From: Opitutales bacterium
GTDB taxonomy: Bacteria; Verrucomicrobiota; Verrucomicrobiia; Opitutales; PNEW01
DNA length: 64,000 nt
Direction: 5' to 3'
Assembly: GCA_965197745.1 (NCBI GenBank)
Contig: CBDANS010000007.1
Span: forward strand, 704,001-768,000
Numbering within the stretch: position 1 is the first letter of the stretch; every line of letters begins with the position of its first letter. The notes beneath the pieces were generated by a model. The model searched no databases and had not been told where the DNA came from. It saw only the letters and a list, made by a program, of their open reading frames with translations. The position numbers were made by a program, and so were the translations under genes. This document shows positions 1 through 64,000 of this stretch, piece after piece.

Positions 1-294
1 ATTGGGACAAATCATCAGCCAAGAATTGTTCATATTAACGACCGCGATGTCGAAGCCATTCCCGAGGGAAAGATATTACTTTTGGAAAACAAAGATGTAC
101 CAGGAATAGTAGGTATTCTGGGAACGATTCTGGGTAAAGATCGTGTTAACATTGCTAATATGTCACTGAGCCGCAATGATGTGGGAGGGAGAGCCTTGAC
201 TGTCCTGCAGTTGGATTCGGTTCCCAGCGAAGCAGCACTCAACGATTTTGAAAATTTAGATGCAATACTGAATGTGCATCTCGTTGAATTCTGA
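1..294 (+). CDS. serA: D-3-phosphoglycerate dehydrogenase, 3' end (ACT domain), truncated by the window edge
   Basis: Frame 1 is open from base 1. ENKDVPGIVGILGTILGKDRVNIANMSLSR matches the C-terminal ACT domain of long-form SerA. Confidence 0.85.
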   Translation: MGTNHQPRIVHINDRDVEAIPEGKILLLENKDVPGIVGILGTILGKDRVNIANMSLSRNDVGGRALTVLQLDSVPSEAALNDFENLDAILNVHLVEF

Positions 295-332
295 AGCTGG
301 CACATTTTAAATTGGCTACCCATAGAGATGGT

Positions 333-932
333 ATGAGTATTTTTGAAATAGTTGCAGTGAGCCTGATTGGATATATGATTGGATCGATACCCTTTGCGGT
401 CATTATCGGTAAAATTCATGGCATCGATATTTTCAAGGTAGGAAGCGGAAGTCCAGGCGCTACGAATATTAAACGTTCCATCAGCAGAAGCGCTGGAAAT
501 CTTTGCTTTGCGCTCGATTTTCTTAAAGGTGTAGCGGCTGCGGGATGGCCAAAAATTCCGATATTAGGGACTGAAAACGCTATGGACCTGGCCATCATTG
601 GACTATTCGCGGCTATCATCGGTCATAGCTTTTCGATCTTTATCAGATTTCGAGGAGGTAAGGGTGTTGCGACAACGATGGGGGGGTTGATTGTTATCAC
701 TCCGCTGGTCCTTATCGTAGGGGTTCTCGTATGGTCAGTAATTTTTTTCGCTTTTCGTTATGTGTCTTTAGCCTCACTCGCGTTCGGGATAAGCTTACCG
801 ATAACAAGTCTCATCGTCAGTATCTTCGATGCGCGGTTTTGGCTTTGTCTCGCTCTTACCGTGATTATTTTCATCCGGCACCGATCAAATATAATAAGAC
901 TGCTGCAAGGGAGAGAAAATCGTTTTCAATAA
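333..932 (+). CDS. plsY: Glycerol-3-phosphate acyltransferase PlsY
   Basis: Motifs GYMIGSIP, GSGSPGATN, GHSFSIF..FRGGKGVAT and RHRSNI; hydrophobic protein. ATG at 333 is preferred over TTG at 312. Confidence 0.95.
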   Translation: MSIFEIVAVSLIGYMIGSIPFAVIIGKIHGIDIFKVGSGSPGATNIKRSISRSAGNLCFALDFLKGVAAAGWPKIPILGTENAMDLAIIGLFAAIIGHSFSIFIRFRGGKGVATTMGGLIVITPLVLIVGVLVWSVIFFAFRYVSLASLAFGISLPITSLIVSIFDARFWLCLALTVIIFIRHRSNIIRLLQGRENRFQ

Positions 933-979
933 TCTTTTCTTCGGCATAATGCTGATTATTTTAGTAAACAGAATATAAA

Positions 980-2308
980 ATGGTAGAAAAACGAGTAGTT
1001 AAAATAGGACTCATTGGCCTTGGAATCGTAGGTGAGGGAGTCTGGAAGCATATTCAGAAAAACCGTGTTACCCTCGATCGCCGATTAGGCGCGCGCTTGG
1101 AGCTGTGCAAAGTAGCGGTGCAAAATCTGAAAAAGAAACGGGCATTAAAAATTCCCAGCAATCAACTTACCAATGATCCCATGGATGTAGCTACGGACCC
1201 GGAGATTGACATTGTCTGCGAGTTAATGGGGGGAACCGGGATAGCTAAAAAGGTTACCCTAGCAGCATTAAAAAAGGGTAAAATTGTGGTCACCGCGAAT
1301 AAGGCTTTAATCTGCAAACATGGCGCTCAACTTTTTGAAACTGCTCGAAAAGGTGGCGGTCACTACTTTTTTGAAGCGAGCGTCGGTGGGGGAATACCAA
1401 TAATTAAAGTGATTCGGGAAGGACTTGTCGCCAATCGCTTCAGCCTCATTTATGGAATCCTTAACGGTACTTGCAATTATATCCTTACACGAATGGATCG
1501 CGAGGGATTAACCTTCGATCAAACATTGGAATCAGCTCGTGAATTAGGATATGTTGAAGCAGATGAATCCCTTGATCTCGATGGTTGGGACACCGCCCAC
1601 AAAGCAGTGATCCTCTCTTATCTTGCTCACGGCAAATGGGTGAAACTCAAGGATGTTCCAGTTGAAGGAATCAGGAAAATCACACTTCAGGATATACAAT
1701 GGGCGAGCGAACTGGGTTATAAATTAAAGCTCCTGGGTATTATCAGTCAAAATGGACAGGGCAAATCAATCTCTGTCCGCGTGCACCCTGCGCTTATTCG
1801 TAAAGAGAAAATGATAGCCAATGTGGACGGCGTCTATAATGCGGTAAGTGTAAGCGGTGATATTGTTGGATCCAATGTCCATATCGGCCGAGGAGCGGGA
1901 CAGGATGCCACCGCCAGTGCCGTTATCGGCGATGTTGCTGATGCGGTTAGCACCATCCTGGGAATTCCGCCCCCGGTAGTGTTGGAAGATGATGCTGAGC
2001 TCTATGCTTCTCTAGGTAGCAATATAAAATTATCCTCCCTCGAAGAAGTGACGGGTCAATATTATATCCGCCTGAGCGTCACCGATAAACCCGGTGTTCT
2101 CGCGGAAATCTCAACCGTAATGGCCAATCACAATGTAAGTATTGCCAGTTTGATTCAACCTGAACAAAGCGATCATAAACCGGCCACCCTCATTTTAACG
2201 ACGCACCAAAGTAATGAAAAGAATATACAGGATACAATGCGCGATATAAAAAGACTTAAGACTGTTCATGGCGCTCCTTTCCTCTTACGTATTGTCAATT
2301 TCGATTAA
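980..2308 (+). CDS. hom: Homoserine dehydrogenase with C-terminal ACT domain
   Basis: GLGIVG Rossmann motif, VVTANK, FEASVGGGIP, GILNGTCNYIL, GRGAG..ATASAV. Confidence 0.96.
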   Translation: MVEKRVVKIGLIGLGIVGEGVWKHIQKNRVTLDRRLGARLELCKVAVQNLKKKRALKIPSNQLTNDPMDVATDPEIDIVCELMGGTGIAKKVTLAALKKGKIVVTANKALICKHGAQLFETARKGGGHYFFEASVGGGIPIIKVIREGLVANRFSLIYGILNGTCNYILTRMDREGLTFDQTLESARELGYVEADESLDLDGWDTAHKAVILSYLAHGKWVKLKDVPVEGIRKITLQDIQWASELGYKLKLLGIISQNGQGKSISVRVHPALIRKEKMIANVDGVYNAVSVSGDIVGSNVHIGRGAGQDATASAVIGDVADAVSTILGIPPPVVLEDDAELYASLGSNIKLSSLEEVTGQYYIRLSVTDKPGVLAEISTVMANHNVSIASLIQPEQSDHKPATLILTTHQSNEKNIQDTMRDIKRLKTVHGAPFLLRIVNFD

Positions 2309-2326
2309 ATTTAAGATAGGGAAGCA

Positions 2327-3544
2327 ATGGCGCTGGTAGTTCAAAAGTATGGGGGTACCTCGGTAGGAGATATCGACCGCATTAAAAACGTGGCTAATCG
2401 GATCAAGGCGACGCGTGATTCAGGCAATAATGTGCTTGTCGTTGTCTCCGCGCGATCGGGCGTGACGAACCGTCTTATTGCTGATGCAAAAACGCTTCAT
2501 CCCAACCCCAATGAGCGTGAGTTGGATATGCTCCTTACCGTGGGGGAACGGGAGACGATAGCGTTAACCGCCATCGCTTTGCATGCCCTCGATGTGCCCG
2601 CAGTATCTCGCACCGGTCGGCAAGCAGGCATCATAACTAATCCGGAACATACCCGTGCACGTATCCTCACGATTGAAGGAGGAGATTTAAGGAATCTGCT
2701 AGAGCAAGGGAATGTGGTTATTGTCGCCGGTTTTCAGGGTGTCAATGAGGATGGTCAAGTAACCACCCTCGGCCGGGGAGGGTCGGATTTGTCCGCCATT
2801 GCTTTGGCGGCGGCAGTAAAGGCTGACCTGTGCCAGATTTTTACCGATGTTGAAGGTGTTTATACCGCGGATCCGCGAATCGTGCCCAACGCACGCAAAA
2901 TGGATGAAATATCCTATGATGAGATGCTTGAGCTGGCCAGCAGTGGTTCAAAAGTAATGCAGCCCCGATCCGTTGAATTCGCCTATAAGCACGGTGTTGA
3001 ATTTGAAATTCGTTCTAGTTTTAATAATAACCAAGGAACCATAGTGAAGGGTGAATTAACCTCAATGGAAGATGTCGTCGTCCGAGGTGTAGCCGTCGAC
3101 AAAAATCAAGCTAAAATCATAGTCAGCGGAATTCCCGATCGTCCAGGTACCGCAGCTGAAGTATTCAGTGCACTGGCCGAGGTCGAAGTCAATGTTGACA
3201 TGATCGTTCAGAATGTAGGACGAGGAGGGAAAGCAAATTTGACCTTTACGGTTTCCTTCGATGACGCGTCACGCGCTGAAAACACCGTAGCCGGTGTCCT
3301 CGACGATATCGGTGGCAGTAATGTTAAAATAGCTGATCCCATCGCTAAACTTTCGGTAGTGGGGGTGGGTATGAGAAGTCACAGTGGAATTGCCGCCAAA
3401 CTTTTTTCTGCCCTTGCTGAGGCTAAAATAAACATACAACTGATCAGTACCTCTGAAATAAAAATATCTGTCGTTATTGATTTGGAAAATGCAGATGAAG
3501 CCTGTCGCGTGGCCCATCAGATTTTCGACTTGGACAAAGGTTAA
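2327..3544 (+). CDS. lysC: Aspartate kinase
   Basis: VQKYGGTSV, TTLGRGGSD, TDVEGVYTADP, two ACT domains ending ISTSEIKIS. Confidence 0.96.
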   Translation: MALVVQKYGGTSVGDIDRIKNVANRIKATRDSGNNVLVVVSARSGVTNRLIADAKTLHPNPNERELDMLLTVGERETIALTAIALHALDVPAVSRTGRQAGIITNPEHTRARILTIEGGDLRNLLEQGNVVIVAGFQGVNEDGQVTTLGRGGSDLSAIALAAAVKADLCQIFTDVEGVYTADPRIVPNARKMDEISYDEMLELASSGSKVMQPRSVEFAYKHGVEFEIRSSFNNNQGTIVKGELTSMEDVVVRGVAVDKNQAKIIVSGIPDRPGTAAEVFSALAEVEVNVDMIVQNVGRGGKANLTFTVSFDDASRAENTVAGVLDDIGGSNVKIADPIAKLSVVGVGMRSHSGIAAKLFSALAEAKINIQLISTSEIKISVVIDLENADEACRVAHQIFDLDKG

Positions 3545-3550
3545 GTCGTT

Positions 3551-4912
3551 ATGAAATATATCAGCACGAGGGGGCAGTCGCCCCCAGTCTCTTTTGCGGA
3601 GGCTGTAGAAACGGGATTGGCCCCCGATGGGGGTCTCTACCTGCCTATGGATATTCCGGATTTATCCGCTTTTTTACAGGATTGGGAAACGCTGAATTAT
3701 GCCGACCTCTGTTTTGAGTTTATCAAGCACTTTACCCAGGGCTACGACTTAGCATTGCTTCGCAGCATGGTAAATGATGCCTACTCACGGTTTTCAAATC
3801 CTGAGATTGCGCCACTTGTCTGCTTGAATGAAGATTTGTATGTCCTCGAATTGTTTCACGGGCCAACTCTCGCTTTTAAGGATTTTGCGCTCCAATTGCT
3901 CGGTAATTTGTACACGGAACAGATACAGCGAACCGGAAATAAATTAAATGCTTTCTGTGCTACTTCGGGAGACACAGGAGCCGCCGCTATTCACGGATTG
4001 TTAGATAAACCGGGTGCTCATATTTTCATTCTCTATCCGCAAGGGCGCATTTCTGATTTACAGGAAAGACAGATGACCTGTACCGGCGCAAATAATGTTT
4101 TCCCCCTCGCTATTGAAGGCTCATTTGATGATACCCAGACTGTCCTTAAGGAAATATTTACCGATCATGAATTTCGGTCAAAGTATCATCTTTCAGCGGT
4201 TAACTCGATCAATCTCGCTCGCATTCTAGCGCAGTGCGTCTATTACTTTTTTGCCTGGTTCAGATTACCTTCCGACAAACGTGATAATGTAGAATTTGTC
4301 GTTCCCACGGGTAATTTTGGTAATATTCTGGCCGGATGGCTTGCGCAAAAAATGGGCCTCCCCGTGAAATCGCTAAAAATTGCGACCAATAGAAATGATA
4401 TTCTCTACCGCTTGTTTAAAACGGGGGATTATACCGTTGCTCAAGTTGAACCCAGCCATGCCCCTTCCATGGATATCCAGGTTTCCTCAAATTTTGAGCG
4501 CTTTATTTACTACGCTGAGGGATGTAATCCCGAACGGGTCGTTGAAATAATGACGCAGTTTAAATCTACCGGCTCATATAAATTCAGCAATTTTAATCCA
4601 GATACGTTTTCAGCTTCACGCATGCTCGATGATGAAATAGAAGAAATTATTCGTCGGGTGCACGAAGATTATGGCTATGTCCTCGATCCGCATACGGCAT
4701 GTTGCTTTAAGGAAATCGATCCGGAAAAGACGACTGTGGCACTGGCTACTGCTCACCCGGCTAAGTTTCCCGATACTATTCAGAAAGCCATAGGAACAGT
4801 CCCTCTTGCTGATTCCCTGGAAGCGTTAAAGACTAAGGAAAGCATATACTTTTCCATTGTTCCAGAAAAACGAGTGATTCAGAAATTTATCGAAGATCAC
4901 GCGGTGGCATAA
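3551..4912 (+). CDS. thrC: Threonine synthase
   Basis: MKYISTRG start, ELFHGPTLAFKD (PLP lysine), ATSGDTG, PTGNFGN, TAHPAKF. Confidence 0.97.
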   Translation: MKYISTRGQSPPVSFAEAVETGLAPDGGLYLPMDIPDLSAFLQDWETLNYADLCFEFIKHFTQGYDLALLRSMVNDAYSRFSNPEIAPLVCLNEDLYVLELFHGPTLAFKDFALQLLGNLYTEQIQRTGNKLNAFCATSGDTGAAAIHGLLDKPGAHIFILYPQGRISDLQERQMTCTGANNVFPLAIEGSFDDTQTVLKEIFTDHEFRSKYHLSAVNSINLARILAQCVYYFFAWFRLPSDKRDNVEFVVPTGNFGNILAGWLAQKMGLPVKSLKIATNRNDILYRLFKTGDYTVAQVEPSHAPSMDIQVSSNFERFIYYAEGCNPERVVEIMTQFKSTGSYKFSNFNPDTFSASRMLDDEIEEIIRRVHEDYGYVLDPHTACCFKEIDPEKTTVALATAHPAKFPDTIQKAIGTVPLADSLEALKTKESIYFSIVPEKRVIQKFIEDHAVA

Positions 4913-4968
4913 AAGAAGTGTTGTCAATACTGTGGCGAGCGCATTAATTGATAGACAAAATTTTTATC

Positions 4969-6552
4969 ATGGGCAGGAAACAAAAAATACTTATCTACGA
5001 TACGACACTGCGAGACGGAACGCAGGGTGAAGGAATATCTTTTTCTGTATCTTCAAAGATAAGAATTACGAAAAAACTGGATCAATTTGGAATTGATTAC
5101 ATCGAAGGTGGTTGGCCGGGTTCCAACCCGCGCGATATGGCATACTTTGACGCGGTTAAAGATGTTAAACTTAAGCGTGCAAAAATTACAACCTTCGGTA
5201 TGACAAGGCGCGCTGATCTCAGCGCAAAAAAAGATTCCCAATTAGACTTATTACTTAAATCTGAAACCGATGTTGTAGCCATATTCGGGAAGAGCTGGTT
5301 ATTACATGTGCACGAAGTGATTCGCACTACGCCAGATGAAAACCTGAGAATGATCGAAGATTCGATTGCTTACATCAAAAGTAAAAACAAAGAGGTTATT
5401 TACGATGCCGAGCATTTTTATGATGGATACAAGGATGATCCTGACTATGCCGTGAAAACACTTGAAGTCGCGATAGCGGGAGGCGCGGACTATTTCGTGC
5501 TCTGCGATACAAATGGCGGTAATCTCGCTGAATATATTTATGATGTGACGGCATGTATTGTGGATAAATTTCCAAAAATAAAAGTTGGCGTGCACTGTCA
5601 TAACGATATCGGATTGGGCGTGGCGACATCGCTTTCCGGGATCCGCGCAGGGGCGACAATGGTGCACGGGACTTTAAATGGATACGGAGAGCGCAATGGG
5701 AATGCTAATCTTACCACCATCATCCCCAATCTGAGTTTGAAGATGGAATATGCCATGAATTGTGGAAAACATTTAAAGAAATTACGCGACCTCTCCCTCT
5801 TTATTGATGACTTGGGCAATCTAAGACCGGACACCAAAGCGCCCTACGTGGGCGCCAGTTCATTCGCTCATAAAGGGGGCATTCATGCCAATGCCGCTTC
5901 TAAAGATTCCCGTAGTTACGAACATATCGATCCCGCGCTGGTCGGTAATCGGCAACGTGTTCTCGTTTCCGATCTATCAGGTCGCAGCAGTATTATGATG
6001 AAAGCCCAGGAAATTGGTGTGTCACTCGACCCAAAGTCCTCAGACTTAAAGGGTTTTCTAGGTGAATTAAAAAAACTGGAATATCGAGGGTATGAATTTG
6101 AAGCGGCTGATGCTTCATTTAATTTACTCCTGCGCCGTTGGTTAAAAAAACAGAAGCTACCTTTTGAACTGATAGGTTATCGCGTTATTGTTGAACGCGA
6201 TGAGGAAGAAAATAAATTAATTTCTGAAGCAACGGTTAAAATAAAAGTTGACGGAAAAACACTTCATACCGTTGCCGAATCCCACGGCCCCGTGGGCGCT
6301 CTTGATCACGCTTTGCGTCAGGCACTGGAAAATGCATATAAGGGAATAAAGGATGTCAATCTCACTGATTTTAAAGTCCGTATCCTCGATAGCGGAGAAG
6401 GGACAGAGGCGCGTATCCGTGTGCAGATCGAATCAACAGATGGAAAAGAAATTTGGGGAACGGTTGGCGCCAGCGATAATATTATCGAAGCCAGCTGGGA
6501 AGCGCTTAGAGATTCAGTAGAATATAAAATTTTACTGGATAATAAGAAATAG
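4969..6552 (+). CDS. cimA: Citramalate synthase (LeuA/CimA family)
   Basis: YDTTLRDGTQGEG, YIEGGWPGSNP, YDAEHFYDG, HCHND and WGTVGASDNIIEASW, typical of the bacterial CimA subfamily. Confidence 0.9.
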   Translation: MGRKQKILIYDTTLRDGTQGEGISFSVSSKIRITKKLDQFGIDYIEGGWPGSNPRDMAYFDAVKDVKLKRAKITTFGMTRRADLSAKKDSQLDLLLKSETDVVAIFGKSWLLHVHEVIRTTPDENLRMIEDSIAYIKSKNKEVIYDAEHFYDGYKDDPDYAVKTLEVAIAGGADYFVLCDTNGGNLAEYIYDVTACIVDKFPKIKVGVHCHNDIGLGVATSLSGIRAGATMVHGTLNGYGERNGNANLTTIIPNLSLKMEYAMNCGKHLKKLRDLSLFIDDLGNLRPDTKAPYVGASSFAHKGGIHANAASKDSRSYEHIDPALVGNRQRVLVSDLSGRSSIMMKAQEIGVSLDPKSSDLKGFLGELKKLEYRGYEFEAADASFNLLLRRWLKKQKLPFELIGYRVIVERDEEENKLISEATVKIKVDGKTLHTVAESHGPVGALDHALRQALENAYKGIKDVNLTDFKVRILDSGEGTEARIRVQIESTDGKEIWGTVGASDNIIEASWEALRDSVEYKILLDNKK

Positions 6553-6660
6553 AAAATAGGATTGGTGTTATGACGAGGATTTATTCTTAGTCATTCTCTT
6601 CGTCTTCTTTACTAAGATATATTAAGCATTAAATCTATGCCTATATCTCTAACTCCTAAA

Positions 6661-6822
6661 CGGCCACGACAACGCGTGGCCCTCCCATTTGTTCTTTTTC
6701 TGGAGGGGCGCGCGTCGTCTCGTCCGCTGGGAAGTTTGAGAAATAGTCTTAAATATATTACCTGAAATTTTAAATAAATAGGGTTAAAAAGGACTAAGAC
6801 AAGGAGGCAGACGAAGACGAAG
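6661..6822. repeat. Inverted REP-like pair (6661-6685 / 6702-6726) plus family A element on the minus strand (6702-6822)
   Basis: CGGCCACGACAACGCGTGGCCCTCC, a spacer, GGAGGGGCGCGCGTCGTCTCGTCCG, then the reverse complement of the A body ending GGAGGCAGACGAAGACGAAG. Confidence 0.9.
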
Positions 6823-6866
6823 CTTTTGAATACTCTTTAAAGGTATACAACTATTGTTAGGCCGCA

Positions 6867-7814
6867 TTATTCAGAGAGATGGTTATTCTGAAATAAGATT
6901 GTGGGATCTTCACCTGCGGAAAGGAATCGACCTTCTTTCAGAGATTGATTAAATTTTCCATTCCTCCAATAGCTCAGGCGATAGAGCATGGCAAATTGAA
7001 ATTCCGGGGACAAACTTCCTGGGCCACCGATGCGTTCCGCCCCTCGCATAACATTCTCGATTAATCGCGCTGCTATACGGAGATGATAGGGACTTCTTTC
7101 AACCTCGCCTCTATGAAATGATAACGCCGTAATTAAGTCAGCGACGCCATTATTGTTACACTCTATCAATAGATTGGGATCGTTCATCGCGCCCCAGGTT
7201 TCAGTCTCAACACAGTAACATGAAAAGTCAGGGGGCATGAGCTTTAAGGCATCAACAACAAGCAAATGGGTTCCAATATGCGTAGCATGCCAGTCCCCGG
7301 CATGGGGGAAGAAGATGATTTCTGGCCGATGTTGATCCAGAATGGATATAATGATATCCACGCATTGCGACCAATAAGCAGTATCATTTTCACGCGTTTG
7401 TTCATTTATACTATCAAATCCATCATCGCTTACAGTGACCAAATCAAAACCTATGTATCGACAGCAGTTGCGCAGTTCCTGCAGACGATTCGACCGGCGA
7501 TCTTTATTGCTTCCCAGCGTTATGGCGATGTTCGTAACCTGCATTTTGCTTTCTCGCATCAACCGTAACGGGAGGTGGCCTATAAATACTTCATCATCAG
7601 GGTGGGGTGAGAATATTAATATTTTGGGAGCATTCTCCGGCAGATCAGGCTTGGATAGTTCAGGCCACCCACCACAGGGCAGTTGCTTCGCCTCTTTAAG
7701 AAGATTATCCAGTGCATGGATGTATTCATGATAGGATTGTATCTTGATTGATTTTTTATACTGCAAAATACACGTTATCATTAGCAATAAACTTTGTATT
7801 CGTCCAGCGGACAT
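6867..7814 (-). CDS. PIG-L/LmbE family deacetylase
   Basis: SPHPDDE metal motif, R..E, and HAGDWHATH. True start may be further downstream. Confidence 0.85.
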   Translation of the reverse strand: MSAGRIQSLLLMITCILQYKKSIKIQSYHEYIHALDNLLKEAKQLPCGGWPELSKPDLPENAPKILIFSPHPDDEVFIGHLPLRLMRESKMQVTNIAITLGSNKDRRSNRLQELRNCCRYIGFDLVTVSDDGFDSINEQTRENDTAYWSQCVDIIISILDQHRPEIIFFPHAGDWHATHIGTHLLVVDALKLMPPDFSCYCVETETWGAMNDPNLLIECNNNGVADLITALSFHRGEVERSPYHLRIAARLIENVMRGAERIGGPGSLSPEFQFAMLYRLSYWRNGKFNQSLKEGRFLSAGEDPTILFQNNHLSE

Positions 7815-7870
7815 ACTTCATCCCCCCAAAAGATAGCCACATAAGGCACAAGATATACAAAAAAGAAAGT

Positions 7871-7993
7871 GGAGGGCTACGCGTCGTCGTGGCCGTGGCC
7901 GTTTGAAATTTTGAGAAATAGTCTTAGAAATAATACCACTTATTTTTAAGTAATTAGGGTAAAAGAGGACGAAGACGAGGAGGCAGACGAAGA
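7871..7993 (-). repeat. Family A element with terminal REP-like hairpin
   Basis: GGAGGGCTACGCGTCGTCGTGGCCG...GAGAAATAGTCTTAG...TAATTAGGGTAAA...GGACGAAGACGAGGAGGCAGACGAAGA. Confidence 0.9.
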
Positions 7994-8255
7994 TTCATTG
8001 TATGATGATTTACCTTAATCCTCGTCTTCGACCATCCCTATAAAATTTACCCATCTGGGCTAGACAAACCTTGTAATTCTCTAATTAAGTCGCTTCTCTT
8101 TAACTCTATAATCCCGGGTTTTCTCCATGGCGATGGGCATAATTTTAAGATTTTTTCAGAATCCTATTGCAATATTATCAAAAATTTTCCATTTTCGCCG
8201 GTTTGCAAACTTTAAGCGTCCCCATTTAATTACCATTTAACGGAGAGATTGCATC

Positions 8256-8468
8256 TTGAGAGACGACTATATAGAAGAAGCCCAAAAAATTATTCCTGAT
8301 CCCAATATTCTTATCAATGTGGTATCGCGCCGGGTAAAACAGCTTAAATACGGCAATAAACCATTGGTGGAATCATTGGAAAGGTTGAGTCCTGAAGATA
8401 TTGCCTTGAGAGAGATCATTGAGGGCAAAATCAGCTACGAGCTTTACGATCCGGAAAATCAAGACTGA
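8256..8468 (+). CDS. rpoZ: RNA polymerase omega subunit
   Basis: 70 aa, LINVVSRRVKQL...DIALREIIEGKI; TTG start. Confidence 0.9.
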   Translation: MRDDYIEEAQKIIPDPNILINVVSRRVKQLKYGNKPLVESLERLSPEDIALREIIEGKISYELYDPENQD

Positions 8469-8572
8469 TTTTGGCCAACGAGGGAGGGTTGCTCACCACT
8501 ACCTGTTGGCCTTATCCGTTTCACTTATTTATTGCTGAAAAGGATGGAGCTGACTTTTGTGTGGGATGAACC

Positions 8573-9049
8573 ATGCCTGCGAAAAAAACAGATTCGGATC
8601 GTTACCGGGAAATACGCAACGCCAAGGTCCTGCGCGATTATTTCGTGGAGGATACCCGCGAAGCAGGGATCGTCTTAACCGGCACGGAAGTTAAATCGAT
8701 ACGCATTGGGCGGGCACAGATCAGTGATGCCTTCGCCCGTATTGAGAAAGGGGAGGTTTTTCTCCACCATGCCCATATCGATGAATATCCATTTGGTAAT
8801 CTCAATAATCACAAACCCTATCGTCCGCGTAAACTGATCTTGCACAAAAAAGAGATCAGAAAACTAGAGATCGAACTGCAGAGCGGTGGTAAAGCTTTAA
8901 TTCCAACACGGCTTTATTTTAAAAAGGGACTTGTGAAAGTGCAGATTGCTTTGTGCAAAGGTAAAAAACTTTATGATAAGCGTGAAGATCTTAAAAAGAA
9001 AGCAATGTTGCGGGAAGCTGAAAATGCAGTTAAGAATCATAGAGTCTAA
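8573..9049 (+). CDS. smpB: SsrA-binding protein
   Basis: EAGIVLTGTEVKSIR, RKLILHKKEI, KGKKLYDKRE. Confidence 0.98.
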   Translation: MPAKKTDSDRYREIRNAKVLRDYFVEDTREAGIVLTGTEVKSIRIGRAQISDAFARIEKGEVFLHHAHIDEYPFGNLNNHKPYRPRKLILHKKEIRKLEIELQSGGKALIPTRLYFKKGLVKVQIALCKGKKLYDKREDLKKKAMLREAENAVKNHRV

Positions 9050-9117
9050 GAAACACTTATTCGATCAAGGGCAAGCGAAGACGAAGATTAATTAACTATG
9101 TTAACCCTCATTTTCCC

Positions 9118-9579
9118 GTGCTGCATATCATACTATATGAACCGGAAATACCCCAAAATACGGGTAATATTGGTAGATTATGCGCCATCACGCGATCCAG
9201 GTTACATCTTATCCACCCTCTTGGTTTTAAAATTAATGACCGCCATCTTAAAAGAAGCGGGATGGATTACTGGCACACGCTTGACCTGCATCATCACGAT
9301 GACTGGGAGCATTTTTTAAAGTGTAAGGAGCGCCCGCAAAAAATCTGGTTATTTACGACCAAAGCCTCCCCTTTCTTTTGGGATGTTGGATTTTCAGATG
9401 GCGACGGTCTGCTCTTTGGAAATGAAGGATCAGGTTGCCCCCAAAGCATTCATTTGTGGGTTGGAGAAGAACACCGCGTGACTATACCTCAACCCAATAG
9501 CGAATTACGCTCTCTCAATCTTTCCACCAGTGTGGGCATAGCGACCTATGAGGCCATCCGTCAATTCGGTTTTTTATGA
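9118..9579 (+). CDS. trmL: tRNA (cytidine/uridine-34 2'-O)-methyltransferase
   Basis: LYEPEIPQNTGNIGRLC, RSGMDYW, FGNEGSG, RSLNLS. Confidence 0.95.
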   Translation: MLHIILYEPEIPQNTGNIGRLCAITRSRLHLIHPLGFKINDRHLKRSGMDYWHTLDLHHHDDWEHFLKCKERPQKIWLFTTKASPFFWDVGFSDGDGLLFGNEGSGCPQSIHLWVGEEHRVTIPQPNSELRSLNLSTSVGIATYEAIRQFGFL

Positions 9580-9775
9580 CATCTTCAACGACAAATAGAT
9601 AATGTTCATCTCCTGGTTTATTTATCCGAGGGTCAAAAGAGCGGAGCGAGTTATCTATTTTACTTTCGAGGAAGGCTTCATTTTTAGGGAGGGTAGTCAG
9701 GCTACGGTGAATAGTAGAAGCCAAATGTTTCAGTCCTGAAAGATCATCTTCACGAATTAGTCGAAGGATAAATAA
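9578..9775 (-). pseudogene. astA: 5' fragment of arginine N-succinyltransferase (AstA/AruF-like)
   Basis: Translates LFILRLIREDDLSGLKHLASTIHRSLTTLPKNEAFLESKIDNSLRSF...DEHYLFVVED, resembling the AstA N-terminus (LTSLP, YxFVLED). No start codon at the expected position, and similarity ends at the trmL stop. Confidence 0.75.
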
Positions 9776-9920
9776 ATATTATGATTAATCCTATTTAATT
9801 TTAATTTAAAAATAAAATCGCAAATTCGCGATCGACTATTGTAAGCAAGCAATCGATTATCGTGACTGATGTGAATTTATCCTCTGACTTTTGACCTTCA
9901 AACTTTGATTTTCGACTAAA

Positions 9921-10754
9921 ATGCGATACGGGATCAGCACCACAGTTATTCTACCTGAAGAATTGGAATCGGGTCTTAATAGAATAAAAAAAGCGGGCTT
10001 TAACGAGGTTGAATTGTTATGGGAACCTCCTCATTTCGAGCTTGGAATGAAATCGATAGAAATGATTCATTCGCTTATGAATCGCTTTGAACTTTCAATG
10101 CGCGTTGGTCACAGCCCGATTACAGGCATCGATTTGGCATCACTGGATAGTGAAAAAAGAAAAGCTTCGCTGGCGGAAGTTGCCAGGTCGTTTACTTTTT
10201 TTAAGGAGCTGGGAGCTGAATCGGTGGTCGTTCACCCCAATGGCTCCTATCCTGATATGTTCAGCATGTATAGCGAAGAAAATCGAAATGCGAGCGTAAC
10301 CAACACTAAAGAATCTATTCTCGAGTTGATTGAAAGCGCAGTCGATACGGAAATAAAGATTGCTTTGGAGAATCTGTGCCATGTTGGGTCAGCGCGGCCC
10401 TTACATTCGATGGAAGATCTATTCGAGTTAATTACAGATATGCCAAGGGAGTATGTTGGCTTATGTCTTGATACTACTCACGCCCAGGTCTCAGGACACG
10501 ACCCGCTGCAGCAATTAAATGTGGCGGCGGACAGATTGTTCACCTTACATTTGCATGATACCGACGGAAACGGCAATCAACACTGGGTGCCGGGGAAAGG
10601 GATCCTTGACTGGGATGGGTTTATCGGAAGATTAGCGGAACTAAAATTTACCGGTGCAAGGACGATTGAAGTGGCTTCCACTCGTGAGACAACCGAAAGC
10701 GTCCTCGAGGGAAGTATTAATATCGCCACCGATTGGGAATCCCGTATTGGATGA
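9921..10754 (+). CDS. Sugar phosphate isomerase/epimerase (AP endonuclease 2 TIM barrel), copy 1
   Basis: Metal ligand pattern IALEN, CLDTTH, HLHD, H.VPGKG, IE. Confidence 0.85.
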   Translation: MRYGISTTVILPEELESGLNRIKKAGFNEVELLWEPPHFELGMKSIEMIHSLMNRFELSMRVGHSPITGIDLASLDSEKRKASLAEVARSFTFFKELGAESVVVHPNGSYPDMFSMYSEENRNASVTNTKESILELIESAVDTEIKIALENLCHVGSARPLHSMEDLFELITDMPREYVGLCLDTTHAQVSGHDPLQQLNVAADRLFTLHLHDTDGNGNQHWVPGKGILDWDGFIGRLAELKFTGARTIEVASTRETTESVLEGSINIATDWESRIG

Positions 10755-10980
10755 TTTTTTTGTCTTCGACGTTTAAGGAAGAATGGAAGGATGGATGATT
10801 GGATAGGTGGGATTTATTTTTGATTATAATCTATTCTTCCAAGACACCTTGCATCCTTAATCTGATATTAATTTTAGAAATAAAATTCCAATCGACAATT
10901 GTAAATAAGAAATCGATTATAGTAACTGATGTGAATTTATCCTCTGACTTTTGACCTTCAACCTTTGATTTTCGACTAAA

Positions 10981-11814
10981 ATGCGATACGGAATCAGCAC
11001 CACAGTTATTCAACCTGAAGAATTGGAATCGGGCCTTGAAAGAATAAAAAAAGCGGGCTTTACCGAGGTTGAGTTGTTATGGGAACCTCCTCATTTCGAG
11101 CTTGGAATCAAATCGATAGAAAAGATTCATTCGCTTATGAATCGCTTTAAACTTTCCATGCGCGTTGGTCACAGCCCGATTACGAACATCGATTTGGCAT
11201 CACTGGATAGTGAGAAAAGAAAAGTCTCGATAGCGGAAGTTGCCAGGTCGTTTACCTTTTTTAAGGAACTGGGAGCTGAATCGGTGGTCGTTCACCCCAA
11301 TGGCTCCGGTCTTGATATGTTCAGCATGTATCCCGAAGAAAATCGAAATGTGAGCGTAACCAAAACTAAAGAATCTATTCTCGAGTTGGTTGAAAGCGCA
11401 GTCGATACGGGAATAAAGATTGCTTTGGAAAATCTGTGCCATGTTGGGTCAGCGCGGCCCTTACATTCGATGGAAGATCTGTTCGAGTTAATTGCAGATA
11501 TGCCAAGGGAGTATGTTGGCTTATGTCTTGATACTACTCACGCCAAGTTCTCAGGACACGACCCGCTGCAGCAATTAAATGTGGCGGCGGACAGATTGTT
11601 CACCTTACATTTGCATGATACCGACGGAAACGGCGATCGACACTGGGTGCCAGGAAAAGGGATCATTGACTGGGATGGATTTATAGGAAGATTAGCGGAA
11701 CTAAAATTTACCGGTTCAAGGACTCTTGAAGTGGTTTCCACTCGTGAGACAACCGAAAGCGTCCTCGAGGGAAGCATTAAAATCGCCACCGATTGGGAAT
11801 CCCGTATTGGATGA
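10981..11814 (+). CDS. Sugar phosphate isomerase/epimerase (AP endonuclease 2 TIM barrel), copy 2
   Basis: Same motifs as copy 1; about 26 of 277 aa differ by hand count. Confidence 0.85.
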   Translation: MRYGISTTVIQPEELESGLERIKKAGFTEVELLWEPPHFELGIKSIEKIHSLMNRFKLSMRVGHSPITNIDLASLDSEKRKVSIAEVARSFTFFKELGAESVVVHPNGSGLDMFSMYPEENRNVSVTKTKESILELVESAVDTGIKIALENLCHVGSARPLHSMEDLFELIADMPREYVGLCLDTTHAKFSGHDPLQQLNVAADRLFTLHLHDTDGNGDRHWVPGKGIIDWDGFIGRLAELKFTGSRTLEVVSTRETTESVLEGSIKIATDWESRIG

Positions 11815-12176
11815 TTTTTTTCTCTTCGACCTTTAAGGAAGAATGGAGGGATGGATGATTGGATAGGTGGGATTTACTTTTGATTATAATCTATTCTTCC
11901 AAACATCCATTTATCCATCCATCTAATCTTATTCCGGCTTTCCGGCCATCCTGCATCCTGCATCCTGATTACACCCTGCCATACGTCTTGTCACGCCGTA
12001 GTTCATCTCTGCTGAACGAAGGTGGAAGCCCCGTCACCGCGGGGTCGAAAACGGTGCTGAATAATTGTACTGGTATCTCACTTTTAGTTGAAATCTGCAT
12101 TTTTACCGTTATCTAAGAACAACAGGCGTAATGTATTAACAGAAATTCAGGGTTTATTTTAAATTAAGGGGTCAAA

Positions 12177-14390
12177 ATGCGTATAAAAAATCTCGTATCG
12201 GTATCGCTAATTTCACTTTTATTTCCACTTCTTCTCCGAGCGCTTCCACAGGACCAGGAAGTATTTTTGGATTTTGAAGATGCCGAAGGATCGGGAGACT
12301 TTTTACTCGGTACCCCGCCCAATGATATCCAATTCATCGGGTTTACAGTAACAACGCTGGAGGACCCAAGTCTGTTGCACTCGGGAACGAAAGCATTAAC
12401 CCTGGGACCCGGCCAGGAGGGAAAAATCTTCACGAGAAAAGGGATTGCTGAAATCGAATTCTACGTGGCTGAAACCGCGGGCGCGGGCAAGATCGAGGTT
12501 CGAGAAATTACCGTCGATATTGTGGGAGTCGAATTAATTGAATTAGCTCAGCAGGGCGTTTTTACGGGTTTTCCGACCAGCATCAATCCTGATTCCAATC
12601 CCGCGCTGCAAAGAATCGTGGCTTTCAGTGGCAATTACTTCGACGAAACAGATCTCAATTACATTGACGGTATGAATGAAATAAAATTCCTGAATGTTTC
12701 GGGTACACTAGTCGTCGACGATGTGGGTTATACCCTCATCGATGGGCCGAGGAACAACACGGTATTTACTTTCTTTTCTGAATTCCCCGAGTCGAATGAT
12801 GATATTACCCTTGGAACATCACCCATTACCGCGACCTTTTCAGGTGCAGATTTATCCGAGGAAACGTCACCTCCGCTCAACGAACAATCCCGCACAAAAC
12901 GTGCTAACTGGAGAGTTCAGAATGGTGATACCGGAACGATCACCTTCGAAACACCGGCGGCGCGGGTACAATTTTTTGCCTCCACCATCACGTTAGCAGC
13001 TAGCAGTGGCGGTGAATCCGATGGGACTATTGAGGTATATGATACTGAAGATAATTTAATCGCCAGGGAAACAGACCTGCAGCAGAATGTCCTGCAGGGA
13101 TCAGGAGTTCCTCATTATACATTTCTTGCCAGTGAATTGGGAGCTGTAGGCGGCATTGCCAAAATCCTTTTAATCGATAATAAAGATGTAAATCCATTAT
13201 TCAGCTCAACGACTATCGACGACTTCGGTTTTACTCCTATTGGAGCCCCGGGGTTTGAAGGTGGCAGCGAACCGCCCCCCGCAGAAGGTCCTTCTATCAC
13301 CACCCAGCCCGCGAGCCAGGAAGTGCAGTCCGGCACAGCGGTAGTATTGTCTGTAGTGGTCAGTGGTGATGATCTTACTTATCAGTGGTTTACCGGCAAC
13401 AGCGGTGATACCGCCGCTCCCGTTGCCGGCGCTACCGGCAGCACGCTAACTACCGGTGCGCTCACCACGAGCACGAACTACTGGGCACAGATAACTAATG
13501 CCGGCGGCAGTGCTGACAGCGATACCGCGGTCATCTCGGTAGCAGCACCGGCTATTCCTCTCGTCCTCGACGGCTCGGGTGATATCGCGGGTGAAAATAT
13601 TCAGCATGCCAACGGTAATGTCTTCGACCAGATATTACTCACCGGAGAGTCCGTCCAACTCCAGGCCAAACCGGGACAGATCACCCGTGTCTCCTTCATG
13701 GACGAAACCGAGGACATCGTGCAGGTAGAATTTTCCGGTAATGGGACCTTTACCGTAACCCTCGATCCGGCCACCTTCCTCCCCCCGGCCATCCCCCCAC
13801 GCTACAACCAGGCCGTTGAGTACGTGACGGGCAAACCGAGCGTGGTCATTGACGGAGCTGACGCCAATACCTTCTTCAGCATCTTCACGGTGGGCAGGAT
13901 CAACGCCTTTAACCAGGCGCTGTTCCCCGAAGGACAGGTGTATGACGCACAGGCTGACGTGACCCTCGTGGAAGTAATTAATTCCACGGGACTTGGAGGG
14001 GTACAGCTGTCGAACACCGTGTTCAGTGGAAGCACTGGTAAAGTAGGCGTGGATGCACGCGGAGTGCCGATCGCGGTACGCTTAACGATCGGCGATATCG
14101 ATGCTGATGGTGATGCGGTGCCTCACCTCCTCTTCGGAGAAGGGTCCTTCACGGTACCTGCGGGCAACCCCGGGTTGCGCATCACCGGAGGTGACCTGTT
14201 GCAGACGAACGGCGCCGCGGTTGTAGTCGCGGAGAGCGGTTCAACAACGACCGGGTTTGAGACCCTGATCACCCAGAACAACTTCAAGTCCGACAATACA
14301 CCTCAGCCGACACTGAGCATCGATGCCACCTTTGCCAACGAAGATGGTGATGACATTACGGTGACCACAGAGGAGATTACGATAGAGTGA
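12177..14390 (+). CDS. Secreted acidic modular surface protein: two related N-terminal domains, an Ig (I-set-like) domain, and a C-terminal domain of unknown function
   Basis: Signal peptide; PSITTQPASQEV...LTYQW...YWAQITNAGGSADS Ig domain; C-terminal region beginning NIQHANGNVFDQILLTG. Confidence 0.75.
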   Translation: MRIKNLVSVSLISLLFPLLLRALPQDQEVFLDFEDAEGSGDFLLGTPPNDIQFIGFTVTTLEDPSLLHSGTKALTLGPGQEGKIFTRKGIAEIEFYVAETAGAGKIEVREITVDIVGVELIELAQQGVFTGFPTSINPDSNPALQRIVAFSGNYFDETDLNYIDGMNEIKFLNVSGTLVVDDVGYTLIDGPRNNTVFTFFSEFPESNDDITLGTSPITATFSGADLSEETSPPLNEQSRTKRANWRVQNGDTGTITFETPAARVQFFASTITLAASSGGESDGTIEVYDTEDNLIARETDLQQNVLQGSGVPHYTFLASELGAVGGIAKILLIDNKDVNPLFSSTTIDDFGFTPIGAPGFEGGSEPPPAEGPSITTQPASQEVQSGTAVVLSVVVSGDDLTYQWFTGNSGDTAAPVAGATGSTLTTGALTTSTNYWAQITNAGGSADSDTAVISVAAPAIPLVLDGSGDIAGENIQHANGNVFDQILLTGESVQLQAKPGQITRVSFMDETEDIVQVEFSGNGTFTVTLDPATFLPPAIPPRYNQAVEYVTGKPSVVIDGADANTFFSIFTVGRINAFNQALFPEGQVYDAQADVTLVEVINSTGLGGVQLSNTVFSGSTGKVGVDARGVPIAVRLTIGDIDADGDAVPHLLFGEGSFTVPAGNPGLRITGGDLLQTNGAAVVVAESGSTTTGFETLITQNNFKSDNTPQPTLSIDATFANEDGDDITVTTEEITIE

Positions 14391-14477
14391 TGCATGATCT
14401 ATCGATCTGTGTTAGACGCCGTCACTCAGTTATGGCGTGCCAAGGGTGTTAAGTTTTATGCAATTAGATGGCGGCCC

Positions 14478-15869
14478 TTATTCTGGCTCTTCGGCTAAGG
14501 ACCTGTATTCCGTTGTCCCTTTTAAACGCCAACCCGCAAATATTAATAAAAGAGCAAAGGTTACGAGAAAATACCATGGGAACCAGGCGAGAGCTTTAAC
14601 AAAAACGGTATCAGTAATAATCGATCCTTCTAACCCAGGATTTGCTATTTCAACTCTGGTTTTTGATTGAGCAAGAAGGAGGGAATAAAGGACCCCCGCA
14701 AATCCATAGACGAGATTAAAAGACAGCCCCTTAAAGCTCAGGACCGTGGCTCGCTGATCAGAACCGGTGATTCGATTCAAGTATTGACTCAGAAAAAGTT
14801 CCGACATGAACATTACGCCGAAAAGTAAAACCATGGGAATCACTCCAGCCAGAGGAATAACGAATGTCATTCCCCAGAGCCCCAGGAATGTAATGAAGCC
14901 GGTGAGAACCAGATTAAATGCGGGAGTTTTAACCTTAGCCAAATATAAGGCGATGCGCGGGATAAAAAGACCCAGGACAAAAAGACCTGACCCGATTATA
15001 CCGAATAAGGCCTCAGGTATATTGATGATACGGAAGTACTGACTGTTAATCGTAATAGCGATGCGAATAATATTGTCGAATACTACCCCCGACAGGATAA
15101 TTACTAAGGCAAATGGTGTTTTCAATATCCAGGTACCTGCCTGCAGGGTTATGCGAATAGATTCGGTTATAGCTTTGATGAAATTTTTTTCTTTGGTCGC
15201 ATTGCTCTTTTCTACAATGGCAACCTCACGCATTCTCAAGGCGGTTACCAGGGTCATGATGGCCATTCCCAAATTTGGATAGAGGGGGAACCTCAAGGTG
15301 ATGGTCTGATTTAAAACACTATTAAACCCTATCCAATCAGTGATACGTTGCATCAATGTAGGATCGTAGACAGCAGCGCCCAGGCTCATAGCGACAATGA
15401 ACGCGATTGATTGAACTCGCATTCGCATATCCAACACGCGACCCCAGTCATTTGCGCTCCCTTCTTTTATTAAAGAGTCATAGGCCAGAGCTTCATCAGC
15501 GCCACTGGCCGCTGCTTCAGCGGCTCCACTAATGATCCGATTGAAAAGGAATAGGGTAAATAAAAAGTTCGGATTGCCCAGGGGGACGAAGCAGAGCAGG
15601 GACATTTCAATGACCATAAGAACTCCCGTAGCGACGAGGAGGTTTCGTCGCCCGATTGCATCGGCTAGAGCACCGGAAGGCACCTCAAGGACGACAATGG
15701 TAGCCGCCCATGCGACGTTGAGCAAAGCAAACTGTTCCAGGCTAAGGCCAAAATCCAAAAAGAGGATGGTGAATATGGGGTAATAAAACCGAGCCGTAAA
15801 AAAAACACGAAAGGCGATAAAGAGACGGATGTTACTTATGCTGAAAGGAGACTTATTGCTGTTTTCCAC
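14478..15869 (-). CDS. MFS transporter
   Basis: Motif A variant EVPSGALADAIGRR, SGADEALAYD, QRATVLS, about 12 hydrophobic segments. Confidence 0.9.
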   Translation of the reverse strand: MENSNKSPFSISNIRLFIAFRVFFTARFYYPIFTILFLDFGLSLEQFALLNVAWAATIVVLEVPSGALADAIGRRNLLVATGVLMVIEMSLLCFVPLGNPNFLFTLFLFNRIISGAAEAAASGADEALAYDSLIKEGSANDWGRVLDMRMRVQSIAFIVAMSLGAAVYDPTLMQRITDWIGFNSVLNQTITLRFPLYPNLGMAIMTLVTALRMREVAIVEKSNATKEKNFIKAITESIRITLQAGTWILKTPFALVIILSGVVFDNIIRIAITINSQYFRIINIPEALFGIIGSGLFVLGLFIPRIALYLAKVKTPAFNLVLTGFITFLGLWGMTFVIPLAGVIPMVLLFGVMFMSELFLSQYLNRITGSDQRATVLSFKGLSFNLVYGFAGVLYSLLLAQSKTRVEIANPGLEGSIITDTVFVKALAWFPWYFLVTFALLLIFAGWRLKGTTEYRSLAEEPE

Positions 15870-16225
15870 ACCTGGCTTCCTATACTAAGTATCAAATTTT
15901 TGTGATTATTTATAAATTAAAGGTAATCATATCTAATAAATTAATCTCTCAGTCGTTAACATACTACCCAATGTATTATTATTTATTGCGACAGCGATAG
16001 AAGAAAAGGCAGATCTTTTTTCGAGTAAGCTACGTCGCGGCAAGCGAATATTAAGCGTGAGATTCATTGGTGCCAGGGGTGTGAGGGGTAATAATTTCAT
16101 TTAACCTAACATGAACAAATGAGGAGATAAATTGTCATAAGTCACGGGGATACAAAAATATGTTTCCATGGAAATCAAATATATATTATGGTTTGATTGA
16201 AACCTGAATAGATACTTATAAGGCA

Positions 16226-19200
16226 ATGGCATTTTCATCTAATTATCGTGGTCCTGATAACACACGGTCCACTTTCTACAAATTGCTTCTGCTGACGGGT
16301 ATATTTATCACTGCTCTCATTCAGGTATTAGCCCAATCTGATAATTTACCTGCACCTGCCTTCGCGGAACTTAAAGCCAAGGCTGATAATTATTATGAAA
16401 ATAAATCCTATGCCTTAGCTTTGAAGATTTATGAAGATATTTCTGCTCTGCCGCTTAGCCCTGAACAGCAACGCTGGATAACTTATCGTAGAGCGGATTC
16501 ACAATGGCGCGCGCAAGAAGCTACACGTTCACCCGACGACACTATTCTCCAGGAAGCGCGCATAACGCTGGAAGATCTATTGCACGATATTGAAGGTGAA
16601 TTGCCACGACCGCAGCTATGGGCCGAGGGACAGGAATCACTGGGCGATTCCTGGTGGATGTCAATAAATCAGCGTAATTGGAATCAGGCATGGCATCATT
16701 ACGAGAAGGGTTTTGATTTTTGGGCCGGCTCCAGTGATTTGCAGGTAGCACGTCATCGGTATTTAAACCTCGCCTGGAAAATAACACAGTCGCCCGATAC
16801 GCAGTTAAAAAATTACACTTATGGTTACAGCGGTAATTACCTACCGGTTCCCATTTTAGAGAACCTTATAAGTTTATCCATTGAACCTGGAGATAAAGCA
16901 CAGGCACATTATTTAATGGCTATGACCTTGCGTAGTCGCGGCGGACAAAATCATCAATTGGCAAGGATCGGAGAAGAATTTACAGCTGCCCTGGAATTGG
17001 GGAAAAAGACAGATTGGTACGATGATGCGCTATTTAATTTCGCTCAATGGGCGGGGCAGAGTGGTCATAATGGTTACGACGATAATGGTAATCTCTTTTC
17101 TGAACCGGATTTTGAAAAAGCGTTGATGCTCTACCGTCGCCTGTTAACGGAATATAAAAAAGGGGAGACGCGATATTATGACTCTGCTACGTCGGCAATT
17201 AACGAAATAACCACGCCGAAGGTGAATCTCAGCGTTCCCCATGTATTCACTCCTGGGGCTGAAGTTTTCTTTAATCTCAATTGGCGTCAGACGGATACTG
17301 TAGAGATCACAATCTATCCGGTTAAATTAGCGCGCGATGTCGACTTTTCTAATACCCGCTATGAACCCTGGCAGTGGCTACAGACAATAAATACAGACGG
17401 TAAAAAAACGTTTAAAAAGATGAGCCAGAGCAAGGTCCCAAAACGGCCGTATTATCCGATGTCCGACTCCATACGGTTGGAGGGTGAAATCCCACCCGGT
17501 GCATATTTAATAGAAGCGAGGGGAGGGGAGCAAACCGCTCGCGATATAATTCTTGTGAATGATTCCGCACTTGTCCTGAAAACGACTAACCGGAGAGCGG
17601 TTGGATTTTTTTGCAACGCGGTTACGGGTAAGCCCATCCCTGAAGGAAAGCTCGTTGTATGGGAGTATAGAAGAGACGGAGATAAATCTATTTGGAATCG
17701 TGTTTCCCGACCGCTCGACGGGCAGGGTCTGGCGAATATTAAATTTAAGAAAGCCAGTCAAAACCGAAGCTATTTTGCCTCTGCCATATATGATGAGCAA
17801 CAGGCTTTTGCCATCTCGTCTTACAATTATAACACCGCCCGGTCCGATATGGAATGGCGCATTTATGCCTATACGGATCGCCCCGCTTATCGCCCGGAGG
17901 AAACCGTTTACTGGAAGGCCATTGCCCGGCAGTACGATGATGAAAGCTATTTTATACCATCCGAAGAAAGCATTACTTACCATATAGATGATCCGCGTGG
18001 TTCAACGGTCCAGGAAGGGAGGGTAACCGTAAATGCTTTCGGTGCATTCTGGGACGATTTGACGCTTACCCCTGACATGACACTGGGGGTCTATAACATA
18101 ACATTTCAAAGAGACTCTGACAAAATGTGGTTAGGCTCTGCTGCCCTCTTTCGCCTGGAGGAGTACAAACTGCCCGAGTTTAAAGTCAGCATTACTTTGG
18201 GCGATACAGAGGTAACTTCACCAGGTGCTTATCAGATGGGAGACACGGTTATCGGTACTGTCCAGGCTGATTATTATTTTGGGGGGCCGGTGCCCAATGC
18301 CGATGTTGAGCTTATTATATATCGCAGACCCTTTTTCCATGGGTGGAAACCGGCTCGAGAATTCAGCTGGTATTACGATAATTCCCCTGCCATGCGATGG
18401 CGGTATTATGGGGGTCCCGGTGAGGTGGTTAAACGGGAGACACTACAAACTGATACGAGGGGAGTAGCATCTTTTAGCATTGATACGCCTCAATATTCGG
18501 ATCAGGATCATGAATATACGATTGAAGCCCGAATCACGGATGCTTCTCGCCGTGAGATAGTAAAAACACGTTCGGTTAAAGTTACGCGGCAAAGTTATTT
18601 CGTCTATCTAGAACCTGAGCACAGGCTTTATCAGCCCAATGATCAGGTGAAAATTTTCATTCATGCCTTTGATGCTAATTCACGACCGGTCAGGGCTGAA
18701 GGCCGATTGCGTCTGACGCGGGATCGTTGGAAAGAAATCTGGATCGATGATCATGGACGCGAAATTTCGGGCGAGAAACTCAGTGATATCAAAGCGAGAC
18801 CCAGTTTTTTTCATACTTTTACTACTGCTCCTCAGGATTACAGGTTAAAGAGTCAGGGTTACGAAACTGAAGAAATAGAGATCACGCGATTGATGACAAA
18901 TAATGATGGTGAGGCTGTTTATACTTTTGAGGTGCCTCAAAGCGGGTACTACCGGGTTGCCTGGGTAAGTCGTGATAAAAGCGGTCAACCGATTAAATCT
19001 GATACCGCGCTATGGGCGGCAAAGAATCGCGACACCGAATTAGGTTATCATCCCGGGGGCGTATCTATTATTGTAGATAAGGAAACTTTTAAAGTAGGAA
19101 ATAAAGCTCCGGTTATGCTAACCGTTCCTGCCAATGACCGTTACTTGCTTTTCAGTGTTGGAGCAGAGGATATATTGTCAGCACAGGTTGTCCATGTGGA

Positions 19201-22153
19201 AGGCACCGCCAAGTTGCTGACAATTCAAATAGATAAAAAACACAGCCCCAACAGCTTCCTGGAAGCTTTGATGGTATCCGATTTCCAGATTTTTCAAAAT
19301 CGCACAGAAATAGTGACGCCCCCCTATGATAATTTTCTCAAAGTCGAAGTCACCCCTGACGCTGAAGGATATCAACCAGGTGAAAAGGGCTTATATTCGA
19401 TAGTAGTTACTGACAATGATGGCAAACCGGTCTCGGCTGAAGTATCCCTCGGTCTAATAGACGAAGCGGTCTATTATATTCAGCCGGAGATGGCTTTAGA
19501 TATTCGACAATTTTTCTTTGGTCAAAAGCGTGTGAATGCTATTCGAAATGCCAGCACCTTTGAGCAGAAGTCATATTTTCGTTTCAAGCCACAACCGTCA
19601 GATTTAAATGGATATCGAGTAGGGCTTCGCCAGATGGCACCCCGGGAGTCCTTTGAAGCTGGTGGTCTGACCGCAAAGTCAGATATTGGAACAGGAAGCG
19701 CCACACGGGATCAACTGGGCAGGGTACTCGAGGAGGACGCTGTTGTGATGAGCGAAGGATATATTCATGCTGGTGAAGAACCTGTGGTCGTCGTGCGTTC
19801 AGATTTTCGATCGACTGCTTTTTGGCAGCCCGCCATTATAACTGACAAAGAAGGTAAAGCTAAGGTTGAGGTATCTTTTCCCGATTCACTCACCACATGG
19901 AAAGCCAAGGCGCGAGCTGTTTCTCAGAAGAATCATTTTGGAAGCGGTGAGAATGATAGGCAGACTCGTCTACCTTTAATCGCCCGTTTACAAGCGCCTC
20001 GATTTTTCCTGACCGGTGATACTTTGTTCGTGTCCGGTATATTCAACAATAATACCAGTCGGCCCATGCGTATCCACCCGAAGTTAGAGGCGACGGGTAT
20101 CGAAATAGAGGGCTACCTCGATGAAAATGGTGGCCTGGTTAAAGGGACCCCCGGTCCGATAGAAACATTAGCCGAATCGGAAGTGTGTATCGATTGGCAG
20201 GTGCGCGTTACTACACCAGGAGAGACCCATCTCATACTAACAGGTAAAAGTAGTGAGTATGCTGACGCTATGACAAAACAGTTTCCTGTATATGAACATG
20301 GCATTGAAAAATTCATGGGAAAATCCGGCAAGACGCACGCTGATCACCTGGAAATTCCTCTCGATATTCCAGCACAAAGGAAAAAGGAATCGACTGCTCT
20401 GAGTGTTCAGGTGACACCAAGCATGGCCGTTACACTCTTAGATGCGCTCCCCTACCTCATTGATTATCCCTATGGATGCACCGAACAAACTATGAGCCGG
20501 TTCCTGCCCGCGATAATCGTTGCCAAAACACTAAACGAACAAGGTATCGATTCAGAGGCCATTGCCGGAAAGATTTTTGGCGGCATTGAGCGGAAATCTA
20601 TTGCTGCGACACATCCCCGGGGAAGTGGGCATCTCGAGGAACTCGATACCATTGTGAGACAGGGTTTGCGTCGCTTATATGACCTTCAACATACCAGCGG
20701 CGGTTGGGGTTGGTGGGAAGAAGGAGATGATGATCATTTTATGTCCGCTTATGTCACCTGGGGACTCACGCTGGCTCATCGGGCAGGAGTTGAAATGGAT
20801 ACATCAGTTCTCCAGCGTGCTCAGGATTTTTTGGAAAAGGAGCTCGTCGAGGAAGAATTTTCATATGATCTTCAATCGTGGATGCTCCATGCCTTAGCTG
20901 CGCGTTACGACACGGGTGAGGAGAACAAACTATCAAGATTTGAAGCCAAAGCTTTTCTTAATCTGATGAAAAACCGTGATCAACTTAATGCCTACTCCCG
21001 CGCGCTTCTCGCATTATCTGCAAAAAGTTTTGGGTTTGAGGAGGATGCTCGTTTGCTCGTTAAAAATTTACAAAATGGGGTTAAAATTGATGAACGCCCC
21101 GATCAATCTATCCTGATCAATAACGAGGACAATCATAATACAGAGATTATGGGCACCGCCCATTGGGGGGAGGATGGTATTTACTGGCGATGGTCTCAGG
21201 GGGGAGTGGAAGCGACTGCTTTTGCCCTGATGGCCATTTTAAATATCGATCCCGATAATAAATTAGTCGAACCGGTAACGAATTGGCTGGTTAAGAACCG
21301 CCGCGGATCGCAATGGAGCAATACACGTGATACCGCTATTGTCATTCTCGCCCTTAATGAATATTTAAAAGTAACAGGGGAATTGGATACCGTGCTTGAG
21401 TATGAATTGCTGGTAAACGGGCAACCCGTCGCTGAAGTAAGCGTTGACTTAAGCAATGTCTTGGAAGTTCCCTCTTCAATTAAGGTAGACCGTAATCTTA
21501 TAAAAGATGGTCGCAATATTATCGAAATTCACCGCAAGTCTGGTGAGGGTCCGATATACTTTGCAGTTAATGCCGAATATTTCAGCCTTGAAGATCCGAT
21601 AACTGCTGAGGGCAACGAAATCTTTGTTGAAAGACAGTTTTACCGTATAAAAAACGTTCCAACTTTGCTTAAAGGTTTTAACGAAGAAAAAGCACTGCTC
21701 GTGGATGGCGAGTTCCTTGCAAGCGGTGATCGATTTGAAGTTGTCCTTACCATCGACGGGAAAAACAATTATGAATATTTAATATTTGAAGATTTAAAAG
21801 CTGCGGGATTTGAATCTGTGCAGCTTCGCAGCGGGGGAATGATCCAGGTGCGTGAACTCAAGGCAGCCGCTGCAAAGAGAGATGCTGAATCGATAGAACA
21901 AGGAATTACACCGGTAGAAGAGAAGGATCGTTACACCGAGCGCAGTCAACCGGTTTACCAGGAACTCCGTGATCGGAAGATCGCGTCTTTTATAAATAGA
22001 CTGCCCGAGGGATACTGGGAGATTCGCTATCGATTGCGCGCTGAAGTGCCCGGAGAATTTCACGCCCTTCCTATTCTCGCGCATGCCATGTATGTTCCTG
22101 AGATCCGCGCAAACGGGACCGAGATTCGTTTGTCTATTAAGGATAGGAAGTGA
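16226..22153 (+). CDS. Bacterial alpha-2-macroglobulin family protein with intact thioester motif
   Basis: YTDRPAYRPEE (MG2), FRLEEYKLPEF, VRSDFRSTAFW, PDSLTTW, YPYGCTEQT (CxEQ at 20477-20488), AMYVPE. Confidence 0.95.
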   Translation: MAFSSNYRGPDNTRSTFYKLLLLTGIFITALIQVLAQSDNLPAPAFAELKAKADNYYENKSYALALKIYEDISALPLSPEQQRWITYRRADSQWRAQEATRSPDDTILQEARITLEDLLHDIEGELPRPQLWAEGQESLGDSWWMSINQRNWNQAWHHYEKGFDFWAGSSDLQVARHRYLNLAWKITQSPDTQLKNYTYGYSGNYLPVPILENLISLSIEPGDKAQAHYLMAMTLRSRGGQNHQLARIGEEFTAALELGKKTDWYDDALFNFAQWAGQSGHNGYDDNGNLFSEPDFEKALMLYRRLLTEYKKGETRYYDSATSAINEITTPKVNLSVPHVFTPGAEVFFNLNWRQTDTVEITIYPVKLARDVDFSNTRYEPWQWLQTINTDGKKTFKKMSQSKVPKRPYYPMSDSIRLEGEIPPGAYLIEARGGEQTARDIILVNDSALVLKTTNRRAVGFFCNAVTGKPIPEGKLVVWEYRRDGDKSIWNRVSRPLDGQGLANIKFKKASQNRSYFASAIYDEQQAFAISSYNYNTARSDMEWRIYAYTDRPAYRPEETVYWKAIARQYDDESYFIPSEESITYHIDDPRGSTVQEGRVTVNAFGAFWDDLTLTPDMTLGVYNITFQRDSDKMWLGSAALFRLEEYKLPEFKVSITLGDTEVTSPGAYQMGDTVIGTVQADYYFGGPVPNADVELIIYRRPFFHGWKPAREFSWYYDNSPAMRWRYYGGPGEVVKRETLQTDTRGVASFSIDTPQYSDQDHEYTIEARITDASRREIVKTRSVKVTRQSYFVYLEPEHRLYQPNDQVKIFIHAFDANSRPVRAEGRLRLTRDRWKEIWIDDHGREISGEKLSDIKARPSFFHTFTTAPQDYRLKSQGYETEEIEITRLMTNNDGEAVYTFEVPQSGYYRVAWVSRDKSGQPIKSDTALWAAKNRDTELGYHPGGVSIIVDKETFKVGNKAPVMLTVPANDRYLLFSVGAEDILSAQVVHVEGTAKLLTIQIDKKHSPNSFLEALMVSDFQIFQNRTEIVTPPYDNFLKVEVTPDAEGYQPGEKGLYSIVVTDNDGKPVSAEVSLGLIDEAVYYIQPEMALDIRQFFFGQKRVNAIRNASTFEQKSYFRFKPQPSDLNGYRVGLRQMAPRESFEAGGLTAKSDIGTGSATRDQLGRVLEEDAVVMSEGYIHAGEEPVVVVRSDFRSTAFWQPAIITDKEGKAKVEVSFPDSLTTWKAKARAVSQKNHFGSGENDRQTRLPLIARLQAPRFFLTGDTLFVSGIFNNNTSRPMRIHPKLEATGIEIEGYLDENGGLVKGTPGPIETLAESEVCIDWQVRVTTPGETHLILTGKSSEYADAMTKQFPVYEHGIEKFMGKSGKTHADHLEIPLDIPAQRKKESTALSVQVTPSMAVTLLDALPYLIDYPYGCTEQTMSRFLPAIIVAKTLNEQGIDSEAIAGKIFGGIERKSIAATHPRGSGHLEELDTIVRQGLRRLYDLQHTSGGWGWWEEGDDDHFMSAYVTWGLTLAHRAGVEMDTSVLQRAQDFLEKELVEEEFSYDLQSWMLHALAARYDTGEENKLSRFEAKAFLNLMKNRDQLNAYSRALLALSAKSFGFEEDARLLVKNLQNGVKIDERPDQSILINNEDNHNTEIMGTAHWGEDGIYWRWSQGGVEATAFALMAILNIDPDNKLVEPVTNWLVKNRRGSQWSNTRDTAIVILALNEYLKVTGELDTVLEYELLVNGQPVAEVSVDLSNVLEVPSSIKVDRNLIKDGRNIIEIHRKSGEGPIYFAVNAEYFSLEDPITAEGNEIFVERQFYRIKNVPTLLKGFNEEKALLVDGEFLASGDRFEVVLTIDGKNNYEYLIFEDLKAAGFESVQLRSGGMIQVRELKAAAAKRDAESIEQGITPVEEKDRYTERSQPVYQELRDRKIASFINRLPEGYWEIRYRLRAEVPGEFHALPILAHAMYVPEIRANGTEIRLSIKDRK

Positions 22154-22200
22154 AAACGACGGCTGATCGCGACCATTAAGAAGCATCATCATACGATAAA

Positions 22201-22321
22201 TCATCGTCTTCGTCTGCCTCATCGTCTTCGTCCTTTTTTACTCTAATTATTAAATAATAAGGGTATAAAATCTAAGACTATTTACACACTTCCCAGCGGC
22301 CACGACGGAGCGTGGCCCTCC
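22201..22321 (+). repeat. Family A element with terminal REP-like hairpin
   Basis: TCGTCTTCGTCTGCCTCATCGTCTTCGTCC...TCTAAGACTATT...CTTCCCAGCGGCCACGACGGAGCGTGGCCCTCC. Confidence 0.92.
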
Positions 22322-22378
22322 AAAAACCTAACCACCTAAAACGTAACACAGAAAATCTAAGGATTTTCTACCTTTTGA

Positions 22379-23656
22379 CTAAATCCTTTTTATCCCCTCA
22401 CTGATAACAGCGATGGCTTTTTCAATTATCTTATTATCATGGGCGGTACTGATGAAGCACACTTCATACGCTGACGGAGGCAAGTATACACCATGATTGA
22501 GAGCATATTGAAATAAGGATTTAAAAAGCTCCGTATTGCTGTTACTGACGTCGTCTACATTATTGATAGGCTTATCGGAGAATAGCATACAAAAAATCGA
22601 TCCTGCCTGGGGTACCTGCACAGGCAGTCCTTTTCCTTCAGCTGCTTCGATAATAGCATTCTTAATTTTCCTTCCTGCCTGTTCAAGTTGATCATAGGGA
22701 TCCGTCTCATGCAGTAATCTCAGTGCTGCTATGCCCGCCGCTAAGGCCAGAGGATTGCCGCTCAATGTCCCCGCCTGGTAGACAGGGCCCTGGGGTGCCA
22801 GCATATCCATTATTTCAGCTTTTCCACCAAAAGCACCTACAGGTAACCCTCCGCCAATAATTTTACCGAGGGCTGTGAGATCTGGCGTTACATTTTCCTT
22901 TTCCTGAACACCGCCAGATGAGACTCGGAACCCGGAAATAACTTCGTCGAAAATGAGAATACTTTCATATTTATGACAAAGGGCTCTCAGTTTTTCGAGG
23001 TAGCCGGAATGAGGCAGAATCAGACCATTATTGGCGGGGTAGGGTTCCAGGATAACCCCGGCGATAGTATCGCCATTTTCGATGAAGGCAGTTTCCAGTG
23101 CAGCACTATCATTGAAGGGTAAAACCAGCGTTTCACCCGCGAAACTGTTGGGAATACCCTCGCTGTCGGGATGTCCAAAAGTAAGCGCTCCCGAACCGGC
23201 TTTTACAAGTAGAGAATCGACGTGACCATGATAACATCCTGCGAACTTAATGATTTTATCGCGGTGAGTGTACCCTCGCGCCAGTCGAATGCAGGACATC
23301 GTCGCCTCGGTGCCGCTATTGACCATCCGTACTTTTTCCATGGAAGGGAGTGCTTGCGTGATGATTTCAGCTATCTCTACTTCATAAGGATGAGGTGTTC
23401 CAAAACTCGTTCCTTTGGAAAGCGCTTCTGCGATAGCTTGATTGATGACAGGATGATTATGACCGTGGATAGCCGGTCCCCAGGAGCAGACAAAATCAAT
23501 TAATTCATGGCCTTCTACAGTGACGAGAACGGCCCCATTTGCCTGTTGAGTATAGAAGGGTGAACCACCGACTGAATGGAAGGCCCTCACGGGTGAATTC
23601 ACGCCACCCGGCATTATTTTCAAAGCTCTTTTGTATAATTCTTCAGAGGTACTCAT
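22379..23656 (-). CDS. hemL: Glutamate-1-semialdehyde 2,1-aminomutase
   Basis: [48 protein letters not shown]. Confidence 0.98.
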
Positions 23657-23858
23657 TAATAAATTCAGGTTAAAATAAGGAATGGGGTAAATCTTTGTCT
23701 TCGTCTGCGCTTGCCACGTCGTAGTCTACTGGCGAAGACGGTTTTGCCTCTTCGTCCTGAAAATAGCGCTCTGTGAGATTGAATTGGTTTAATCTGTGAC
23801 GAAGACGAAGAGGTAGACGAAGACGAAGAGTATTCCATAAACAAATGCTCATTCAAGT

Positions 23859-25493
23859 TTAGCTGATATAACGCTGCACAATGGGAATACGACGGCCGAC
23901 ACCAAATGCGAGGGGGGTAATCTTTAAGCCAGGTGCCGCTTGTTTTCTTTTGTATTCATTTAAATCCACTTTGCGGATTATGTCTTTAACCGTGGTTTTA
24001 TCGAAACCAGCTTCAATAATCTGATCCGAAAATTTTCCTTCTTCGACATAGAGTTCGAGTATCTGGTCTAATATTTCATAGGGAGGCAGTGAATCCTCAT
24101 CTTTTTGATCGGGCCGTAATTCAGCTGAGGGAGGCTTTTCAATTGAATTCCAGGGAATAATTTCCCGCTCTCTATTAATCCAGCGTGCCAGGTCGTAGAC
24201 TTTTACTTTAGGCAAGTCAGAGATGACTGCAAGTCCTCCGGCCATATCGCCATATAAAGTACAATAACCAACGGCCAATTCGCTTTTATTTCCCGTTGTG
24301 AGAAGAAGGGCGCCAAATTTATTCGATACCGCCATAAGGAGAACACCGCGACTGCGCGCCTGTATATTTTCTTCTGCTACGTCTCGATCTTTTCCTATAA
24401 ATACTGGGTTAAGAATTCTTTCCGTGGCGTCCACCATATCAGCTATTGGCAGTTCGTGATAGGTAATGCCCAGCGTTTGCGCTAGTATTGCGGCATCATC
24501 CTTACTATGTTGGCTGGAAATAGATGAAGGCAGACTGATGCCGATTACATTTTCTTTGCCCAATGCGTCAACTGCAATGGCTGCAGTCACCGAGGAGTCA
24601 ATACCTCCACTAAGACCGAGCAACGCTGTTTTGAATCCACTTTTGTGCGCATAGTCGCGCAAACCTAAAGTTAACGCATCGTGGATATCCGCTATTTCAT
24701 TCTCATCAGGGAATTCGATCTCTATACTGCTCTTCGTGTCTATTACCCTTAAGTCCTCTTTAAAGCTTTTAAGCCTGCAGAGTGTTTTACCTTGAGAGGA
24801 TGTGACCAGGCTGTTTCCATCGAATATTAATTCGTCATTGCCGCCGATCGAATTACAATAAAACACGGGGCAACCGCAGCGTTTGGCAGCATCTTTAGCC
24901 AGTGTTTCACGAAAGTTTCTCTTACCCTTGTGCCATGGACTGGAGGAAAGATTTAAGAGCACATCAATCTTTTCTCCTGCGAGTTGTTCAATCGGATCCT
25001 TGTTGTAGTGTTTTCCGGCATCGATATTGGGTCCTGTCCAGATATCTTCACAGATGGTGACACCCAGTTTTAAACCTTTGAAAACTATTATCTCTGGCTT
25101 TGCCGAAGATTCGAAATAACGGTCTTCGTCAAATACATCGTAAGTGGGCAAAAGGCATTTATGGGCAATTTTTTCTACCTTACCACCCACACACCACGCG
25201 GCGGCATTGTAGAATCTGCGACCTTTTTTTTCAGGATTAAGGGCGACAAATCCAATGAGAGCGGGAATATCCCCCGTTTTCGCGGCAATTTCATGGAGTG
25301 AGGCTTCATTGTCGGGAACAAAACGGCTTTTAAAGAGCAGATCGCGCGGGGGATAGCCGGTTATGACCAGTTCTGGGAATAAAATAAGCTCAGCTCCGTC
25401 CTCGCATAGTTTTTCGTAGGCCGTCAGTATTTTTTGACGGTTGGCGGGTAAATCACCTACCGTTGTATTAATTTGAGCCAGGCCTATTTTCAT
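23859..25493 (-). CDS. nadE: Glutamine-dependent NAD+ synthetase
   Basis: N-terminal nitrilase-fold domain (FPEL, K, ICEDIW) plus [30 protein letters not shown]. Confidence 0.97.
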
Positions 25494-25586
25494 AATTAAA
25501 ATTTACAAGTATTGAGCTTTTTAAAAAAATTTAAAACTTTGCAAAATGAAAGCTGTTATGACCTTTTCTGTCAGGATAGTAATAAA

Positions 25587-26951
25587 ATGGAAAGGATCAA
25601 AACAATACATTTAGGCCACTCTCATAAACTGGAGAGAAAGTTCAAGGTAAAGTTTTTTCAGCTTATTGCCTGGCTCTTAACTTTTTTTCTGGCAGAGACT
25701 GATGGGCTGGCTGAGACCGTAAAACTATCGCTTAGTCAGACATTGGAGATCATCGAAGATGAAAATTTGCAGGTATTAATTAATAGACAAGTGGTTGAAG
25801 AAACCCTACAGAGATCGTACATTGAACGGGCTAGATTGTTGCCTTCATTAAGTCTTGAAAGTGTTCAAATCCGCACGCAATTCGTCAATGTTGGGAGAGG
25901 ATTTGAATTTCCGAGTCCACCGCCAGTGAATCGATTCGACGCAAAAATTTCGGGGGATTTTCCACTTTTTAACGCCAATAACTACGCCAGCTATCGTTTG
26001 GCAAAATTTCAGCACGAAATTTCCGAACTTAATTACAAAAGTGTTCTTGAGGAAATACTCGAAGCGACAGCTATTACTTATCTTACACACTTGCGTAATC
26101 TCAAGCGAATTGAAGTGCTCGATGCTAATATTATACGGGATCGCGTTCTTTTAAATCTTGCCGAAGCACAATTTCAAGCGGGTGTGGCCGCGAGGATCGA
26201 TGTCACGCGCGCGGAGGGACAGCTCGCGACAGATGAAAAGGTGCGATTGCAGCAGGATACTTTGGTCATGCGCAGTGAACTTCAATTAAAACGGTTGCTT
26301 AAACTTAATCTTGAGGCGGATTTGCAGCTTGAGTATATCGAATTGAATAATCCCGATCAAAGCCAGGCCTTTAATTTTTCTCTGGAACACATTCATGAAT
26401 TGCGGCCCGATTACATAGAAGCAGCACATGAACTGACCCGAAATCGTTATGCAAAAAAAGCAGCCAATCTTGAAAAGTTGCCTACAGTGCAGGTCTTTGG
26501 TGAGTATGGTTATGCCACAGAGGAGGCTTTTGATGGTAATGAAGATGATGCCTGGATAGTGGGTCTGTATTTATCTTTTCCTATTTTTGAAGGTTTTCGC
26601 ATACGCTCCAATATTCATCAGGCCTTAGCGGCTATTCGCAGGCAGGAGTTGGCTGTCGAAGACCTGCAGTTGGAAATCAATTCGGAATATATACTCGCGC
26701 GTCAGGACGCCCGATCACGTTTTAAACAAATCGACATTGTCCGTAAGAAAGTAGAGTTGAGCGATGAAGAACTAGAATTGGCACGCAATCGATTTGAAGG
26801 GGGTGTCGCTGATAATCGTGATCTTACAGACGCGCAGGCATCACTGGCTGAGGCCAATGATGAACTGGTTGATGCGGTCTATCTCTACAACTTGAGTCGC
26901 CTTGAGTTGGCGCGCGCGCGTGGTGATGTACGATTGTTGATCAGTGAATAA
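25587..26951 (+). CDS. TolC family outer membrane efflux protein
   Basis: Two OEP repeats (ARLLPSLSL...FPLFN; EKLPTV...FPIFEG), coiled-coil helices. Start uncertain (25512 TTG or 25587 ATG). Confidence 0.85.
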   Translation: MERIKTIHLGHSHKLERKFKVKFFQLIAWLLTFFLAETDGLAETVKLSLSQTLEIIEDENLQVLINRQVVEETLQRSYIERARLLPSLSLESVQIRTQFVNVGRGFEFPSPPPVNRFDAKISGDFPLFNANNYASYRLAKFQHEISELNYKSVLEEILEATAITYLTHLRNLKRIEVLDANIIRDRVLLNLAEAQFQAGVAARIDVTRAEGQLATDEKVRLQQDTLVMRSELQLKRLLKLNLEADLQLEYIELNNPDQSQAFNFSLEHIHELRPDYIEAAHELTRNRYAKKAANLEKLPTVQVFGEYGYATEEAFDGNEDDAWIVGLYLSFPIFEGFRIRSNIHQALAAIRRQELAVEDLQLEINSEYILARQDARSRFKQIDIVRKKVELSDEELELARNRFEGGVADNRDLTDAQASLAEANDELVDAVYLYNLSRLELARARGDVRLLISE

Positions 26952-26987
26952 ATTTAAACGCTTTCGGTATTGAGATGATTAAAATGA

Positions 26988-27235
26988 TCTTCGTCTTCGT
27001 CTGCCTCCTCGTCTTGGTCCACTTATACCCTAATTACTAAATAATAATGGGTATTAAATCTGAGACTGTTATTCATACTTCCCAACGGACGCTCCGTCGT
27101 GGCCGCTTAAGAGTGTGATTAAACAATGGGTAGAAATTTATATAGGTTATATGTTATACTCAAAACACTTTCTAATTTGTGCTTTTGGAAGATCTCACTT
27201 CGCTCGGTAGTGGCTATCTCAATCCAGGGACCAAG
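26988..27235 (+). repeat. Composite repeat: family A, collapsed REP pair, then segment B (reverse complement of 48528-48810)
   Basis: A body 26988-27090; 27091-27235 aligns with the reverse complement of about 48528-48680. Confidence 0.85.
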
Positions 27236-27439
27236 ACCAAGACGCAGATAATTAGAACCAAACCTCGATCTTATGGCTGTTAAGGACAGTCGCCAGGAGC
27301 ATGCTTTTCTCTTCTCGACTCGCTTAATTCATGATAAAGGCTCATTCTGGTATTTCAATTATCAGGTTTTTTAAAACAATTCGGGATTGGTGTTGTTTTT
27401 ACATATTAAAACTAATCGAATTTTTTAGTATCATTTGAG

Positions 27440-28603
27440 ATGTCAGTTATTCTGGAGGACAAGAAAGAGAAAAAATCCAATGTCCGGTCCTATCGTAATA
27501 CGGCCAGTCAGCCCTATGATTACGAATCGACCCTGGTCAGCATTGTTCTGACTCTCTTGATTCACCTCTTGGTCTATTGGATTATTCCAAAAAATATTGC
27601 GGTGTCCTTCGAGGAAAGCGGCAGAAAAAATGAAGTGGAATATGTATTTGAAGAGTTTAAAGAAGAGCCCGATACCGAGACGATGCGCTTTGTCGAAACC
27701 AATCCTGATGTCCCCACGAATGTGCCGGATAATACAATTAATATTGCTGCCCGTGACCAACAGGCAGCACAGCCTGATCCTTCCGAAATTGGTGATGAAG
27801 CGACACCTTTCCTCAACGGAGAGGAGGAGTTATCTCCTAAAATTCTGACGGGCAGACTGCCCTCACAATCGCAGCCAATTGTTGCCCCTTATCAAGAAGC
27901 ATCTGCATCTCAGGAATCACCGCAAAGCAGTTTATCATCGGTAGAAGATGGCGTAACTATGGTTGCTCCACAACCGCCACCAATTCCAGACTTCATTGAT
28001 CAGGAGCCCGAGATTGAAGATGGGCTGGCGAGCAGGTTGGAACCTGGGGAAGGAAAGGTTCCTACGGAGGAGGACTCGGATCAAAAACATATCAATCTTA
28101 ACCTCAGTCCCATTAATTCAGATAGCGTGGATCCACTGCAGCCTGGTGCTCAACCGCAAGTAGCCAGTGTGAATTCGCAGTCACAACCGCAATTACCGCG
28201 TCCCCGCCCAAGACTTTCTTCCGATGTCTTGCCGGGTCCTACGATGAAATCAATGACCGGGGTATCAGGCCTGGGAATGATTTCGATCGAAGCCAAATTC
28301 AGTGAATATGGTGATTATCTCCAGCGTATGTATGAAGCGATAGGCTATCAATGGTTATTGCTTGCCAATCAAACACGCCGGGCTGCTGCCCAAATTTCCT
28401 CCCGCGTTATTCTTGATTTTGTGATCTTTAAAAATGGGGAGATTAAAGACCTTCAAGTTATTCATTCCACCGCCGGCCAGACAGCTACGCTTATCTGCAA
28501 AGATGCGGTTCAATCGCGCACGCCCTTTGGTAAGTGGACTGAGGAAATGGTTCGGACCCTGGGAGACGAACAGGAGATTCGGGTGACATTTATTTATCAA
28601 TGA
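27440..28603 (+). CDS. Membrane-anchored Pro/Glu/Gln-rich protein with TonB/TolA-like C-terminal domain
   Basis: Single TM with a His (LLIHLL), long low-complexity linker, C-terminal Y..RM..AI...W..VILDFVI.KNG.I...P.PF. Confidence 0.6.
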   Translation: MSVILEDKKEKKSNVRSYRNTASQPYDYESTLVSIVLTLLIHLLVYWIIPKNIAVSFEESGRKNEVEYVFEEFKEEPDTETMRFVETNPDVPTNVPDNTINIAARDQQAAQPDPSEIGDEATPFLNGEEELSPKILTGRLPSQSQPIVAPYQEASASQESPQSSLSSVEDGVTMVAPQPPPIPDFIDQEPEIEDGLASRLEPGEGKVPTEEDSDQKHINLNLSPINSDSVDPLQPGAQPQVASVNSQSQPQLPRPRPRLSSDVLPGPTMKSMTGVSGLGMISIEAKFSEYGDYLQRMYEAIGYQWLLLANQTRRAAAQISSRVILDFVIFKNGEIKDLQVIHSTAGQTATLICKDAVQSRTPFGKWTEEMVRTLGDEQEIRVTFIYQ

Positions 28604-29374
28604 GACTTACGCTGGAAATAAAGGGAGCCGATTTGCCGCTGGGTCCAGGGGTGACAGTCAACAATGCCCATTCTTGCGGATTGATTGCTTTTAATAAGCC
28701 TGATGGTATCCGCTCTCATCCCAACACGGAAAAAGTGGATCAACGCGCTCTGTTGACCTGTTTATACGATTTGAAGCAGCAATATTACTCTTGGGTATTG
28801 CCAGATGGAAAAGAGAAAAAAATGTACTTACTGAACCGTTTGGATTCACCCGCATCCGGATTGATTATAGGTGCGACAACGCGTGAGCTTGCTGAATATG
28901 TGAAGAATTGTTTTCTTAATAAAAAGATTGATAAACTTTACCATGCGATCGTTTTTAACAGTCGGCTAAAAATTAATAGTCCCTGGCGTGACACTATTAA
29001 AGTTACAAGGAAAAGCGGTAAGCTTCGTTCCCAGGTGGATTCCCCTCAAGGCGATTTCGCTCTTACCCACGTTCGCCTGTCGAGTTCTCCTTCTGAAAAT
29101 TCTAATTGCGCTCTTATAGAATTACGACCCGTAACCGGGCGCACCCATCAACTGCGTGTTCAGTGCGCAAAAAGAAAATTTCCCATAGTCGGCGACAGTA
29201 CATATGGCGACTTTCGTCTTAATCGAGAGCTGCAAAAAATTACGGGGCAGCAAACGGCTCTTTTTGCATGCCAGTCATATTCGCATTCCATTGGAGGATG
29301 ATAAAGAGACGGATTATTTTGAAGCGGAATCTAAATTGCCGCCAGTATTTTACAATTTGATAAATAAGCATTAA
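28600..29374 (+). CDS. RluA family pseudouridine synthase, apparent frameshift near 29244-29247
   Basis: NKPDG, NRLDSPASGL (catalytic Asp), TGRTHQLRV, PIVGD..YG. The final RLFLHA motif is in another frame that ends at TAA 29374. Confidence 0.85.
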
Positions 29375-29506
29375 AGCATGTCCCAACGCGGGGAGAAGTG
29401 TAACTGTATTATTAAAGTCACCTACTTTAAATATGAATTGAAGAGACGATCCCTCACGGGAAAGATCCGAGCTGAAGCTGGTATTCATAAGCACCATGTT
29501 TACTCG

Positions 29507-29673
29507 CCTGGAATGGAAGATGTCGTCCCGCTACAGGGGGACTCGGTAGCTTCGTCATTTTGCTCCTCGCAATGACAATAGGAGTGAAACCTGTAAGAAC
29601 ATATTTAGAAAATACTATCAATTTAATAATTTGTCATTGCGAGACCTGCAACCGCAGGACGAAGCAATCCAGG
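29507..29673. repeat. Inverted pair of GTCATTGCGAG...GAAGC(A)ATCCAGG elements (family D); the left copy carries an inserted module
   Basis: Minus copy 29507-29576 and plus copy 29633-29673; further copies at 41827-41895 (+) and 42130-42164 (-). Confidence 0.85.
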
Positions 29674-29895
29674 CGAATGTCTATTGCCTGTCCTTGGCCT
29701 ACGGAGGGTAGGGTTTACCCTTAATCGAACGATTGCCAGTTTACAAATCCAGATAGCCACGCGTTGTCGCAGCCGTATAGGAGCCTGAATAAATGATAGG
29801 CCGCTATCTAAATGGAAGCACAAAGACCAAGATGATGACGTTGACGAAGACGAAGATAAACTATTTTTTAATACCAATCCACTCGAATCAGGACA

Positions 29896-30948
29896 ATGAT
29901 TATACCCAAAGTAGATAGACTTTCAGACCAGCAACTCCACGAGATTGAAGCGATCGTTGGTGATTTTGGATGTCGTATTCAAGTCATCATTGGTGAACAT
30001 AGAAATATTTACGCTATTATCGGTGACGAGCGTAGCGAACTGATGGTCAACCGCCTGGTTGGACTCGATTACGTCGACCGTGTCGATCGCATGGAGTCGG
30101 TCTATAAATTGATGGATGTTCACTCTGAACTTTCCCATCACGAAATAACTATCGGAGGTAATATACTGGGAAAAAAGCTTTTTGTCACAGCAGGACTTTG
30201 CACAATTGACCCGCAAAATCCGCATTATTTTCTTGAGACCGCGCAAGCGGTAAAGGAGGCAGGTGCGCACGCTATCCGTGGCGGTATATGGAAGCCCCGT
30301 ACCACACCTCATTCTTTTCAGGGTGACAGTAAATCCATGGAAATATTGTTAGAGGCGCGTGAGCAAACAGGGTTACCGGCCCTCACTGAAGTGATGGATG
30401 AAGAACAGATAAATATGGCCGTTGAGGCTAACGTTGATATTTTCCAGGTTGGCACCAGAAATGCGCTGAATTACTCACTCCTTAAGCAGATTGGAAAAGC
30501 GACTGCAGGTAGCAGAATAGCGGTTTTCCTCAAGCGCAGCCGTCACATGGGTCCGATTGATGAATATATCTCAGCCGGTGAGTACGTTGTCTCCGGTGGG
30601 AATCCCAATCTTGTATTCTGTCCGCGGGGAACAATGCCAAATCTCGATGGATACCGAAATCATCCTGATGAGTCCATTACCCCGCTTCTCAAAGAAAAAA
30701 CCTGGGCGCCGGTTGTTGTCGATCCCTCGCATGCCGTGGGCCGCGCTGCTTATGTGCCGGCATGTAGCCTGGCCGCAATTGCTTATGGCGCTGACGGCCT
30801 TAACATTGAAACGCATATTAATCCGCCACGAGGTATCGGAGATGATCCCGTCCAAAGCGTGACTCCCGATATATTAGCCGATGTTATAAAAAACGCGGCC
30901 GAATTGTGGAATCTGTCCTCAAGGTATACCCCCTCAAAAGAAATTTAA
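29896..30948 (+). CDS. DAHP synthase class I-beta with N-terminal regulatory domain (divergent)
   Basis: AGLC, RGGIWKPRTTPHSFQG, LTEVMD, VDPSHA, IETH. Confidence 0.85.
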   Translation: MIIPKVDRLSDQQLHEIEAIVGDFGCRIQVIIGEHRNIYAIIGDERSELMVNRLVGLDYVDRVDRMESVYKLMDVHSELSHHEITIGGNILGKKLFVTAGLCTIDPQNPHYFLETAQAVKEAGAHAIRGGIWKPRTTPHSFQGDSKSMEILLEAREQTGLPALTEVMDEEQINMAVEANVDIFQVGTRNALNYSLLKQIGKATAGSRIAVFLKRSRHMGPIDEYISAGEYVVSGGNPNLVFCPRGTMPNLDGYRNHPDESITPLLKEKTWAPVVVDPSHAVGRAAYVPACSLAAIAYGADGLNIETHINPPRGIGDDPVQSVTPDILADVIKNAAELWNLSSRYTPSKEI

Positions 30949-30958
30949 TAAATATAAA

Positions 30959-31078
30959 TCATCGTCTTCGTCTGCCTCTTGGTCTTCGTCCTCAATTAAC
31001 TCAATTACTTAAAATAATAGAATAATACCTAAGTCTATTTCTCATACTACCAACGGCCACGACGACGCGTGGCCCTCC
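30959..31078 (+). repeat. Family A element with terminal REP-like hairpin
   Basis: TCGTCTTCGTCTGCCTCTTGGTCTTCGTCC...CAACGGCCACGACGACGCGTGGCCCTCC. Confidence 0.9.
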
Positions 31079-31167
31079 AGAAATAGGAAAAAGGTATCAC
31101 GTGTCTTCCAATCGGTTTTTTTCCGAAGGGCCACAACCCAAGACGAAGAAGAAATGAAGATTCGTTT

Positions 31168-33717
31168 CTAAAATAGGTCCAGCTGATTATTTTCTTCTTT
31201 GGTGTCTTTTGATTTTTTCCTATTTATCATGTGTCGACGAATAAGATTATGGCTGGATTCGTCAGATTCCAGTTTTTGCAGTATTAATTTTGCGCGTTCA
31301 ATTACATTTTTCGGTAACCCGGCGAGTCTCGCCACCTGTATGCCGTAGCTTCGGTCGGAAGCGCCACGAACAACTTGACGCATAAATATAATTTCATCGT
31401 TCCATTCTTTGACCGCGACGCAGTAATTGCGCACCCGTGGATGTTTCTGTTCGAGTTGAGTCAATTCGTGATAATGAGTGGCGAAAAGGGTACGCGGCCC
31501 CCGACTTTCGCTACCATGAAGATATTCAACTACTGACCAGGCTATACTTAATCCATCATAGGTGCTCGTTCCACGACCGATCTCATCGAGTATAATGAGA
31601 CTTTTATTGGTTGTATTGTTAAGGATATTGGCCGTTTCATTCATCTCTACCATAAAGGTGGAATTACCACGCGATAATTCATCACTGGCTCCTACGCGCG
31701 AAAAAATACGGTCGACAAGACCGATTATGCATTTCTTCGCTGGCACCCAGGATCCGGCCTGGGCCATGAGCACAATGAGCGCAACCTGTCGGATGTAAGT
31801 TGACTTGCCAGCCATATTCGGTCCGGTAATCAGGCCTATTTGCTCATTTTCCGAGTCGAGATTTGTGTCATTAGGGACAAAGGCTCGTGTTCCCGCCAGT
31901 CCGTAGAGTTCATTTCGCATCATCTGTTCGACCACGGGGTGACGTCCTTGCTCTATTACCAGGACATCGCTATTGTCTAACTCAGGGCAGTTATAATCCC
32001 ACTCCCGTGCAATTTTTGACCATCCGATAAGAAGATCAATACGCGCGAGCACTTCTGCCGTATCCTTGAGCCTATCGACTTTTGCCAACACTTGTGCCAC
32101 GAGATCACGGAAGAGAACTTCCTCGCGGGCGATAGATTTTTCTTCTGCATGGAGAATTTCTTTCTCTCTTTCTTTGAGCTCAGGCGTATAGTATCGCTCG
32201 GCATTGGTCATCGTCTGCTTGCGGATATAATTGTCCGGAACCAGATGAAGATTAGACTTTGTTATTTCGATAAAATAACCGAATGCATTATTGTATTTAA
32301 TCCGCAGATTCCTGATTCCACTTCTTTTCTGTTCACTATTTTCCAGTTCACTAATCCATGTTTTATTGTCTTTTGAGAGGTGACGCACACGGTCAAGTTC
32401 GTCATCATAATTGTCTCGGATATAATTACCTTCCTGTATTTGATTGGGCAGGGTTTCTACTAAAGCTCTGTCAAGGAGATCGCGTAAATCCGGAAAATCT
32501 TCCACTTTTTTACCTAAATCAGACACTCCCGGTTCATTAAATTGCTGAATTACTTCTATAATGAAGGGGAGTTGTTTTAAGGTATCGCGAATTCCACCCA
32601 GTTCGCGGGGGTTACGCAAACGGTTCTGCAGTCGCCCGAGAATACGCGCGACATCACGAACACATCTGAGGTATTCATGTAGCTCGGAAGCCAGCCCCGG
32701 TACTTCGAGAAATTCCCCTACACAGCGTTGACGACTTTTTATTTCATTCAGATCGAGAGTGGGCTCCGCCAGGTATTGCTCCAGCAGTCTTGCGCCGGCA
32801 GCAGTAACCGTGGCGTCCATAACAGCTAGTAGTGATCCATCGCGAAAATTATTAGTGGTTCGAAATATTTCCAGATTTCGCAAGGTAGCGGGATCAAGGA
32901 GTAGCGTGCGGGTGCTGTGGTATTCACTAATCCGGTTTAAATTTTCGGGTTTGGCGCAAAGATTTTCTGTAGCATAGGTGACAATGGCACCGGCGCTTCC
33001 GAGTGCCGGGTGATCCTGGTTTATGCCAAAACCTTCGAGATTAAGAACCCCTAACGTTTCCATAATGGTCTTCGCACCCGTGGATTGTTCAAAATGATAA
33101 TCTGGCAGTTCATTTACCGGTCGTCCCTGGCTGAAATTTTTTAAAGGTTCGAGCCATGGCATGAGATGGTCTTTCTCTGCCCAGGTACGGTGACAGCTCT
33201 CAGAAATTATTATTTCGCGGGGATCGATACTCGAGAACAGGGGCAACAGATTTTCCGGATTTTGGTCAGAAGCAATTTGGAAATCGCCCGTCGTTAAATC
33301 CAACCACGCCGCGTGGATGGAGTCATAAGAAAACTCGACGGCTAGCAAGTAATGATTTTTTCGCGCATCGATCTGGTGGTCTTCAAGGGTAGTGCCGGGG
33401 GTAAGTATTCGGGTCAGGGCGCGTTTTACAATTTTTCCCGGCTGCGGGGATTCCATCTGATCGCAGATGGCCACTTTTTTCCCCGCGGCGAGCAGCTTCC
33501 CAACATAATTGTCTGCCGCGTGATAGGGAATACCGGCCATAGGCAGACTGTTTCGAGCCGTAAGTGTGATACCGAGAATCTCAGATCCAATTTTGGCATC
33601 TTCGTTAAACATTTCGTAAAAATCCCCTAATCGAAAAAGGAGTACGGTGTTGGGGGGCAGATTCTCGCGAACCTCCAGGTATTGCCGCATCATCGGGGTA
33701 AGTGCCTTTTTCACCAT
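31168..33717 (-). CDS. mutS: DNA mismatch repair protein MutS
   Basis: TPMMRQY, FRLGDFYEMF, ITGPNMAGKSTY, STFMVEM, LDEIGRGTST, FATHYHEL, SYGIQVA. Confidence 0.99.
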   Translation of the reverse strand: MVKKALTPMMRQYLEVRENLPPNTVLLFRLGDFYEMFNEDAKIGSEILGITLTARNSLPMAGIPYHAADNYVGKLLAAGKKVAICDQMESPQPGKIVKRALTRILTPGTTLEDHQIDARKNHYLLAVEFSYDSIHAAWLDLTTGDFQIASDQNPENLLPLFSSIDPREIIISESCHRTWAEKDHLMPWLEPLKNFSQGRPVNELPDYHFEQSTGAKTIMETLGVLNLEGFGINQDHPALGSAGAIVTYATENLCAKPENLNRISEYHSTRTLLLDPATLRNLEIFRTTNNFRDGSLLAVMDATVTAAGARLLEQYLAEPTLDLNEIKSRQRCVGEFLEVPGLASELHEYLRCVRDVARILGRLQNRLRNPRELGGIRDTLKQLPFIIEVIQQFNEPGVSDLGKKVEDFPDLRDLLDRALVETLPNQIQEGNYIRDNYDDELDRVRHLSKDNKTWISELENSEQKRSGIRNLRIKYNNAFGYFIEITKSNLHLVPDNYIRKQTMTNAERYYTPELKEREKEILHAEEKSIAREEVLFRDLVAQVLAKVDRLKDTAEVLARIDLLIGWSKIAREWDYNCPELDNSDVLVIEQGRHPVVEQMMRNELYGLAGTRAFVPNDTNLDSENEQIGLITGPNMAGKSTYIRQVALIVLMAQAGSWVPAKKCIIGLVDRIFSRVGASDELSRGNSTFMVEMNETANILNNTTNKSLIILDEIGRGTSTYDGLSIAWSVVEYLHGSESRGPRTLFATHYHELTQLEQKHPRVRNYCVAVKEWNDEIIFMRQVVRGASDRSYGIQVARLAGLPKNVIERAKLILQKLESDESSHNLIRRHMINRKKSKDTKEENNQLDLF

Positions 33718-33993
33718 ACTTTTTCTAAATAAAGAGTCAATATGTCAAAAGGTCAAAAAGTCAAAAGGTCAAAAGAAGGAATGCGATTATGCGAAAATGC
33801 GGGTTAGCGGTCCAAGCGTATCTAGACTGAGTAGATTCAACTCTCATCATTAAACTCACATTAACCTGAGCATTGTCGAGGGAACCATAGCGGCAAACCC
33901 TGAAACCTGACTCTTAAAACAGAAAATCCTTAGATTATCTCCCTTTCGAACTTTGACTCTATCTCCAATTCCTATCAGTATTCCTGTACTGTT

Positions 33994-34821
33994 ATGGAAT
34001 CACCAGTGGCATATCGCTATTTTGGGGGAGAAGGTAACCCTCCGCTTGTTATTCTTCATGGTTTATTAGGCTCCTCAAGAAATTGGCAAAGCGTAGGCAA
34101 AGCTCTGGTTAATGACTATGAAGTCTTTGCTCTCGACTTGCGCAATCACGGTAATTCCCCGCATACCGAAGCTATGACCTTTACCGGTTTAGTGGATGAC
34201 CTTCAAGACTGGCTTAATTGTCAGGGATTAAAGGAGGTTAACATTATGGGGCACAGCCTGGGGGGGAAAGTGGCGATGGCCTTTGCCTGTCAGTACGCTG
34301 ATCGAGTAGCCACCCTGCTGATTATCGATATTGCACCGAAAAACTATCCACCACATCATGATCATACATTCGATGCGATGAACGGATTGGATCTAGAGAA
34401 TCTCCAGAGCAGGGCAGATGCTGATAGGGAACTGGAGTCTGATATCTCAGATTTGGCGTTACGCCAATTTCTACTTACCAACTTGAAAAAAGATCCTGAT
34501 GGAGGACATCGCTGGCAGGTGAACCTGCCCGTCCTTACTGAGAGTTTACCGACACTTTCGTTAAACCCACTCGATTTAGCAGACCGGTATTTTGGCCCCA
34601 CACTTTTTATTCGCGGGGCACATTCTGATTATGTTTCGGAACAGGATATCCCAACGCTTAAGCGCCATTTTCCACAAAATGTCATGGTCACTTTAGAAAA
34701 TACCATGCACAATCCCCACCAGAGCAATCCAGATGCATTTATTACCTGCCTCACCGAGTTCAGGGCATTCCTCAGTCGAAGTGACAGCGCCTGGGAACCC
34801 GGCGGCACATGCACATCCTGA
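33994..34821 (+). CDS. Alpha/beta hydrolase (YbfF/ABHD11-like esterase)
   Basis: LHGLLGS, DLRNHG.SP, GHSLGG nucleophile elbow, DIAP, C-terminal His. Confidence 0.9.
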   Translation: MESPVAYRYFGGEGNPPLVILHGLLGSSRNWQSVGKALVNDYEVFALDLRNHGNSPHTEAMTFTGLVDDLQDWLNCQGLKEVNIMGHSLGGKVAMAFACQYADRVATLLIIDIAPKNYPPHHDHTFDAMNGLDLENLQSRADADRELESDISDLALRQFLLTNLKKDPDGGHRWQVNLPVLTESLPTLSLNPLDLADRYFGPTLFIRGAHSDYVSEQDIPTLKRHFPQNVMVTLENTMHNPHQSNPDAFITCLTEFRAFLSRSDSAWEPGGTCTS

Positions 34822-34874
34822 GCGTCGCAAATGCGGACATAGACAAAGATTATGGATAATCACCATACAATGAA

Positions 34875-35037
34875 TCTTCGTCTTCGTCTGCCTCCTCGTC
34901 TTCGTCCTTATTTACCCTAATTACTAAATAATTAGGGTTATTAAATCTTAGACTATATATCATACTTCCCAACGGACGCGATCAGCCGTCGCCCCGCAAC
35001 CGCGGGGCTATGGCCGACAGGCTTTACGCGTCCCTCC
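34875..35037 (+). repeat. Family A element whose REP loop contains a 40 bp inserted module (34982-35021)
   Basis: CGGACGCGA|TCAGCCGTCGCCCCGCAACCGCGGGGCTATGGCCGACAGG|CTTTACGCGTCCCTCC. Confidence 0.92.
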
Positions 35038-35160
35038 ATATTATTTTTGTGATTTTTATGGCTATTTAATGGGAGGACCAAGACGCAGACGATGACGAAG
35101 ACGACGATTATAGGCATATCGCCATACAATGAAGCTTCATCTGCGTCCTCTTAAATATAT

Positions 35161-35360
35161 CACCCTGGAGGGGTGACACAATCATAGCCCACAGCGTAAG
35201 CTGTGGGAAATAATATACGAAAAATTAAGCCCCAGCGGGGCGACACAAATTGACAGATAATCCGGTTTGTGTCGCCCCGCTGGGGCTCTAAAATTGGGTT
35301 GCCATCACCTTACCCATTGCTTGCGCAATGGGCTAATTATGTTACGCCCCTCCGGGGCTA
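35161..35360. repeat. Family C ~200 bp imperfect palindrome with multiple hairpins, copy 1
   Basis: CACCCTGGAGGGGTG..CCCACAGCGTAAGCTGTGGG..AGCCCCAGCGGGGCGACACAAA / TTTGTGTCGCCCCGCTGGGGCT..CCCATTGCTTGCGCAATGGG..GCCCCTCCGGGGC. Confidence 0.92.
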
Positions 35361-35417
35361 ATAGAAAGCCGAAGATTATCGTATATTATCATACCCCTCT
35401 ACCTGCCGGAAAGCTGG

Positions 35418-36356
35418 CTAGCGCGACCAGATTCGCAGGGAATTCAGAAAGAAATACTCCATTGCTGCACCCTCATTAAGGTTTACTTCAAGCAGGCCTG
35501 CACATTGCTCGAGATTCGAAACCGCCTGAGCAAATTGATAAACAAGAAATTCTTGTGTTTCTTTAGCTGAATGGACGACAAAATGCCTTGTTTGTATTTC
35601 CAGTTCAGTAATCAATTGTTTTCGAATGCTTTTTTGCATCCCTACTTTATAAGCTTCTTTTTCCTCCTCGTCCAAATGGTCGGGCATGACTGATTTCTCA
35701 TTATTCCAGATGGTCTCGGTGTATGTTTTGATTATACTTTGGTAACGCGTCACTAACCCGTAAGTGGCTAATACTAATTCTGCTTTATCTTGAGCTGTTT
35801 CCACGCCATCGTTCAGTCCCTTCAACCATTTTCGATAATCTTCTATCCAGGATTGCCATTCGGGGTCTTCAATAAGGATTAATTGGGAGGGTAGGTGGAA
35901 ATTAAAACAGCGGCTGCGAATAGTATCGAGAAGGGCGTAAGGACGGGTCGATAATAAAATAATCGTTGTATTGGCGGGGGGTTCTTCCAGGGTTTTCAGG
36001 AATGCGTTGGCGGACTCACGGTTCATTCTGTCAGCATCGTAGACAAGCGCTACTTTATTATTACTTAGACGAGGCGTATGTTGAATCCGGCGATTAAGTT
36101 CCCGTGTTTCTCCTATCCTGATTTGTCTCGCTTTGTGAGAGGGTCGCAGAGTGAAAAAATCCGGATGCGCACTGGCTTGATTGGACGATTCAAGTAAGGT
36201 CGAAGCCAGCGCCAACCCGACTTCTTCAAGGGTCTCGCTATTTTTTCCATGAAGAAGGATCCCGTGCGCAAGACGACCTTTCTTGATTGAACGGTCGAGA
36301 ACCTTTACGGGACGGCTATGGCACAGTGGCTCAGATAAAGCGTCCGCTAAGCTCAT
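35418..36356 (-). CDS. holB: DNA polymerase III delta-prime subunit
   Basis: HPDF, ADRMNRESANAFLKTLEEPP, TIRSRC; directly downstream of tmk. Confidence 0.9.
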   Translation of the reverse strand: MSLADALSEPLCHSRPVKVLDRSIKKGRLAHGILLHGKNSETLEEVGLALASTLLESSNQASAHPDFFTLRPSHKARQIRIGETRELNRRIQHTPRLSNNKVALVYDADRMNRESANAFLKTLEEPPANTTIILLSTRPYALLDTIRSRCFNFHLPSQLILIEDPEWQSWIEDYRKWLKGLNDGVETAQDKAELVLATYGLVTRYQSIIKTYTETIWNNEKSVMPDHLDEEEKEAYKVGMQKSIRKQLITELEIQTRHFVVHSAKETQEFLVYQFAQAVSNLEQCAGLLEVNLNEGAAMEYFFLNSLRIWSR

Positions 36357-36972
36357 CCCAGATTATTACCTCCAGTTCTCTTGCGGGCATGGTTCCATCA
36401 ACGACCACAAATCTTTCTGGCATGGCTTTTGCGAGCATCAAGTAACCCTCCCGCACTTTGTGATAAAAATCGATATTTTCCTCTTCCATGCGATCCGGAA
36501 GGTCGGATACCCGTTTTTTAATACGTTGAAGGCCAATTTCCGCGGGCACATCAAGGACTATCGTGATATTAGGCATCAGATTGCCGATGGCAAAAGTGTT
36601 AATGACGTGAACCGGTTCTGCTGAGATCTGCCTGCCAACTCCCTGGTAGACTGTCGTGGAATCAAGAAACCGGTCACAAAGAATAATTTTCCCCAAATCC
36701 AAATTTGGGATGATTACTTCGCGCACGAGTTGTGCACGGCTCGCGGCAAAAAGTAAGAGTTCGGTTTCAGGGCAGAAATTACTGTTTGGAGATGCATGCT
36801 TGAGAAGGTGACGTATTTCTTCACCCACCTCTGTCCCTCCGGGTTCGCGCGTAACAACAACTTCATGCCCTGCATCCTGAAAGCGATCTGCGATCCGGCC
36901 GATTTGGGTGGTTTTACCACTACCTTCTGAACCTTCAAATGAAATGAGCACACCGCTTTTTGAATCTTCCAT
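36331..36972 (-). CDS. tmk: Thymidylate kinase
   Basis: FEGSEGSGKTTQ, TREPGGT, ELLLFAASRAQ, CDRFLDSTTVYQG. Confidence 0.97.
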   Translation of the reverse strand: MEDSKSGVLISFEGSEGSGKTTQIGRIADRFQDAGHEVVVTREPGGTEVGEEIRHLLKHASPNSNFCPETELLLFAASRAQLVREVIIPNLDLGKIILCDRFLDSTTVYQGVGRQISAEPVHVINTFAIGNLMPNITIVLDVPAEIGLQRIKKRVSDLPDRMEEENIDFYHKVREGYLMLAKAMPERFVVVDGTMPARELEVIIWDELSGRFI

Positions 36973-36977
36973 GGCTT

Positions 36978-38090
36978 TTAATTCCAGTTGCGAATATAAT
37001 TATCAATTTCGAATAGAGTAGGGCTAGTTGCCGTCCCCACATAATGACTGGAAAATGCCACGGCCAAAGTAAGACAAGCGAGAGGGCTCATGCCAAGGAT
37101 TAATCCCGTGGTAAATCCAGCATTAAAATGGTCACCGGCTCCTGTGGTTATTTTTGGAGTGTCGGTAGTGTGACCCTCAATCCACCATGCATCATCTTTC
37201 GTCGCACAGGTTGCAGATTCAACAGGATGAATAACGACGCAATGAATCTTTAGCTCCTTTCTGATATTGGACGCCATTTTCTTAAGTCCCTTGGCATCGG
37301 CATCGACACTTTTCTTGCCCATTACTTTATAAACACGTTGTGCTTCTTTAAAATTGAGCCCCAGACACACATTTCCATGACTGCGGAATTTAGATATGAT
37401 CGAGAGAACCACCTTGATATCGCCATCAGAGCGTTTCTCCGGATCGGAAAGATCGAAGAAAAACTGACGTCCGTCGTGAGGAGGAAGATTGGGCAGAACC
37501 TTTTCGAGCAATGATGCAAATAGGGCCGTCATGTTCGGGATCATCGTCCAGTTTAACAGGGCGATGAGATCCGCTTTAGAAAGGGCATCAAACAATGCGC
37601 CTTCGCCCAGGGTATTGACAATATTTTCATAAGTCAGTTCATCGAAGCCCGAGGTATCATTGAGCATGATTTTACCGTCCGAAAATTCCAGGGCCATCGT
37701 AATTCCATGATTACCGACAGACCCGCCTTCAGCCTGTTCGGCGAATTCTTTGAAAACCGGGTGGATGTTCGGTTTTCCTAACGCCCCAAGATATTTAACA
37801 TGCATTCCTGTAGCGAGCAATGCATTTGCCATGATTGGACCGTTTCCGCCAATCTTCTCCATTTTTTGGTATAGTTCGATGTTGGTGCTCTTACCTGCGG
37901 CATCACTTATCCGGGTTCCCAAGGCATCGATCGTTTCAATCGGCCTAAAATTTTCACCGGACCCGGTACGTTGATCTACAACCTTCATGATCTTGTCGAC
38001 AAAGCCGTCAAATCCGACGAGAGCATTTTTCGAACTGATCACACCGCTTTTTTTTTCAAGCTCTTCTAATGTTTTTTGCTTAAAATCCAT
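36978..38090 (-). CDS. PfkB family carbohydrate kinase-like protein
   Basis: GGNGPIMANAL near the N-terminus and the TTGAGDHFNAGF anion-hole motif. Confidence 0.8.
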   Translation of the reverse strand: MDFKQKTLEELEKKSGVISSKNALVGFDGFVDKIMKVVDQRTGSGENFRPIETIDALGTRISDAAGKSTNIELYQKMEKIGGNGPIMANALLATGMHVKYLGALGKPNIHPVFKEFAEQAEGGSVGNHGITMALEFSDGKIMLNDTSGFDELTYENIVNTLGEGALFDALSKADLIALLNWTMIPNMTALFASLLEKVLPNLPPHDGRQFFFDLSDPEKRSDGDIKVVLSIISKFRSHGNVCLGLNFKEAQRVYKVMGKKSVDADAKGLKKMASNIRKELKIHCVVIHPVESATCATKDDAWWIEGHTTDTPKITTGAGDHFNAGFTTGLILGMSPLACLTLAVAFSSHYVGTATSPTLFEIDNYIRNWN

Positions 38091-38269
38091 TTATCTACAA
38101 TTTTCAATTGACAATGAAAACACCACGCCAAAATACGGCAACTTAATTCCATTAGCCGGGGTTAATAACTCCTGGCAAATTGCCAATGCGCGTCAGGGGT
38201 GTTAATAGTGAGTTGTTAATCCCATACCCCTAACGCTGCGTCTTTATCGGCGTGTTCATCCAATGATTT

Positions 38270-38470
38270 CACCCCGGAGGGGTGACACAATCATAGCCCA
38301 CAGCGTAAGCTGTGGGAAATAATTAACGAAAAAAATAAGCCCCAGCGGGGCGACACAAACCGGATTGACAGTCTAATTGTGTCGCCCTTCCGGGGCTCTG
38401 AAAATGGGTGGTACATCACCATACCCATTGCTTGTGCAATGGGCTAAATATGTATCGCCCCGCTGGGGCT
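38270..38470. repeat. Family C ~200 bp palindrome, copy 2
   Basis: Aligns in direct orientation with 35161-35360; partial right arms also at about 38761-38805 and 42204-42247. Confidence 0.92.
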
Positions 38471-38510
38471 TTTTGTAATGCGGGCTCGGGCTTATTGTTA
38501 TACATTTCAG

Positions 38511-38742
38511 CTTAGTCTTCGTCTGCCTCCTCGTCTTCGTCCTCTTTTCCCTCAATTACCTAATCGCAAGTGGTATTAAATCTAAGTCAGTATTCCAAAC
38601 TTCCCAGCGGCCACGACGATGCGTGGCCCTCCAGAAAAAGAACAAATGGAGGTGGGATGGCAACGTTATGCCTGTCGGCCATAGTCCCGCCACCGCGGAA
38701 CGACGGCTGATGGCTATCTGAATCCAAGGACGAAGACGAAGA
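38511..38742 (+). repeat. Family A element (38511-38632), REP spacer, and a 40 bp module (38671-38710) inserted in a TAGCCACATAA repeat
   Basis: The REP is followed by AGAAAAAGAACAAATGGAGG, the reverse complement of the spacer at 6686-6701. Confidence 0.88.
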
Positions 38743-38894
38743 TTATAGGTAATGATCAAACCATTGTTTGCGCAATGGGCCAATTATGTATCGCTCCTCC
38801 GGGGTTGGGGCGTTATGGTATTGTTTCTTAAGATTGAACTGTTATATCATTTAATGTAACTGTTTAAGTATTATCATAACTCAATATATAGAGT

Positions 38895-39611
38895 ATGCTC
38901 ATAAATAATTTGTTTATTTCATCGGGGATATTAGGAGCGCTTCCCAATGTATTCACCTATTTCAGCCAATCGAATACAGCGGGTAAAGTCATTGTTATTG
39001 CGCTGCTCCTATTAAGTTTGCTCGCATGGACAGTCATGGTCGGTAAGTATCTCGACCTGCGACGTCTTCGTGATATAAATTTGCATTTACAGAGTGAACT
39101 TAACCGTGCTGACTCTATTTTAAAGATCGATCCTCAGTTGTATACCCGCACGCGCGGGCCCTATGGGGTACTCACTAAGAATGCTATTGATTCATTCTAT
39201 CGGTCAGAGGACAGTTGGAAAAATGATGCCGCCCGCATAAGCCATGTTGAAAACGCGCTTCAGCGATCGGTAGCGGAAGCCACTATTCTCTATGAGTCAA
39301 AAATGGTTTTACTCGGATCTATCGTCTCCGGCGCTCCTTTCCTGGGACTGCTTGGCACCGTGTGGGGGGTGATGGACGCCTTTGGCTCGATTGCTTTGAA
39401 GAGCAGCGCCAGTATTCAAATGCTCGCCCCCGGCGTCTCCGGCGCCTTACTCACCACCGTTGCTGCCCTTCTCGTTGCTATCCCATCCGTTTTCGGCTAT
39501 AATTATCTGCTCACGCAGTCGAAAATAATGGTCACCGAACTGGAGAATTTTGCCAGCTCCCTCGCCGATCACATTGAATTAGAAGCCTTTAATCGAAATG
39601 AAAGTGAGTGA
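38895..39611 (+). CDS. MotA/TolQ/ExbB proton channel protein
   Basis: APFLGLLGTVWGVM, LAPGVSGALLTT, VAIPS. Confidence 0.93.
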   Translation: MLINNLFISSGILGALPNVFTYFSQSNTAGKVIVIALLLLSLLAWTVMVGKYLDLRRLRDINLHLQSELNRADSILKIDPQLYTRTRGPYGVLTKNAIDSFYRSEDSWKNDAARISHVENALQRSVAEATILYESKMVLLGSIVSGAPFLGLLGTVWGVMDAFGSIALKSSASIQMLAPGVSGALLTTVAALLVAIPSVFGYNYLLTQSKIMVTELENFASSLADHIELEAFNRNESE

Positions 39612-39629
39612 AAAATTCAAAGAATTTCA

Positions 39630-39793
39630 ATTTTTCAGTGTTAAGTATCAGGTTTTAAGTTTTAAGCAAGTAACTGGATTTTTGATTAATGAGCAGAGTG
39701 TGAGAACAGCAAATATTCAACCTTTGACTTTCGACCTTCGACTTTCGACCTAACACCTTACACTTAACACCTTACACTTAACACCTAAAACTT
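39630..39793. repeat. Heptamer tandem arrays (TCGACYT, TAACACY) in inverted arrangement
   Basis: GTGTTAAGTATCAGGTTTTAAG on the left; CCTTTGACTTTCGACCTTCGACTTTCGACCTAACACCTTACACTTAACACCTTACACTTAACACCTAAAACTT on the right. Confidence 0.85.
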
Positions 39794-39798
39794 GCTTA

Positions 39799-40215
39799 AT
39801 GGCCCGCATATTTCATCGTAAGGATCGGCTCAGCGCGATATCGGAAATTAATATAATGCCATTGCTGGATCTCGCATTTGCCTTGCTCATTATATTTATG
39901 ATCACAGCCCCATTGCTTGAACAAAGTATTGAGTTGAACTTACCGTTTGAAGAACAGAAAACACAAACACCGGTTGAGAAAAAACAGTTCTTGACCATAT
40001 CGATTAACAATGAGGGAGATTACTATTGGGGAGATCGTGAAGTAGATGCGTTAATGCTGGGTGAATTACTTGAAGATGCTTCCGCTCAGACAGATAAACC
40101 GGTCATTAACATACGCGCTGACCAACAGCTTTCATACCAGCAGGTGATCACTGTCATCGATATGGTAAAGCAAAACAATTTAACTGAGATCAGCCTCGAT
40201 ACTCAGGTTAAATGA
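39799..40215 (+). CDS. ExbD/TolR protein
   Basis: SEINIMPLLDLAFALLIIFMITAP, IRAD...Y..V..V. Confidence 0.95.
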   Translation: MARIFHRKDRLSAISEINIMPLLDLAFALLIIFMITAPLLEQSIELNLPFEEQKTQTPVEKKQFLTISINNEGDYYWGDREVDALMLGELLEDASAQTDKPVINIRADQQLSYQQVITVIDMVKQNNLTEISLDTQVK

Positions 40216-40224
40216 AATAGGGAA

Positions 40225-40938
40225 ATGATAATTAATTCTAAAAACGCATTTTACGTTTCAGTGATACTTCATGCCTTATTTTTTCTGGTATTAATCGTGT
40301 GGACATTTCTCAGTTCACTTCGGGCTAAAGAGACCCCCTTTGTTTTTAATATGGTTGCCCCTCCGGTTAATTCATCTTCCCAGGAGAGTATTGATCGCAG
40401 TCAAAGCGAAGAATTCCCCCCCGACCCGAATAGTTCTGAGAGTGAAACATTCCAGCCGGAAATTGAAGAGATTCCGCCTTCTAAATTATCATACAAAGAA
40501 TTTGTTGAGCAGCATGGTGTTCCTGAACGTCAGAAATCGGTTACACCTACCCCAAAAAAAGTAAGGATTGAGGATATAGATACTGAAAATCTGCGGGAGG
40601 AACTGGAAAACGCGCTGGCAAGTGATCGCAGACATGAGGTGAACCTCATGTCACTAGCTGAGCAGGGAGAAATTCAGCGTTATATTTCCGCGCTTAAAAT
40701 GCAGATCAACCATGCCTGGAATAAACCATTACAACTCTCCGGCCGCCAATTTCTCACGACGGTACGCTTTGTCGTATCTCAGGATGGTGAATTATCCGGC
40801 GTTGAGATTACTGATTCGTCTAAAAATGAATTATTCGATAGTTCGGTAGTTGCGGCATTTGATAGAGTAGGGCGTGCCGACCCGCCTCCTGACAATAGTT
40901 ATTACACTTTGATTCTCACTTTTCGCATGATTGAGTAG
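40225..40938 (+). CDS. TolA/TonB family energy transducer
   Basis: SVILHA TM motif, linker, C-terminal Y....I...W..P...GE......SS.N..FD.SV..A. Confidence 0.8.
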   Translation: MIINSKNAFYVSVILHALFFLVLIVWTFLSSLRAKETPFVFNMVAPPVNSSSQESIDRSQSEEFPPDPNSSESETFQPEIEEIPPSKLSYKEFVEQHGVPERQKSVTPTPKKVRIEDIDTENLREELENALASDRRHEVNLMSLAEQGEIQRYISALKMQINHAWNKPLQLSGRQFLTTVRFVVSQDGELSGVEITDSSKNELFDSSVVAAFDRVGRADPPPDNSYYTLILTFRMIE

Positions 40939-40982
40939 TCTTTATGCCGGAGTACTGCTTATGGCTTAACCCTCGCGGGTGA

Positions 40983-41753
40983 TTGATGATTCGTTTGGCC
41001 CAAGTTAAAATATACCCCAACAAGGGTAAGTTAAAAGAAAACCAGTCCTTGTTGATGGGTGTTCTCCAGGGAGTAAGACAATTTAAACCCGATGTTGTTA
41101 TTGCTCCCGAGTGTTTCCTGGACGGTTATGTTTCAACTGAAGAATATGTGACCAAAGAGAATATTAAAGAATACGCAATTGATCCGGAAGTATCTGAATA
41201 CACGAAGGAAATAGCTGGATGGTCAAAAGACAATAATGCATGGTTTATATATGGCTGCTCCAGACTGACACAAGAAGGGGTATGCAATACCGCTCTTATT
41301 TTTAATCGGGAGGGGAAAATAGTGGGTAATTACGATAAAGTTCACTGTCAAATTCATGACCAGAAATACCTGCCGGGACAGAGTATCCCTGTTTTTCAGT
41401 CTGATTTTGGTTTATTCGGCGTATTGATTTGTGCTGATCGGAGATGGCCTGAAGCGGTGCGCTCGATAGCACTGAAAGGCGCGCGAATAATTTTCAATCC
41501 GACCTATGGGGCGCATGATGATTTAAATAAGCATATGATGCAGACACGGTCCTATGAAAGTGAGATCTTCATTGCTTTTACTCATCCCGGACAATCATTG
41601 GTGACCGGCCCTGAAGGAGAAATATTAAAAAATGAAGAATCTGAGAATGCTGAATTTACGATCACCGAGATCGATCTCAGTGATGCTGACTCCGCGCGTC
41701 AAAAAGGCCTTGCTCATTTAAAAGATCGCCGACCGGAGGTATATTTTAAGTGA
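40983..41753 (+). CDS. Carbon-nitrogen hydrolase (nitrilase family)
   Basis: Glu-Lys-Cys triad: APEC, YDKVH, LICADRRWPE. Confidence 0.9.
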   Translation: MMIRLAQVKIYPNKGKLKENQSLLMGVLQGVRQFKPDVVIAPECFLDGYVSTEEYVTKENIKEYAIDPEVSEYTKEIAGWSKDNNAWFIYGCSRLTQEGVCNTALIFNREGKIVGNYDKVHCQIHDQKYLPGQSIPVFQSDFGLFGVLICADRRWPEAVRSIALKGARIIFNPTYGAHDDLNKHMMQTRSYESEIFIAFTHPGQSLVTGPEGEILKNEESENAEFTITEIDLSDADSARQKGLAHLKDRRPEVYFK

Positions 41754-42276
41754 GTAAAAAGGAGAAAAGCAGGTATTTCTTATCCTGGAGGGACGAGGAC
41801 GAAGGCGTTCCTTCTATCTCACTATTGTCATTGCGAGGGAGGTTATCAGCCGACCGCGGCTACCGAGCGCAGCGACATCTTCCATTCCAGGCGAATAGTC
41901 ATTGTGCTTACGGATTCCAGCTTCCGCTCAGATCTTACTTATGAGGGTGCGTATCATGATTTCTAATTATAAGTAGATAATATTATTAAAACATTCCAGC
42001 GACAGCCGAGGATGAGGATGATCGTGGCCGCTTAAAACATGGGTAACTAATTGTACAATGTAGATCGGCAATTGTATTACTTAGTGAAGCCTTGCATGCA
42101 GGGCCTGTAATTATGCAATAGACATCCCCCTGGATTGCTTCGTCGTTTCACTCCTCGCAATGACTATAGAGAGTTAGTGAAAAATGGATACGAATATTAT
42201 TATCCATCACTTGCGTAATGGGCTATTTTATATCGCCCTTACGGGGTTTAGAAGAATCGAGTAAATCATCACTCAA

Positions 42277-42417
42277 TGCCTCCTCGTCTTCAATTGCCCC
42301 AATAACTTAAAATATGTTGTATTAAATCCAGTCAATTTCTCGAATTACCCAACGGTCACGGTCAGCCGTCGCCCCGCAACCGCGGGGCTATGGCTGACAA
42401 GTATCGCATTGCCCTCC
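42277..42417 (+). repeat. Degenerate family A element with a 40 bp module (42362-42401) in its REP loop
   Basis: CGGTCACGG|TCAGCCGTCGCCCCGCAACCGCGGGGCTATGGCTGACAAG|TATCGCATTGCCCTCC. Confidence 0.8.
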
Positions 42418-42532
42418 ATTTGAATAAATTCCCATCGGGAAGTGGAGGTTACTTTAAAATATACTTCTCCCGCTTAAACTCGTATACCCATATCCGCGTC
42501 ACCCTTTTTGCATCATCTGACTGCAATCAACG

Positions 42533-42562
42533 AAAAACCCACAGGATGTACCTGTGGGTTTT
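42533..42562 (-). terminator. Intrinsic terminator of hup (possibly bidirectional)
   Basis: AAAAACCCACAGG-ATGTA-CCTGTGGGTTTT, about 35 bp after the hup stop. Confidence 0.8.
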
Positions 42563-42597
42563 GTTCCCCCTGTTGGTTTTAATTATTGAAAGATTTC

Positions 42598-42873
42598 TTA
42601 AACAGAAGCTTTAAAGGCTGCACCTGGCTTGAATTTAACAGACCTGGATGCTTTTATTTTAATCTTATCTCCGGTTTGAGGATTTATACCGGTTCGAGCA
42701 GATCGTTTAGAAACAGAAAAAGTTCCGAAACCAATTAACTGTACGGATTTCTCCTTTTTTACTCCCTTTTTAATACTATCCAATACAGCGTCAACGGAAC
42801 GTTCGGCTGCAGCTTTGGAAGTATCGCCACCGAGTGATTTTTGGACTTGAGCAACTAACTCAGCTTTATTCAT
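42598..42873 (-). CDS. hup: DNA-binding protein HU
   Basis: MNKAELV, VQLIGFGTF, ARTGINPQTG, KFKPG. Confidence 0.97.
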   Translation of the reverse strand: MNKAELVAQVQKSLGGDTSKAAAERSVDAVLDSIKKGVKKEKSVQLIGFGTFSVSKRSARTGINPQTGDKIKIKASRSVKFKPGAAFKASV

Positions 42874-43156
42874 AGAATGACTCCTTTAAGAATTTATAAG
42901 ATATTCAGAATTGAACGAACAGATATGAATTGGTTTAAAATAAATTGCGTCAATAAAATTCATAACTAATTTTAATATTTTTTTAAATATTTGGATGGGG
43001 CGCTTTCCCTTTGTCCTTGCGATAAGCGGAGCGACCATGTTATTCAGTAGGTTGAATAGCTTGTTGCAGTTTAAGGATGTACTTTACAACTTTTACTTAT
43101 GTGTGCTGATAAATTTTCTTACTGAAACCTAAGACCTAAAACTTCACACAGAAAAT

Positions 43157-44101
43157 CTAAGGATTTTCTTTTTTTTGATTCTTTTTGAAAAAAACCACCG
43201 GCGTATCGTTAGGCTCGAGGGAGAGACCTGACAGATTTTCGACAGTTCGTTTTTTCAAAAGCGCATGACCAATCCAGGACTTGCCATCATAAGCTGCACT
43301 GCATAGTTGTCCGACGACACTTTCCTGATCATACAGATCGCAGGGAAGCGTGGGGGGTATAGGGATCTCACCGTGAATAGAGTAAATTTTACGTTGAACC
43401 TGGCCCATGGAATGTAAGCGCGCCATTACTTCCTGACCAAGGAAGCAGCCTTTGTCGAATGAGATGGTGTCAATCTCCAGGGCCCCTTCCTGGGGTAAGT
43501 CATCTGGCCCTATGTCATTCGGTATAGCGGGGATACATGATTTCAAACGTTCACAGTGAAGATCTTCATCGGAAGCCCAGGACACCGCCTCACTATCGCC
43601 GAACGCTTCAATTTGAGATTTAATGGCTTCAATTTGAGCGATAGGAAGAATGAGATCGTAATTGTCCTGCGTGGAGCGTCTGCCGTGTATAAGGTATTTA
43701 CCGGATAATTCACCAAAAGATCCAGTACTCGGCTCATTAAGTCCGATTTGATGGAGAAAAAATGCGGCATTTTTACCCCAACAGGAGATGGCAGCTACCG
43801 TTGAAGTGAGATCTTCTAACTCCACCTCATCAGCGATTATGTTCTCTTCCAATTTATCGAGAATCGAACGTGCTGGGCAAAAGTAGCTGAATAACAGGTA
43901 TCGGTTTTCGTCAGTCTGGAATATAAAACTATCGGCAATGGTCTTGCCTTTTCGAGTGAGCCAGAGTCCATAGATGACCGGCTGCGGATTTTCCCGTTGC
44001 AGATCATTGCTGAACTGACTTTGTAAAAAAAATGACGCATCCTCACCCGTAACCCTTATCCAGGCAGCTGGTTGATACTGATAGAAAAATGTGATGCTCA
44101 T
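43157..44101 (-). CDS. ygfZ: Folate-binding Fe-S assembly/repair protein YgfZ
   Basis: VTGEDA..FLQSQFSND and the signature KGCFLGQEVMAR. Confidence 0.9.
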   Translation of the reverse strand: MSITFFYQYQPAAWIRVTGEDASFFLQSQFSNDLQRENPQPVIYGLWLTRKGKTIADSFIFQTDENRYLLFSYFCPARSILDKLEENIIADEVELEDLTSTVAAISCWGKNAAFFLHQIGLNEPSTGSFGELSGKYLIHGRRSTQDNYDLILPIAQIEAIKSQIEAFGDSEAVSWASDEDLHCERLKSCIPAIPNDIGPDDLPQEGALEIDTISFDKGCFLGQEVMARLHSMGQVQRKIYSIHGEIPIPPTLPCDLYDQESVVGQLCSAAYDGKSWIGHALLKKRTVENLSGLSLEPNDTPVVFFKKNQKKENP

Positions 44102-44173
44102 CTAAAATAGTCAAAAGGTCAAAAAGTCAAAAAGTCAAAAAGGAATGGGTGGTCATGTATTTAATATAAAAAT

Positions 44174-44268
44174 GGAGGGCCATGCTCCGTCATGGCCGCC
44201 AAAAATAATCGGTGTCTGGCAATAATAATTTCTAACTTTATCTCGGACACAAGGGAGTGCGTCCCTCC
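44174..44268. repeat. Inverted REP-like pair with GGAG outermost
   Basis: GGAGGGCCATGCTCCGTCATGGCCG (44174-44198) and CGGACACAAGGGAGTGCGTCCCTCC (44244-44268). Confidence 0.8.
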
Positions 44269-44391
44269 AGGATAAGTCATTCCGACTTTTGACCTTAGAC
44301 TCCACCCTCACAGGGATTTTATCTTGCCCCGGGCTTGTTAAAGAATCAGGATTGATAGTTTGTCATTATATCAATTTAAGTAATTCAGACG

Positions 44392-45459
44392 ATGCCCCAG
44401 GTAACAGATATAAATGTTGTATCCACGACCCCGCTTCCCTCACCGCAATCATTTGTAAATGAGGTCGCTCGATCTGAGGAGGAAGCGGCATTTGTTGCCG
44501 ATGCCCGCAAAAAGATTCATAAGATTATTTTTGGTGGTGATAAACGACTTCTTGTCATCGTAGGCCCTTGCTCAATACACGATGTGAGTGTAGGGCTGGA
44601 ATATGCCCAACGACTGGCTGAGCTATCAAAAAGAGTTTCCGACCGGATCTATCTTGTTATGCGCGTCTACTTTGAAAAACCACGCACCACGGTTGGGTGG
44701 AAGGGGCTTATTATGGATCCGAAGATAGACGGAACCTGTGATATACCGGCCGGTCTTTTAATAGCGCGCCAATTTCTTCGGGATGTTATCAAATTGGGCA
44801 TGCCGACCGCCACGGAACTTCTCGACCCCATCACACCACAATATATCGCCGACTATATCTGTTGGTCGGCAATCGGTGCCCGTACCGCTGAATCTCAAAC
44901 CCATCGCCAGATGGCATCGGGTTTATCTATGCCCCTGGGCATTAAAAACGGGACAGGAGGCAGTTTGCAAGTAGCAGTCAATGCCATCAAGGCTGCCATC
45001 CATTCACAGACTTTTCTCGGTATTGATCAAAAGGGACAGGCTGCTGCAGTCACGACCCGAGGTAACCCTAACTGTCATATTATATTGCGTGGCAGTCAAA
45101 ATGGGACCAATTACCATCGTCAGGATATTTCGGAGACAGAGAAAATACTTGGCGACAATAAACTGATCCCCGCCATCATGGTTGACGCCAGTCATGATAA
45201 CAGCGGTAAAGATCACACAAAACAACCAGCCGTCATTCACGAGATCGTCGAGCAGATCAACGAGGGGTGCGAAACCATCATCGGCGTCATGTTAGAGAGT
45301 AATCTCAAGGGTGGAAGACAGAATATCCCCGATAAACGTGAAGAAATCATCTATGGGCAGTCTATCACCGACGCTTGTATTGATTGGGAAACAACTGAGG
45401 CGCTCATTCTTGAAACCTATTCTGCCCTGGAAAGTCGGTTTTCACCCGTTGTCTCATAA
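44392..45459 (+). CDS. DAHP synthase class I-alpha (AroF/G/H type)
   Basis: VGPCSIHD, MRVYFEKPRTTVGWKG, AIGARTAESQTHR, VDASHDNS, YGQSITDAC. Confidence 0.96.
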   Translation: MPQVTDINVVSTTPLPSPQSFVNEVARSEEEAAFVADARKKIHKIIFGGDKRLLVIVGPCSIHDVSVGLEYAQRLAELSKRVSDRIYLVMRVYFEKPRTTVGWKGLIMDPKIDGTCDIPAGLLIARQFLRDVIKLGMPTATELLDPITPQYIADYICWSAIGARTAESQTHRQMASGLSMPLGIKNGTGGSLQVAVNAIKAAIHSQTFLGIDQKGQAAAVTTRGNPNCHIILRGSQNGTNYHRQDISETEKILGDNKLIPAIMVDASHDNSGKDHTKQPAVIHEIVEQINEGCETIIGVMLESNLKGGRQNIPDKREEIIYGQSITDACIDWETTEALILETYSALESRFSPVVS

Positions 45460-45493
45460 TATTTTTATCAATCGTTAAAGTATAATATAATAG

Positions 45494-46477
45494 ATGAAAG
45501 AACCCATACGCGTTGGTGTTACTGGAGCCGCCGGACAAATCGGCTATGCTCTCCTCTATAGAATAGCTTCTGGCGCCATGTTTGGACCGGAACAACCCGT
45601 CAGTTTAAATCTTATCGAAATACCACCTGCCATGGATGCCTTGAATGGGGTTGTGATGGAACTGGCAGATTGTGCGTTCCCCCTTCTCAAGGACATTGTA
45701 CCCACTTCAGATCTCGATGAGGGTTTCAAGAATGTCAATTGGTGCCTGCTCGTAGGGAGTGTGCCGCGTAAAGCGGGAATGGAGCGCAAAGACCTGCTGG
45801 GTATTAATGGAAAGATTTTTGTCGGTCAGGGAAATGCCATTGAAAAAAATGCGGCTGGCGATGTCCGCGTGCTCGTCGTGGGCAACCCCTGCAATACCAA
45901 TTGCCTCATTGCCATGAATAATGCGCGCAGCATACCCTCCGATCACTGGTTTGCAATGACGCGTCTCGACGAAAATCGAGCTCGCTACCAGCTCGCCGAC
46001 AAAGCGGGCGTGGCTATCTCATCGGTTAGCAACATGACCATCTGGGGGAATCATTCCGCGACCCAGTACCCGGATTTTTACAATGCGAGAATCAACGGTA
46101 ACAGCGCTTTTGAAGTAATAGATGATGAAAAATGGCTTAAGGATGAATTTATCCCTATCGTGCAGCAGCGCGGAGCAGCCATTATTAAAGCGCGCGGCGC
46201 TTCATCTGCGGCTTCAGCTGCTAACGCCATTGTTGGTACTGTCATGTCGCTTACCACCCAGGGATCCGACGATGACTGGAATAGTGTGGCCGTCTGCTCG
46301 GATGGTAGCTATGGGACCCAATCAGGATTAATTACCTCTTTCCCTGTTCGCAGTGATGGGGATAAGTGGGAAATCGTCCAAGGGTTACCGGTTAATGACT
46401 ACAGTCGCACTAAAATCGACGCTTCCGTGGCTGAATTAGCTGAAGAGCATTCGATGGTTTCTGAATTATTGTCATAA
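45494..46477 (+). CDS. mdh: Malate dehydrogenase
   Basis: [47 protein letters not shown]. Confidence 0.98.
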
Positions 46478-46527
46478 TTCACAACATCGTTAGTCAAAAA
46501 TGGAGAAAATCTAAGGATTTATTTTTT

Positions 46528-46667
46528 GGAGAGCCACATGGTGCCTGTCAGCCATAGCCCCGCGGTTGCCGGTTGCGGGGCGACGGTTGATTGTGGCCGA
46601 CAGGGATATTTAATACCGACGGTGTTAATCCTACTCTATCCGCGGACGCGACGAAGCGCGTCCCTCC
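46528..46667. repeat. Inverted REP-like pair; the left REP carries the hairpin module (46544-46590, with a 7 bp internal duplication)
   Basis: GGAGAGCCACATGGTG|CCTGTCAGCCATAGCCCCGCGGTTGCCGGTTGCGGGGCGACGGTTGA|TTGTGGCCG ... CGGACGCGACGAAGCGCGTCCCTCC. Confidence 0.85.
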
Positions 46668-46725
46668 ATTAAAACGCATCACCGCATTCACGCATTTACG
46701 CGTATACCTTTTGACTAATAGACGG

Positions 46726-47571
46726 TCATCTCCCGAAGAGCATCTTCCCTAACATTTGCCAGATACTCATTCCTCCGCCTTGCTGTTGCTGTTGACCTTG
46801 GCTCTGGCTGCTTCCACTGCTGCTTCCGCTGCCTCCTCCTTGTCCGCTCTGCCCTCCACCACTCGAAGCGCTCTGTGAACTCTGACTGTTGCTCTGGTTC
46901 TGGTTTGAAGAAGAATTATTCTGCATTTGACCCATTTGACCGCCGATCTGCTGGATCTGTTGCTGGCCGGACATCGAGTTGGGTTGACCGGGCATGCCAC
47001 CTATAGGTTGACCCGAATCACTGCTTTGTTCGCCCATGACTTGAGTCCCTAGCGCTCTACTTGAGGGATCCGCCGTAATAATTTGGCCCCCTTCCATGTT
47101 TCGCGAACCTGAAGCTGCACCCATCGCTCCACCATCGATCTCGGCTACCTGCAGTCCCTCCTGATCCATATCGCTACCGCTGCCTCCAAGAGCCTGTTCA
47201 AACATATCATGATTAAATTGCCACACATAGATCTCGCTATTTTGCAGATTGGGGTTTTCGAAGGTTGCCAGATCAACAATGTCCTGGAGTTCAAAGCTTT
47301 TCTGTTCTGCTGTCAGGTAATCTTCAACGGGTCCAAAATAGTAAGTGAGATTTTCGTGACTGTACCTGATATAATAACCCTCCACATCAGGAATGTCACT
47401 GGATACATCAATGCCTGGGTACTTCTCCTGGAATTTATCAATAGATAAACGGCCACTGTCATAGATCGCCTCTATCGGTAAAATGAGAGACTTGCCGAGG
47501 AGTGCCGTTACTCCGGAGAAAATAAAAATTCCAATACCGGCTGCTCTGATTAAATTATATATTAAATCCAT
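46726..47571 (-). CDS. Hypothetical exported protein with Q/G/S-rich tail
   Basis: ATG at 47571 just after the upstream stop; signal-like N-terminus, about 100 aa globular region, low-complexity tail ending MSIWQMLGKMLFGR. Confidence 0.7.
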   Translation of the reverse strand: MDLIYNLIRAAGIGIFIFSGVTALLGKSLILPIEAIYDSGRLSIDKFQEKYPGIDVSSDIPDVEGYYIRYSHENLTYYFGPVEDYLTAEQKSFELQDIVDLATFENPNLQNSEIYVWQFNHDMFEQALGGSGSDMDQEGLQVAEIDGGAMGAASGSRNMEGGQIITADPSSRALGTQVMGEQSSDSGQPIGGMPGQPNSMSGQQQIQQIGGQMGQMQNNSSSNQNQSNSQSSQSASSGGGQSGQGGGSGSSSGSSQSQGQQQQQGGGMSIWQMLGKMLFGR

Positions 47572-47581
47572 CTGATGATTT

Positions 47582-48340
47582 TCAGATATCGGAAGGAATA
47601 GTATCGCCTTCCTCCATACCCAGTGACTGACCCTTATTTTTACCAACCATGGGTTTCTTTGGATTTGTGGCACCGGCATCAGTTTGAATACTTTCGTTGT
47701 CGGTTCCCTCCATTTTGATGATATCAATCATCTCCGAAGGATCGCCCACTGACACTTTTGCCATTACGGGTCTTCCCGATTGGCCCATCTGCCCGGGTCC
47801 GCCTTGCTGGCTTTCTTCATCCGCAGTATTTCCACCCTGCTGTTCCTCCAAGGATTCCTCACCAGTGCCTCCCATACCTTCCTGTTCTTCGGCCTCAGCG
47901 AGCGCTGACTCATCGACTTCTTCCAATTCTCCTCCTAAAGCGCCTTCAGTATCTTCTTCGATCATTTCAGATTCGTCGCCAAATCCTGATCCTTCTTCTC
48001 CTTCCTCACCTTCTTTGCCTTCCTGGTCGCCTTCACCTTGTCCTTCACCTTCGCCTTGCTTTTCACCTTCCCCTTTTTGATGCTTACTGCTTTCTTTACC
48101 TTCGACTCCCTGGTTCTGTTGCTGACGGCCTTCAGTATTCATGGGACCGGGGATACCCATTTGGGGCCTTTTCTGCAGTATTTTCGCTAAAGATGACATC
48201 GGGCTTTTTTCTGGGGGAATTTGTGAGCCGTCAAAAATGTCAGGGTCCGGTGCCGGCACAAACTGCGCCATCGCTAGTCCTGACCAGGAAAAGGCCAAGA
48301 CGATCAATAGTGTTGGCAATTTAAATGTATTTATACGCAT
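47582..48340 (-). CDS. Hypothetical secreted acidic Glu/Gly-rich protein
   Basis: Signal peptide ending AMA-Q, then a mostly low-complexity E/G/Q sequence. Confidence 0.7.
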   Translation of the reverse strand: MRINTFKLPTLLIVLAFSWSGLAMAQFVPAPDPDIFDGSQIPPEKSPMSSLAKILQKRPQMGIPGPMNTEGRQQQNQGVEGKESSKHQKGEGEKQGEGEGQGEGDQEGKEGEEGEEGSGFGDESEMIEEDTEGALGGELEEVDESALAEAEEQEGMGGTGEESLEEQQGGNTADEESQQGGPGQMGQSGRPVMAKVSVGDPSEMIDIIKMEGTDNESIQTDAGATNPKKPMVGKNKGQSLGMEEGDTIPSDI

Positions 48341-48457
48341 CGTTTATGGAATTCCTACTTATTATCTTAGAAAAGAATGAAGGACCATTAGTTCCTCAAT
48401 ATATTAAATATTAAGATTTATCTCACTGGCAAATAATAAGTACGATTCTTCGCTCAC

Positions 48458-48810
48458 ATCTTCGTCTTTGCTTGCCACGGCGTAGTCTCGCGATCGCGAG
48501 ACGAAGACGGGTCTGCCTCCACGTTCTGGTCCTTGGATTGAGATAGCCACATAAGGCACTACCGAGCGAAGTGAGATCTTCCAAAAGCACAAATCAAGAA
48601 AGTATATCGAGTCTTAATATTTTCCTAAAAAATTCCTATATATTGTATGATCATGCTCCTAAGCGGACGCGACGGAGCGCGTCCCTCCAGAAAAGGAAAA
48701 AATGGAGGGCCACGCTCCGTCGTGGCCGCTTGGAAGTTTGAGAAACTGTCTTAGATTTAATACCTATGATTTAGTAATTAAGGTAAAAGAATACACAGAC
48801 CAAGACGAAT
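48458..48810. repeat. Full composite repeat: GACGAA-type end with 41 bp module, segment B with 23 bp module, inverted REP pair (48664-48688 / 48704-48728), family A on the minus strand
   Basis: Each part aligns with copies elsewhere in the window (23710, 27091-27235, 6661-6822). Confidence 0.88.
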
Positions 48811-48830
48811 ATTAAACAAAGCCGTCCTAC

Positions 48831-50555
48831 TCACATACGCTCATTGCAGACAACTTCGATGATGGGCAAATCGCGGCCGGAGCGTACTCGCACCTCATAA
48901 ATAACTTCCTGGTACCCTTTTCGGCGTCCACGGACAATGTAATTTCCGGGTAAAAAGCTTTCGGTCTGTTGTCCCTTGAATTTACCGAGCATCTTATAAC
49001 CGGATACACTCACCCAGGTTTGGCCGTCGGAGGCAAAGACCAGTTGTGAGGGTCTGCTTTGATCTTTCAGGAGCTTTTGAAGTCCACGAGCTCTGTCATC
49101 GAGCGATAAGTAATCAGGTTTAAGAGCCATCGCCGCGTTAAAATCTCTAATCGCCTCTTGATACTCGCCACTGGCTGCTTTTTCCTCCGCGATCTCTAGA
49201 AAATTCTCAAAACGAAGAATCGCGCGAATAATCTTACCCGCCTGGACCAGACCTTCGGTCGCCTCGTCGTGGCCACTCTCTATATCGAGGACTTCCTGGT
49301 AGGCATCGCGCGCCTTGTACCAATCGTACTCATTTTCATAATAGCGCGCTCTGTCCAGAGCATCGTTTATAAGGTATTGGCGCTTTAACTCTTTTGTCTT
49401 GGCGATAGCATCTTTCGGGTCTGTGCGATCGGGGTAAACTTTATAAGCCGCCTCATAATGTTTGATAGCTTCATCCCAAGACTTATCTTCGACCGCGCTT
49501 TCCGCGTATTCTAATAATTGGTCGTATTTATTGTCCTTAATTGTTTTCGCGAGCCGGTATTTTCCCTGTTGCGCTTTAATCGACAACGGATCGATTTCAA
49601 ATGCCTCCTCGTAGGCAACAAGAGCCTCATCGAGATTCCCTTTTTTCTCCTGTATTTCGGCCTTACCGAGGAGCGGATACACCTGGTCGATGGTCTGAGC
49701 ACGAGTCAGGTTATTCGAGGCCAATTCGATGTCCGGTTGAAGCCTGAGAATATCTTCAAATAAAGTGATGGCTGTATCTTTGTCACCTGAGGACAGTGCT
49801 TTTTTCCCATTCAATTCCAATACCGACAATTTAGTGATAATCTTGTTTTCCATGGTTTTCATGGCACCAATACCGGCAGTAAAAGAATTTAATGCATCAT
49901 TGAATATCCCAGCCTCATAAGCGTTTCGTCCTTCCTCACCATATTTCACCGCTATTTCAAATTCGAAAGGGGCGAGCATGCGGATTTTTTCATTTTCTTC
50001 GATAAGAACGAGAAATTCATCGTAACGGGTAGTTGCCTGCTCCTTGAGCGCGATGAGCGCTTTAAATTCCTCGATCAGTACCTGGATACGGTCATATACT
50101 TCCATTGCCTGAGGATAAGAACCGGAATCGATATATTTATCAGCTAATTCAAAATCGTTTTCAATAACGAGAAGTTTGCGCAATAAGGTTTCATGTTCAT
50201 CGGTGAGCTTTTTTACAATCTCAAGCGCACTGTTGGCTTCAGCGCGGAATCGATCAACGCGTTCACGGCTGACGAACCGGTATTTCGTTCTTTCGGTGCC
50301 CAGGGGTGTACTATCCAAAGCTTCCTGGGTGGCTTTGGTATCGTCATCCTGTAATGTTTCTCGCAAACCGGGAATGGGGATGAATAAAATTATCGCTATG
50401 GCGATCAATAGACCCCCACCAATGAAGATGATGGTTTTTTTTGACTTTTTTTTCGGTTCTTTCTCCGGAGGAGAACCGTGAGTCTCTTCAGGGTTCCAAT
50501 GAACGATCTTGCGACGTTTTACCCTACCCATTTCCTGTTCACTATCGTCACTCAT
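48831..50555 (-). CDS. Membrane-anchored TPR protein with C-terminal PEGA-like beta domain
   Basis: Basic N-terminus and one TM, repeated A..Y..A..IDP helices, C-terminal LPGNYIVRGRRKGYQ. Confidence 0.75.
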   Translation of the reverse strand: MSDDSEQEMGRVKRRKIVHWNPEETHGSPPEKEPKKKSKKTIIFIGGGLLIAIAIILFIPIPGLRETLQDDDTKATQEALDSTPLGTERTKYRFVSRERVDRFRAEANSALEIVKKLTDEHETLLRKLLVIENDFELADKYIDSGSYPQAMEVYDRIQVLIEEFKALIALKEQATTRYDEFLVLIEENEKIRMLAPFEFEIAVKYGEEGRNAYEAGIFNDALNSFTAGIGAMKTMENKIITKLSVLELNGKKALSSGDKDTAITLFEDILRLQPDIELASNNLTRAQTIDQVYPLLGKAEIQEKKGNLDEALVAYEEAFEIDPLSIKAQQGKYRLAKTIKDNKYDQLLEYAESAVEDKSWDEAIKHYEAAYKVYPDRTDPKDAIAKTKELKRQYLINDALDRARYYENEYDWYKARDAYQEVLDIESGHDEATEGLVQAGKIIRAILRFENFLEIAEEKAASGEYQEAIRDFNAAMALKPDYLSLDDRARGLQKLLKDQSRPSQLVFASDGQTWVSVSGYKMLGKFKGQQTESFLPGNYIVRGRRKGYQEVIYEVRVRSGRDLPIIEVVCNERM

Positions 50556-50889
50556 CTCTCTATGTAATCAAATCCTCTTATTAGAAACCCGCTTACCTGA
50601 ATTATTTCAACCTAAATGTCTAATGATTATAATATTAAACAGTTTTTAGAAAACAAAGTCAAAAGGTCAATATGGGGAGAAGTGTAAATGCGACAATGTG
50701 AGAATGCGGATAGAGAGAATTCATAGGCGATCCACACTACCGATAGATTCCCCGAACCCCGACTCTTTCTAACGACTCACGCACAACTGAAACCCGACAC
50801 CTGAAACCCTATTCATTCTTCCCTGAACCCTGAACCCCGAATCTTTCGACCTTCGACCTTCGACTTTTGACGAAGGGGGACACTACGGT

Positions 50890-53800
50890 TTACCGTTGTC
50901 CACCTTCAAATCGTATCCTCGGATCGAGCCACATGAGGAGAAGATCGCTGACCAGTGTGCCAAATACTCCCAGCATGCTGAGAACCATCAGCATCGAACC
51001 GGCTAAATACATATCTTCGGTCATCAGGGCTTCCAGCATCATTGGGCCCACGGTGGGCAGGCTTAAGACCATCGCCACGATCGCTCCTCCCGATACGAGC
51101 TGCGGAAATAAAATACCTATTCCCGAGATAAAGGGGTTAAGCGCGATCCGTACCGGGTATTTCAAAAGCAGCTTAAACGGTCTTACGCCTTTGGCGATCG
51201 CGGTGACTACATAAGGTTTCTTCAATTCATCGAGTAAATTGCCGCGCATCACCCGGATCATGCTTGCGGTTCCCGTTACCCCCAGGACCACGACCGGCAT
51301 CCAGATATGTTGCATCAGGTCAACTACTTTTCCTCGGGTCCATTCTGGTTGAGTTGCGTACTCGGGTGAAAATAATCCCGTCATACTGATACCGAAATAA
51401 ACGCTGCTCCAGTACATGAGTAATAACGCGAGGAGAAAGCTGGGCACGCACATCCCGATAAACCCGAGAAGGGTGAAAAAGTAATCACCGATCGAATACT
51501 GGCGCACCGCGGAATAAATACCGATGGGTAGGGCGACGGCCCAGGTAAAGAGAACCGAGCCCAGCGAAATTAAAAATGTCAGGAGGATACGGTCGCCCAC
51601 CACTTCATTTACGGGCTTTCGGTTTTGCATGGAAAAACCCATGTGCCCCTGCAGGAGCCCCTGGTCCGCTGGATCAAATGAGAGGAACCAGGGTAAGCCT
51701 AGCCAGTGAATATACTGGTATATGATCGATTCATCGAGGGGAAAGAGCTCACGTAGTTGTTCGGCTTCGGTTATGGCCGTTTGATCGTTCGTTAATTCGG
51801 CTTGTAGTATTTTCAAATCTACAAAATTACCCGGAGGCAATTGGATAATGGTGAAGGCGATGACCGATATGACGAGCAGGGTGGGCACCATGATGAGAAA
51901 ACGCCTCCCGACATAAGGATGCTTTACTCCGACAAGAACCAGTCCGACGACGATACAACCGTAACATAATAGACGGATTAACCGGCTGAGGATTTCACCA
52001 CTACTGAGGTCAGCATGTAATCGGTCAGTTGAATAGGGCGATGGCGCGATATCAACCACCTCTCGCTTGATCTGCGCTATTGCGCCGGGGGAATCCTTCG
52101 GGTTTTCAAAAAAGAAGGTTTCGAATCCGCTGCTGGAAGGGCTCTTATAGAGTGAGGCATAGATGGCTTTACGCGGCACGTTTCTAAAATCTTTCTTAAC
52201 GATCAACACGCTGGGAGGTGATGTCGCAATATTGATATTCCAAAGATTTTCCGCCGCAATATTTTGGATTTTATTATAAATTTTTACCTGCTCCTCAAAT
52301 GTGAGCGCGCTGTAAGCGGCATCAAGCAATTCCATGGATCTTCTCAGGGGGTGACCGATCGGAGGCTCAATGCGACCGGGTTTTTTCGACTCGGGGTCGC
52401 CGTAAAGACCGCCATTTTGGTACCAGAGCGCGTAGCCTGAAGCTTCAATGCTTCCCGGAGAAAAACGATCAATTGAAACTAATGGATGATACTCACCCTC
52501 AACACCCCAGATGTGAAAATCCAATTTGCGGGCGGGCCGTTCTGCATTGAGAAGATTCATGGACCGTACTCTTTCAATGGTATTTAGACCGACCTTTTTC
52601 CAGTCTTCTGCGACAAAAGAGGAGGGGCCTTCGCTGAAATTGGGAACCATGTTTAAATACCATGCCATGCGGGTGCCGTCTTTAAAGGTGCGGAAGCCCT
52701 CGGAATCACGCCCGGTGAGTCCAATTTCATCGAATAGTTGATTGGCGCGTTCGGGGTTGTACTCGATATAACTTTTTTTAAACTTCTCATTGTAAAAGGG
52801 AGATTCTATCCCCGGTGAATTCTGTGACGGTTCTCCATATCCATGGTAAACCGCATCGATGATTTGCTGGCGATTAATGGCGAGGGAGAGAGCTTGACGA
52901 AAACGCTTGTCGTTGAGCAATTCCCATTTATTACGGGTCTTCGGATCATTGGGATCCACGTAGCGATTGAGATTGGGGTATAATGTCCAGTCGGAACAGC
53001 CCGAAGCATACCAGTGGTAGACGTCATAGTTCCCGGCATCACGCTGTGACATAAACAGAGTATAATGAAAATAGTAGATATTAAACCCCTGCATCGTAAT
53101 GGCCCCATTGGCGGCGGCAATGGGGACCAGTCTTTCCGTTTTTACGTCCATCATGAAACGGTCGACATAGGGCAACTGATTTCCCCGGGTGTCGACGGCC
53201 CAGTAATAGGGGTTGCGCACATAAGCCTGGGGAGGATTGGCTTTGTAAGTTCGGTAGATCCAGGGCCAGATGCGGGGGTGCTCCGGGTTGTTGACCAGCT
53301 TTAAGGTAATATAAAGAGCATCTCTTTTGGTTATTTTATTTACCCTCATCATGGCTTCGATGAGATCGCTGTTTCCAAGTATGGGATGATAGGACTCCAG
53401 GTAGTGGCGAGGTGAGAAAAATTCAACGGTCGGAGCCAGGCGCTCAAGCAGCAATGAGTGAGAGACCGGAAAAATAAATTTCACGGTGTGAGAATCTACC
53501 ATGATGATCTCTCCCTTTTTACCCCCCACTTTCATAAAAGCGGGAAACCCGATGATCTCGTCTTTTACTTCGTGCTCCCACCAGTAGAGAATATCACCTG
53601 CGGTGAAAGGATGCCCATCGGACCACTTCATTCCCTTTCGAATGTAAAATGTCCACTCCTTTTTATCGGGAGTGACGTCCCAGCGCTTCGCTATATGAGG
53701 TACAATGGGATACCCCATTGGTGACCACCGCACCAGGCAGGATCCGGACATCCAGGAGTCAATCGCCGTCAGGGTTTGTGGGCTGTTTGTCACCATGTTC

Positions 53801-54174
53801 CAAGTGCCCCCGTAATTTCCGATACCGTCAACCCCCTCGATTACCACTGGTTCAGGTCCCACCCGTTCCGCGACGGGGGGCAGTTTTCTCTCTTTAACCA
53901 GATCCGCTAGAATCGGTGACTCATTTTTCGGGTACCATGCGGCGGACGGGCCCTCCGAGTAATCGACATCCCGCTGCACCGCGAATTGATCCTCTTCACT
54001 GAAAGTAAAATCCCAGAGCTTTTCCTGTTCCTGCAGCTTTTCCAGAGGGTAAACTATCGGCTCCACCTCCAGCTCCGGCTTAGTCACCCCCCCTCCGAAA
54101 TAATAAAGACAGAAAATGAAAAAGCCCGTTATGAATAAAAAAGTAAATTTTGGTAAAATCACTTTTTTATTCAT
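50890..54174 (-). CDS. Fused ABC transporter: family-5 substrate-binding domain plus OppB/DppB permease, copy 1
   Basis: LPPVAERV, GMKWSDGHPFTA, RNPYYW..D..GNQLPY, FRQALSLAINR; then IIQLPPG, the EAA loop YVVTAIAKG, and DPRIR. Confidence 0.92.
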   Translation of the reverse strand: MNKKVILPKFTFLFITGFFIFCLYYFGGGVTKPELEVEPIVYPLEKLQEQEKLWDFTFSEEDQFAVQRDVDYSEGPSAAWYPKNESPILADLVKERKLPPVAERVGPEPVVIEGVDGIGNYGGTWNMVTNSPQTLTAIDSWMSGSCLVRWSPMGYPIVPHIAKRWDVTPDKKEWTFYIRKGMKWSDGHPFTAGDILYWWEHEVKDEIIGFPAFMKVGGKKGEIIMVDSHTVKFIFPVSHSLLLERLAPTVEFFSPRHYLESYHPILGNSDLIEAMMRVNKITKRDALYITLKLVNNPEHPRIWPWIYRTYKANPPQAYVRNPYYWAVDTRGNQLPYVDRFMMDVKTERLVPIAAANGAITMQGFNIYYFHYTLFMSQRDAGNYDVYHWYASGCSDWTLYPNLNRYVDPNDPKTRNKWELLNDKRFRQALSLAINRQQIIDAVYHGYGEPSQNSPGIESPFYNEKFKKSYIEYNPERANQLFDEIGLTGRDSEGFRTFKDGTRMAWYLNMVPNFSEGPSSFVAEDWKKVGLNTIERVRSMNLLNAERPARKLDFHIWGVEGEYHPLVSIDRFSPGSIEASGYALWYQNGGLYGDPESKKPGRIEPPIGHPLRRSMELLDAAYSALTFEEQVKIYNKIQNIAAENLWNINIATSPPSVLIVKKDFRNVPRKAIYASLYKSPSSSGFETFFFENPKDSPGAIAQIKREVVDIAPSPYSTDRLHADLSSGEILSRLIRLLCYGCIVVGLVLVGVKHPYVGRRFLIMVPTLLVISVIAFTIIQLPPGNFVDLKILQAELTNDQTAITEAEQLRELFPLDESIIYQYIHWLGLPWFLSFDPADQGLLQGHMGFSMQNRKPVNEVVGDRILLTFLISLGSVLFTWAVALPIGIYSAVRQYSIGDYFFTLLGFIGMCVPSFLLALLLMYWSSVYFGISMTGLFSPEYATQPEWTRGKVVDLMQHIWMPVVVLGVTGTASMIRVMRGNLLDELKKPYVVTAIAKGVRPFKLLLKYPVRIALNPFISGIGILFPQLVSGGAIVAMVLSLPTVGPMMLEALMTEDMYLAGSMLMVLSMLGVFGTLVSDLLLMWLDPRIRFEGGQR

Positions 54175-54533
54175 GACGGGCGTCGAAAAGCGAAGCGAAC
54201 TCCGCCGTTTTAGGTGTTAAGTGTTAGGTTTAAGGCTATTCAGTCGTATCTTTAAAAGTTAATCATAATAAGCCAGTTCACCAAATTATACCATATATGT
54301 TTTATTGAATTTCCTTACCTAAAACCTAACACCTAAAACTTAACACAGAAAATCCTTGGATTTTCTCCCCCTTCCCTGTCTTCCTGTAAAAATTAATTTA
54401 TCTTTTATGTGTTTCTTGCCTGCCGGCCATAGTCCCGCAACTGCGGGACGGCGACCGGTGACTTTGGAAAATCTCACTTGGCTCGGTAGTGGCTATCCTC
54501 TTCTTCTTAGACCTTCGACTTTCGACTCGCGGT

Positions 54534-57500
54534 TCACCGAACGCCCCCTTCAAAACGTATCCTTGGATCGAGCCACATGAGAAGAAGATCACTGACCAGG
54601 GTGCCAAACACTCCAAGCATACTGAGGACCATCAGCATGGAACCCGCTAAATACATATCTTCGGTCATCAGGGCTTCCAGCATCATCGGGCCTACGGTGG
54701 GCAGGCTTAAGACCATCGCCACGATCGCTCCACCCGATACGAGCTGCGGGAATAACATGCCTATTCCCGAGATAAAGGGGTTGAGCGCGATACGCACAGG
54801 GTACTTTAAAAGTAGTTTAAACGGCCTTACGCCTTTGGCTATCGCCGTGACGACATAAGGCTTCTTCAATTCATCGAGTAAATTGCCGCGCATCACCCGG
54901 ATCATACTTGCCGTTCCCGTCACTCCCAGGACCACGACCGGCATCCAGATATGTTGCATCAGGTCAACCACCTTGCCCCGGGTCCATTCCGGTTGGGTCG
55001 CGTACTCGGGTGAAAATAATCCCGACATGGTGATACCGAAATAAACACTGCTCCAGTACATGAGTAATAACGCGAGGAGGAAGCTGGGCACACACATCCC
55101 GATAAAGCCGAGAAGGGTAAAAAAGTAATCACCGATCGAATACTGGCGCACCGCGGAATAAATACCGATGGGCAGAGCCACGGCCCAGGTAAACAGAACG
55201 GAGCCCAGTGAAATCAAAAAAGTCAGCAGGATGCGGTCGCCCACCACTTCATTTACGGGCTTTCGGTTTTGCATGGAAAAACCCATGTGCCCCTGGAGCA
55301 GTCCCTGATCTGCAGACTGAAATGAGAGAAACCAGGGCAGACCTAACCAGTGGGTGTACTGGGTGATGATCGGTTGATCGATGGGAAAGATTTCACGCAG
55401 TTGTTGGGCTTCTGTTATCGCCTTTTGATCGTTTGTTAATTCTGCCTGTAATATTTTCGAGTCTATGTAGTTTCCCGGGGGCAGTTGGATGATCGTAAAC
55501 GCGATAACGGAAATTACGAACAGGGTGGGCACCATAATGAGAAAACGCCTTCCAATATAAGGATGCTTCACGCCGACAAGAACTAATCCGACGACTGCTA
55601 TACCATAGCAGAAAAAGCGGATTAACCGGCCGAGGATTTCACCACTGTCACTTACGTGAAATATTCTTTCAGTCGAGTAGGGTGATGGCGCAATTTCCGT
55701 CACCTCTCGTTTGATTTGCGCGACGGCGCCGGGGGAATCCTTTGGGTTTTCAAAGTAGAAAGTTTCAAATCCACTGCTGGAAGGACTCTTATAAAGAGAA
55801 CCGTAGATGGCTTTGCGCGGAACATTTCTAAAATTTTTCTTAACAATCAGTACACTTGGTGGAGGGGTTGAAATATTGATATTCCATAGGTTTTCCGCCG
55901 CGATATCCTGAATTTCACTGTAAATCCTTACCTGTTCCTCGAAAGTAAGCGCGCTATAAGCGTCATCGAGCAATTCCATGGATCGCCTCAGGGGGTGATC
56001 GGGTGAGGGTTCCGTGCGACCGGGTTTTTTCGACTCCGGGTCGCCGTATAGACCGCCATCTTGGTACCAGAGAAAATAACCTGCAGCCTCAATGTGTCCC
56101 GGTGAAAAACGGTTTAATGAAACTAATGGGTGATACTCACCTGCAACTCCCCAGATATTGAAATCCAATTTGCGGGCCGGCTGTTCCGCGATGTGAAGGT
56201 TATAGGACCGCACCTTTTCAATCGAATTGATGCCGACCTTTTTCCAGTCATTTGCGACAAAAGAGGAGGGGCCTTCGCTGAAATTTGGAATCATACTTAA
56301 ATACCATGTCATGCGTGTGCCGTCTTTAAAGGTACGGAAACCCTCGGAGTCACGTCCGGTGAGCCCGATTTCGTCAAGCATTTGGTTGGCGCGTTCGGGA
56401 TCATATTCGATATAGCTGTTTTTAAGCTTCTCATGGTAAAAGGGAGATTCCCTTCCCGGTGAATTCTGTGCAGGTTCTCCATATCCGTGGTAAACCGCAT
56501 CAATAATCTGCTGGCGATTGATGGCAAGGGAGAGGGCTTGCCGAAATCGTTTATTGTTAAGCAATTCCCATTTCTTACGGGTACTTGGATCATTGGGATC
56601 TATATAGCGATCGAGATTGGGATATATTGCCCAATCGGAAGAGCCAGATTTATACCAGTGGTAGACATCGTAATTTCCAATATCACGATGTGACATAAAC
56701 AAAGTGTAATGAAAATAGTAGATATTAAAGCCCTGCATCGTTATCGAGCCATTCGATGCAGCGATAGGTACCAACTTTTCTGTTTTCACATCGACCGTAA
56801 AACGGTCGACATAGGGTAACTGGTTTCCCAGGGAGTCAACGGCCCAGTAATAGGGATTGCGCACGTAGTTCTGAGGGGGATTGGGTCTGTAGGAGCGGTA
56901 TATCCAGGGCCAGATGCGTGGATGTTCCGGGTTGTTGCTCAACTTTAAGGTAATGTATAGAGCGTCTCTCTGGGTGATTTTATTTACCCGCATCATCCCC
57001 TCGATGAGGTCACTGTCCCCTAGGGTGGGGTGATAGGGCTCCAGGTAGTGGCGGGGTGAAAAAAATTCAATGGTCGGAGCTATGCGTTCCAGCAATAACG
57101 AGTGAGAGTAGGGAAAAATTAATTTCACGGTGTGAGAATCTATTTTAATGATGTCACCCTTCTTACCTTTTAATTTCATCCATGCCGGGAATCCAATAAT
57201 CTCGTCTTTCACCTCGTGCTCCCACCAGTAGAGAATATCATCCGCGGTGAAGGGATGGCCATCGGACCATTTCATGCCCTTGCGCAGGTAAAACGTCCAC
57301 TCTCTCTTGTCAGGAGTAGCTTCCCAGCTTTTGGCTACATGAGGGACAATGGGATACCCCATCGGTGACCAGCGAACCATGCAGGACCCGGCCATCCAGG
57401 CTTCAATATGATCCAGCGTAGCGGGGCTGTTCGTTACAATATTCCAGGTCCCCCCGTAATTGCCGATGCCATCGACCCCCTCGATGACCACCGGTTCGGG

Positions 57501-57818
57501 ACCCACCCTTTCTGCTACGGGCGGGAGCTTTCCTTCCTCGACAAGCTCCGCTAGAATCGGGGATTCCCTCTTAGGATACCATGCTCCAGACACTCCCTCC
57601 GAGTAATCGACATCCCGTTGAACCGCGAACTGGTCCTCTTCGCTGAATTTATAATCCCAGAGCGCTTCATGTTCCCGCATTTTTTCCGGGGGGTAAACAA
57701 TCGGTTCCACTTCCAGTTCCGGCTTAGTCACACCTCCTCCGAAATAATAAAGACAGAAAATGAAAAAGCCCGTTATGAATAAAATAAGAAATTTTTGGAA
57801 AATTACTTTTTTATTCAT
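54534..57818 (-). CDS. Fused ABC transporter: family-5 substrate-binding domain plus OppB/DppB permease, copy 2
   Basis: Same 1094 aa architecture, colinear with copy 1 at offset 3644. Confidence 0.92.
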   Translation of the reverse strand: MNKKVIFQKFLILFITGFFIFCLYYFGGGVTKPELEVEPIVYPPEKMREHEALWDYKFSEEDQFAVQRDVDYSEGVSGAWYPKRESPILAELVEEGKLPPVAERVGPEPVVIEGVDGIGNYGGTWNIVTNSPATLDHIEAWMAGSCMVRWSPMGYPIVPHVAKSWEATPDKREWTFYLRKGMKWSDGHPFTADDILYWWEHEVKDEIIGFPAWMKLKGKKGDIIKIDSHTVKLIFPYSHSLLLERIAPTIEFFSPRHYLEPYHPTLGDSDLIEGMMRVNKITQRDALYITLKLSNNPEHPRIWPWIYRSYRPNPPQNYVRNPYYWAVDSLGNQLPYVDRFTVDVKTEKLVPIAASNGSITMQGFNIYYFHYTLFMSHRDIGNYDVYHWYKSGSSDWAIYPNLDRYIDPNDPSTRKKWELLNNKRFRQALSLAINRQQIIDAVYHGYGEPAQNSPGRESPFYHEKLKNSYIEYDPERANQMLDEIGLTGRDSEGFRTFKDGTRMTWYLSMIPNFSEGPSSFVANDWKKVGINSIEKVRSYNLHIAEQPARKLDFNIWGVAGEYHPLVSLNRFSPGHIEAAGYFLWYQDGGLYGDPESKKPGRTEPSPDHPLRRSMELLDDAYSALTFEEQVRIYSEIQDIAAENLWNINISTPPPSVLIVKKNFRNVPRKAIYGSLYKSPSSSGFETFYFENPKDSPGAVAQIKREVTEIAPSPYSTERIFHVSDSGEILGRLIRFFCYGIAVVGLVLVGVKHPYIGRRFLIMVPTLFVISVIAFTIIQLPPGNYIDSKILQAELTNDQKAITEAQQLREIFPIDQPIITQYTHWLGLPWFLSFQSADQGLLQGHMGFSMQNRKPVNEVVGDRILLTFLISLGSVLFTWAVALPIGIYSAVRQYSIGDYFFTLLGFIGMCVPSFLLALLLMYWSSVYFGITMSGLFSPEYATQPEWTRGKVVDLMQHIWMPVVVLGVTGTASMIRVMRGNLLDELKKPYVVTAIAKGVRPFKLLLKYPVRIALNPFISGIGMLFPQLVSGGAIVAMVLSLPTVGPMMLEALMTEDMYLAGSMLMVLSMLGVFGTLVSDLLLMWLDPRIRFEGGVR

Positions 57819-58328
57819 AATGGGTTTTTAAGCTAAAATCCTGGGTAAATGAGTAACAATGAATTATAGCCACAAAATACACAAAAAAGAGAGAAAGATT
57901 TTACAGGAAGGCCGGGAAGAACGGGAAGTATAATAAGTTGGAGCGTTATATATGCCTACTACAGAACCGCTGCTACGGATCGGCTGATCACTGATAACGC
58001 GTATTAAAAATAAATTTTTAAACACGTTATTGGTAATAGCCATAGCTCAGATACACCCTGAGTAATAGTACGTATACATAACGCCCCAAAAGATCTTATA
58101 CTATATAAAAAAATCCGTGTAAATCCGTGGTTAAATATATTGTGAATTTGAAAAATAACCTCTGAATCTCTATTTGTGTGCTTTATGTGGCTATCCTCTT
58201 CTCCTTAGACTTTCGACATTAGACCTTCGACTCCCCAATTCAGATTAACTTAATATTGCATTCATGCGAATTAATACTTATTTAAATGATTTTAATTCTA
58301 AATATAATTAAAGCAAAGAAGGAGAACT

Positions 58329-58526
58329 ATGAAGGGATGTCTTGAAAAATTAGGTAAAATAGGGGGTTATGTTGGAGCAATCATTTGTATAGCAGCAGTC
58401 ATTGGACGTTTTTATGGCCATCCAACATTTTTGACTTTCAATGCCACACACGTATTTATCGGTGGCGTCGGAATTATCGCATTTGCCTGCTGGGCAAAAC
58501 TCGAAGCCGGTTCAGCAAAAGAATAG
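58329..58526 (+). CDS. Small two-TM membrane protein
   Basis: AAGGAG ribosome binding site upstream of ATG; two hydrophobic segments in 65 aa. Confidence 0.7.
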   Translation: MKGCLEKLGKIGGYVGAIICIAAVIGRFYGHPTFLTFNATHVFIGGVGIIAFACWAKLEAGSAKE

Positions 58527-58840
58527 AAAGAAAATCATTAGATTTTCTGTGTTAAGTTTTAGGTGTTAGCTGCCGTCGTATAAACTAGGGCGTACCAGGG
58601 ATTTTAAGTAGAGTTTGAATCAATCTCTCTCTTTCTATTTATAGCTTTGTCACCTAAACACGTGGCAAGCCATCTTTTCGGCGACGATTGGTGCCTTTGA
58701 AAGATCACGCTTCGCTCTGGTAGTAGCCTACCTCTTCTTTTTCTCCCCGCTTGCCACGCCATAGCCCTTAGCGACGGCAGGGCCTTCGACTCTTAACTTA
58801 AAACCTAACACCTAAAACTTAACACATCCCTATTTAGACG

Positions 58841-60729
58841 CTAGTCTAAATAGGGATCGTACTCCGGCACAAACTTCCTTATACACTCCTTGATCTCGTT
58901 TCCGGGAAGATCAAGCATGCCGTTATTTTTTAATTCATTAAAAAATTCCTCTACCCCATTGCGGTTGTTCGATACATTGGCAAAGCGAAAAATGCGTGGG
59001 TGTTCGGTCTCTTCGTGCATCTCCTCTATGTGTTGATATTCTTCGAAAAGTTTTTCCCCGGGGCGAAGTCCGATATATTTGAGATCGATATCGATGCCCG
59101 GGCGGAATCCACTTAACTCGATCATTTGTTTAGCCAGGTCGACGATTTTTATCGTCTCTCCCATGTCCAAGACAAAAATTTCTCCTCCTTTTCCCTGGGT
59201 TGCAGCCTGTAGGATAAGACCCACCGATTCCGGTACCGTCATAAAATAACGTGTCACGTCGGGATGCGTTATGGTGACAGGTCCTCCTTCATCAATCTGT
59301 TTCTTAAAAATAGGAACTACGCTGTTAGACGATCCAAGGACGTTTCCGAATCGCACTGCCATGAAATGGGTCTTATTCTCCAGCTTATTTTGTTTGGTCT
59401 GGATATATATTTCCGCCATGCGTTTGCTTACTCCCATGACACTTGTTGGATTAATCGCTTTGTCCGTCGAAATTAAAATAAAGTGCTCTACAGAATACTT
59501 ACTGGCAAGATCAGCCAGCAACTCAGTTCCCAGGGTATTATTCTTAATAGCTTCACCCGGTTGCCGCTCCATCATGTGAACATGCTTATGCGCAGCGGCG
59601 TGAAAAACAATCTGCGGTTGGAAACGCTGAAACAAACTGTCCATCCGTTTTTTATCAAGAATATCAGCGACCAGGGGAAGAACGACCGAACCGTAACCTT
59701 CATCTTTCAACTGTTCTTCAATTTGAAAAAGGGTTCCTTCAGTTTTCTCTACCATGAGGAGGCGACGGGGGTTATTGAATACTACCTGTCGACATAATTC
59801 ACTGCCGATGCTACCTCCCGCTCCTGTGACCATGACTACTTTGTCCTGGATCATGTGTTGAATATTTTCGGAGTCCAGTTTGACCGGTTCCCGACCGAGC
59901 AGGTCCTCTACTTCCACCGGTCTCAATCGATTAGTGCGAACGGTCCCTGTCGTTAATTGCGCTAATGAAGGAACGATTTCTGCCTTTAGATTAGCTTGCT
60001 GTGCAGCTATGATAACTTCCTTGACTCGCCATGCTGGAGCTGAAGGCATGGCAATAATAATTTTTTCGATCCCATATTTTCTTTTTATCGCATTGAGCCT
60101 GTCGATTCCATTAATGACTTTAATTCCATGCAGATTCAGATTCCACTTTGTTTCATCGTCATCTAAAAAAACAACAGGGCGCATCCCAAGACCCCGTTTT
60201 GATAATAAGTCACTGGCGATGGTTTCACCGACATCTCCGGCTCCAACGATGGCAACATTTTCAATTTCATGGGGAGTAGCAGATCCTCCTGAAAGGTAGC
60301 GTTCACGGATAACGCGCATGGAAAGCCGGAATCCACATACGAGGATAAATGAAAAAACAAAATCCGCGAGAATGACACTTCGGGGAGGTGAATAGCTGCC
60401 GCTACTGAAAAACCAGATACAAATGAGAATTGCGCTGGATACGGCGAGTGCGGAAAAATACGATACAGATTCGGTAATCTGAAATAGCTGAGCATCCCTC
60501 CATATTGACCGAAGGGCCAAAAAATTATCAGCTTTAATGGTACTATTATAAGCAAATTAGCAATGCGAGCTGTCTGATGGTGCAGGGGTACCTGGAAATC
60601 AAAACGCAGTTCATAGCCGATAAACAGGTTGACCGTAAATATTATCATGTAGGCAAAAAAAAAGATGAGTGCCTTGAATGGCACTAATACCTTTAAAAAA
60701 GAAAATATCGCTGAACTCCTATTAGGCAT
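58841..60729 (-). CDS. CapD/PglF-like nucleoside-diphosphate-sugar 4,6-dehydratase, apparent frameshift at 60454-60458
   Basis: The first TM segments lie in ORF 60163-60729; the rest is in ORF 58841-60520 (GAGD.G, DLLGR, TGAGGSIGSE, AAAHKHV, STDKA, VRFGNV, GLRPGEKL). Confidence 0.9.
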
Positions 60730-60776
60730 AGGGAAAATATCAACAGATATACTCTTATTTTACTGTAAGAGCGGAT

Positions 60777-61904
60777 CTAAAAACAAGAGCGAAAAACTTC
60801 AGAAACGCGCTTTAAATCGTCTTGTGTGAGCGATGAACCCGAAGGTAAACACAAACCTGAATTAAAAAGCTCTTCTGCTACCTCTCCACCATATACTTGA
60901 GCATCTTTATATAAGGGTTGAAGGTGCATGGGTTTCCATACCGGACGGCACTCAATGCCTTTACTCTCCATTGTCTGGCAGATCGCTTCACAATTAGTTA
61001 CCGCATCTTTTGATTTTACCGTCAGACAAGTTAACCATCGTGTCGAACGCCCGTAAGGAACATCCGGCATAAACGCTACTCCCGGTAAATCATTGAGAGT
61101 ATTATAATAGTATTCGAAATTAGCGCGACGCGATTTCACTCGCTCATCAAGAACCTTGAGCTGTCCCCTCCCGATTGCAGCCAGAAGATTACTCATGCGA
61201 TAGTTATAACCGAGTTGGGAGTGTTCGTAATGGAGAGCTGAATCTTTAGCCTGATTTGCAAGAAATCGCGCTTTATCAACAATATCAGAATCATTAGAGA
61301 CCAGCATGCCACCGCTGCTCGTTGTAATTATTTTATTTCCATTAAAAGAATATACTCCCGCCCATCCAAGAGTTCCTGTGAACTTTCCGTTATATGATGA
61401 GCCCAATGCCTCCGCGGCATCCTCAATGACTTTTATCTCATAGCGATTGCATACATCAATGATGGGATCAAAGTCGGCACTCTGTCCATAGAGATGGACT
61501 ACGATCACGGCTTTGGGCAATCGGTTTTGTGTTGCTCGCTCTTCGAGAGCCGTCGCCAGTAATTCAGGATCCATGTTCCAGGATTGCCGATCGCTATCGA
61601 TAAAGACTGGCTTAGCTCCCTGGTAGAGAATGGGATTAACCGAAGCCACAAACGTCAGTGTGGAACAAAACACCTCGTCCCCGGGTGACACGCCAGCCAT
61701 TATAAGCGCAAGATGCAGTGCGGCTGTACCTGAACTTAGTGCAACAGCATGTGATGCACCTGTAGTAGTGCAAAATTCTTTTTCAAACGCATCCACATGT
61801 GGGCCTACCGGCGCAATCCAATTGGATTCGAAAGCGTCTAATAGCAAGTCCTTTTCTTTATCACCTATATCTGGCGGTGAAAGATAAATTTTTAATTTTT
61901 TCAG
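60777..61904 (-). CDS. DegT/DnrJ/EryC1/StrS (PglE-like) sugar aminotransferase
   Basis: SNWIAPVGP, SSGTAALH, EDAAEA, SFNGNKIITT, GYNYRMSN, LCLPSG. The conserved IYLSPP lies in frame upstream of TTG 61847, so the start is uncertain. Confidence 0.93.
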   Translation of the reverse strand: MKKLKIYLSPPDIGDKEKDLLLDAFESNWIAPVGPHVDAFEKEFCTTTGASHAVALSSGTAALHLALIMAGVSPGDEVFCSTLTFVASVNPILYQGAKPVFIDSDRQSWNMDPELLATALEERATQNRLPKAVIVVHLYGQSADFDPIIDVCNRYEIKVIEDAAEALGSSYNGKFTGTLGWAGVYSFNGNKIITTSSGGMLVSNDSDIVDKARFLANQAKDSALHYEHSQLGYNYRMSNLLAAIGRGQLKVLDERVKSRRANFEYYYNTLNDLPGVAFMPDVPYGRSTRWLTCLTVKSKDAVTNCEAICQTMESKGIECRPVWKPMHLQPLYKDAQVYGGEVAEELFNSGLCLPSGSSLTQDDLKRVSEVFRSCF

Positions 61905-61959
61905 ATTTAGAAAAGTGTTGTATTGATTTATTGCAAGGTCAGTACAGAGTCTTTAAAAT

Positions 61960-64000
61960 TTAATTTTGTAAGTGAGAGGGCAACTCAAGAATACTCAAGT
62001 CATCAATCCAAAAATAGTCATTAGGTTCTTGGTTATTAATTTCTAGCAACAGATAACCGTTAATTGCATTATCAGGAGCTTCAGCAAGAATAGCGAGACG
62101 CGTCCAATCCTGTATGTTTCCGTAAGGAAGTCGATCTCTTGGTTGTAAATCATAGTAATTCCCTTGTCGATCACGCCATCTAACCGTGAGAGCTAATTTG
62201 CTGGCTGGACTAATCACACCTTTATGCCAAGACGTAAACAGATATGACCGTCCAGGCAAAACGGGTACCATTTGATAAATTAAAGTTGCATCCGAACCTC
62301 TAACCTCCATACCCCATTCGCCGGTCCGCGCGGCATAGTGATTTAAACTTATGCGTACTGACTTTGCAGGTCTTATATTAATTATCCATTTGTTCGGCCA
62401 AAGAACGAACTCATCAATATCCGATACTCTGGTTATCTCAAGATCTGTATTATGTAAAATTTCTCGGGCAAGCGAATGATTTTCGAGATAGGATTGAAGG
62501 ATAAACAGGTCATCTTTTGTTTCTTTATTTGCAAATTGTAATAGTGGCAGACCTTCTTCTTCCCACTGCTGATTATATTTAGCCCACTCTAAAGCGTTAA
62601 CTATAACTCGATCTGCGGGGTCAGAGTTAAATAGATAATCAAAGTCAGAAAGATATTGGTTCAATGGATGAGATGATTTGAGACGATGATTATGATCTTG
62701 TAAATTTTTCTTAATATCCCAGTAATTAATAAGCACATCCTGCAGAGTTTGGATATCCTCCAAAGTATCAATTCGTTTTCGTGCCAAAACATTTTTAGCA
62801 TTTTGGTACTCGACTAATAACTCAGTCATTCGAAAGGCTTCGGAAACCAGTTCTACACGTTTTTGGACTATGGGGTGAATTGCTTGTGAAAGAGCACCAT
62901 CAAGGATCCTTCGTAATTTTACACATACTTTGCTAGAGAAAAGAGTTGCTTGGTTCACGTCTTTAAAATACTTGATCCAACGAGCGGGTACAGGTTGATT
63001 CAACCATTGCTCTTCACATTTCTCGAAGAAACGCCGCATGGGTCTGGCGGTTTCCTGGAAATAATTATGGTAATATTCATCGAGTAGCTTTTCTGAAGAT
63101 TGATTTATATTCCAAAGTAACTTCGCGGCTAACCAGAGTTTAGGTCCATCGAATCCCCAAATAGGATTGGTTTCAGCGTAAAAAGCACGCACTCCAGTAT
63201 TATAAGCATACTTCAAACTTTCAGTTTCCAGAGAAAAATAAATCCGTGGGATTGTGTATCGAAATCCATAGTAGTAATCGTAGATGCCAATAATTTCCGG
63301 TCCAGCATTTACCCATCGTTGTATAAGCGCCTTATCCTCTTTCTTGAATACAGGATCATACCATTGACTGCGGTCGGCAGTGAGGTAGGGTAAGACCTTG
63401 GGTTCTACGGGAAATGTCGGCGTATTTTCACACCAGAAGTAGGCCAGGCAACCAAGATATTTATCGGGATAAGAGGTGGCTAACTTTAGGGCTGCTTCAT
63501 TCATAAAATTGAATACGTAATCGGAATAGTCGGGTCGACCGCGAAAAAATCGCTTAGGTTCTACGAGACCTGAAGTGATAGGAGTGTCGCCTAATCGGAC
63601 ATTATCATTAAGCCCCAATGAAAAGCTGATTGTATTCTTATTATCTTCGAAATGTTTTTCTGCAAACTCTACAGCTTCTTTGGCGACTTCACTATTAGTT
63701 AAATCGGGTTGCCATAGTGTATCTTCTGGCCCTTTAGGACGATATCGCTTACCATTGACAACTGGAAACCACTCGGGATGATCCTCATAATCCTGGGGAC
63801 GTATGACGCGATGGATATTGTGGTGGAATGCAAATCGCCCACGCAATAAATTGCGACGCATCCATAGTTCACTTCCTTCCCCGCTCATTCCGCTAAATTC
63901 GCGTGAGAGAAAATCAGGTTTAACATTTTCATCGATTAAGGGTAATACCCAGGATGTCTTCTTGGAAATATGCTCACCCAATTCCGTGGGTAAATACCAA
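61960..64000 (-). CDS. DUF4838-like protein with C-terminal carbohydrate-binding-like domain, 5' truncated by the window edge
   Basis: Frame open to the edge (WYLPTELGE), P.F..RE, HPEWF, SLGLND, LAY, YDYYY, AKLLWN, M..FF; beta-rich C-terminus ending WIDDLS. Confidence 0.7.
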   Translation of the reverse strand, partial: WYLPTELGEHISKKTSWVLPLIDENVKPDFLSREFSGMSGEGSELWMRRNLLRGRFAFHHNIHRVIRPQDYEDHPEWFPVVNGKRYRPKGPEDTLWQPDLTNSEVAKEAVEFAEKHFEDNKNTISFSLGLNDNVRLGDTPITSGLVEPKRFFRGRPDYSDYVFNFMNEAALKLATSYPDKYLGCLAYFWCENTPTFPVEPKVLPYLTADRSQWYDPVFKKEDKALIQRWVNAGPEIIGIYDYYYGFRYTIPRIYFSLETESLKYAYNTGVRAFYAETNPIWGFDGPKLWLAAKLLWNINQSSEKLLDEYYHNYFQETARPMRRFFEKCEEQWLNQPVPARWIKYFKDVNQATLFSSKVCVKLRRILDGALSQAIHPIVQKRVELVSEAFRMTELLVEYQNAKNVLARKRIDTLEDIQTLQDVLINYWDIKKNLQDHNHRLKSSHPLNQYLSDFDYLFNSDPADRVIVNALEWAKYNQQWEEEGLPLLQFANKETKDDLFILQSYLENHSLAREILHNTDLEITRVSDIDEFVLWPNKWIINIRPAKSVRISLNHYAARTGEWGMEVRGSDATLIYQMVPVLPGRSYLFTSWHKGVISPASKLALTVRWRDRQGNYYDLQPRDRLPYGNIQDWTRLAILAEAPDNAINGYLLLEINNQEPNDYFWIDDLSILELPSHLQN

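Follow-up and report, generated by a model that had tools for sequence, protein, structure and literature searches.

A sharply bounded 40-nt hairpin module in the loops of other hairpin repeats of an Opitutales genome

A 40-nt, GC-rich hairpin module was found in 47 full-length copies in a genome of 4.45 Mb (45% GC, 7 contigs), and nearly all of the copies were located within larger hairpin repeats, in the loop. The hosts belonged to at least five unrelated repeat families (types A, B, C, D, and E), and the module is very probably a discrete unit that was inserted into them. For the explanation as a whole, that of a REP-class hairpin inserted as a unit by a hairpin-specific enzyme with local and then composite spread, the probability is put at about 0.5. 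The copies lie in the single-stranded loops of their host hairpins, most often with A before and CA after. The insertion would take place at the ssDNA level, when hairpins extrude during replication, and the enzyme would be encoded elsewhere in the genome. Copies would spread mostly locally, and composites of host REP and module would later be propagated as wholes. The genome harbours the 64-kb window (the whole stretch of DNA that was analysed), and its nearest relatives among the genomes compared, as well as the named records with the same repeat contexts, were Opitutales and other Verrucomicrobiota.

The copies were collected with blastn-short and then with an nhmmer profile from 36 seed copies, which gave 168 matches at E<=10, of which 47 covered the whole 40-nt model. 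The module can be written as N-CAGCCGTCG / YCCCGC-N4-GCGGGR / CTATGGCCG-N'-CAGG. Its layout comprised a 16-nt tip hairpin (YCCCGC-N4-GCGGGR) flanked 5' by a conserved CGTCG and 3' by CTAT, a 6-bp outer stem with a covarying closing pair, and an unpaired CAGG tail, and the hairpin contained 16 pairs in all. Forms of 33 nt and 48 nt were also present in the genome. On the opposite strand of the hairpin, an ATAG tag was present in the module, while GTAG occurred only in related short or variant copies.

Analysis of the 36 distinct 40-nt copies showed that the closing pair 1-36 was TA in 17, CG in 7, and AT in 5, and that pair 11-26 was TA in 23 and CG in 12. A C·T mismatch at 9-28 was kept in 35 of the 36 and a G·T at pair 7-30 in all 36; pair G10-C27 was present in 35/36, positions 7-9 were fixed, and both the CGTCG and the C directly after the palindrome were near-invariant. 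Pairs 3-34 and 4-33 covaried too in 46 distinct copies from other genomes. The stems thus vary between copies, as had been described, through compensatory changes, and together with the fixed non-canonical pairs this indicates that the structure of the module is under selection. Folded as DNA, the copy at 34982-35021 formed a hairpin of -13.2 kcal/mol (z -2.8), and the composite of module and type A host at 34973-35037 gave -22.3 kcal/mol (z -4.35). No Rfam family was found for the module in the window at gathering thresholds, in 10 loci of other genomes, or in the local region at E<=5, and a scan of viral contigs for the 27-nt module core gave 0 loci.

A preliminary description of the window had listed five copies of the module, and all five were found in place, those at 38671, 54419, and 46544 by direct reading. 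The copy taken as the 40-nt reference (34982..35021, + strand, exact match) fills the loop of a host REP of type A (34974..35037, + strand) with the arms GGACGCG at 34974-34980 and CGCGTCC at 35027-35033, followed by the CTCC tail. The second copy (38671..38710, - strand) has the stem variant TTCCGC/GCGGGA and sits in a type D host at ATAGCCA^CATAAC. The third (42362..42401, + strand) has 2 mismatches to the first, and its decayed REP host shows the junction G^T, while the fourth (46544..46590, - strand) is 47 nt long owing to a 7-nt duplication in the hairpin tip and lies in a decayed type B REP (GGCCACAA^CACCATGTGGCT). The fifth copy (54419..54458, - strand) has a diverged left arm (CCGGTCGCCG) and the junction AAAGTCA^CAAGAAAC, is matched by the model at positions 9-40, and is placed between two tandem paralogous ORFs of 1094 aa. 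The AACC loop was common to the three +-strand-like window copies.

Matches to the reference module (copies 1 and 3) arose by chance 0 times in 100 shuffles of the window, and the 16-nt tip gave 5 matches in the window at <=3 mismatches against 0.24 expected. Both of the empty sites named for comparison were also present, namely an empty type A host REP at 48665..48688 (+ strand, GGACGCG-ACGGAG-CGCGTCC-CTCC) and the empty type D site TAGCCACATAAGGCAC at 7834..7850 (+ strand). No duplication was seen to flank the copies, in agreement with the description. A separate family was observed in the same window, an Acido-Lenti-1-like inverted pair at 35161-35359, and this pair is a better candidate than the module for a gene-less derivative of IS200/IS605.

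Genome-wide collection of the copies with excision and a count of the junction bases, which had been proposed as a check, showed sharp boundaries. The base at -1 of the module was A in 45/47 copies, the base at +1 was C in 42/47, and the base at +2 was A in 36/47; beyond the module ends, conservation of the flanks was lost except at these three positions. When the 47 copies were excised in silico at the proposed ends, the 10+10-nt junction left by 8 of them had an exact empty counterpart elsewhere in the genome, while each of 80 other offset pairs (-4 to +4) restored 0 to 2 sites. A search for empty sites with 14+14-mers that tolerated mismatches gave no information, since a shifted boundary changes just one base. 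The claim that removal of the module restores an empty host repeat was therefore borne out exactly for those 8 copies, and for hosts A and B mostly in loop length only, while the claim of a discrete unit, free of target duplication and lying inside repeats that also exist empty, agreed with the exact filled/empty pairs.

The cleanest filled/empty case was the type C host (GCG[GC]T[AT]GGGA^CA[GC]CGCGTTCCACC), of which 27 empty copies of 24 nt were counted; filled, it measured 64 nt, the sum of 24 and 40 to the base. After removal of the 40 nt, the filled type C copies were exactly the common empty variants, and this was seen in three subvariants of the host with three different variants of the module. 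The type D host (TAGCCA^CAAAAGGCAC) had 10 empty copies genome-wide, the window site being one of them, and the type E host (GAAGATGT^CGGRCT...) had about 25 empty copies and one filled at a non-A junction. There was also a nested case, in which one module was located in the tail of another module copy at GGCCGA^CAGG. The type A host (GGACGCG...CGCGTCC-CTCC) and the type B host (GGCCACG...CGTGGCC-CTCC) had 6-nt loops when empty, with about 37 and about 81 empty copies, respectively, each locus being counted on both strands.

In hosts A and B, the loop left by excision was 6 nt long as expected, but mostly read ACAT(T/C)(G/A), a sequence absent from every empty copy. The empty loops read ACGGAG, ACAACG, or ACGACG, and just one filled A/B copy restored the exact ACAACG. 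Variants of the module correlated with host type, and this correlation, together with the difference between restored and empty loops, suggests that many copies probably spread as composites of host and module and not by repeated fresh insertion. A 30-nt core of the module was also found with other boundaries inside a separate repeat of about 100 bp (8 copies).

Copies less than 20 kb apart differed on average at 4.8 of the 40 positions, compared with 7.9 for distant pairs, a difference reached in 0 of 5000 permutations. Nearby copies had private variants in common, and the clusters included three identical copies within 13 kb and four near-identical copies within 7 kb. The genes flanking clustered copies were not paralogs, except for the tandem 1094-aa pair around the copy at 54419. 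The private variants of neighbouring copies argue for recent, local spread. A large proportion of the copies (41/47) were clearly intergenic, and the remaining six were in short, doubtful ORFs. With genes called crudely as ORFs, 13 copies were in convergent and 11 in divergent spacers, both over-represented relative to a background of 16% each, while 6 were sense and 11 antisense, and by these calls no consistent sense relative to transcription was found. Orientation relative to local GC skew showed no bias (25 against 22), the skew being weak and the origin of replication not located.

Public sequencing runs were used for comparison with near-identical strains: 10 runs from 4 studies contained the sequence, with no RNA run listed, and Logan contigs of four of them (X3-X6) were compared over positions 34900-54600 of the window. 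The contigs bridged the copy at 46544-46590 without a gap in 4/4 runs, and a contig of run X4 did so for the copy at 42362; at most repeats of this segment the contigs of the four runs broke. No precise 40-nt skip was listed in these contigs, which drop rare variants and so may miss one. Neither among the sampled strains nor between the compared relatives was a filled/empty polymorphism seen. Of the claim of an ultra-short mobile unit that targets other repeats, the parts that stood were the discreteness, the sharp boundaries, and the location inside repeats, and the strains added no filled/empty difference to it. It is rather doubtful that the module is still active today.

A search with the exact 27-nt core, one genome per species, returned 51 loci, mostly in Verrucomicrobiota (Opitutae, Chthoniobacterales, and Methylacidiphilaceae), with a few in Kiritimatiellia, Planctomycetota, and bins labelled otherwise. 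These loci were in unrelated contexts and had a covarying outer stem. Among 301 genomes sampled evenly across the phylum, 6 contained the core (<=1 mismatch), with 40 copies in the genome under study, 34 in a genome of another family of the phylum (G119), and one in each of four others. In G119 the homologous module occupied the loop of another kind of host hairpin (GCGGCGCGCT^CGGAGATCGCGCC), and in 3 of 30 loci this hairpin was also present empty beside the filled one. The composite in G119 belonged to a repeat of at least 200 bp, often at contig ends, and all copies of that genome were in this one repeat.

The sister genus was represented by three genomes (G001, G002, and G003) with about 71% identity to the genome under study in coding DNA. 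At <=3 mismatches, 8 copies of the module were counted in G001, 3 in G002, and 0 in G003, against 36 in the genome under study; the host types were those described above, and two orthologous sites were filled in both G001 and G002. Coding DNA of G001 and G002 was 80-91% identical, and their intergenic regions were fully remodelled, with different repeat mosaics. The filled and empty alleles that had been sought at orthologous intergenic regions of relatives did not emerge from regions so remodelled: of three G001 loci searched, one was aligned, with no clean allele pair.

The same observations were weighed against a mosaic of short hairpin modules, such as BIMEs and the neisserial mosaic elements, in which the module would have no transposition of its own. 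Recombination, gene conversion, and replication slippage would then make the filled and empty forms, and the module would spread as part of larger composites. About 6 copies had chimeric flanks, with the left side of one host type and the right side of another, which indicates recombination, and the loop of type C was also found to carry an insert of 24 nt (9 copies) or a 40-nt variant whose hairpin tip differed. A mosaic would also fit the module variants that track host type and neighbourhood, the restored A/B loops that differ from empty ones, the complete remodelling between G001 and G002, the single large repeat holding all G119 copies, and the lack of polymorphism seen among strains. Exchange driven by homology does not account for identical, base-exact boundaries in five or more host families with only A^CA in common, nor for a nested copy that entered a second module at this same dinucleotide, and the exact 24-nt/64-nt pairs in three host subvariants with three module variants also speak against it; a mosaic without transposition is considered fairly unlikely. 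A further reading is that of an immobile structure under selection, a protein binding or cleavage site or a structured RNA, present through ancient insertions. One form of it would be an ssDNA mark for an Ssn-type nuclease, modulating recombination or transformation in the way proposed for the NTS of Neisseria, and the role of the NTS in limiting transformation, as given in the accessible part of PMC11893778, lends it support. The exact core at 51 loci in many Verrucomicrobiota and in a small number of other PVC lineages, the covarying outer stem with invariant non-canonical pairs, the orthologous filled sites of G001 and G002, and the bridged copies that are fixed in the sampled strains are all in keeping with such a structure. 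It is unlikely given the patchy distribution (6/301), in which two distant lineages show bursts (40 and 34 copies), and the private variants of neighbouring copies, which argue for recent spread; placement relative to transcription was inconsistent, and no Rfam match was obtained.

The preliminary description had favoured movement of a non-autonomous element by an HUH Y1 enzyme (IS200/IS605 TnpA or RAYT), with recognition of the hairpin in single-stranded DNA and duplication-free placement on the 3' side of a short target. Duplication-free insertion after a conserved base (the A at -1) is what such an enzyme would produce, and the ATAG tag on the opposite strand (GTAG in variant copies) with the obligatory stem mismatch resembles E. 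coli TnpA-REP, which needs both a tetranucleotide tag and a stem mismatch according to the part of PMC3333891 consulted here. The one Y1 protein of the genome matched the model of REP-associated tyrosine transposases at E 2e-18, with PF01797 above its cut-off, but the match of 66.6 bits was under the 80-bit cut-off of the RAYT model, and the gene, on contig C6, was frameshifted after the catalytic domain relative to an intact homolog of 341 aa in G001. This was the only Y1 match of the genome and lay on a contig other than that of the window, in agreement with the statement that the window encodes no enzyme for the module. A Y1 gene flanked by the module was looked for and none was found: the module was within 1.5 kb of 0/13 Y1 loci in 6 genomes (no match better than E 1). 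The Y1 family was present in 96 of the 301 genomes of the phylum and was not found at E<=1e-20 in the module-rich G119. In place of distinct left and right ends, the module has a single hairpin, and it shows no strand bias. The HUH/Y1 attribution was rejected on the frameshifted gene, the 13 loci without a module, and the balanced strands, and movement of this kind is judged quite improbable.

For the hairpin-specific enzyme of the favoured reading, a small single-domain GIY-YIG nuclease of the Ssn type was ranked as the most likely partner among those analysed, and it is put forward as a tentative candidate. The Neisseria NTS (CGTCATTCCCGCGMAVGCGGGAATCYRG), which is dRS3 or CGTC-1, has the form CGTC-AT-TCCCGC-N4-GCGGGA-AT-C. 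A GIY-YIG nuclease of 94 aa binds it in single-stranded form and makes its cut a few bases upstream; binding depends critically on the C that follows the palindrome and cleavage on the preceding bases, and the NTS is described as limiting transformation (PMC11893778, accessible part). The core of the module, CGTCG-YCCCGC-N4-GCGGGR-C, has NTS-like features, and the 5' end of the module is 5 nt upstream of CGTC. The genome under study contained 7 small GIY-YIG ORFs (PF01541 matches), and the three that were translated were 82, 97, and 89 aa long. A hairpin of the type TCCCGC-N4-GCGGGA was within 500 bp of 3 of the 7 genes, compared with 2.1% of random windows (binomial P ~3e-4). The 82-aa gene at C5:56611-56856 had inverted module-like hairpins on both sides with the ...GGCAGG tail kept, and in another genome (G279) the sole match to the module core was about 25 bp upstream of a small GIY-YIG gene.

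The GIY-YIG subtype was present in 5 of the 6 module-holding genomes of the phylum sample; it was also present in 113/301 genomes, compared with 6/301 for the module core, and being far commoner than the module, its presence predicts little. No full 40-nt module copy directly flanked a GIY-YIG gene in the genome under study, and no module was found beside the GIY-YIG gene of G119. Matches of the small proteins in NCBIfam and PDB were to generic GIY-YIG or UPF0213 only. The published search sequence for Ssn-related motifs, or SRM (HGTCWYN(0-2)YYVSBRHN(0-5)WNVSBRGN(0-2)RNCYNB), was found in 0/47 module copies (2/47 with W relaxed to N) and was not enriched in the genome, with 16 matches against 19 in a reversed control.

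A GIY-YIG nuclease is not known to have strand-transfer activity. With the candidate Ssn-type nuclease as partner, joining would need host repair or ligation, since a nuclease by itself does not account for it. In the portion of the 2025 Ssn study available here, cleavage is demonstrated and mobility is not (PMC11893778). That hairpins of the NTS/SRM type are true mobile DNA, with a 40-nt single-hairpin unit that enters ssDNA loops to the exact base and free of duplication and whose 5' end is set by an Ssn-type cut 5 nt upstream of CGTC, is an unlikely possibility; if true, it would mean a transposition route by a nuclease of about 90 aa without a transposase fold, and the unit would be among the smallest mobile units known.

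The spread of REP-class and other very small repeats is a long-standing question, and the CGTC/NTS class is without a known mobilising activity. The exact filled/empty pairs, the 40-nt unit, the A^CA target, the nesting, the local variants, and the candidate enzymes form an unusually clean natural data set for it. For Opitutales-like Verrucomicrobiota, the module also offers a practical marker of how intergenic regions are remodelled. Should it be no more than a selected hairpin that recombines, it would amount to an ordinary REP family.

Comparison with known systems placed the module closest to described REP and NTS elements. It resembles NTS/dRS3 in the upstream CGTC, the TCCCGC/GCGGGA palindrome, the free 4-nt loop, the C right after the palindrome, the tens of dispersed, clustered intergenic copies, and the GIY-YIG genes for 82-97 aa, some of them hairpin-flanked. 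It differs in its stem of 6-7 bp without AT pairs, the extra covarying outer stem, the CAGG tail, and its location within the loops of other repeats, for which exact empty sites exist, an arrangement that the accessible part of PMC11893778 does not mention. The survey of Di Nocera et al. (2013, PMC3733652), in the portion available, sorts REPs into GTAG- and CGTC-tagged superfamilies, describes the CGTC REPs as being without a dedicated transposase, and reports tagged REPs in the PVC superphylum, with Opitutus terrae rich in them; the scan of one genome per species gave no record of Opitutus terrae for the 27-nt core. CGTC families 1-4 have an unpaired CGTC, a stem of 8-9 bp starting with AT pairs, a loop of 4-5 nt, and a CCA tail (PMC3733652, same portion). 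The tag and loop length of the module fit these families, whereas its stem of 6-7 bp starts from G-C or T-A and its CAGG tail follows the outer stem; unlike either superfamily, its one hairpin is flanked by both CGTC-like and CTAT (GTAG-like) tags, partly paired.

The stem mismatch and, less exactly, the tetranucleotide tag (ATAG in the module, with GTAG only in related short copies) recall REP/RAYT systems, including E. coli TnpA-REP, whose substrate is ssDNA and whose enzyme is in single copy elsewhere in the genome (PMC3333891 and PMC3116915, accessible parts). Here, by contrast, no Y1 gene was flanked by the module and the only one was frameshifted. By inspection, the copies were mostly singlets in other hairpins, unlike the inverted REP pairs of REPINs. 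Elements of the IS200/IS605 group and their gene-less derivatives are recognised at a hairpin in ssDNA, require two subterminal hairpins of different kinds, and are biased towards the lagging strand. The module is like them in duplication-free insertion 3' of a short target, and unlike them in its single hairpin and its lack of orientation bias.

The cyanobacterial SDR1-8 are reportedly 21-27 nt long and nested in copies of themselves, and an RNA intermediate is said to have been proposed for them (Elhai et al., 2008). They are likewise very small modules inserted precisely and without duplication in other repeats or palindromes, in a different phylum and at a length other than 40 nt. SDR5 is placed between the third and fourth bases of HIP1 (PMC4390886, accessible part), and the GTAG-23 REPs of Thermomicrobium roseum were inserted within small palindromes that also exist in hundreds of empty copies (PMC3733652, same portion), a nested arrangement like that of the module. 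With these precedents, the nested, duplication-free arrangement itself is not new. The novelty claimed earlier is reduced accordingly, given a core that resembles the CGTC and GTAG REPs and the NTS, and what stands of it is that literature searches on REPs of Verrucomicrobia, on nested or duplication-free palindromic repeats, and on follow-ups of Ssn gave no description of the module. Judged by its sequence, the module would be best filed as a REP-class hairpin related to the described CGTC/NTS and GTAG families but outside them.

The loop of the type C hairpin repeat, which holds the 40-nt module in its filled form, was also occupied, in 9 copies, by another mini-insert, 24 nt long (CGATTCGACTGAGCTCGTCGCAGG), for example at C7:518636 and C6:1382985 on contigs of the bacterium's own genome outside the window. 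The terminal bases of this insert were CAGG, as in the 40-nt module, and one type C copy near C6:786393 carried the 24-nt insert and the module together. A long palindromic repeat (TGTCATTGCGAGGA...TCCTCGCAATGACA) was likewise abundant in the own genome, at about 75 copies. Its top 10-mers were GTCATTGCGA and TCGCAATGAC, and its copies often had the same TCCCGC-N4-GCGGGA tip hairpin as the module; one such copy (C7:483646) lay 95 bp from a GIY-YIG gene. Two related REP families were distributed genome-wide, GGACGCG-N6-CGCGTCC (about 37 short copies; window example 48665-48688) and GGCCACG-N6-CGTGGCC (about 81 short copies). They were set apart by compensatory changes, while the loops ACGGAG, ACAACG, and ACGACG were common to both, and both were followed by CTCC (GGAG on the opposite strand).

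At locus L020 of an Uhrbacteria-labelled MAG, a module copy (151-177) began exactly where a tRNA gene (match at 182-265, minus strand) has its CCA end, and the first bases of the module may overlap the tRNA 3' end. In the window, module copy 5 lay in the spacer between two tandem 1094-aa ORFs on the minus strand (50890-54174 and 54534-57818), which showed 87% protein identity to each other. In the module-rich genome G119, the two copies of a direct repeat, each about 125 bp long (1379-1505 and 1745-1872 of locus L122, contig C9), lay on either side of the GIY-YIG gene, adjoining an apparent tRNA or tmRNA 3' end; the arrangement looks like an inserted cassette.

A frameshifted RAYT-like Y1 gene was located at C6:162763-163781 (L001) of the own genome. 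Because its protein was 91% identical to the homolog in the sister-genus genome G001, against about 71% identity for the surrounding coding DNA, and G001 had several copies, the sequences suggest recent transfer or an active element. Rfam analysis of the window showed an inverted pair of Acido-Lenti-1 matches, at 35161-35207 (minus strand) and 35313-35359 (plus strand), which scored 39.6 bits and 32.8 bits, respectively, against a gathering score of 37, and enclosed about 100 bp. The whole unit, of about 215 bp, had repeat copies in the own genome, G001, and the second sister-genus genome, G002. In G001, fragments of the unit flanked an IS200-like Y1 gene on either side; it may thus have derived from a Y1 insertion sequence that lost its gene, and the Acido-Lenti-1 "RNA motif" may be the terminal hairpin of such a Y1-derived unit.

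Follow-up and report, generated by a model that had tools for sequence, protein, structure and literature searches.

Hairpin micro-elements with fixed arms and variable centres in unrelated sequences of Opitutales genomes

A 23-nt sequence that recurs in a 64,000-nt stretch of an Opitutales genome (the window; positions 704001-768000 of contig C7 in a 4.45-Mb, 7-contig assembly; 45% G+C) is probably, though by no means certainly, the shortest representative of a family of very small non-coding insertion elements, whose arms are fixed and whose hairpin varies. The family consists of hairpin micro-elements that lie in many unrelated Opitutales sequences, always in one fixed orientation, and that have then mostly multiplied as passengers of their hosts. 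How units of 20-30 bp, too small to hold the inverted repeats that a transposase binds, are able to spread has been a question since such units were found in cyanobacteria; the module family would be a second independent system, in another phylum.

Copies of the module in the window

The preliminary description of this DNA had listed six copies of the module and three empty sites, and all of them are present, four of the copies being recovered by a search with the 23-mer and two by direct reading. The search gave four sites in total (2 exact, 1 with 2 mismatches and 1 with 3 mismatches), compared with 0 matches in 100 dinucleotide-preserving shuffles of the window. One exact copy (48560..48583, plus strand, counted with an invariant final A) is in a repeat that we designate host A, after one extra ATAAGGCAC unit, and occupies a spacer separating two minus-strand genes; the genes around it are ordinary (a TPR protein, ABC-transporter fusions, a polysaccharide-synthesis gene, a nitrilase-family gene and a GCV_T-family gene). 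The other exact copy has the same sequence on the minus strand (27186..27209 with the final A; 23-mer at 27187-27209) and directly follows TAGCCAC of host A. The copy with 2 mismatches (54465..54488 with the final A, minus strand; 23-mer at 54466-54488) has the same TAGCCAC of host A on its left; its right flank is unlike host A and carries a GTCCCGC-NNNN-GCGGGAC hairpin. The copy with 3 mismatches (41861..41884, plus strand; 23-mer at 41861-41883) is of a GACATC type and is found in the left arm (41827-41897) of an element of another kind, host B. The opposite arm of this element (42119..42164, minus strand) is empty and reads ...GACGAAGC/AATCCAGG, where the slash marks the junction.

The two copies that were read directly are longer. 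The first (58698..58722, minus strand; 58699-58722 without the final A) has a host-A-like context and a left arm, TACCAGAG..., with one additional A, and it belongs to a 24-nt subfamily with 7 copies genome-wide. The second (29514..29548, minus strand; 29515-29548 without the final A) is a 34-nt module in a host-B arm, with the same two arms around a hairpin centre that has a 7-bp stem. As for the remaining empty sites, a host-B arm at 29633..29673 (plus strand) includes the empty site 29661-29673 (GAAGC/AATCCAGG), and the host-A sites at 7834..7852 and 57867..57885 (both plus strand) consist of TAGCCAC and then A-rich ...CAC units.

Fixed arms around a variable hairpin

Genome-wide, the family follows the pattern TACCGAG, variable hairpin, CGACATCTTCCA, with size classes of 23, 27 and 34 nt. 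Each unit comprises the 7-nt left arm TACCGAG, a centre, CGACATCTTCC and then A, the right arm CGACATCTTCCA being 12 nt long. In 100 copies taken from four host types, conservation is 90-100% in the left arm and 77-99% in the right, so that the module indeed has the same boundaries in different hosts, as had been claimed. The base that follows ...CTTCC is an A in 100 of these 100 copies and is therefore better assigned to the end of the module than to the host. When up to 1 mismatch was allowed in the ends, the genome gave 104 matches, with lengths of 23 (39 matches), 27 (28), 34 (19), 24 (7) and 28 nt (4); with up to 2 mismatches there were 184, versus 17 with the reversed pattern, and we estimate ~165 copies of the module in the genome. 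Removal of nested matches from the 184 left the 159 copies that were used for in silico excision. The 23-mer that had been put forward as the unit is thus real, but it is only the shortest form of a family in which the arms are fixed and the hairpin varies.

The centre of the module, together with the preceding G, forms a hairpin, the stem of which is kept in the 23-, 27- and 34-nt classes. A GC-NNN-GC hairpin occurs in 33 of 42 copies of the 23-nt form (6.1 in shuffled centres), with the loops GCA (20), GTA (6), GAA (5) and TCA (2). The 27-nt form has a 4-bp stem in 22 of 31 copies (1.2 in shuffled centres) and loops that are mostly GAA, AAA or GTA; in the 34-nt form, stems of at least 5 bp, typically 6-7 bp, are found in 11 of 18 copies (0.2 in shuffled centres). 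Since there are 22 different centre sequences among the 31 copies of the 27-nt class and 17 among the 18 of the 34-nt class, and stems nevertheless exceed those of shuffled centres, structure has been retained while the sequence varies. This natural variation of the centre shows which part of the module matters. The GA on either side of the hairpin could, judging from the sequence, contribute two extra G·A pairs. Nearest-neighbour folding recovers the hairpins of the 27- and 34-nt classes, but weakly (mean z -0.5 to -1.8), and 30-32 of the 42 copies of 23 nt have no predicted structure. GC-GNA-GC mini-hairpins, with a 2-bp stem and a GNA loop, are unusually stable as DNA and are not so as RNA. 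An Rfam scan of the whole window, including its six copies, returned only Acido-Lenti-1 at 35313-35359, which is not the module; the module itself matched no family at gathering score.

Hosts and flanks

The 118 best copies in the window's genome fall into 31 left-flank clusters and 31 right-flank clusters, in 46 combinations, and many are alone in their flank cluster, in unique spacers. The copies consequently do not all descend from one or two composites; such a descent, in the absence of other contexts, is what the preliminary description had said would refute its reading. Host A consists of TAGCCAC plus 8-9-nt ...GCAC units and has 28 empty-like and 19 filled sites in this genome. Host B is one arm of a ~103-bp MITE-like palindrome and is composed of GTCATTGCGAG, a variable hairpin and GACGMRGC/AATCCAGG. 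Pattern matching gave 188 host-B arms, 58 of them filled and ~130 empty, the latter including six matches that look spurious; the 57 filled arms scored by pattern hold modules of 23 (29 arms), 24 (1), 27 (11), 28 (4) and 34 nt (12). Of 41 pairs of host-B arms that face each other, 16 are empty on both sides, 21 are filled on one side and 4 on both; independent arms at a filled fraction of ~0.3 would give ~20, 17 and 4. Hosts C and D are short tandem repeats, of the AATCG type (C) and AACCCTG (D). TRF identified 891 arrays with a period of 6-9 in this genome, and such arrays are mostly empty: a module is present in 4 of 17 AACCCTG arrays, 2 of 17 AATCGAC arrays and 2 of 79 AAGACG arrays. The hosts in other genomes are hexamer arrays of the ATCGCT, GATCGT and GGGATC types, AACCCTG and GAACGGTG arrays, and unrelated unique flanks.

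A genome-wide motif search with in silico excision, the check proposed in the preliminary description, produced junction-spanning empty paralogues elsewhere in the same genome for 46 of the 159 copies, at up to 97.5-98.7% identity over 76-80 nt. With the module taken out, the filled arm at C6:596333 is 97.5% identical over 80 nt to an empty arm that lies 500 bp away, and the copy at C7:1497281 is 98.7% identical over 76 nt to another empty arm. Host and module also occur apart in different genomes: one relative (G012) has 24 host-B arms and 0 modules, and another (G040) has 5 modules and 0 host-B arms. This double dissociation supports independent insertion.

To judge from the flanks, much of the further copying is that of host-plus-module composites. 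Among the copies listed, all 23-nt modules with the GAGATC variant have host-A left flanks and all those with GACATC have host-B left flanks, and in the mixed-flank copies at C6:586310, C7:925667 and C6:723954 the variant matches the left flank. Filled host-B arms have the T after the module in common, irrespective of size class; the module is followed by ATTCCAGG in 33, ACTCCAGG in 7 and AATCCAGG in 3 of them, and the empty arms have AATCCAGG (60) or GATCCAGG (17). The internal hairpins of host B are moreover of the same kinds as the module centres (a GCGAAGC-like mini-hairpin, a ~11-nt hairpin and TCCCGC-N4-GCGGGA) and are set in a frame similar to that of the module, ...GAG-hairpin-GAC. Because of these matching kinds, the exchange of hairpins inside existing copies may be a second process, and this, together with the ATTCCAGG that filled arms have in common, means that host B may have received the module in just one event or in a few.

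Composite copying could in principle account for the whole family, if the module entered one or two repeats once and its flanks were then shuffled by host amplification with recombination or gene conversion. Host-specific variants that track the left flank and the shared ATTCCAGG of filled host-B arms are what such a history would leave, as are chimeric flanks, whose left/right types are B/A at C6:723954, A/B at C6:586310 and C7:925667, and C/B at C6:1377391. It is at odds, however, with the number of flank clusters (31 on either side), many of which consist of one unique spacer, with the different hosts in other genomes and with the separate occurrence of host B and module in G012 and G040. 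Together with the insertions described next, these observations make copying of composites as the only process very improbable.

Insertions in IS3-family elements

An IS3-family element of ~1.33 kb (element A) has 42 copies that span one particular site, of which 35 are empty and 7 filled. The empty site reads GGGCTTAC-AG-T8 and the filled one GGGCTTAC-TACCGAGCGTAAGCGACATCTACC-A-T8; on the other strand this is an A8 slippery run between orfA and orfB. By our reading of the sequence, the empty form would have the usual -1 frame relation and the filled form would not. Distant relatives of element A in two other genomes (G016 and G012) are empty at this site, which makes the insert the derived condition. 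G001 and G002, two genomes of the same family as the window's genome, also have filled copies, at 95-97% identity; as a housekeeping orthologue is only 69-72% identical, the filled lineage of the IS has passed from genome to genome.

A second IS3-family element contains two further inserts, of 44 and 37 nt, that start with TACCGAG and end with CA, both at sites that are canonical (uninterrupted) in 23-28 other copies. At site 1, the 44-nt insert lies between CCCTGGC and AACGG (net +42 nt) and splits a conserved SPW/QNG stretch in frame. The 37-nt insert at site 2 follows GCGATG (net +35 nt) and puts a TAG stop in frame. Two of the three IS inserts disturb the reading frame. Of the second element, 36 copies could be scored at sites 1 and 2 alike: 23 of them have no insert, 8 have an insert in each site, 3 have the one at site 1 alone and 2 the one at site 2 alone. 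Midpoint-rooted FastTree trees of the two IS families group the empty copies in tight, young clades; the branches of filled copies are longer and arise among or below these clades. These trees fit either repeated hits on old copies or the spread of defective copies with some recombination.

Every filled copy of a given IS site has the same insert. Each IS site may thus be a single event, and the presence of one insert type per site is a further observation in keeping with composite copying. On the other hand, the flanks of the IS inserts are unrelated to any other host and the outgroup is empty, and homologous exchange hence cannot have placed them there. Independent movement, as claimed in the preliminary description, is accordingly supported by the 46 flank combinations, by the dissociation of host and module and by these IS3-family insertions, which also provide three clean before/after sites in IS genes with a simple junction rule.

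Junctions and mode of entry

Wherever an empty copy is available for comparison, the target site is not duplicated; instead, 1-2 bases after G/C are lost or changed. The empty sequence C/AG/T of element A becomes C/module/T, and in the second IS3-family element C/AA/A becomes C/insert/A at site 1 and G/AG/T becomes G/insert/T at site 2. AACCCTG arrays change from G/AA/C to G/module/C, and host B, if the module is counted with its final A, from GC/AATCCAGG to GC/module/TTCCAGG. Loss or change of 1-2 bases with no duplication is not the mark of a DDE transposase. The left flanks end in GCCAC, GCGGC, GAAGC, AATCG, CCCTG, CTTAC, CTGGC or CGATG and have only the last base, C or G, in common. IS200/IS605 elements insert 3′ of one fixed tetra- or pentanucleotide, and left flanks with no common tetranucleotide are unlike such fixed targets.

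By these comparisons, units have entered many unrelated sequences in one fixed orientation and with no target duplication, 1-2 bases (AA or AG) after a G or C being lost or changed where the empty form is known, and a module inside a repeat is then copied onward along with that repeat. The unit cannot encode anything and so presumably must be moved in trans. A trans-acting mover would recognise the two conserved arms, brought together by the extruded hairpin, and would probably act on single-stranded DNA. The stability of the minimal hairpin as DNA and not as RNA, combined with the lack of transcription bias described below, favours a mechanism at the level of DNA. Insertion seems to favour DNA that is structured or prone to slippage, as in the arms of palindromes, in short tandem repeats and at the A8 run in the IS3 element.

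A different route would be insertion mediated by RNA or by repair, in which an abundant small hairpin, of RNA or DNA and with ...CCA at its end, undergoes reverse transcription or capture at DNA breaks and takes the place of a few bases. All copies do end in CA and most in CCA, 1-2 target bases are lost and not duplicated, and the unit is far below the size of ordinary transposase ends. However, no source gene or master copy was identified in the genome, the 2-bp GNA mini-hairpin is a DNA-type structure, and random breaks would leave it unexplained why insertion is always after G/C and before A and why the orientation is fixed. We find this route very improbable.

The proposal of a trans-acting mover can be taken further. 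The TACCGAG...CA units (24-44 nt with the final A) might constitute an undescribed ultra-small insertion element with its own chemistry, in which an A-purine dinucleotide after G/C is replaced with no duplication, two short single-stranded arms are held by a GA-flanked DNA hairpin, and the mover is an Opitutales-conserved enzyme not yet linked to transposition; we think it rather unlikely that all of this holds. In a bolder form still, the hits, which recur at fixed sites of two IS3-family transposase genes, would be no accident, and the elements would act as, or be used for, disabling insertion sequences. This bolder form is based on the position of the hits, at the frameshift window, in the SPW/QNG split and at a stop codon, and on old diverged IS copies being filled and young clades not.

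Distribution among related genomes

To compare genomes, we used the pattern TACCGAG-N(5-16)-CGACATCTTCCA, the reversed control of which gave 0 matches in every genome. The window's genome (G000) has 42 matches, and two genomes of the same family that belong to another genus have 65 (G001) and 82 (G002). Two members of other families of the order have 6 (G015) and 5 (G040), and 36 further relatives in the same order have 0. The 19 arm positions are thus constant over an order and the copy number varies widely. Arms so sharply defined and conserved over an order point to a conserved trans-acting factor, and related genomes with 0, 5, 65 and 82 copies permit comparative gene hunting.

A database scan with one genome per species yielded at least 75 loci. 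Among the 75 listed, 43 are in 7 assemblies titled Opitutales, Puniceicoccaceae or Opitutaceae and 3 in other assemblies with Verrucomicrobia titles; 29 are single matches in unrelated taxa, for which a rough chance estimate is a few dozen. Two matches in viral contigs were taken as chance, both being in apparent coding regions and neither having a hairpin centre.

Genomic location and present-day mobility

Of 100 copies, 94 lie outside crude ORFs (at least 120 aa), which take up 82% of the genome. By type of spacer (n=92), 36 copies are in convergent spacers (19% of spacer length), 39 in tandem spacers (56%) and 17 in divergent ones (25%). Within tandem spacers, 17 copies are oriented with the genes and 22 against. 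The absence of an orientation bias relative to genes argues against a strand-specific role as RNA and fits tolerated selfish DNA. Relative to the replication strand, host-C copies are strongly biased in the window's genome (15 of 16), and this was not reproduced in G001 (10 versus 7, from a coarse skew profile of 20 samples of 12 kb); we therefore discarded replication-strand bias as a general property.

Present-day mobility was assessed with window positions 41001-60000 in contigs of four metagenome runs from three studies, out of 22 runs listed, none of them recorded as RNA. The module at 48560-48582 is intact in contigs of runs X1, X3 and X5, and that at 58699-58722 in contigs of X1 and X3; an empty allele or a 23-nt gap at a module was absent from the contigs of the four runs, which is a weak test as contigs break at repeats. 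The filled/empty comparison that had been suggested revealed no present-day polymorphism in these metagenome contigs. Nested mosaics of this kind fragment short-read assemblies, whose contigs terminate at modules. In G001 and G002, the orthologous spacer 3′ of the TPR gene has other small repeats and no module, although at 69-72% protein identity these genomes are too distant for the insertion to be dated.

The conservation of the module might alternatively reflect function, the module being a selected cis-acting site bound by a conserved host factor; conservation across the order would then be due to that function and the many contexts to repeated recruitment. Constancy of the 19 arm positions over genera and families with a free centre, a structure kept through compensatory changes, and the 48560 and 58699 copies being unchanged in populations from three studies are compatible with selection. 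Against it, the 17 versus 22 copies show no orientation bias with respect to flanking genes, and position relative to genes is unfixed, the orthologous spacer of G001 and G002 being without a module. There are also copies inside selfish repeats and IS transposase genes, one of which alters the reading-frame relation, no Rfam family was matched at gathering score, and copy number ranges from 5 to 82 among related genomes. We accordingly give little credence to a selected site, and note that nested mosaics with modules could be mistaken for regulatory motifs.

The search for a mover

No mobilising gene was found in the window's genome. It has a single Y1_Tnp (Y1, HUH) gene, at C6:163380-163706 (198 aa), which is flanked by 25-nt inverted repeats of its own. 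These repeats recur elsewhere as pairs ~170 nt apart, at 12 sites in all, and the Y1 gene thus has its own clients; there is no module within ~4 kb of it. Across genomes, Y1 genes are present in all 5 that bear the module and also in 17 of the 36 that are free of it. Pairs of modules, inspected for a REPtron-like bracketing, enclose only ordinary genes (PhyH, a peptidase M20, a pilin-like protein and unknowns). With neither adjacency to the module nor specific co-occurrence, a link of the Y1 transposase to the module was rejected.

In another reading, the module would belong to the REP sequences and REPINs, hairpin repeats that are cut and pasted as single-stranded DNA by a genome-encoded, REP-associated Y1 (HUH) tyrosine transposase. 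Sections of PMC3116915 and PMC3733652 describe REPs and REPINs with RAYT transposases as short extragenic hairpin repeats that are thought to move as single-stranded DNA with no duplication and that are enriched 3′ of genes and occasionally inside them; a section of the latter source also describes Opitutus terrae as rich in GTAG REPs. The module resembles them in size, in its hairpin core with conserved unpaired flanks, in its extragenic position with the enrichment in convergent spacers noted above (36 of 92 copies versus 19% of spacer length), in the absence of a target duplication and in the Y1_Tnp genes of all 5 module-bearing genomes. It differs from them in having no tag: the bases by the module stem are ...CCGAG and CGAC..., with no GTAG or CGTC adjoining, and the one GTAG nearby, on the opposite strand and separated from the stem by 4 nt, is confined to copies with a C before the module (75 of 100). 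The stem is unconserved and varies within the family, as the 22 different centres in 31 copies (27 nt) and 17 in 18 (34 nt) indicate. Copies are mostly single, doublets being confined to the 4 of 41 facing host-B pairs with a module in both arms, and other hosts have single copies. Lastly, the module has no flanking RAYT gene, the Y1 gene of the window's genome has inverted repeats of its own and no module within ~4 kb, and Y1 genes also occur in 17 of the 36 module-free genomes. We judge a REP-type origin to be improbable.

Relation to other small repeats

Topic searches of the literature, largely outside the subscription journals, and a string search with the module and host-B sequences yielded no description of the family. 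Its kind is known but barely studied. The closest known parallel is probably that of the small dispersed repeats SDR4-6 of Nostoc punctiforme and relatives, compared here by their description. These repeats, reportedly described by Elhai and colleagues in 2008, are said to be ~21-27 nt long, non-coding and present in many copies; they are also said to lie within repeats of other kinds, short tandem repeats among them, and to be recognised from hosts that exist in a filled and an empty version. The module likewise has many dispersed copies, of 23, 24, 27 and 28 nt (the 34-nt class being outside the ~21-27 range), and is likewise nested in other repeats with filled and empty hosts (A, B and tandem arrays). 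In contrast to the cyanobacterial repeats, it belongs to another phylum (Opitutales, Verrucomicrobiota), has fixed arms, conserved over an order, around a hairpin of variable length, and has inserted into IS transposase genes. The preliminary description had called the module extremely short for a mobile unit; it does behave as an insertion element that is among the smallest known, but in view of the 21-27 nt reported for the cyanobacterial repeats it is not without precedent.

PMC3733652 also names BIMEs and further mosaic repeats, along with the MITEs Correia, RUP and Nezha. The ~103-bp host-B palindrome with its GTCATTGCGAG ends resembles MITEs, and the intergenic mosaics of several short modules are similar in kind. 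The module itself differs from MITEs in having no terminal inverted repeats, its two arms being non-complementary, in causing no duplication and in being 3-10 times shorter. Another parallel is offered by the Rickettsia palindromic elements (RPEs), which are ~100-150 bp long and are inserted in frame in protein genes. They share with the module the presence of a small hairpin-bearing repeat in coding sequence, the 44-nt IS3 insert adding 42 nt in frame. RPEs are also mentioned in a section of PMC3733652. They have no sequence relation to the module, for which just IS genes were seen to be hit. In a separate observation, locus L061, which had been considered as a possible CRISPR spacer, has just two flanking hairpin repeats, and that reading was ruled out.

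Possible exchange of flanks and hairpins among module copies

Some copies of the module, a 23-34 nt unit with left arm TACCGAG, a variable hairpin centre, a conserved right arm and a final A, have left and right flanks that derive from different hosts. In the genome of the window (G000, contigs C6 and C7) these are C6:723954 (left flank from host B, an arm of the MITE-like palindrome of ~103 bp; right flank from host A, the TAGCCAC repeat), C6:586310 and C7:925667 (both A on the left and B on the right) and C6:1377391 (left flank from host C, the AATCG-type tandem repeats; right flank from B). In these copies the module variant goes with the left flank, as if exchange had occurred inside the right arm or immediately beyond it. 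Exchange may also involve the hairpins. Across the whole genome, the internal hairpin of host B (between ...GCGAG and GAC...; for example window 41838-41860) varies among three forms that the module centre also takes, namely a mini-hairpin, a hairpin of ~11 nt and TCCCGC-N4-GCGGGA, and based on this shared set we suggest that GA-flanked hairpins may be exchanged in place. Among the host-C modules of G000 (AATCG-type contexts), the TACC... strand lies on the G-rich strand in 15 of 16 copies; this strand bias was not found among the tandem-repeat-hosted copies of G001, a genome of the same family and another genus (10 versus 7). Further copies in G000 retain the usual left arm and hairpin and have a diverged right arm, GACATCC-N-TCA or GACACACTC (examples are C6:523294, C7:670195, C7:1521775 and C6:327752). 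The census of the genome overlooked them, and the module family is therefore larger than its counted size.

Transposable elements, among them an IS3-family element with module-like inserts

Two small inserts of 44 nt and 37 nt, both starting with TACCGAG, are present in an IS3-family element at C7:150715-152091, which has ~40 related copies. The conserved SPW|QNG stretch is interrupted in frame by one of them, and a stop codon is introduced by its counterpart. Every combination of filled and empty sites was found, in 23/36, 8/36, 3/36 and 2/36 copies. A different IS3-family element of ~1.33 kb (C6:552736-554071, plus ~41 further copies) includes two clades of near-identical copies in G000, both of which are recent expansions. 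This element is also present in G001 and G002, likewise from the other genus, with a DNA identity of 88-97%, whereas the protein identity of a housekeeping orthologue is only 69-72%; this comparison suggests IS exchange between the genera. In the interval C6:162757-163803, a Y1 (IS200-like) transposase gene is flanked on both sides by 25-nt inverted repeats, the ends of which recur as pairs ~170 nt apart in at least four other places. Gene and repeats together are a Y1 element of the TIR type, which has miniature derivatives of its own.

Other small repeats

Tandem arrays with a period of 6-9 nt and at least 2.5 copies number 891 in the whole genome (top units AAGACG, 79; AACACTT, 21; AACAGTG, 18; AATCGAC, 17; AACCCTG, 17) and resemble the heptamer repeats of cyanobacteria. 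The Acido-Lenti-1 RNA motif (Rfam RF01687; window 35313-35359, + strand, and 9 other genome sites) behaves like one more small repeat; 4 of its 10 hits exceed the gathering score and 4 of 10 lie within the window's range. At a distance of ~80 nt from host A, window 48664-48690 holds another repeat that forms a hairpin (GGACGCG-ACGGAG-CGCGTCC, followed by a CTCC tail), and a related form is found in the G001 spacer downstream of the TPR-gene orthologue (L086). In appearance, the spacers are patchworks to which several families of small repeats contribute.

The window also holds a tandem pair of paralogous ORFs, both 1094 aa long (50890-54174 and 54534-57818, both on the - strand), in each of which a family-5 solute-binding domain is fused to an ABC permease domain.
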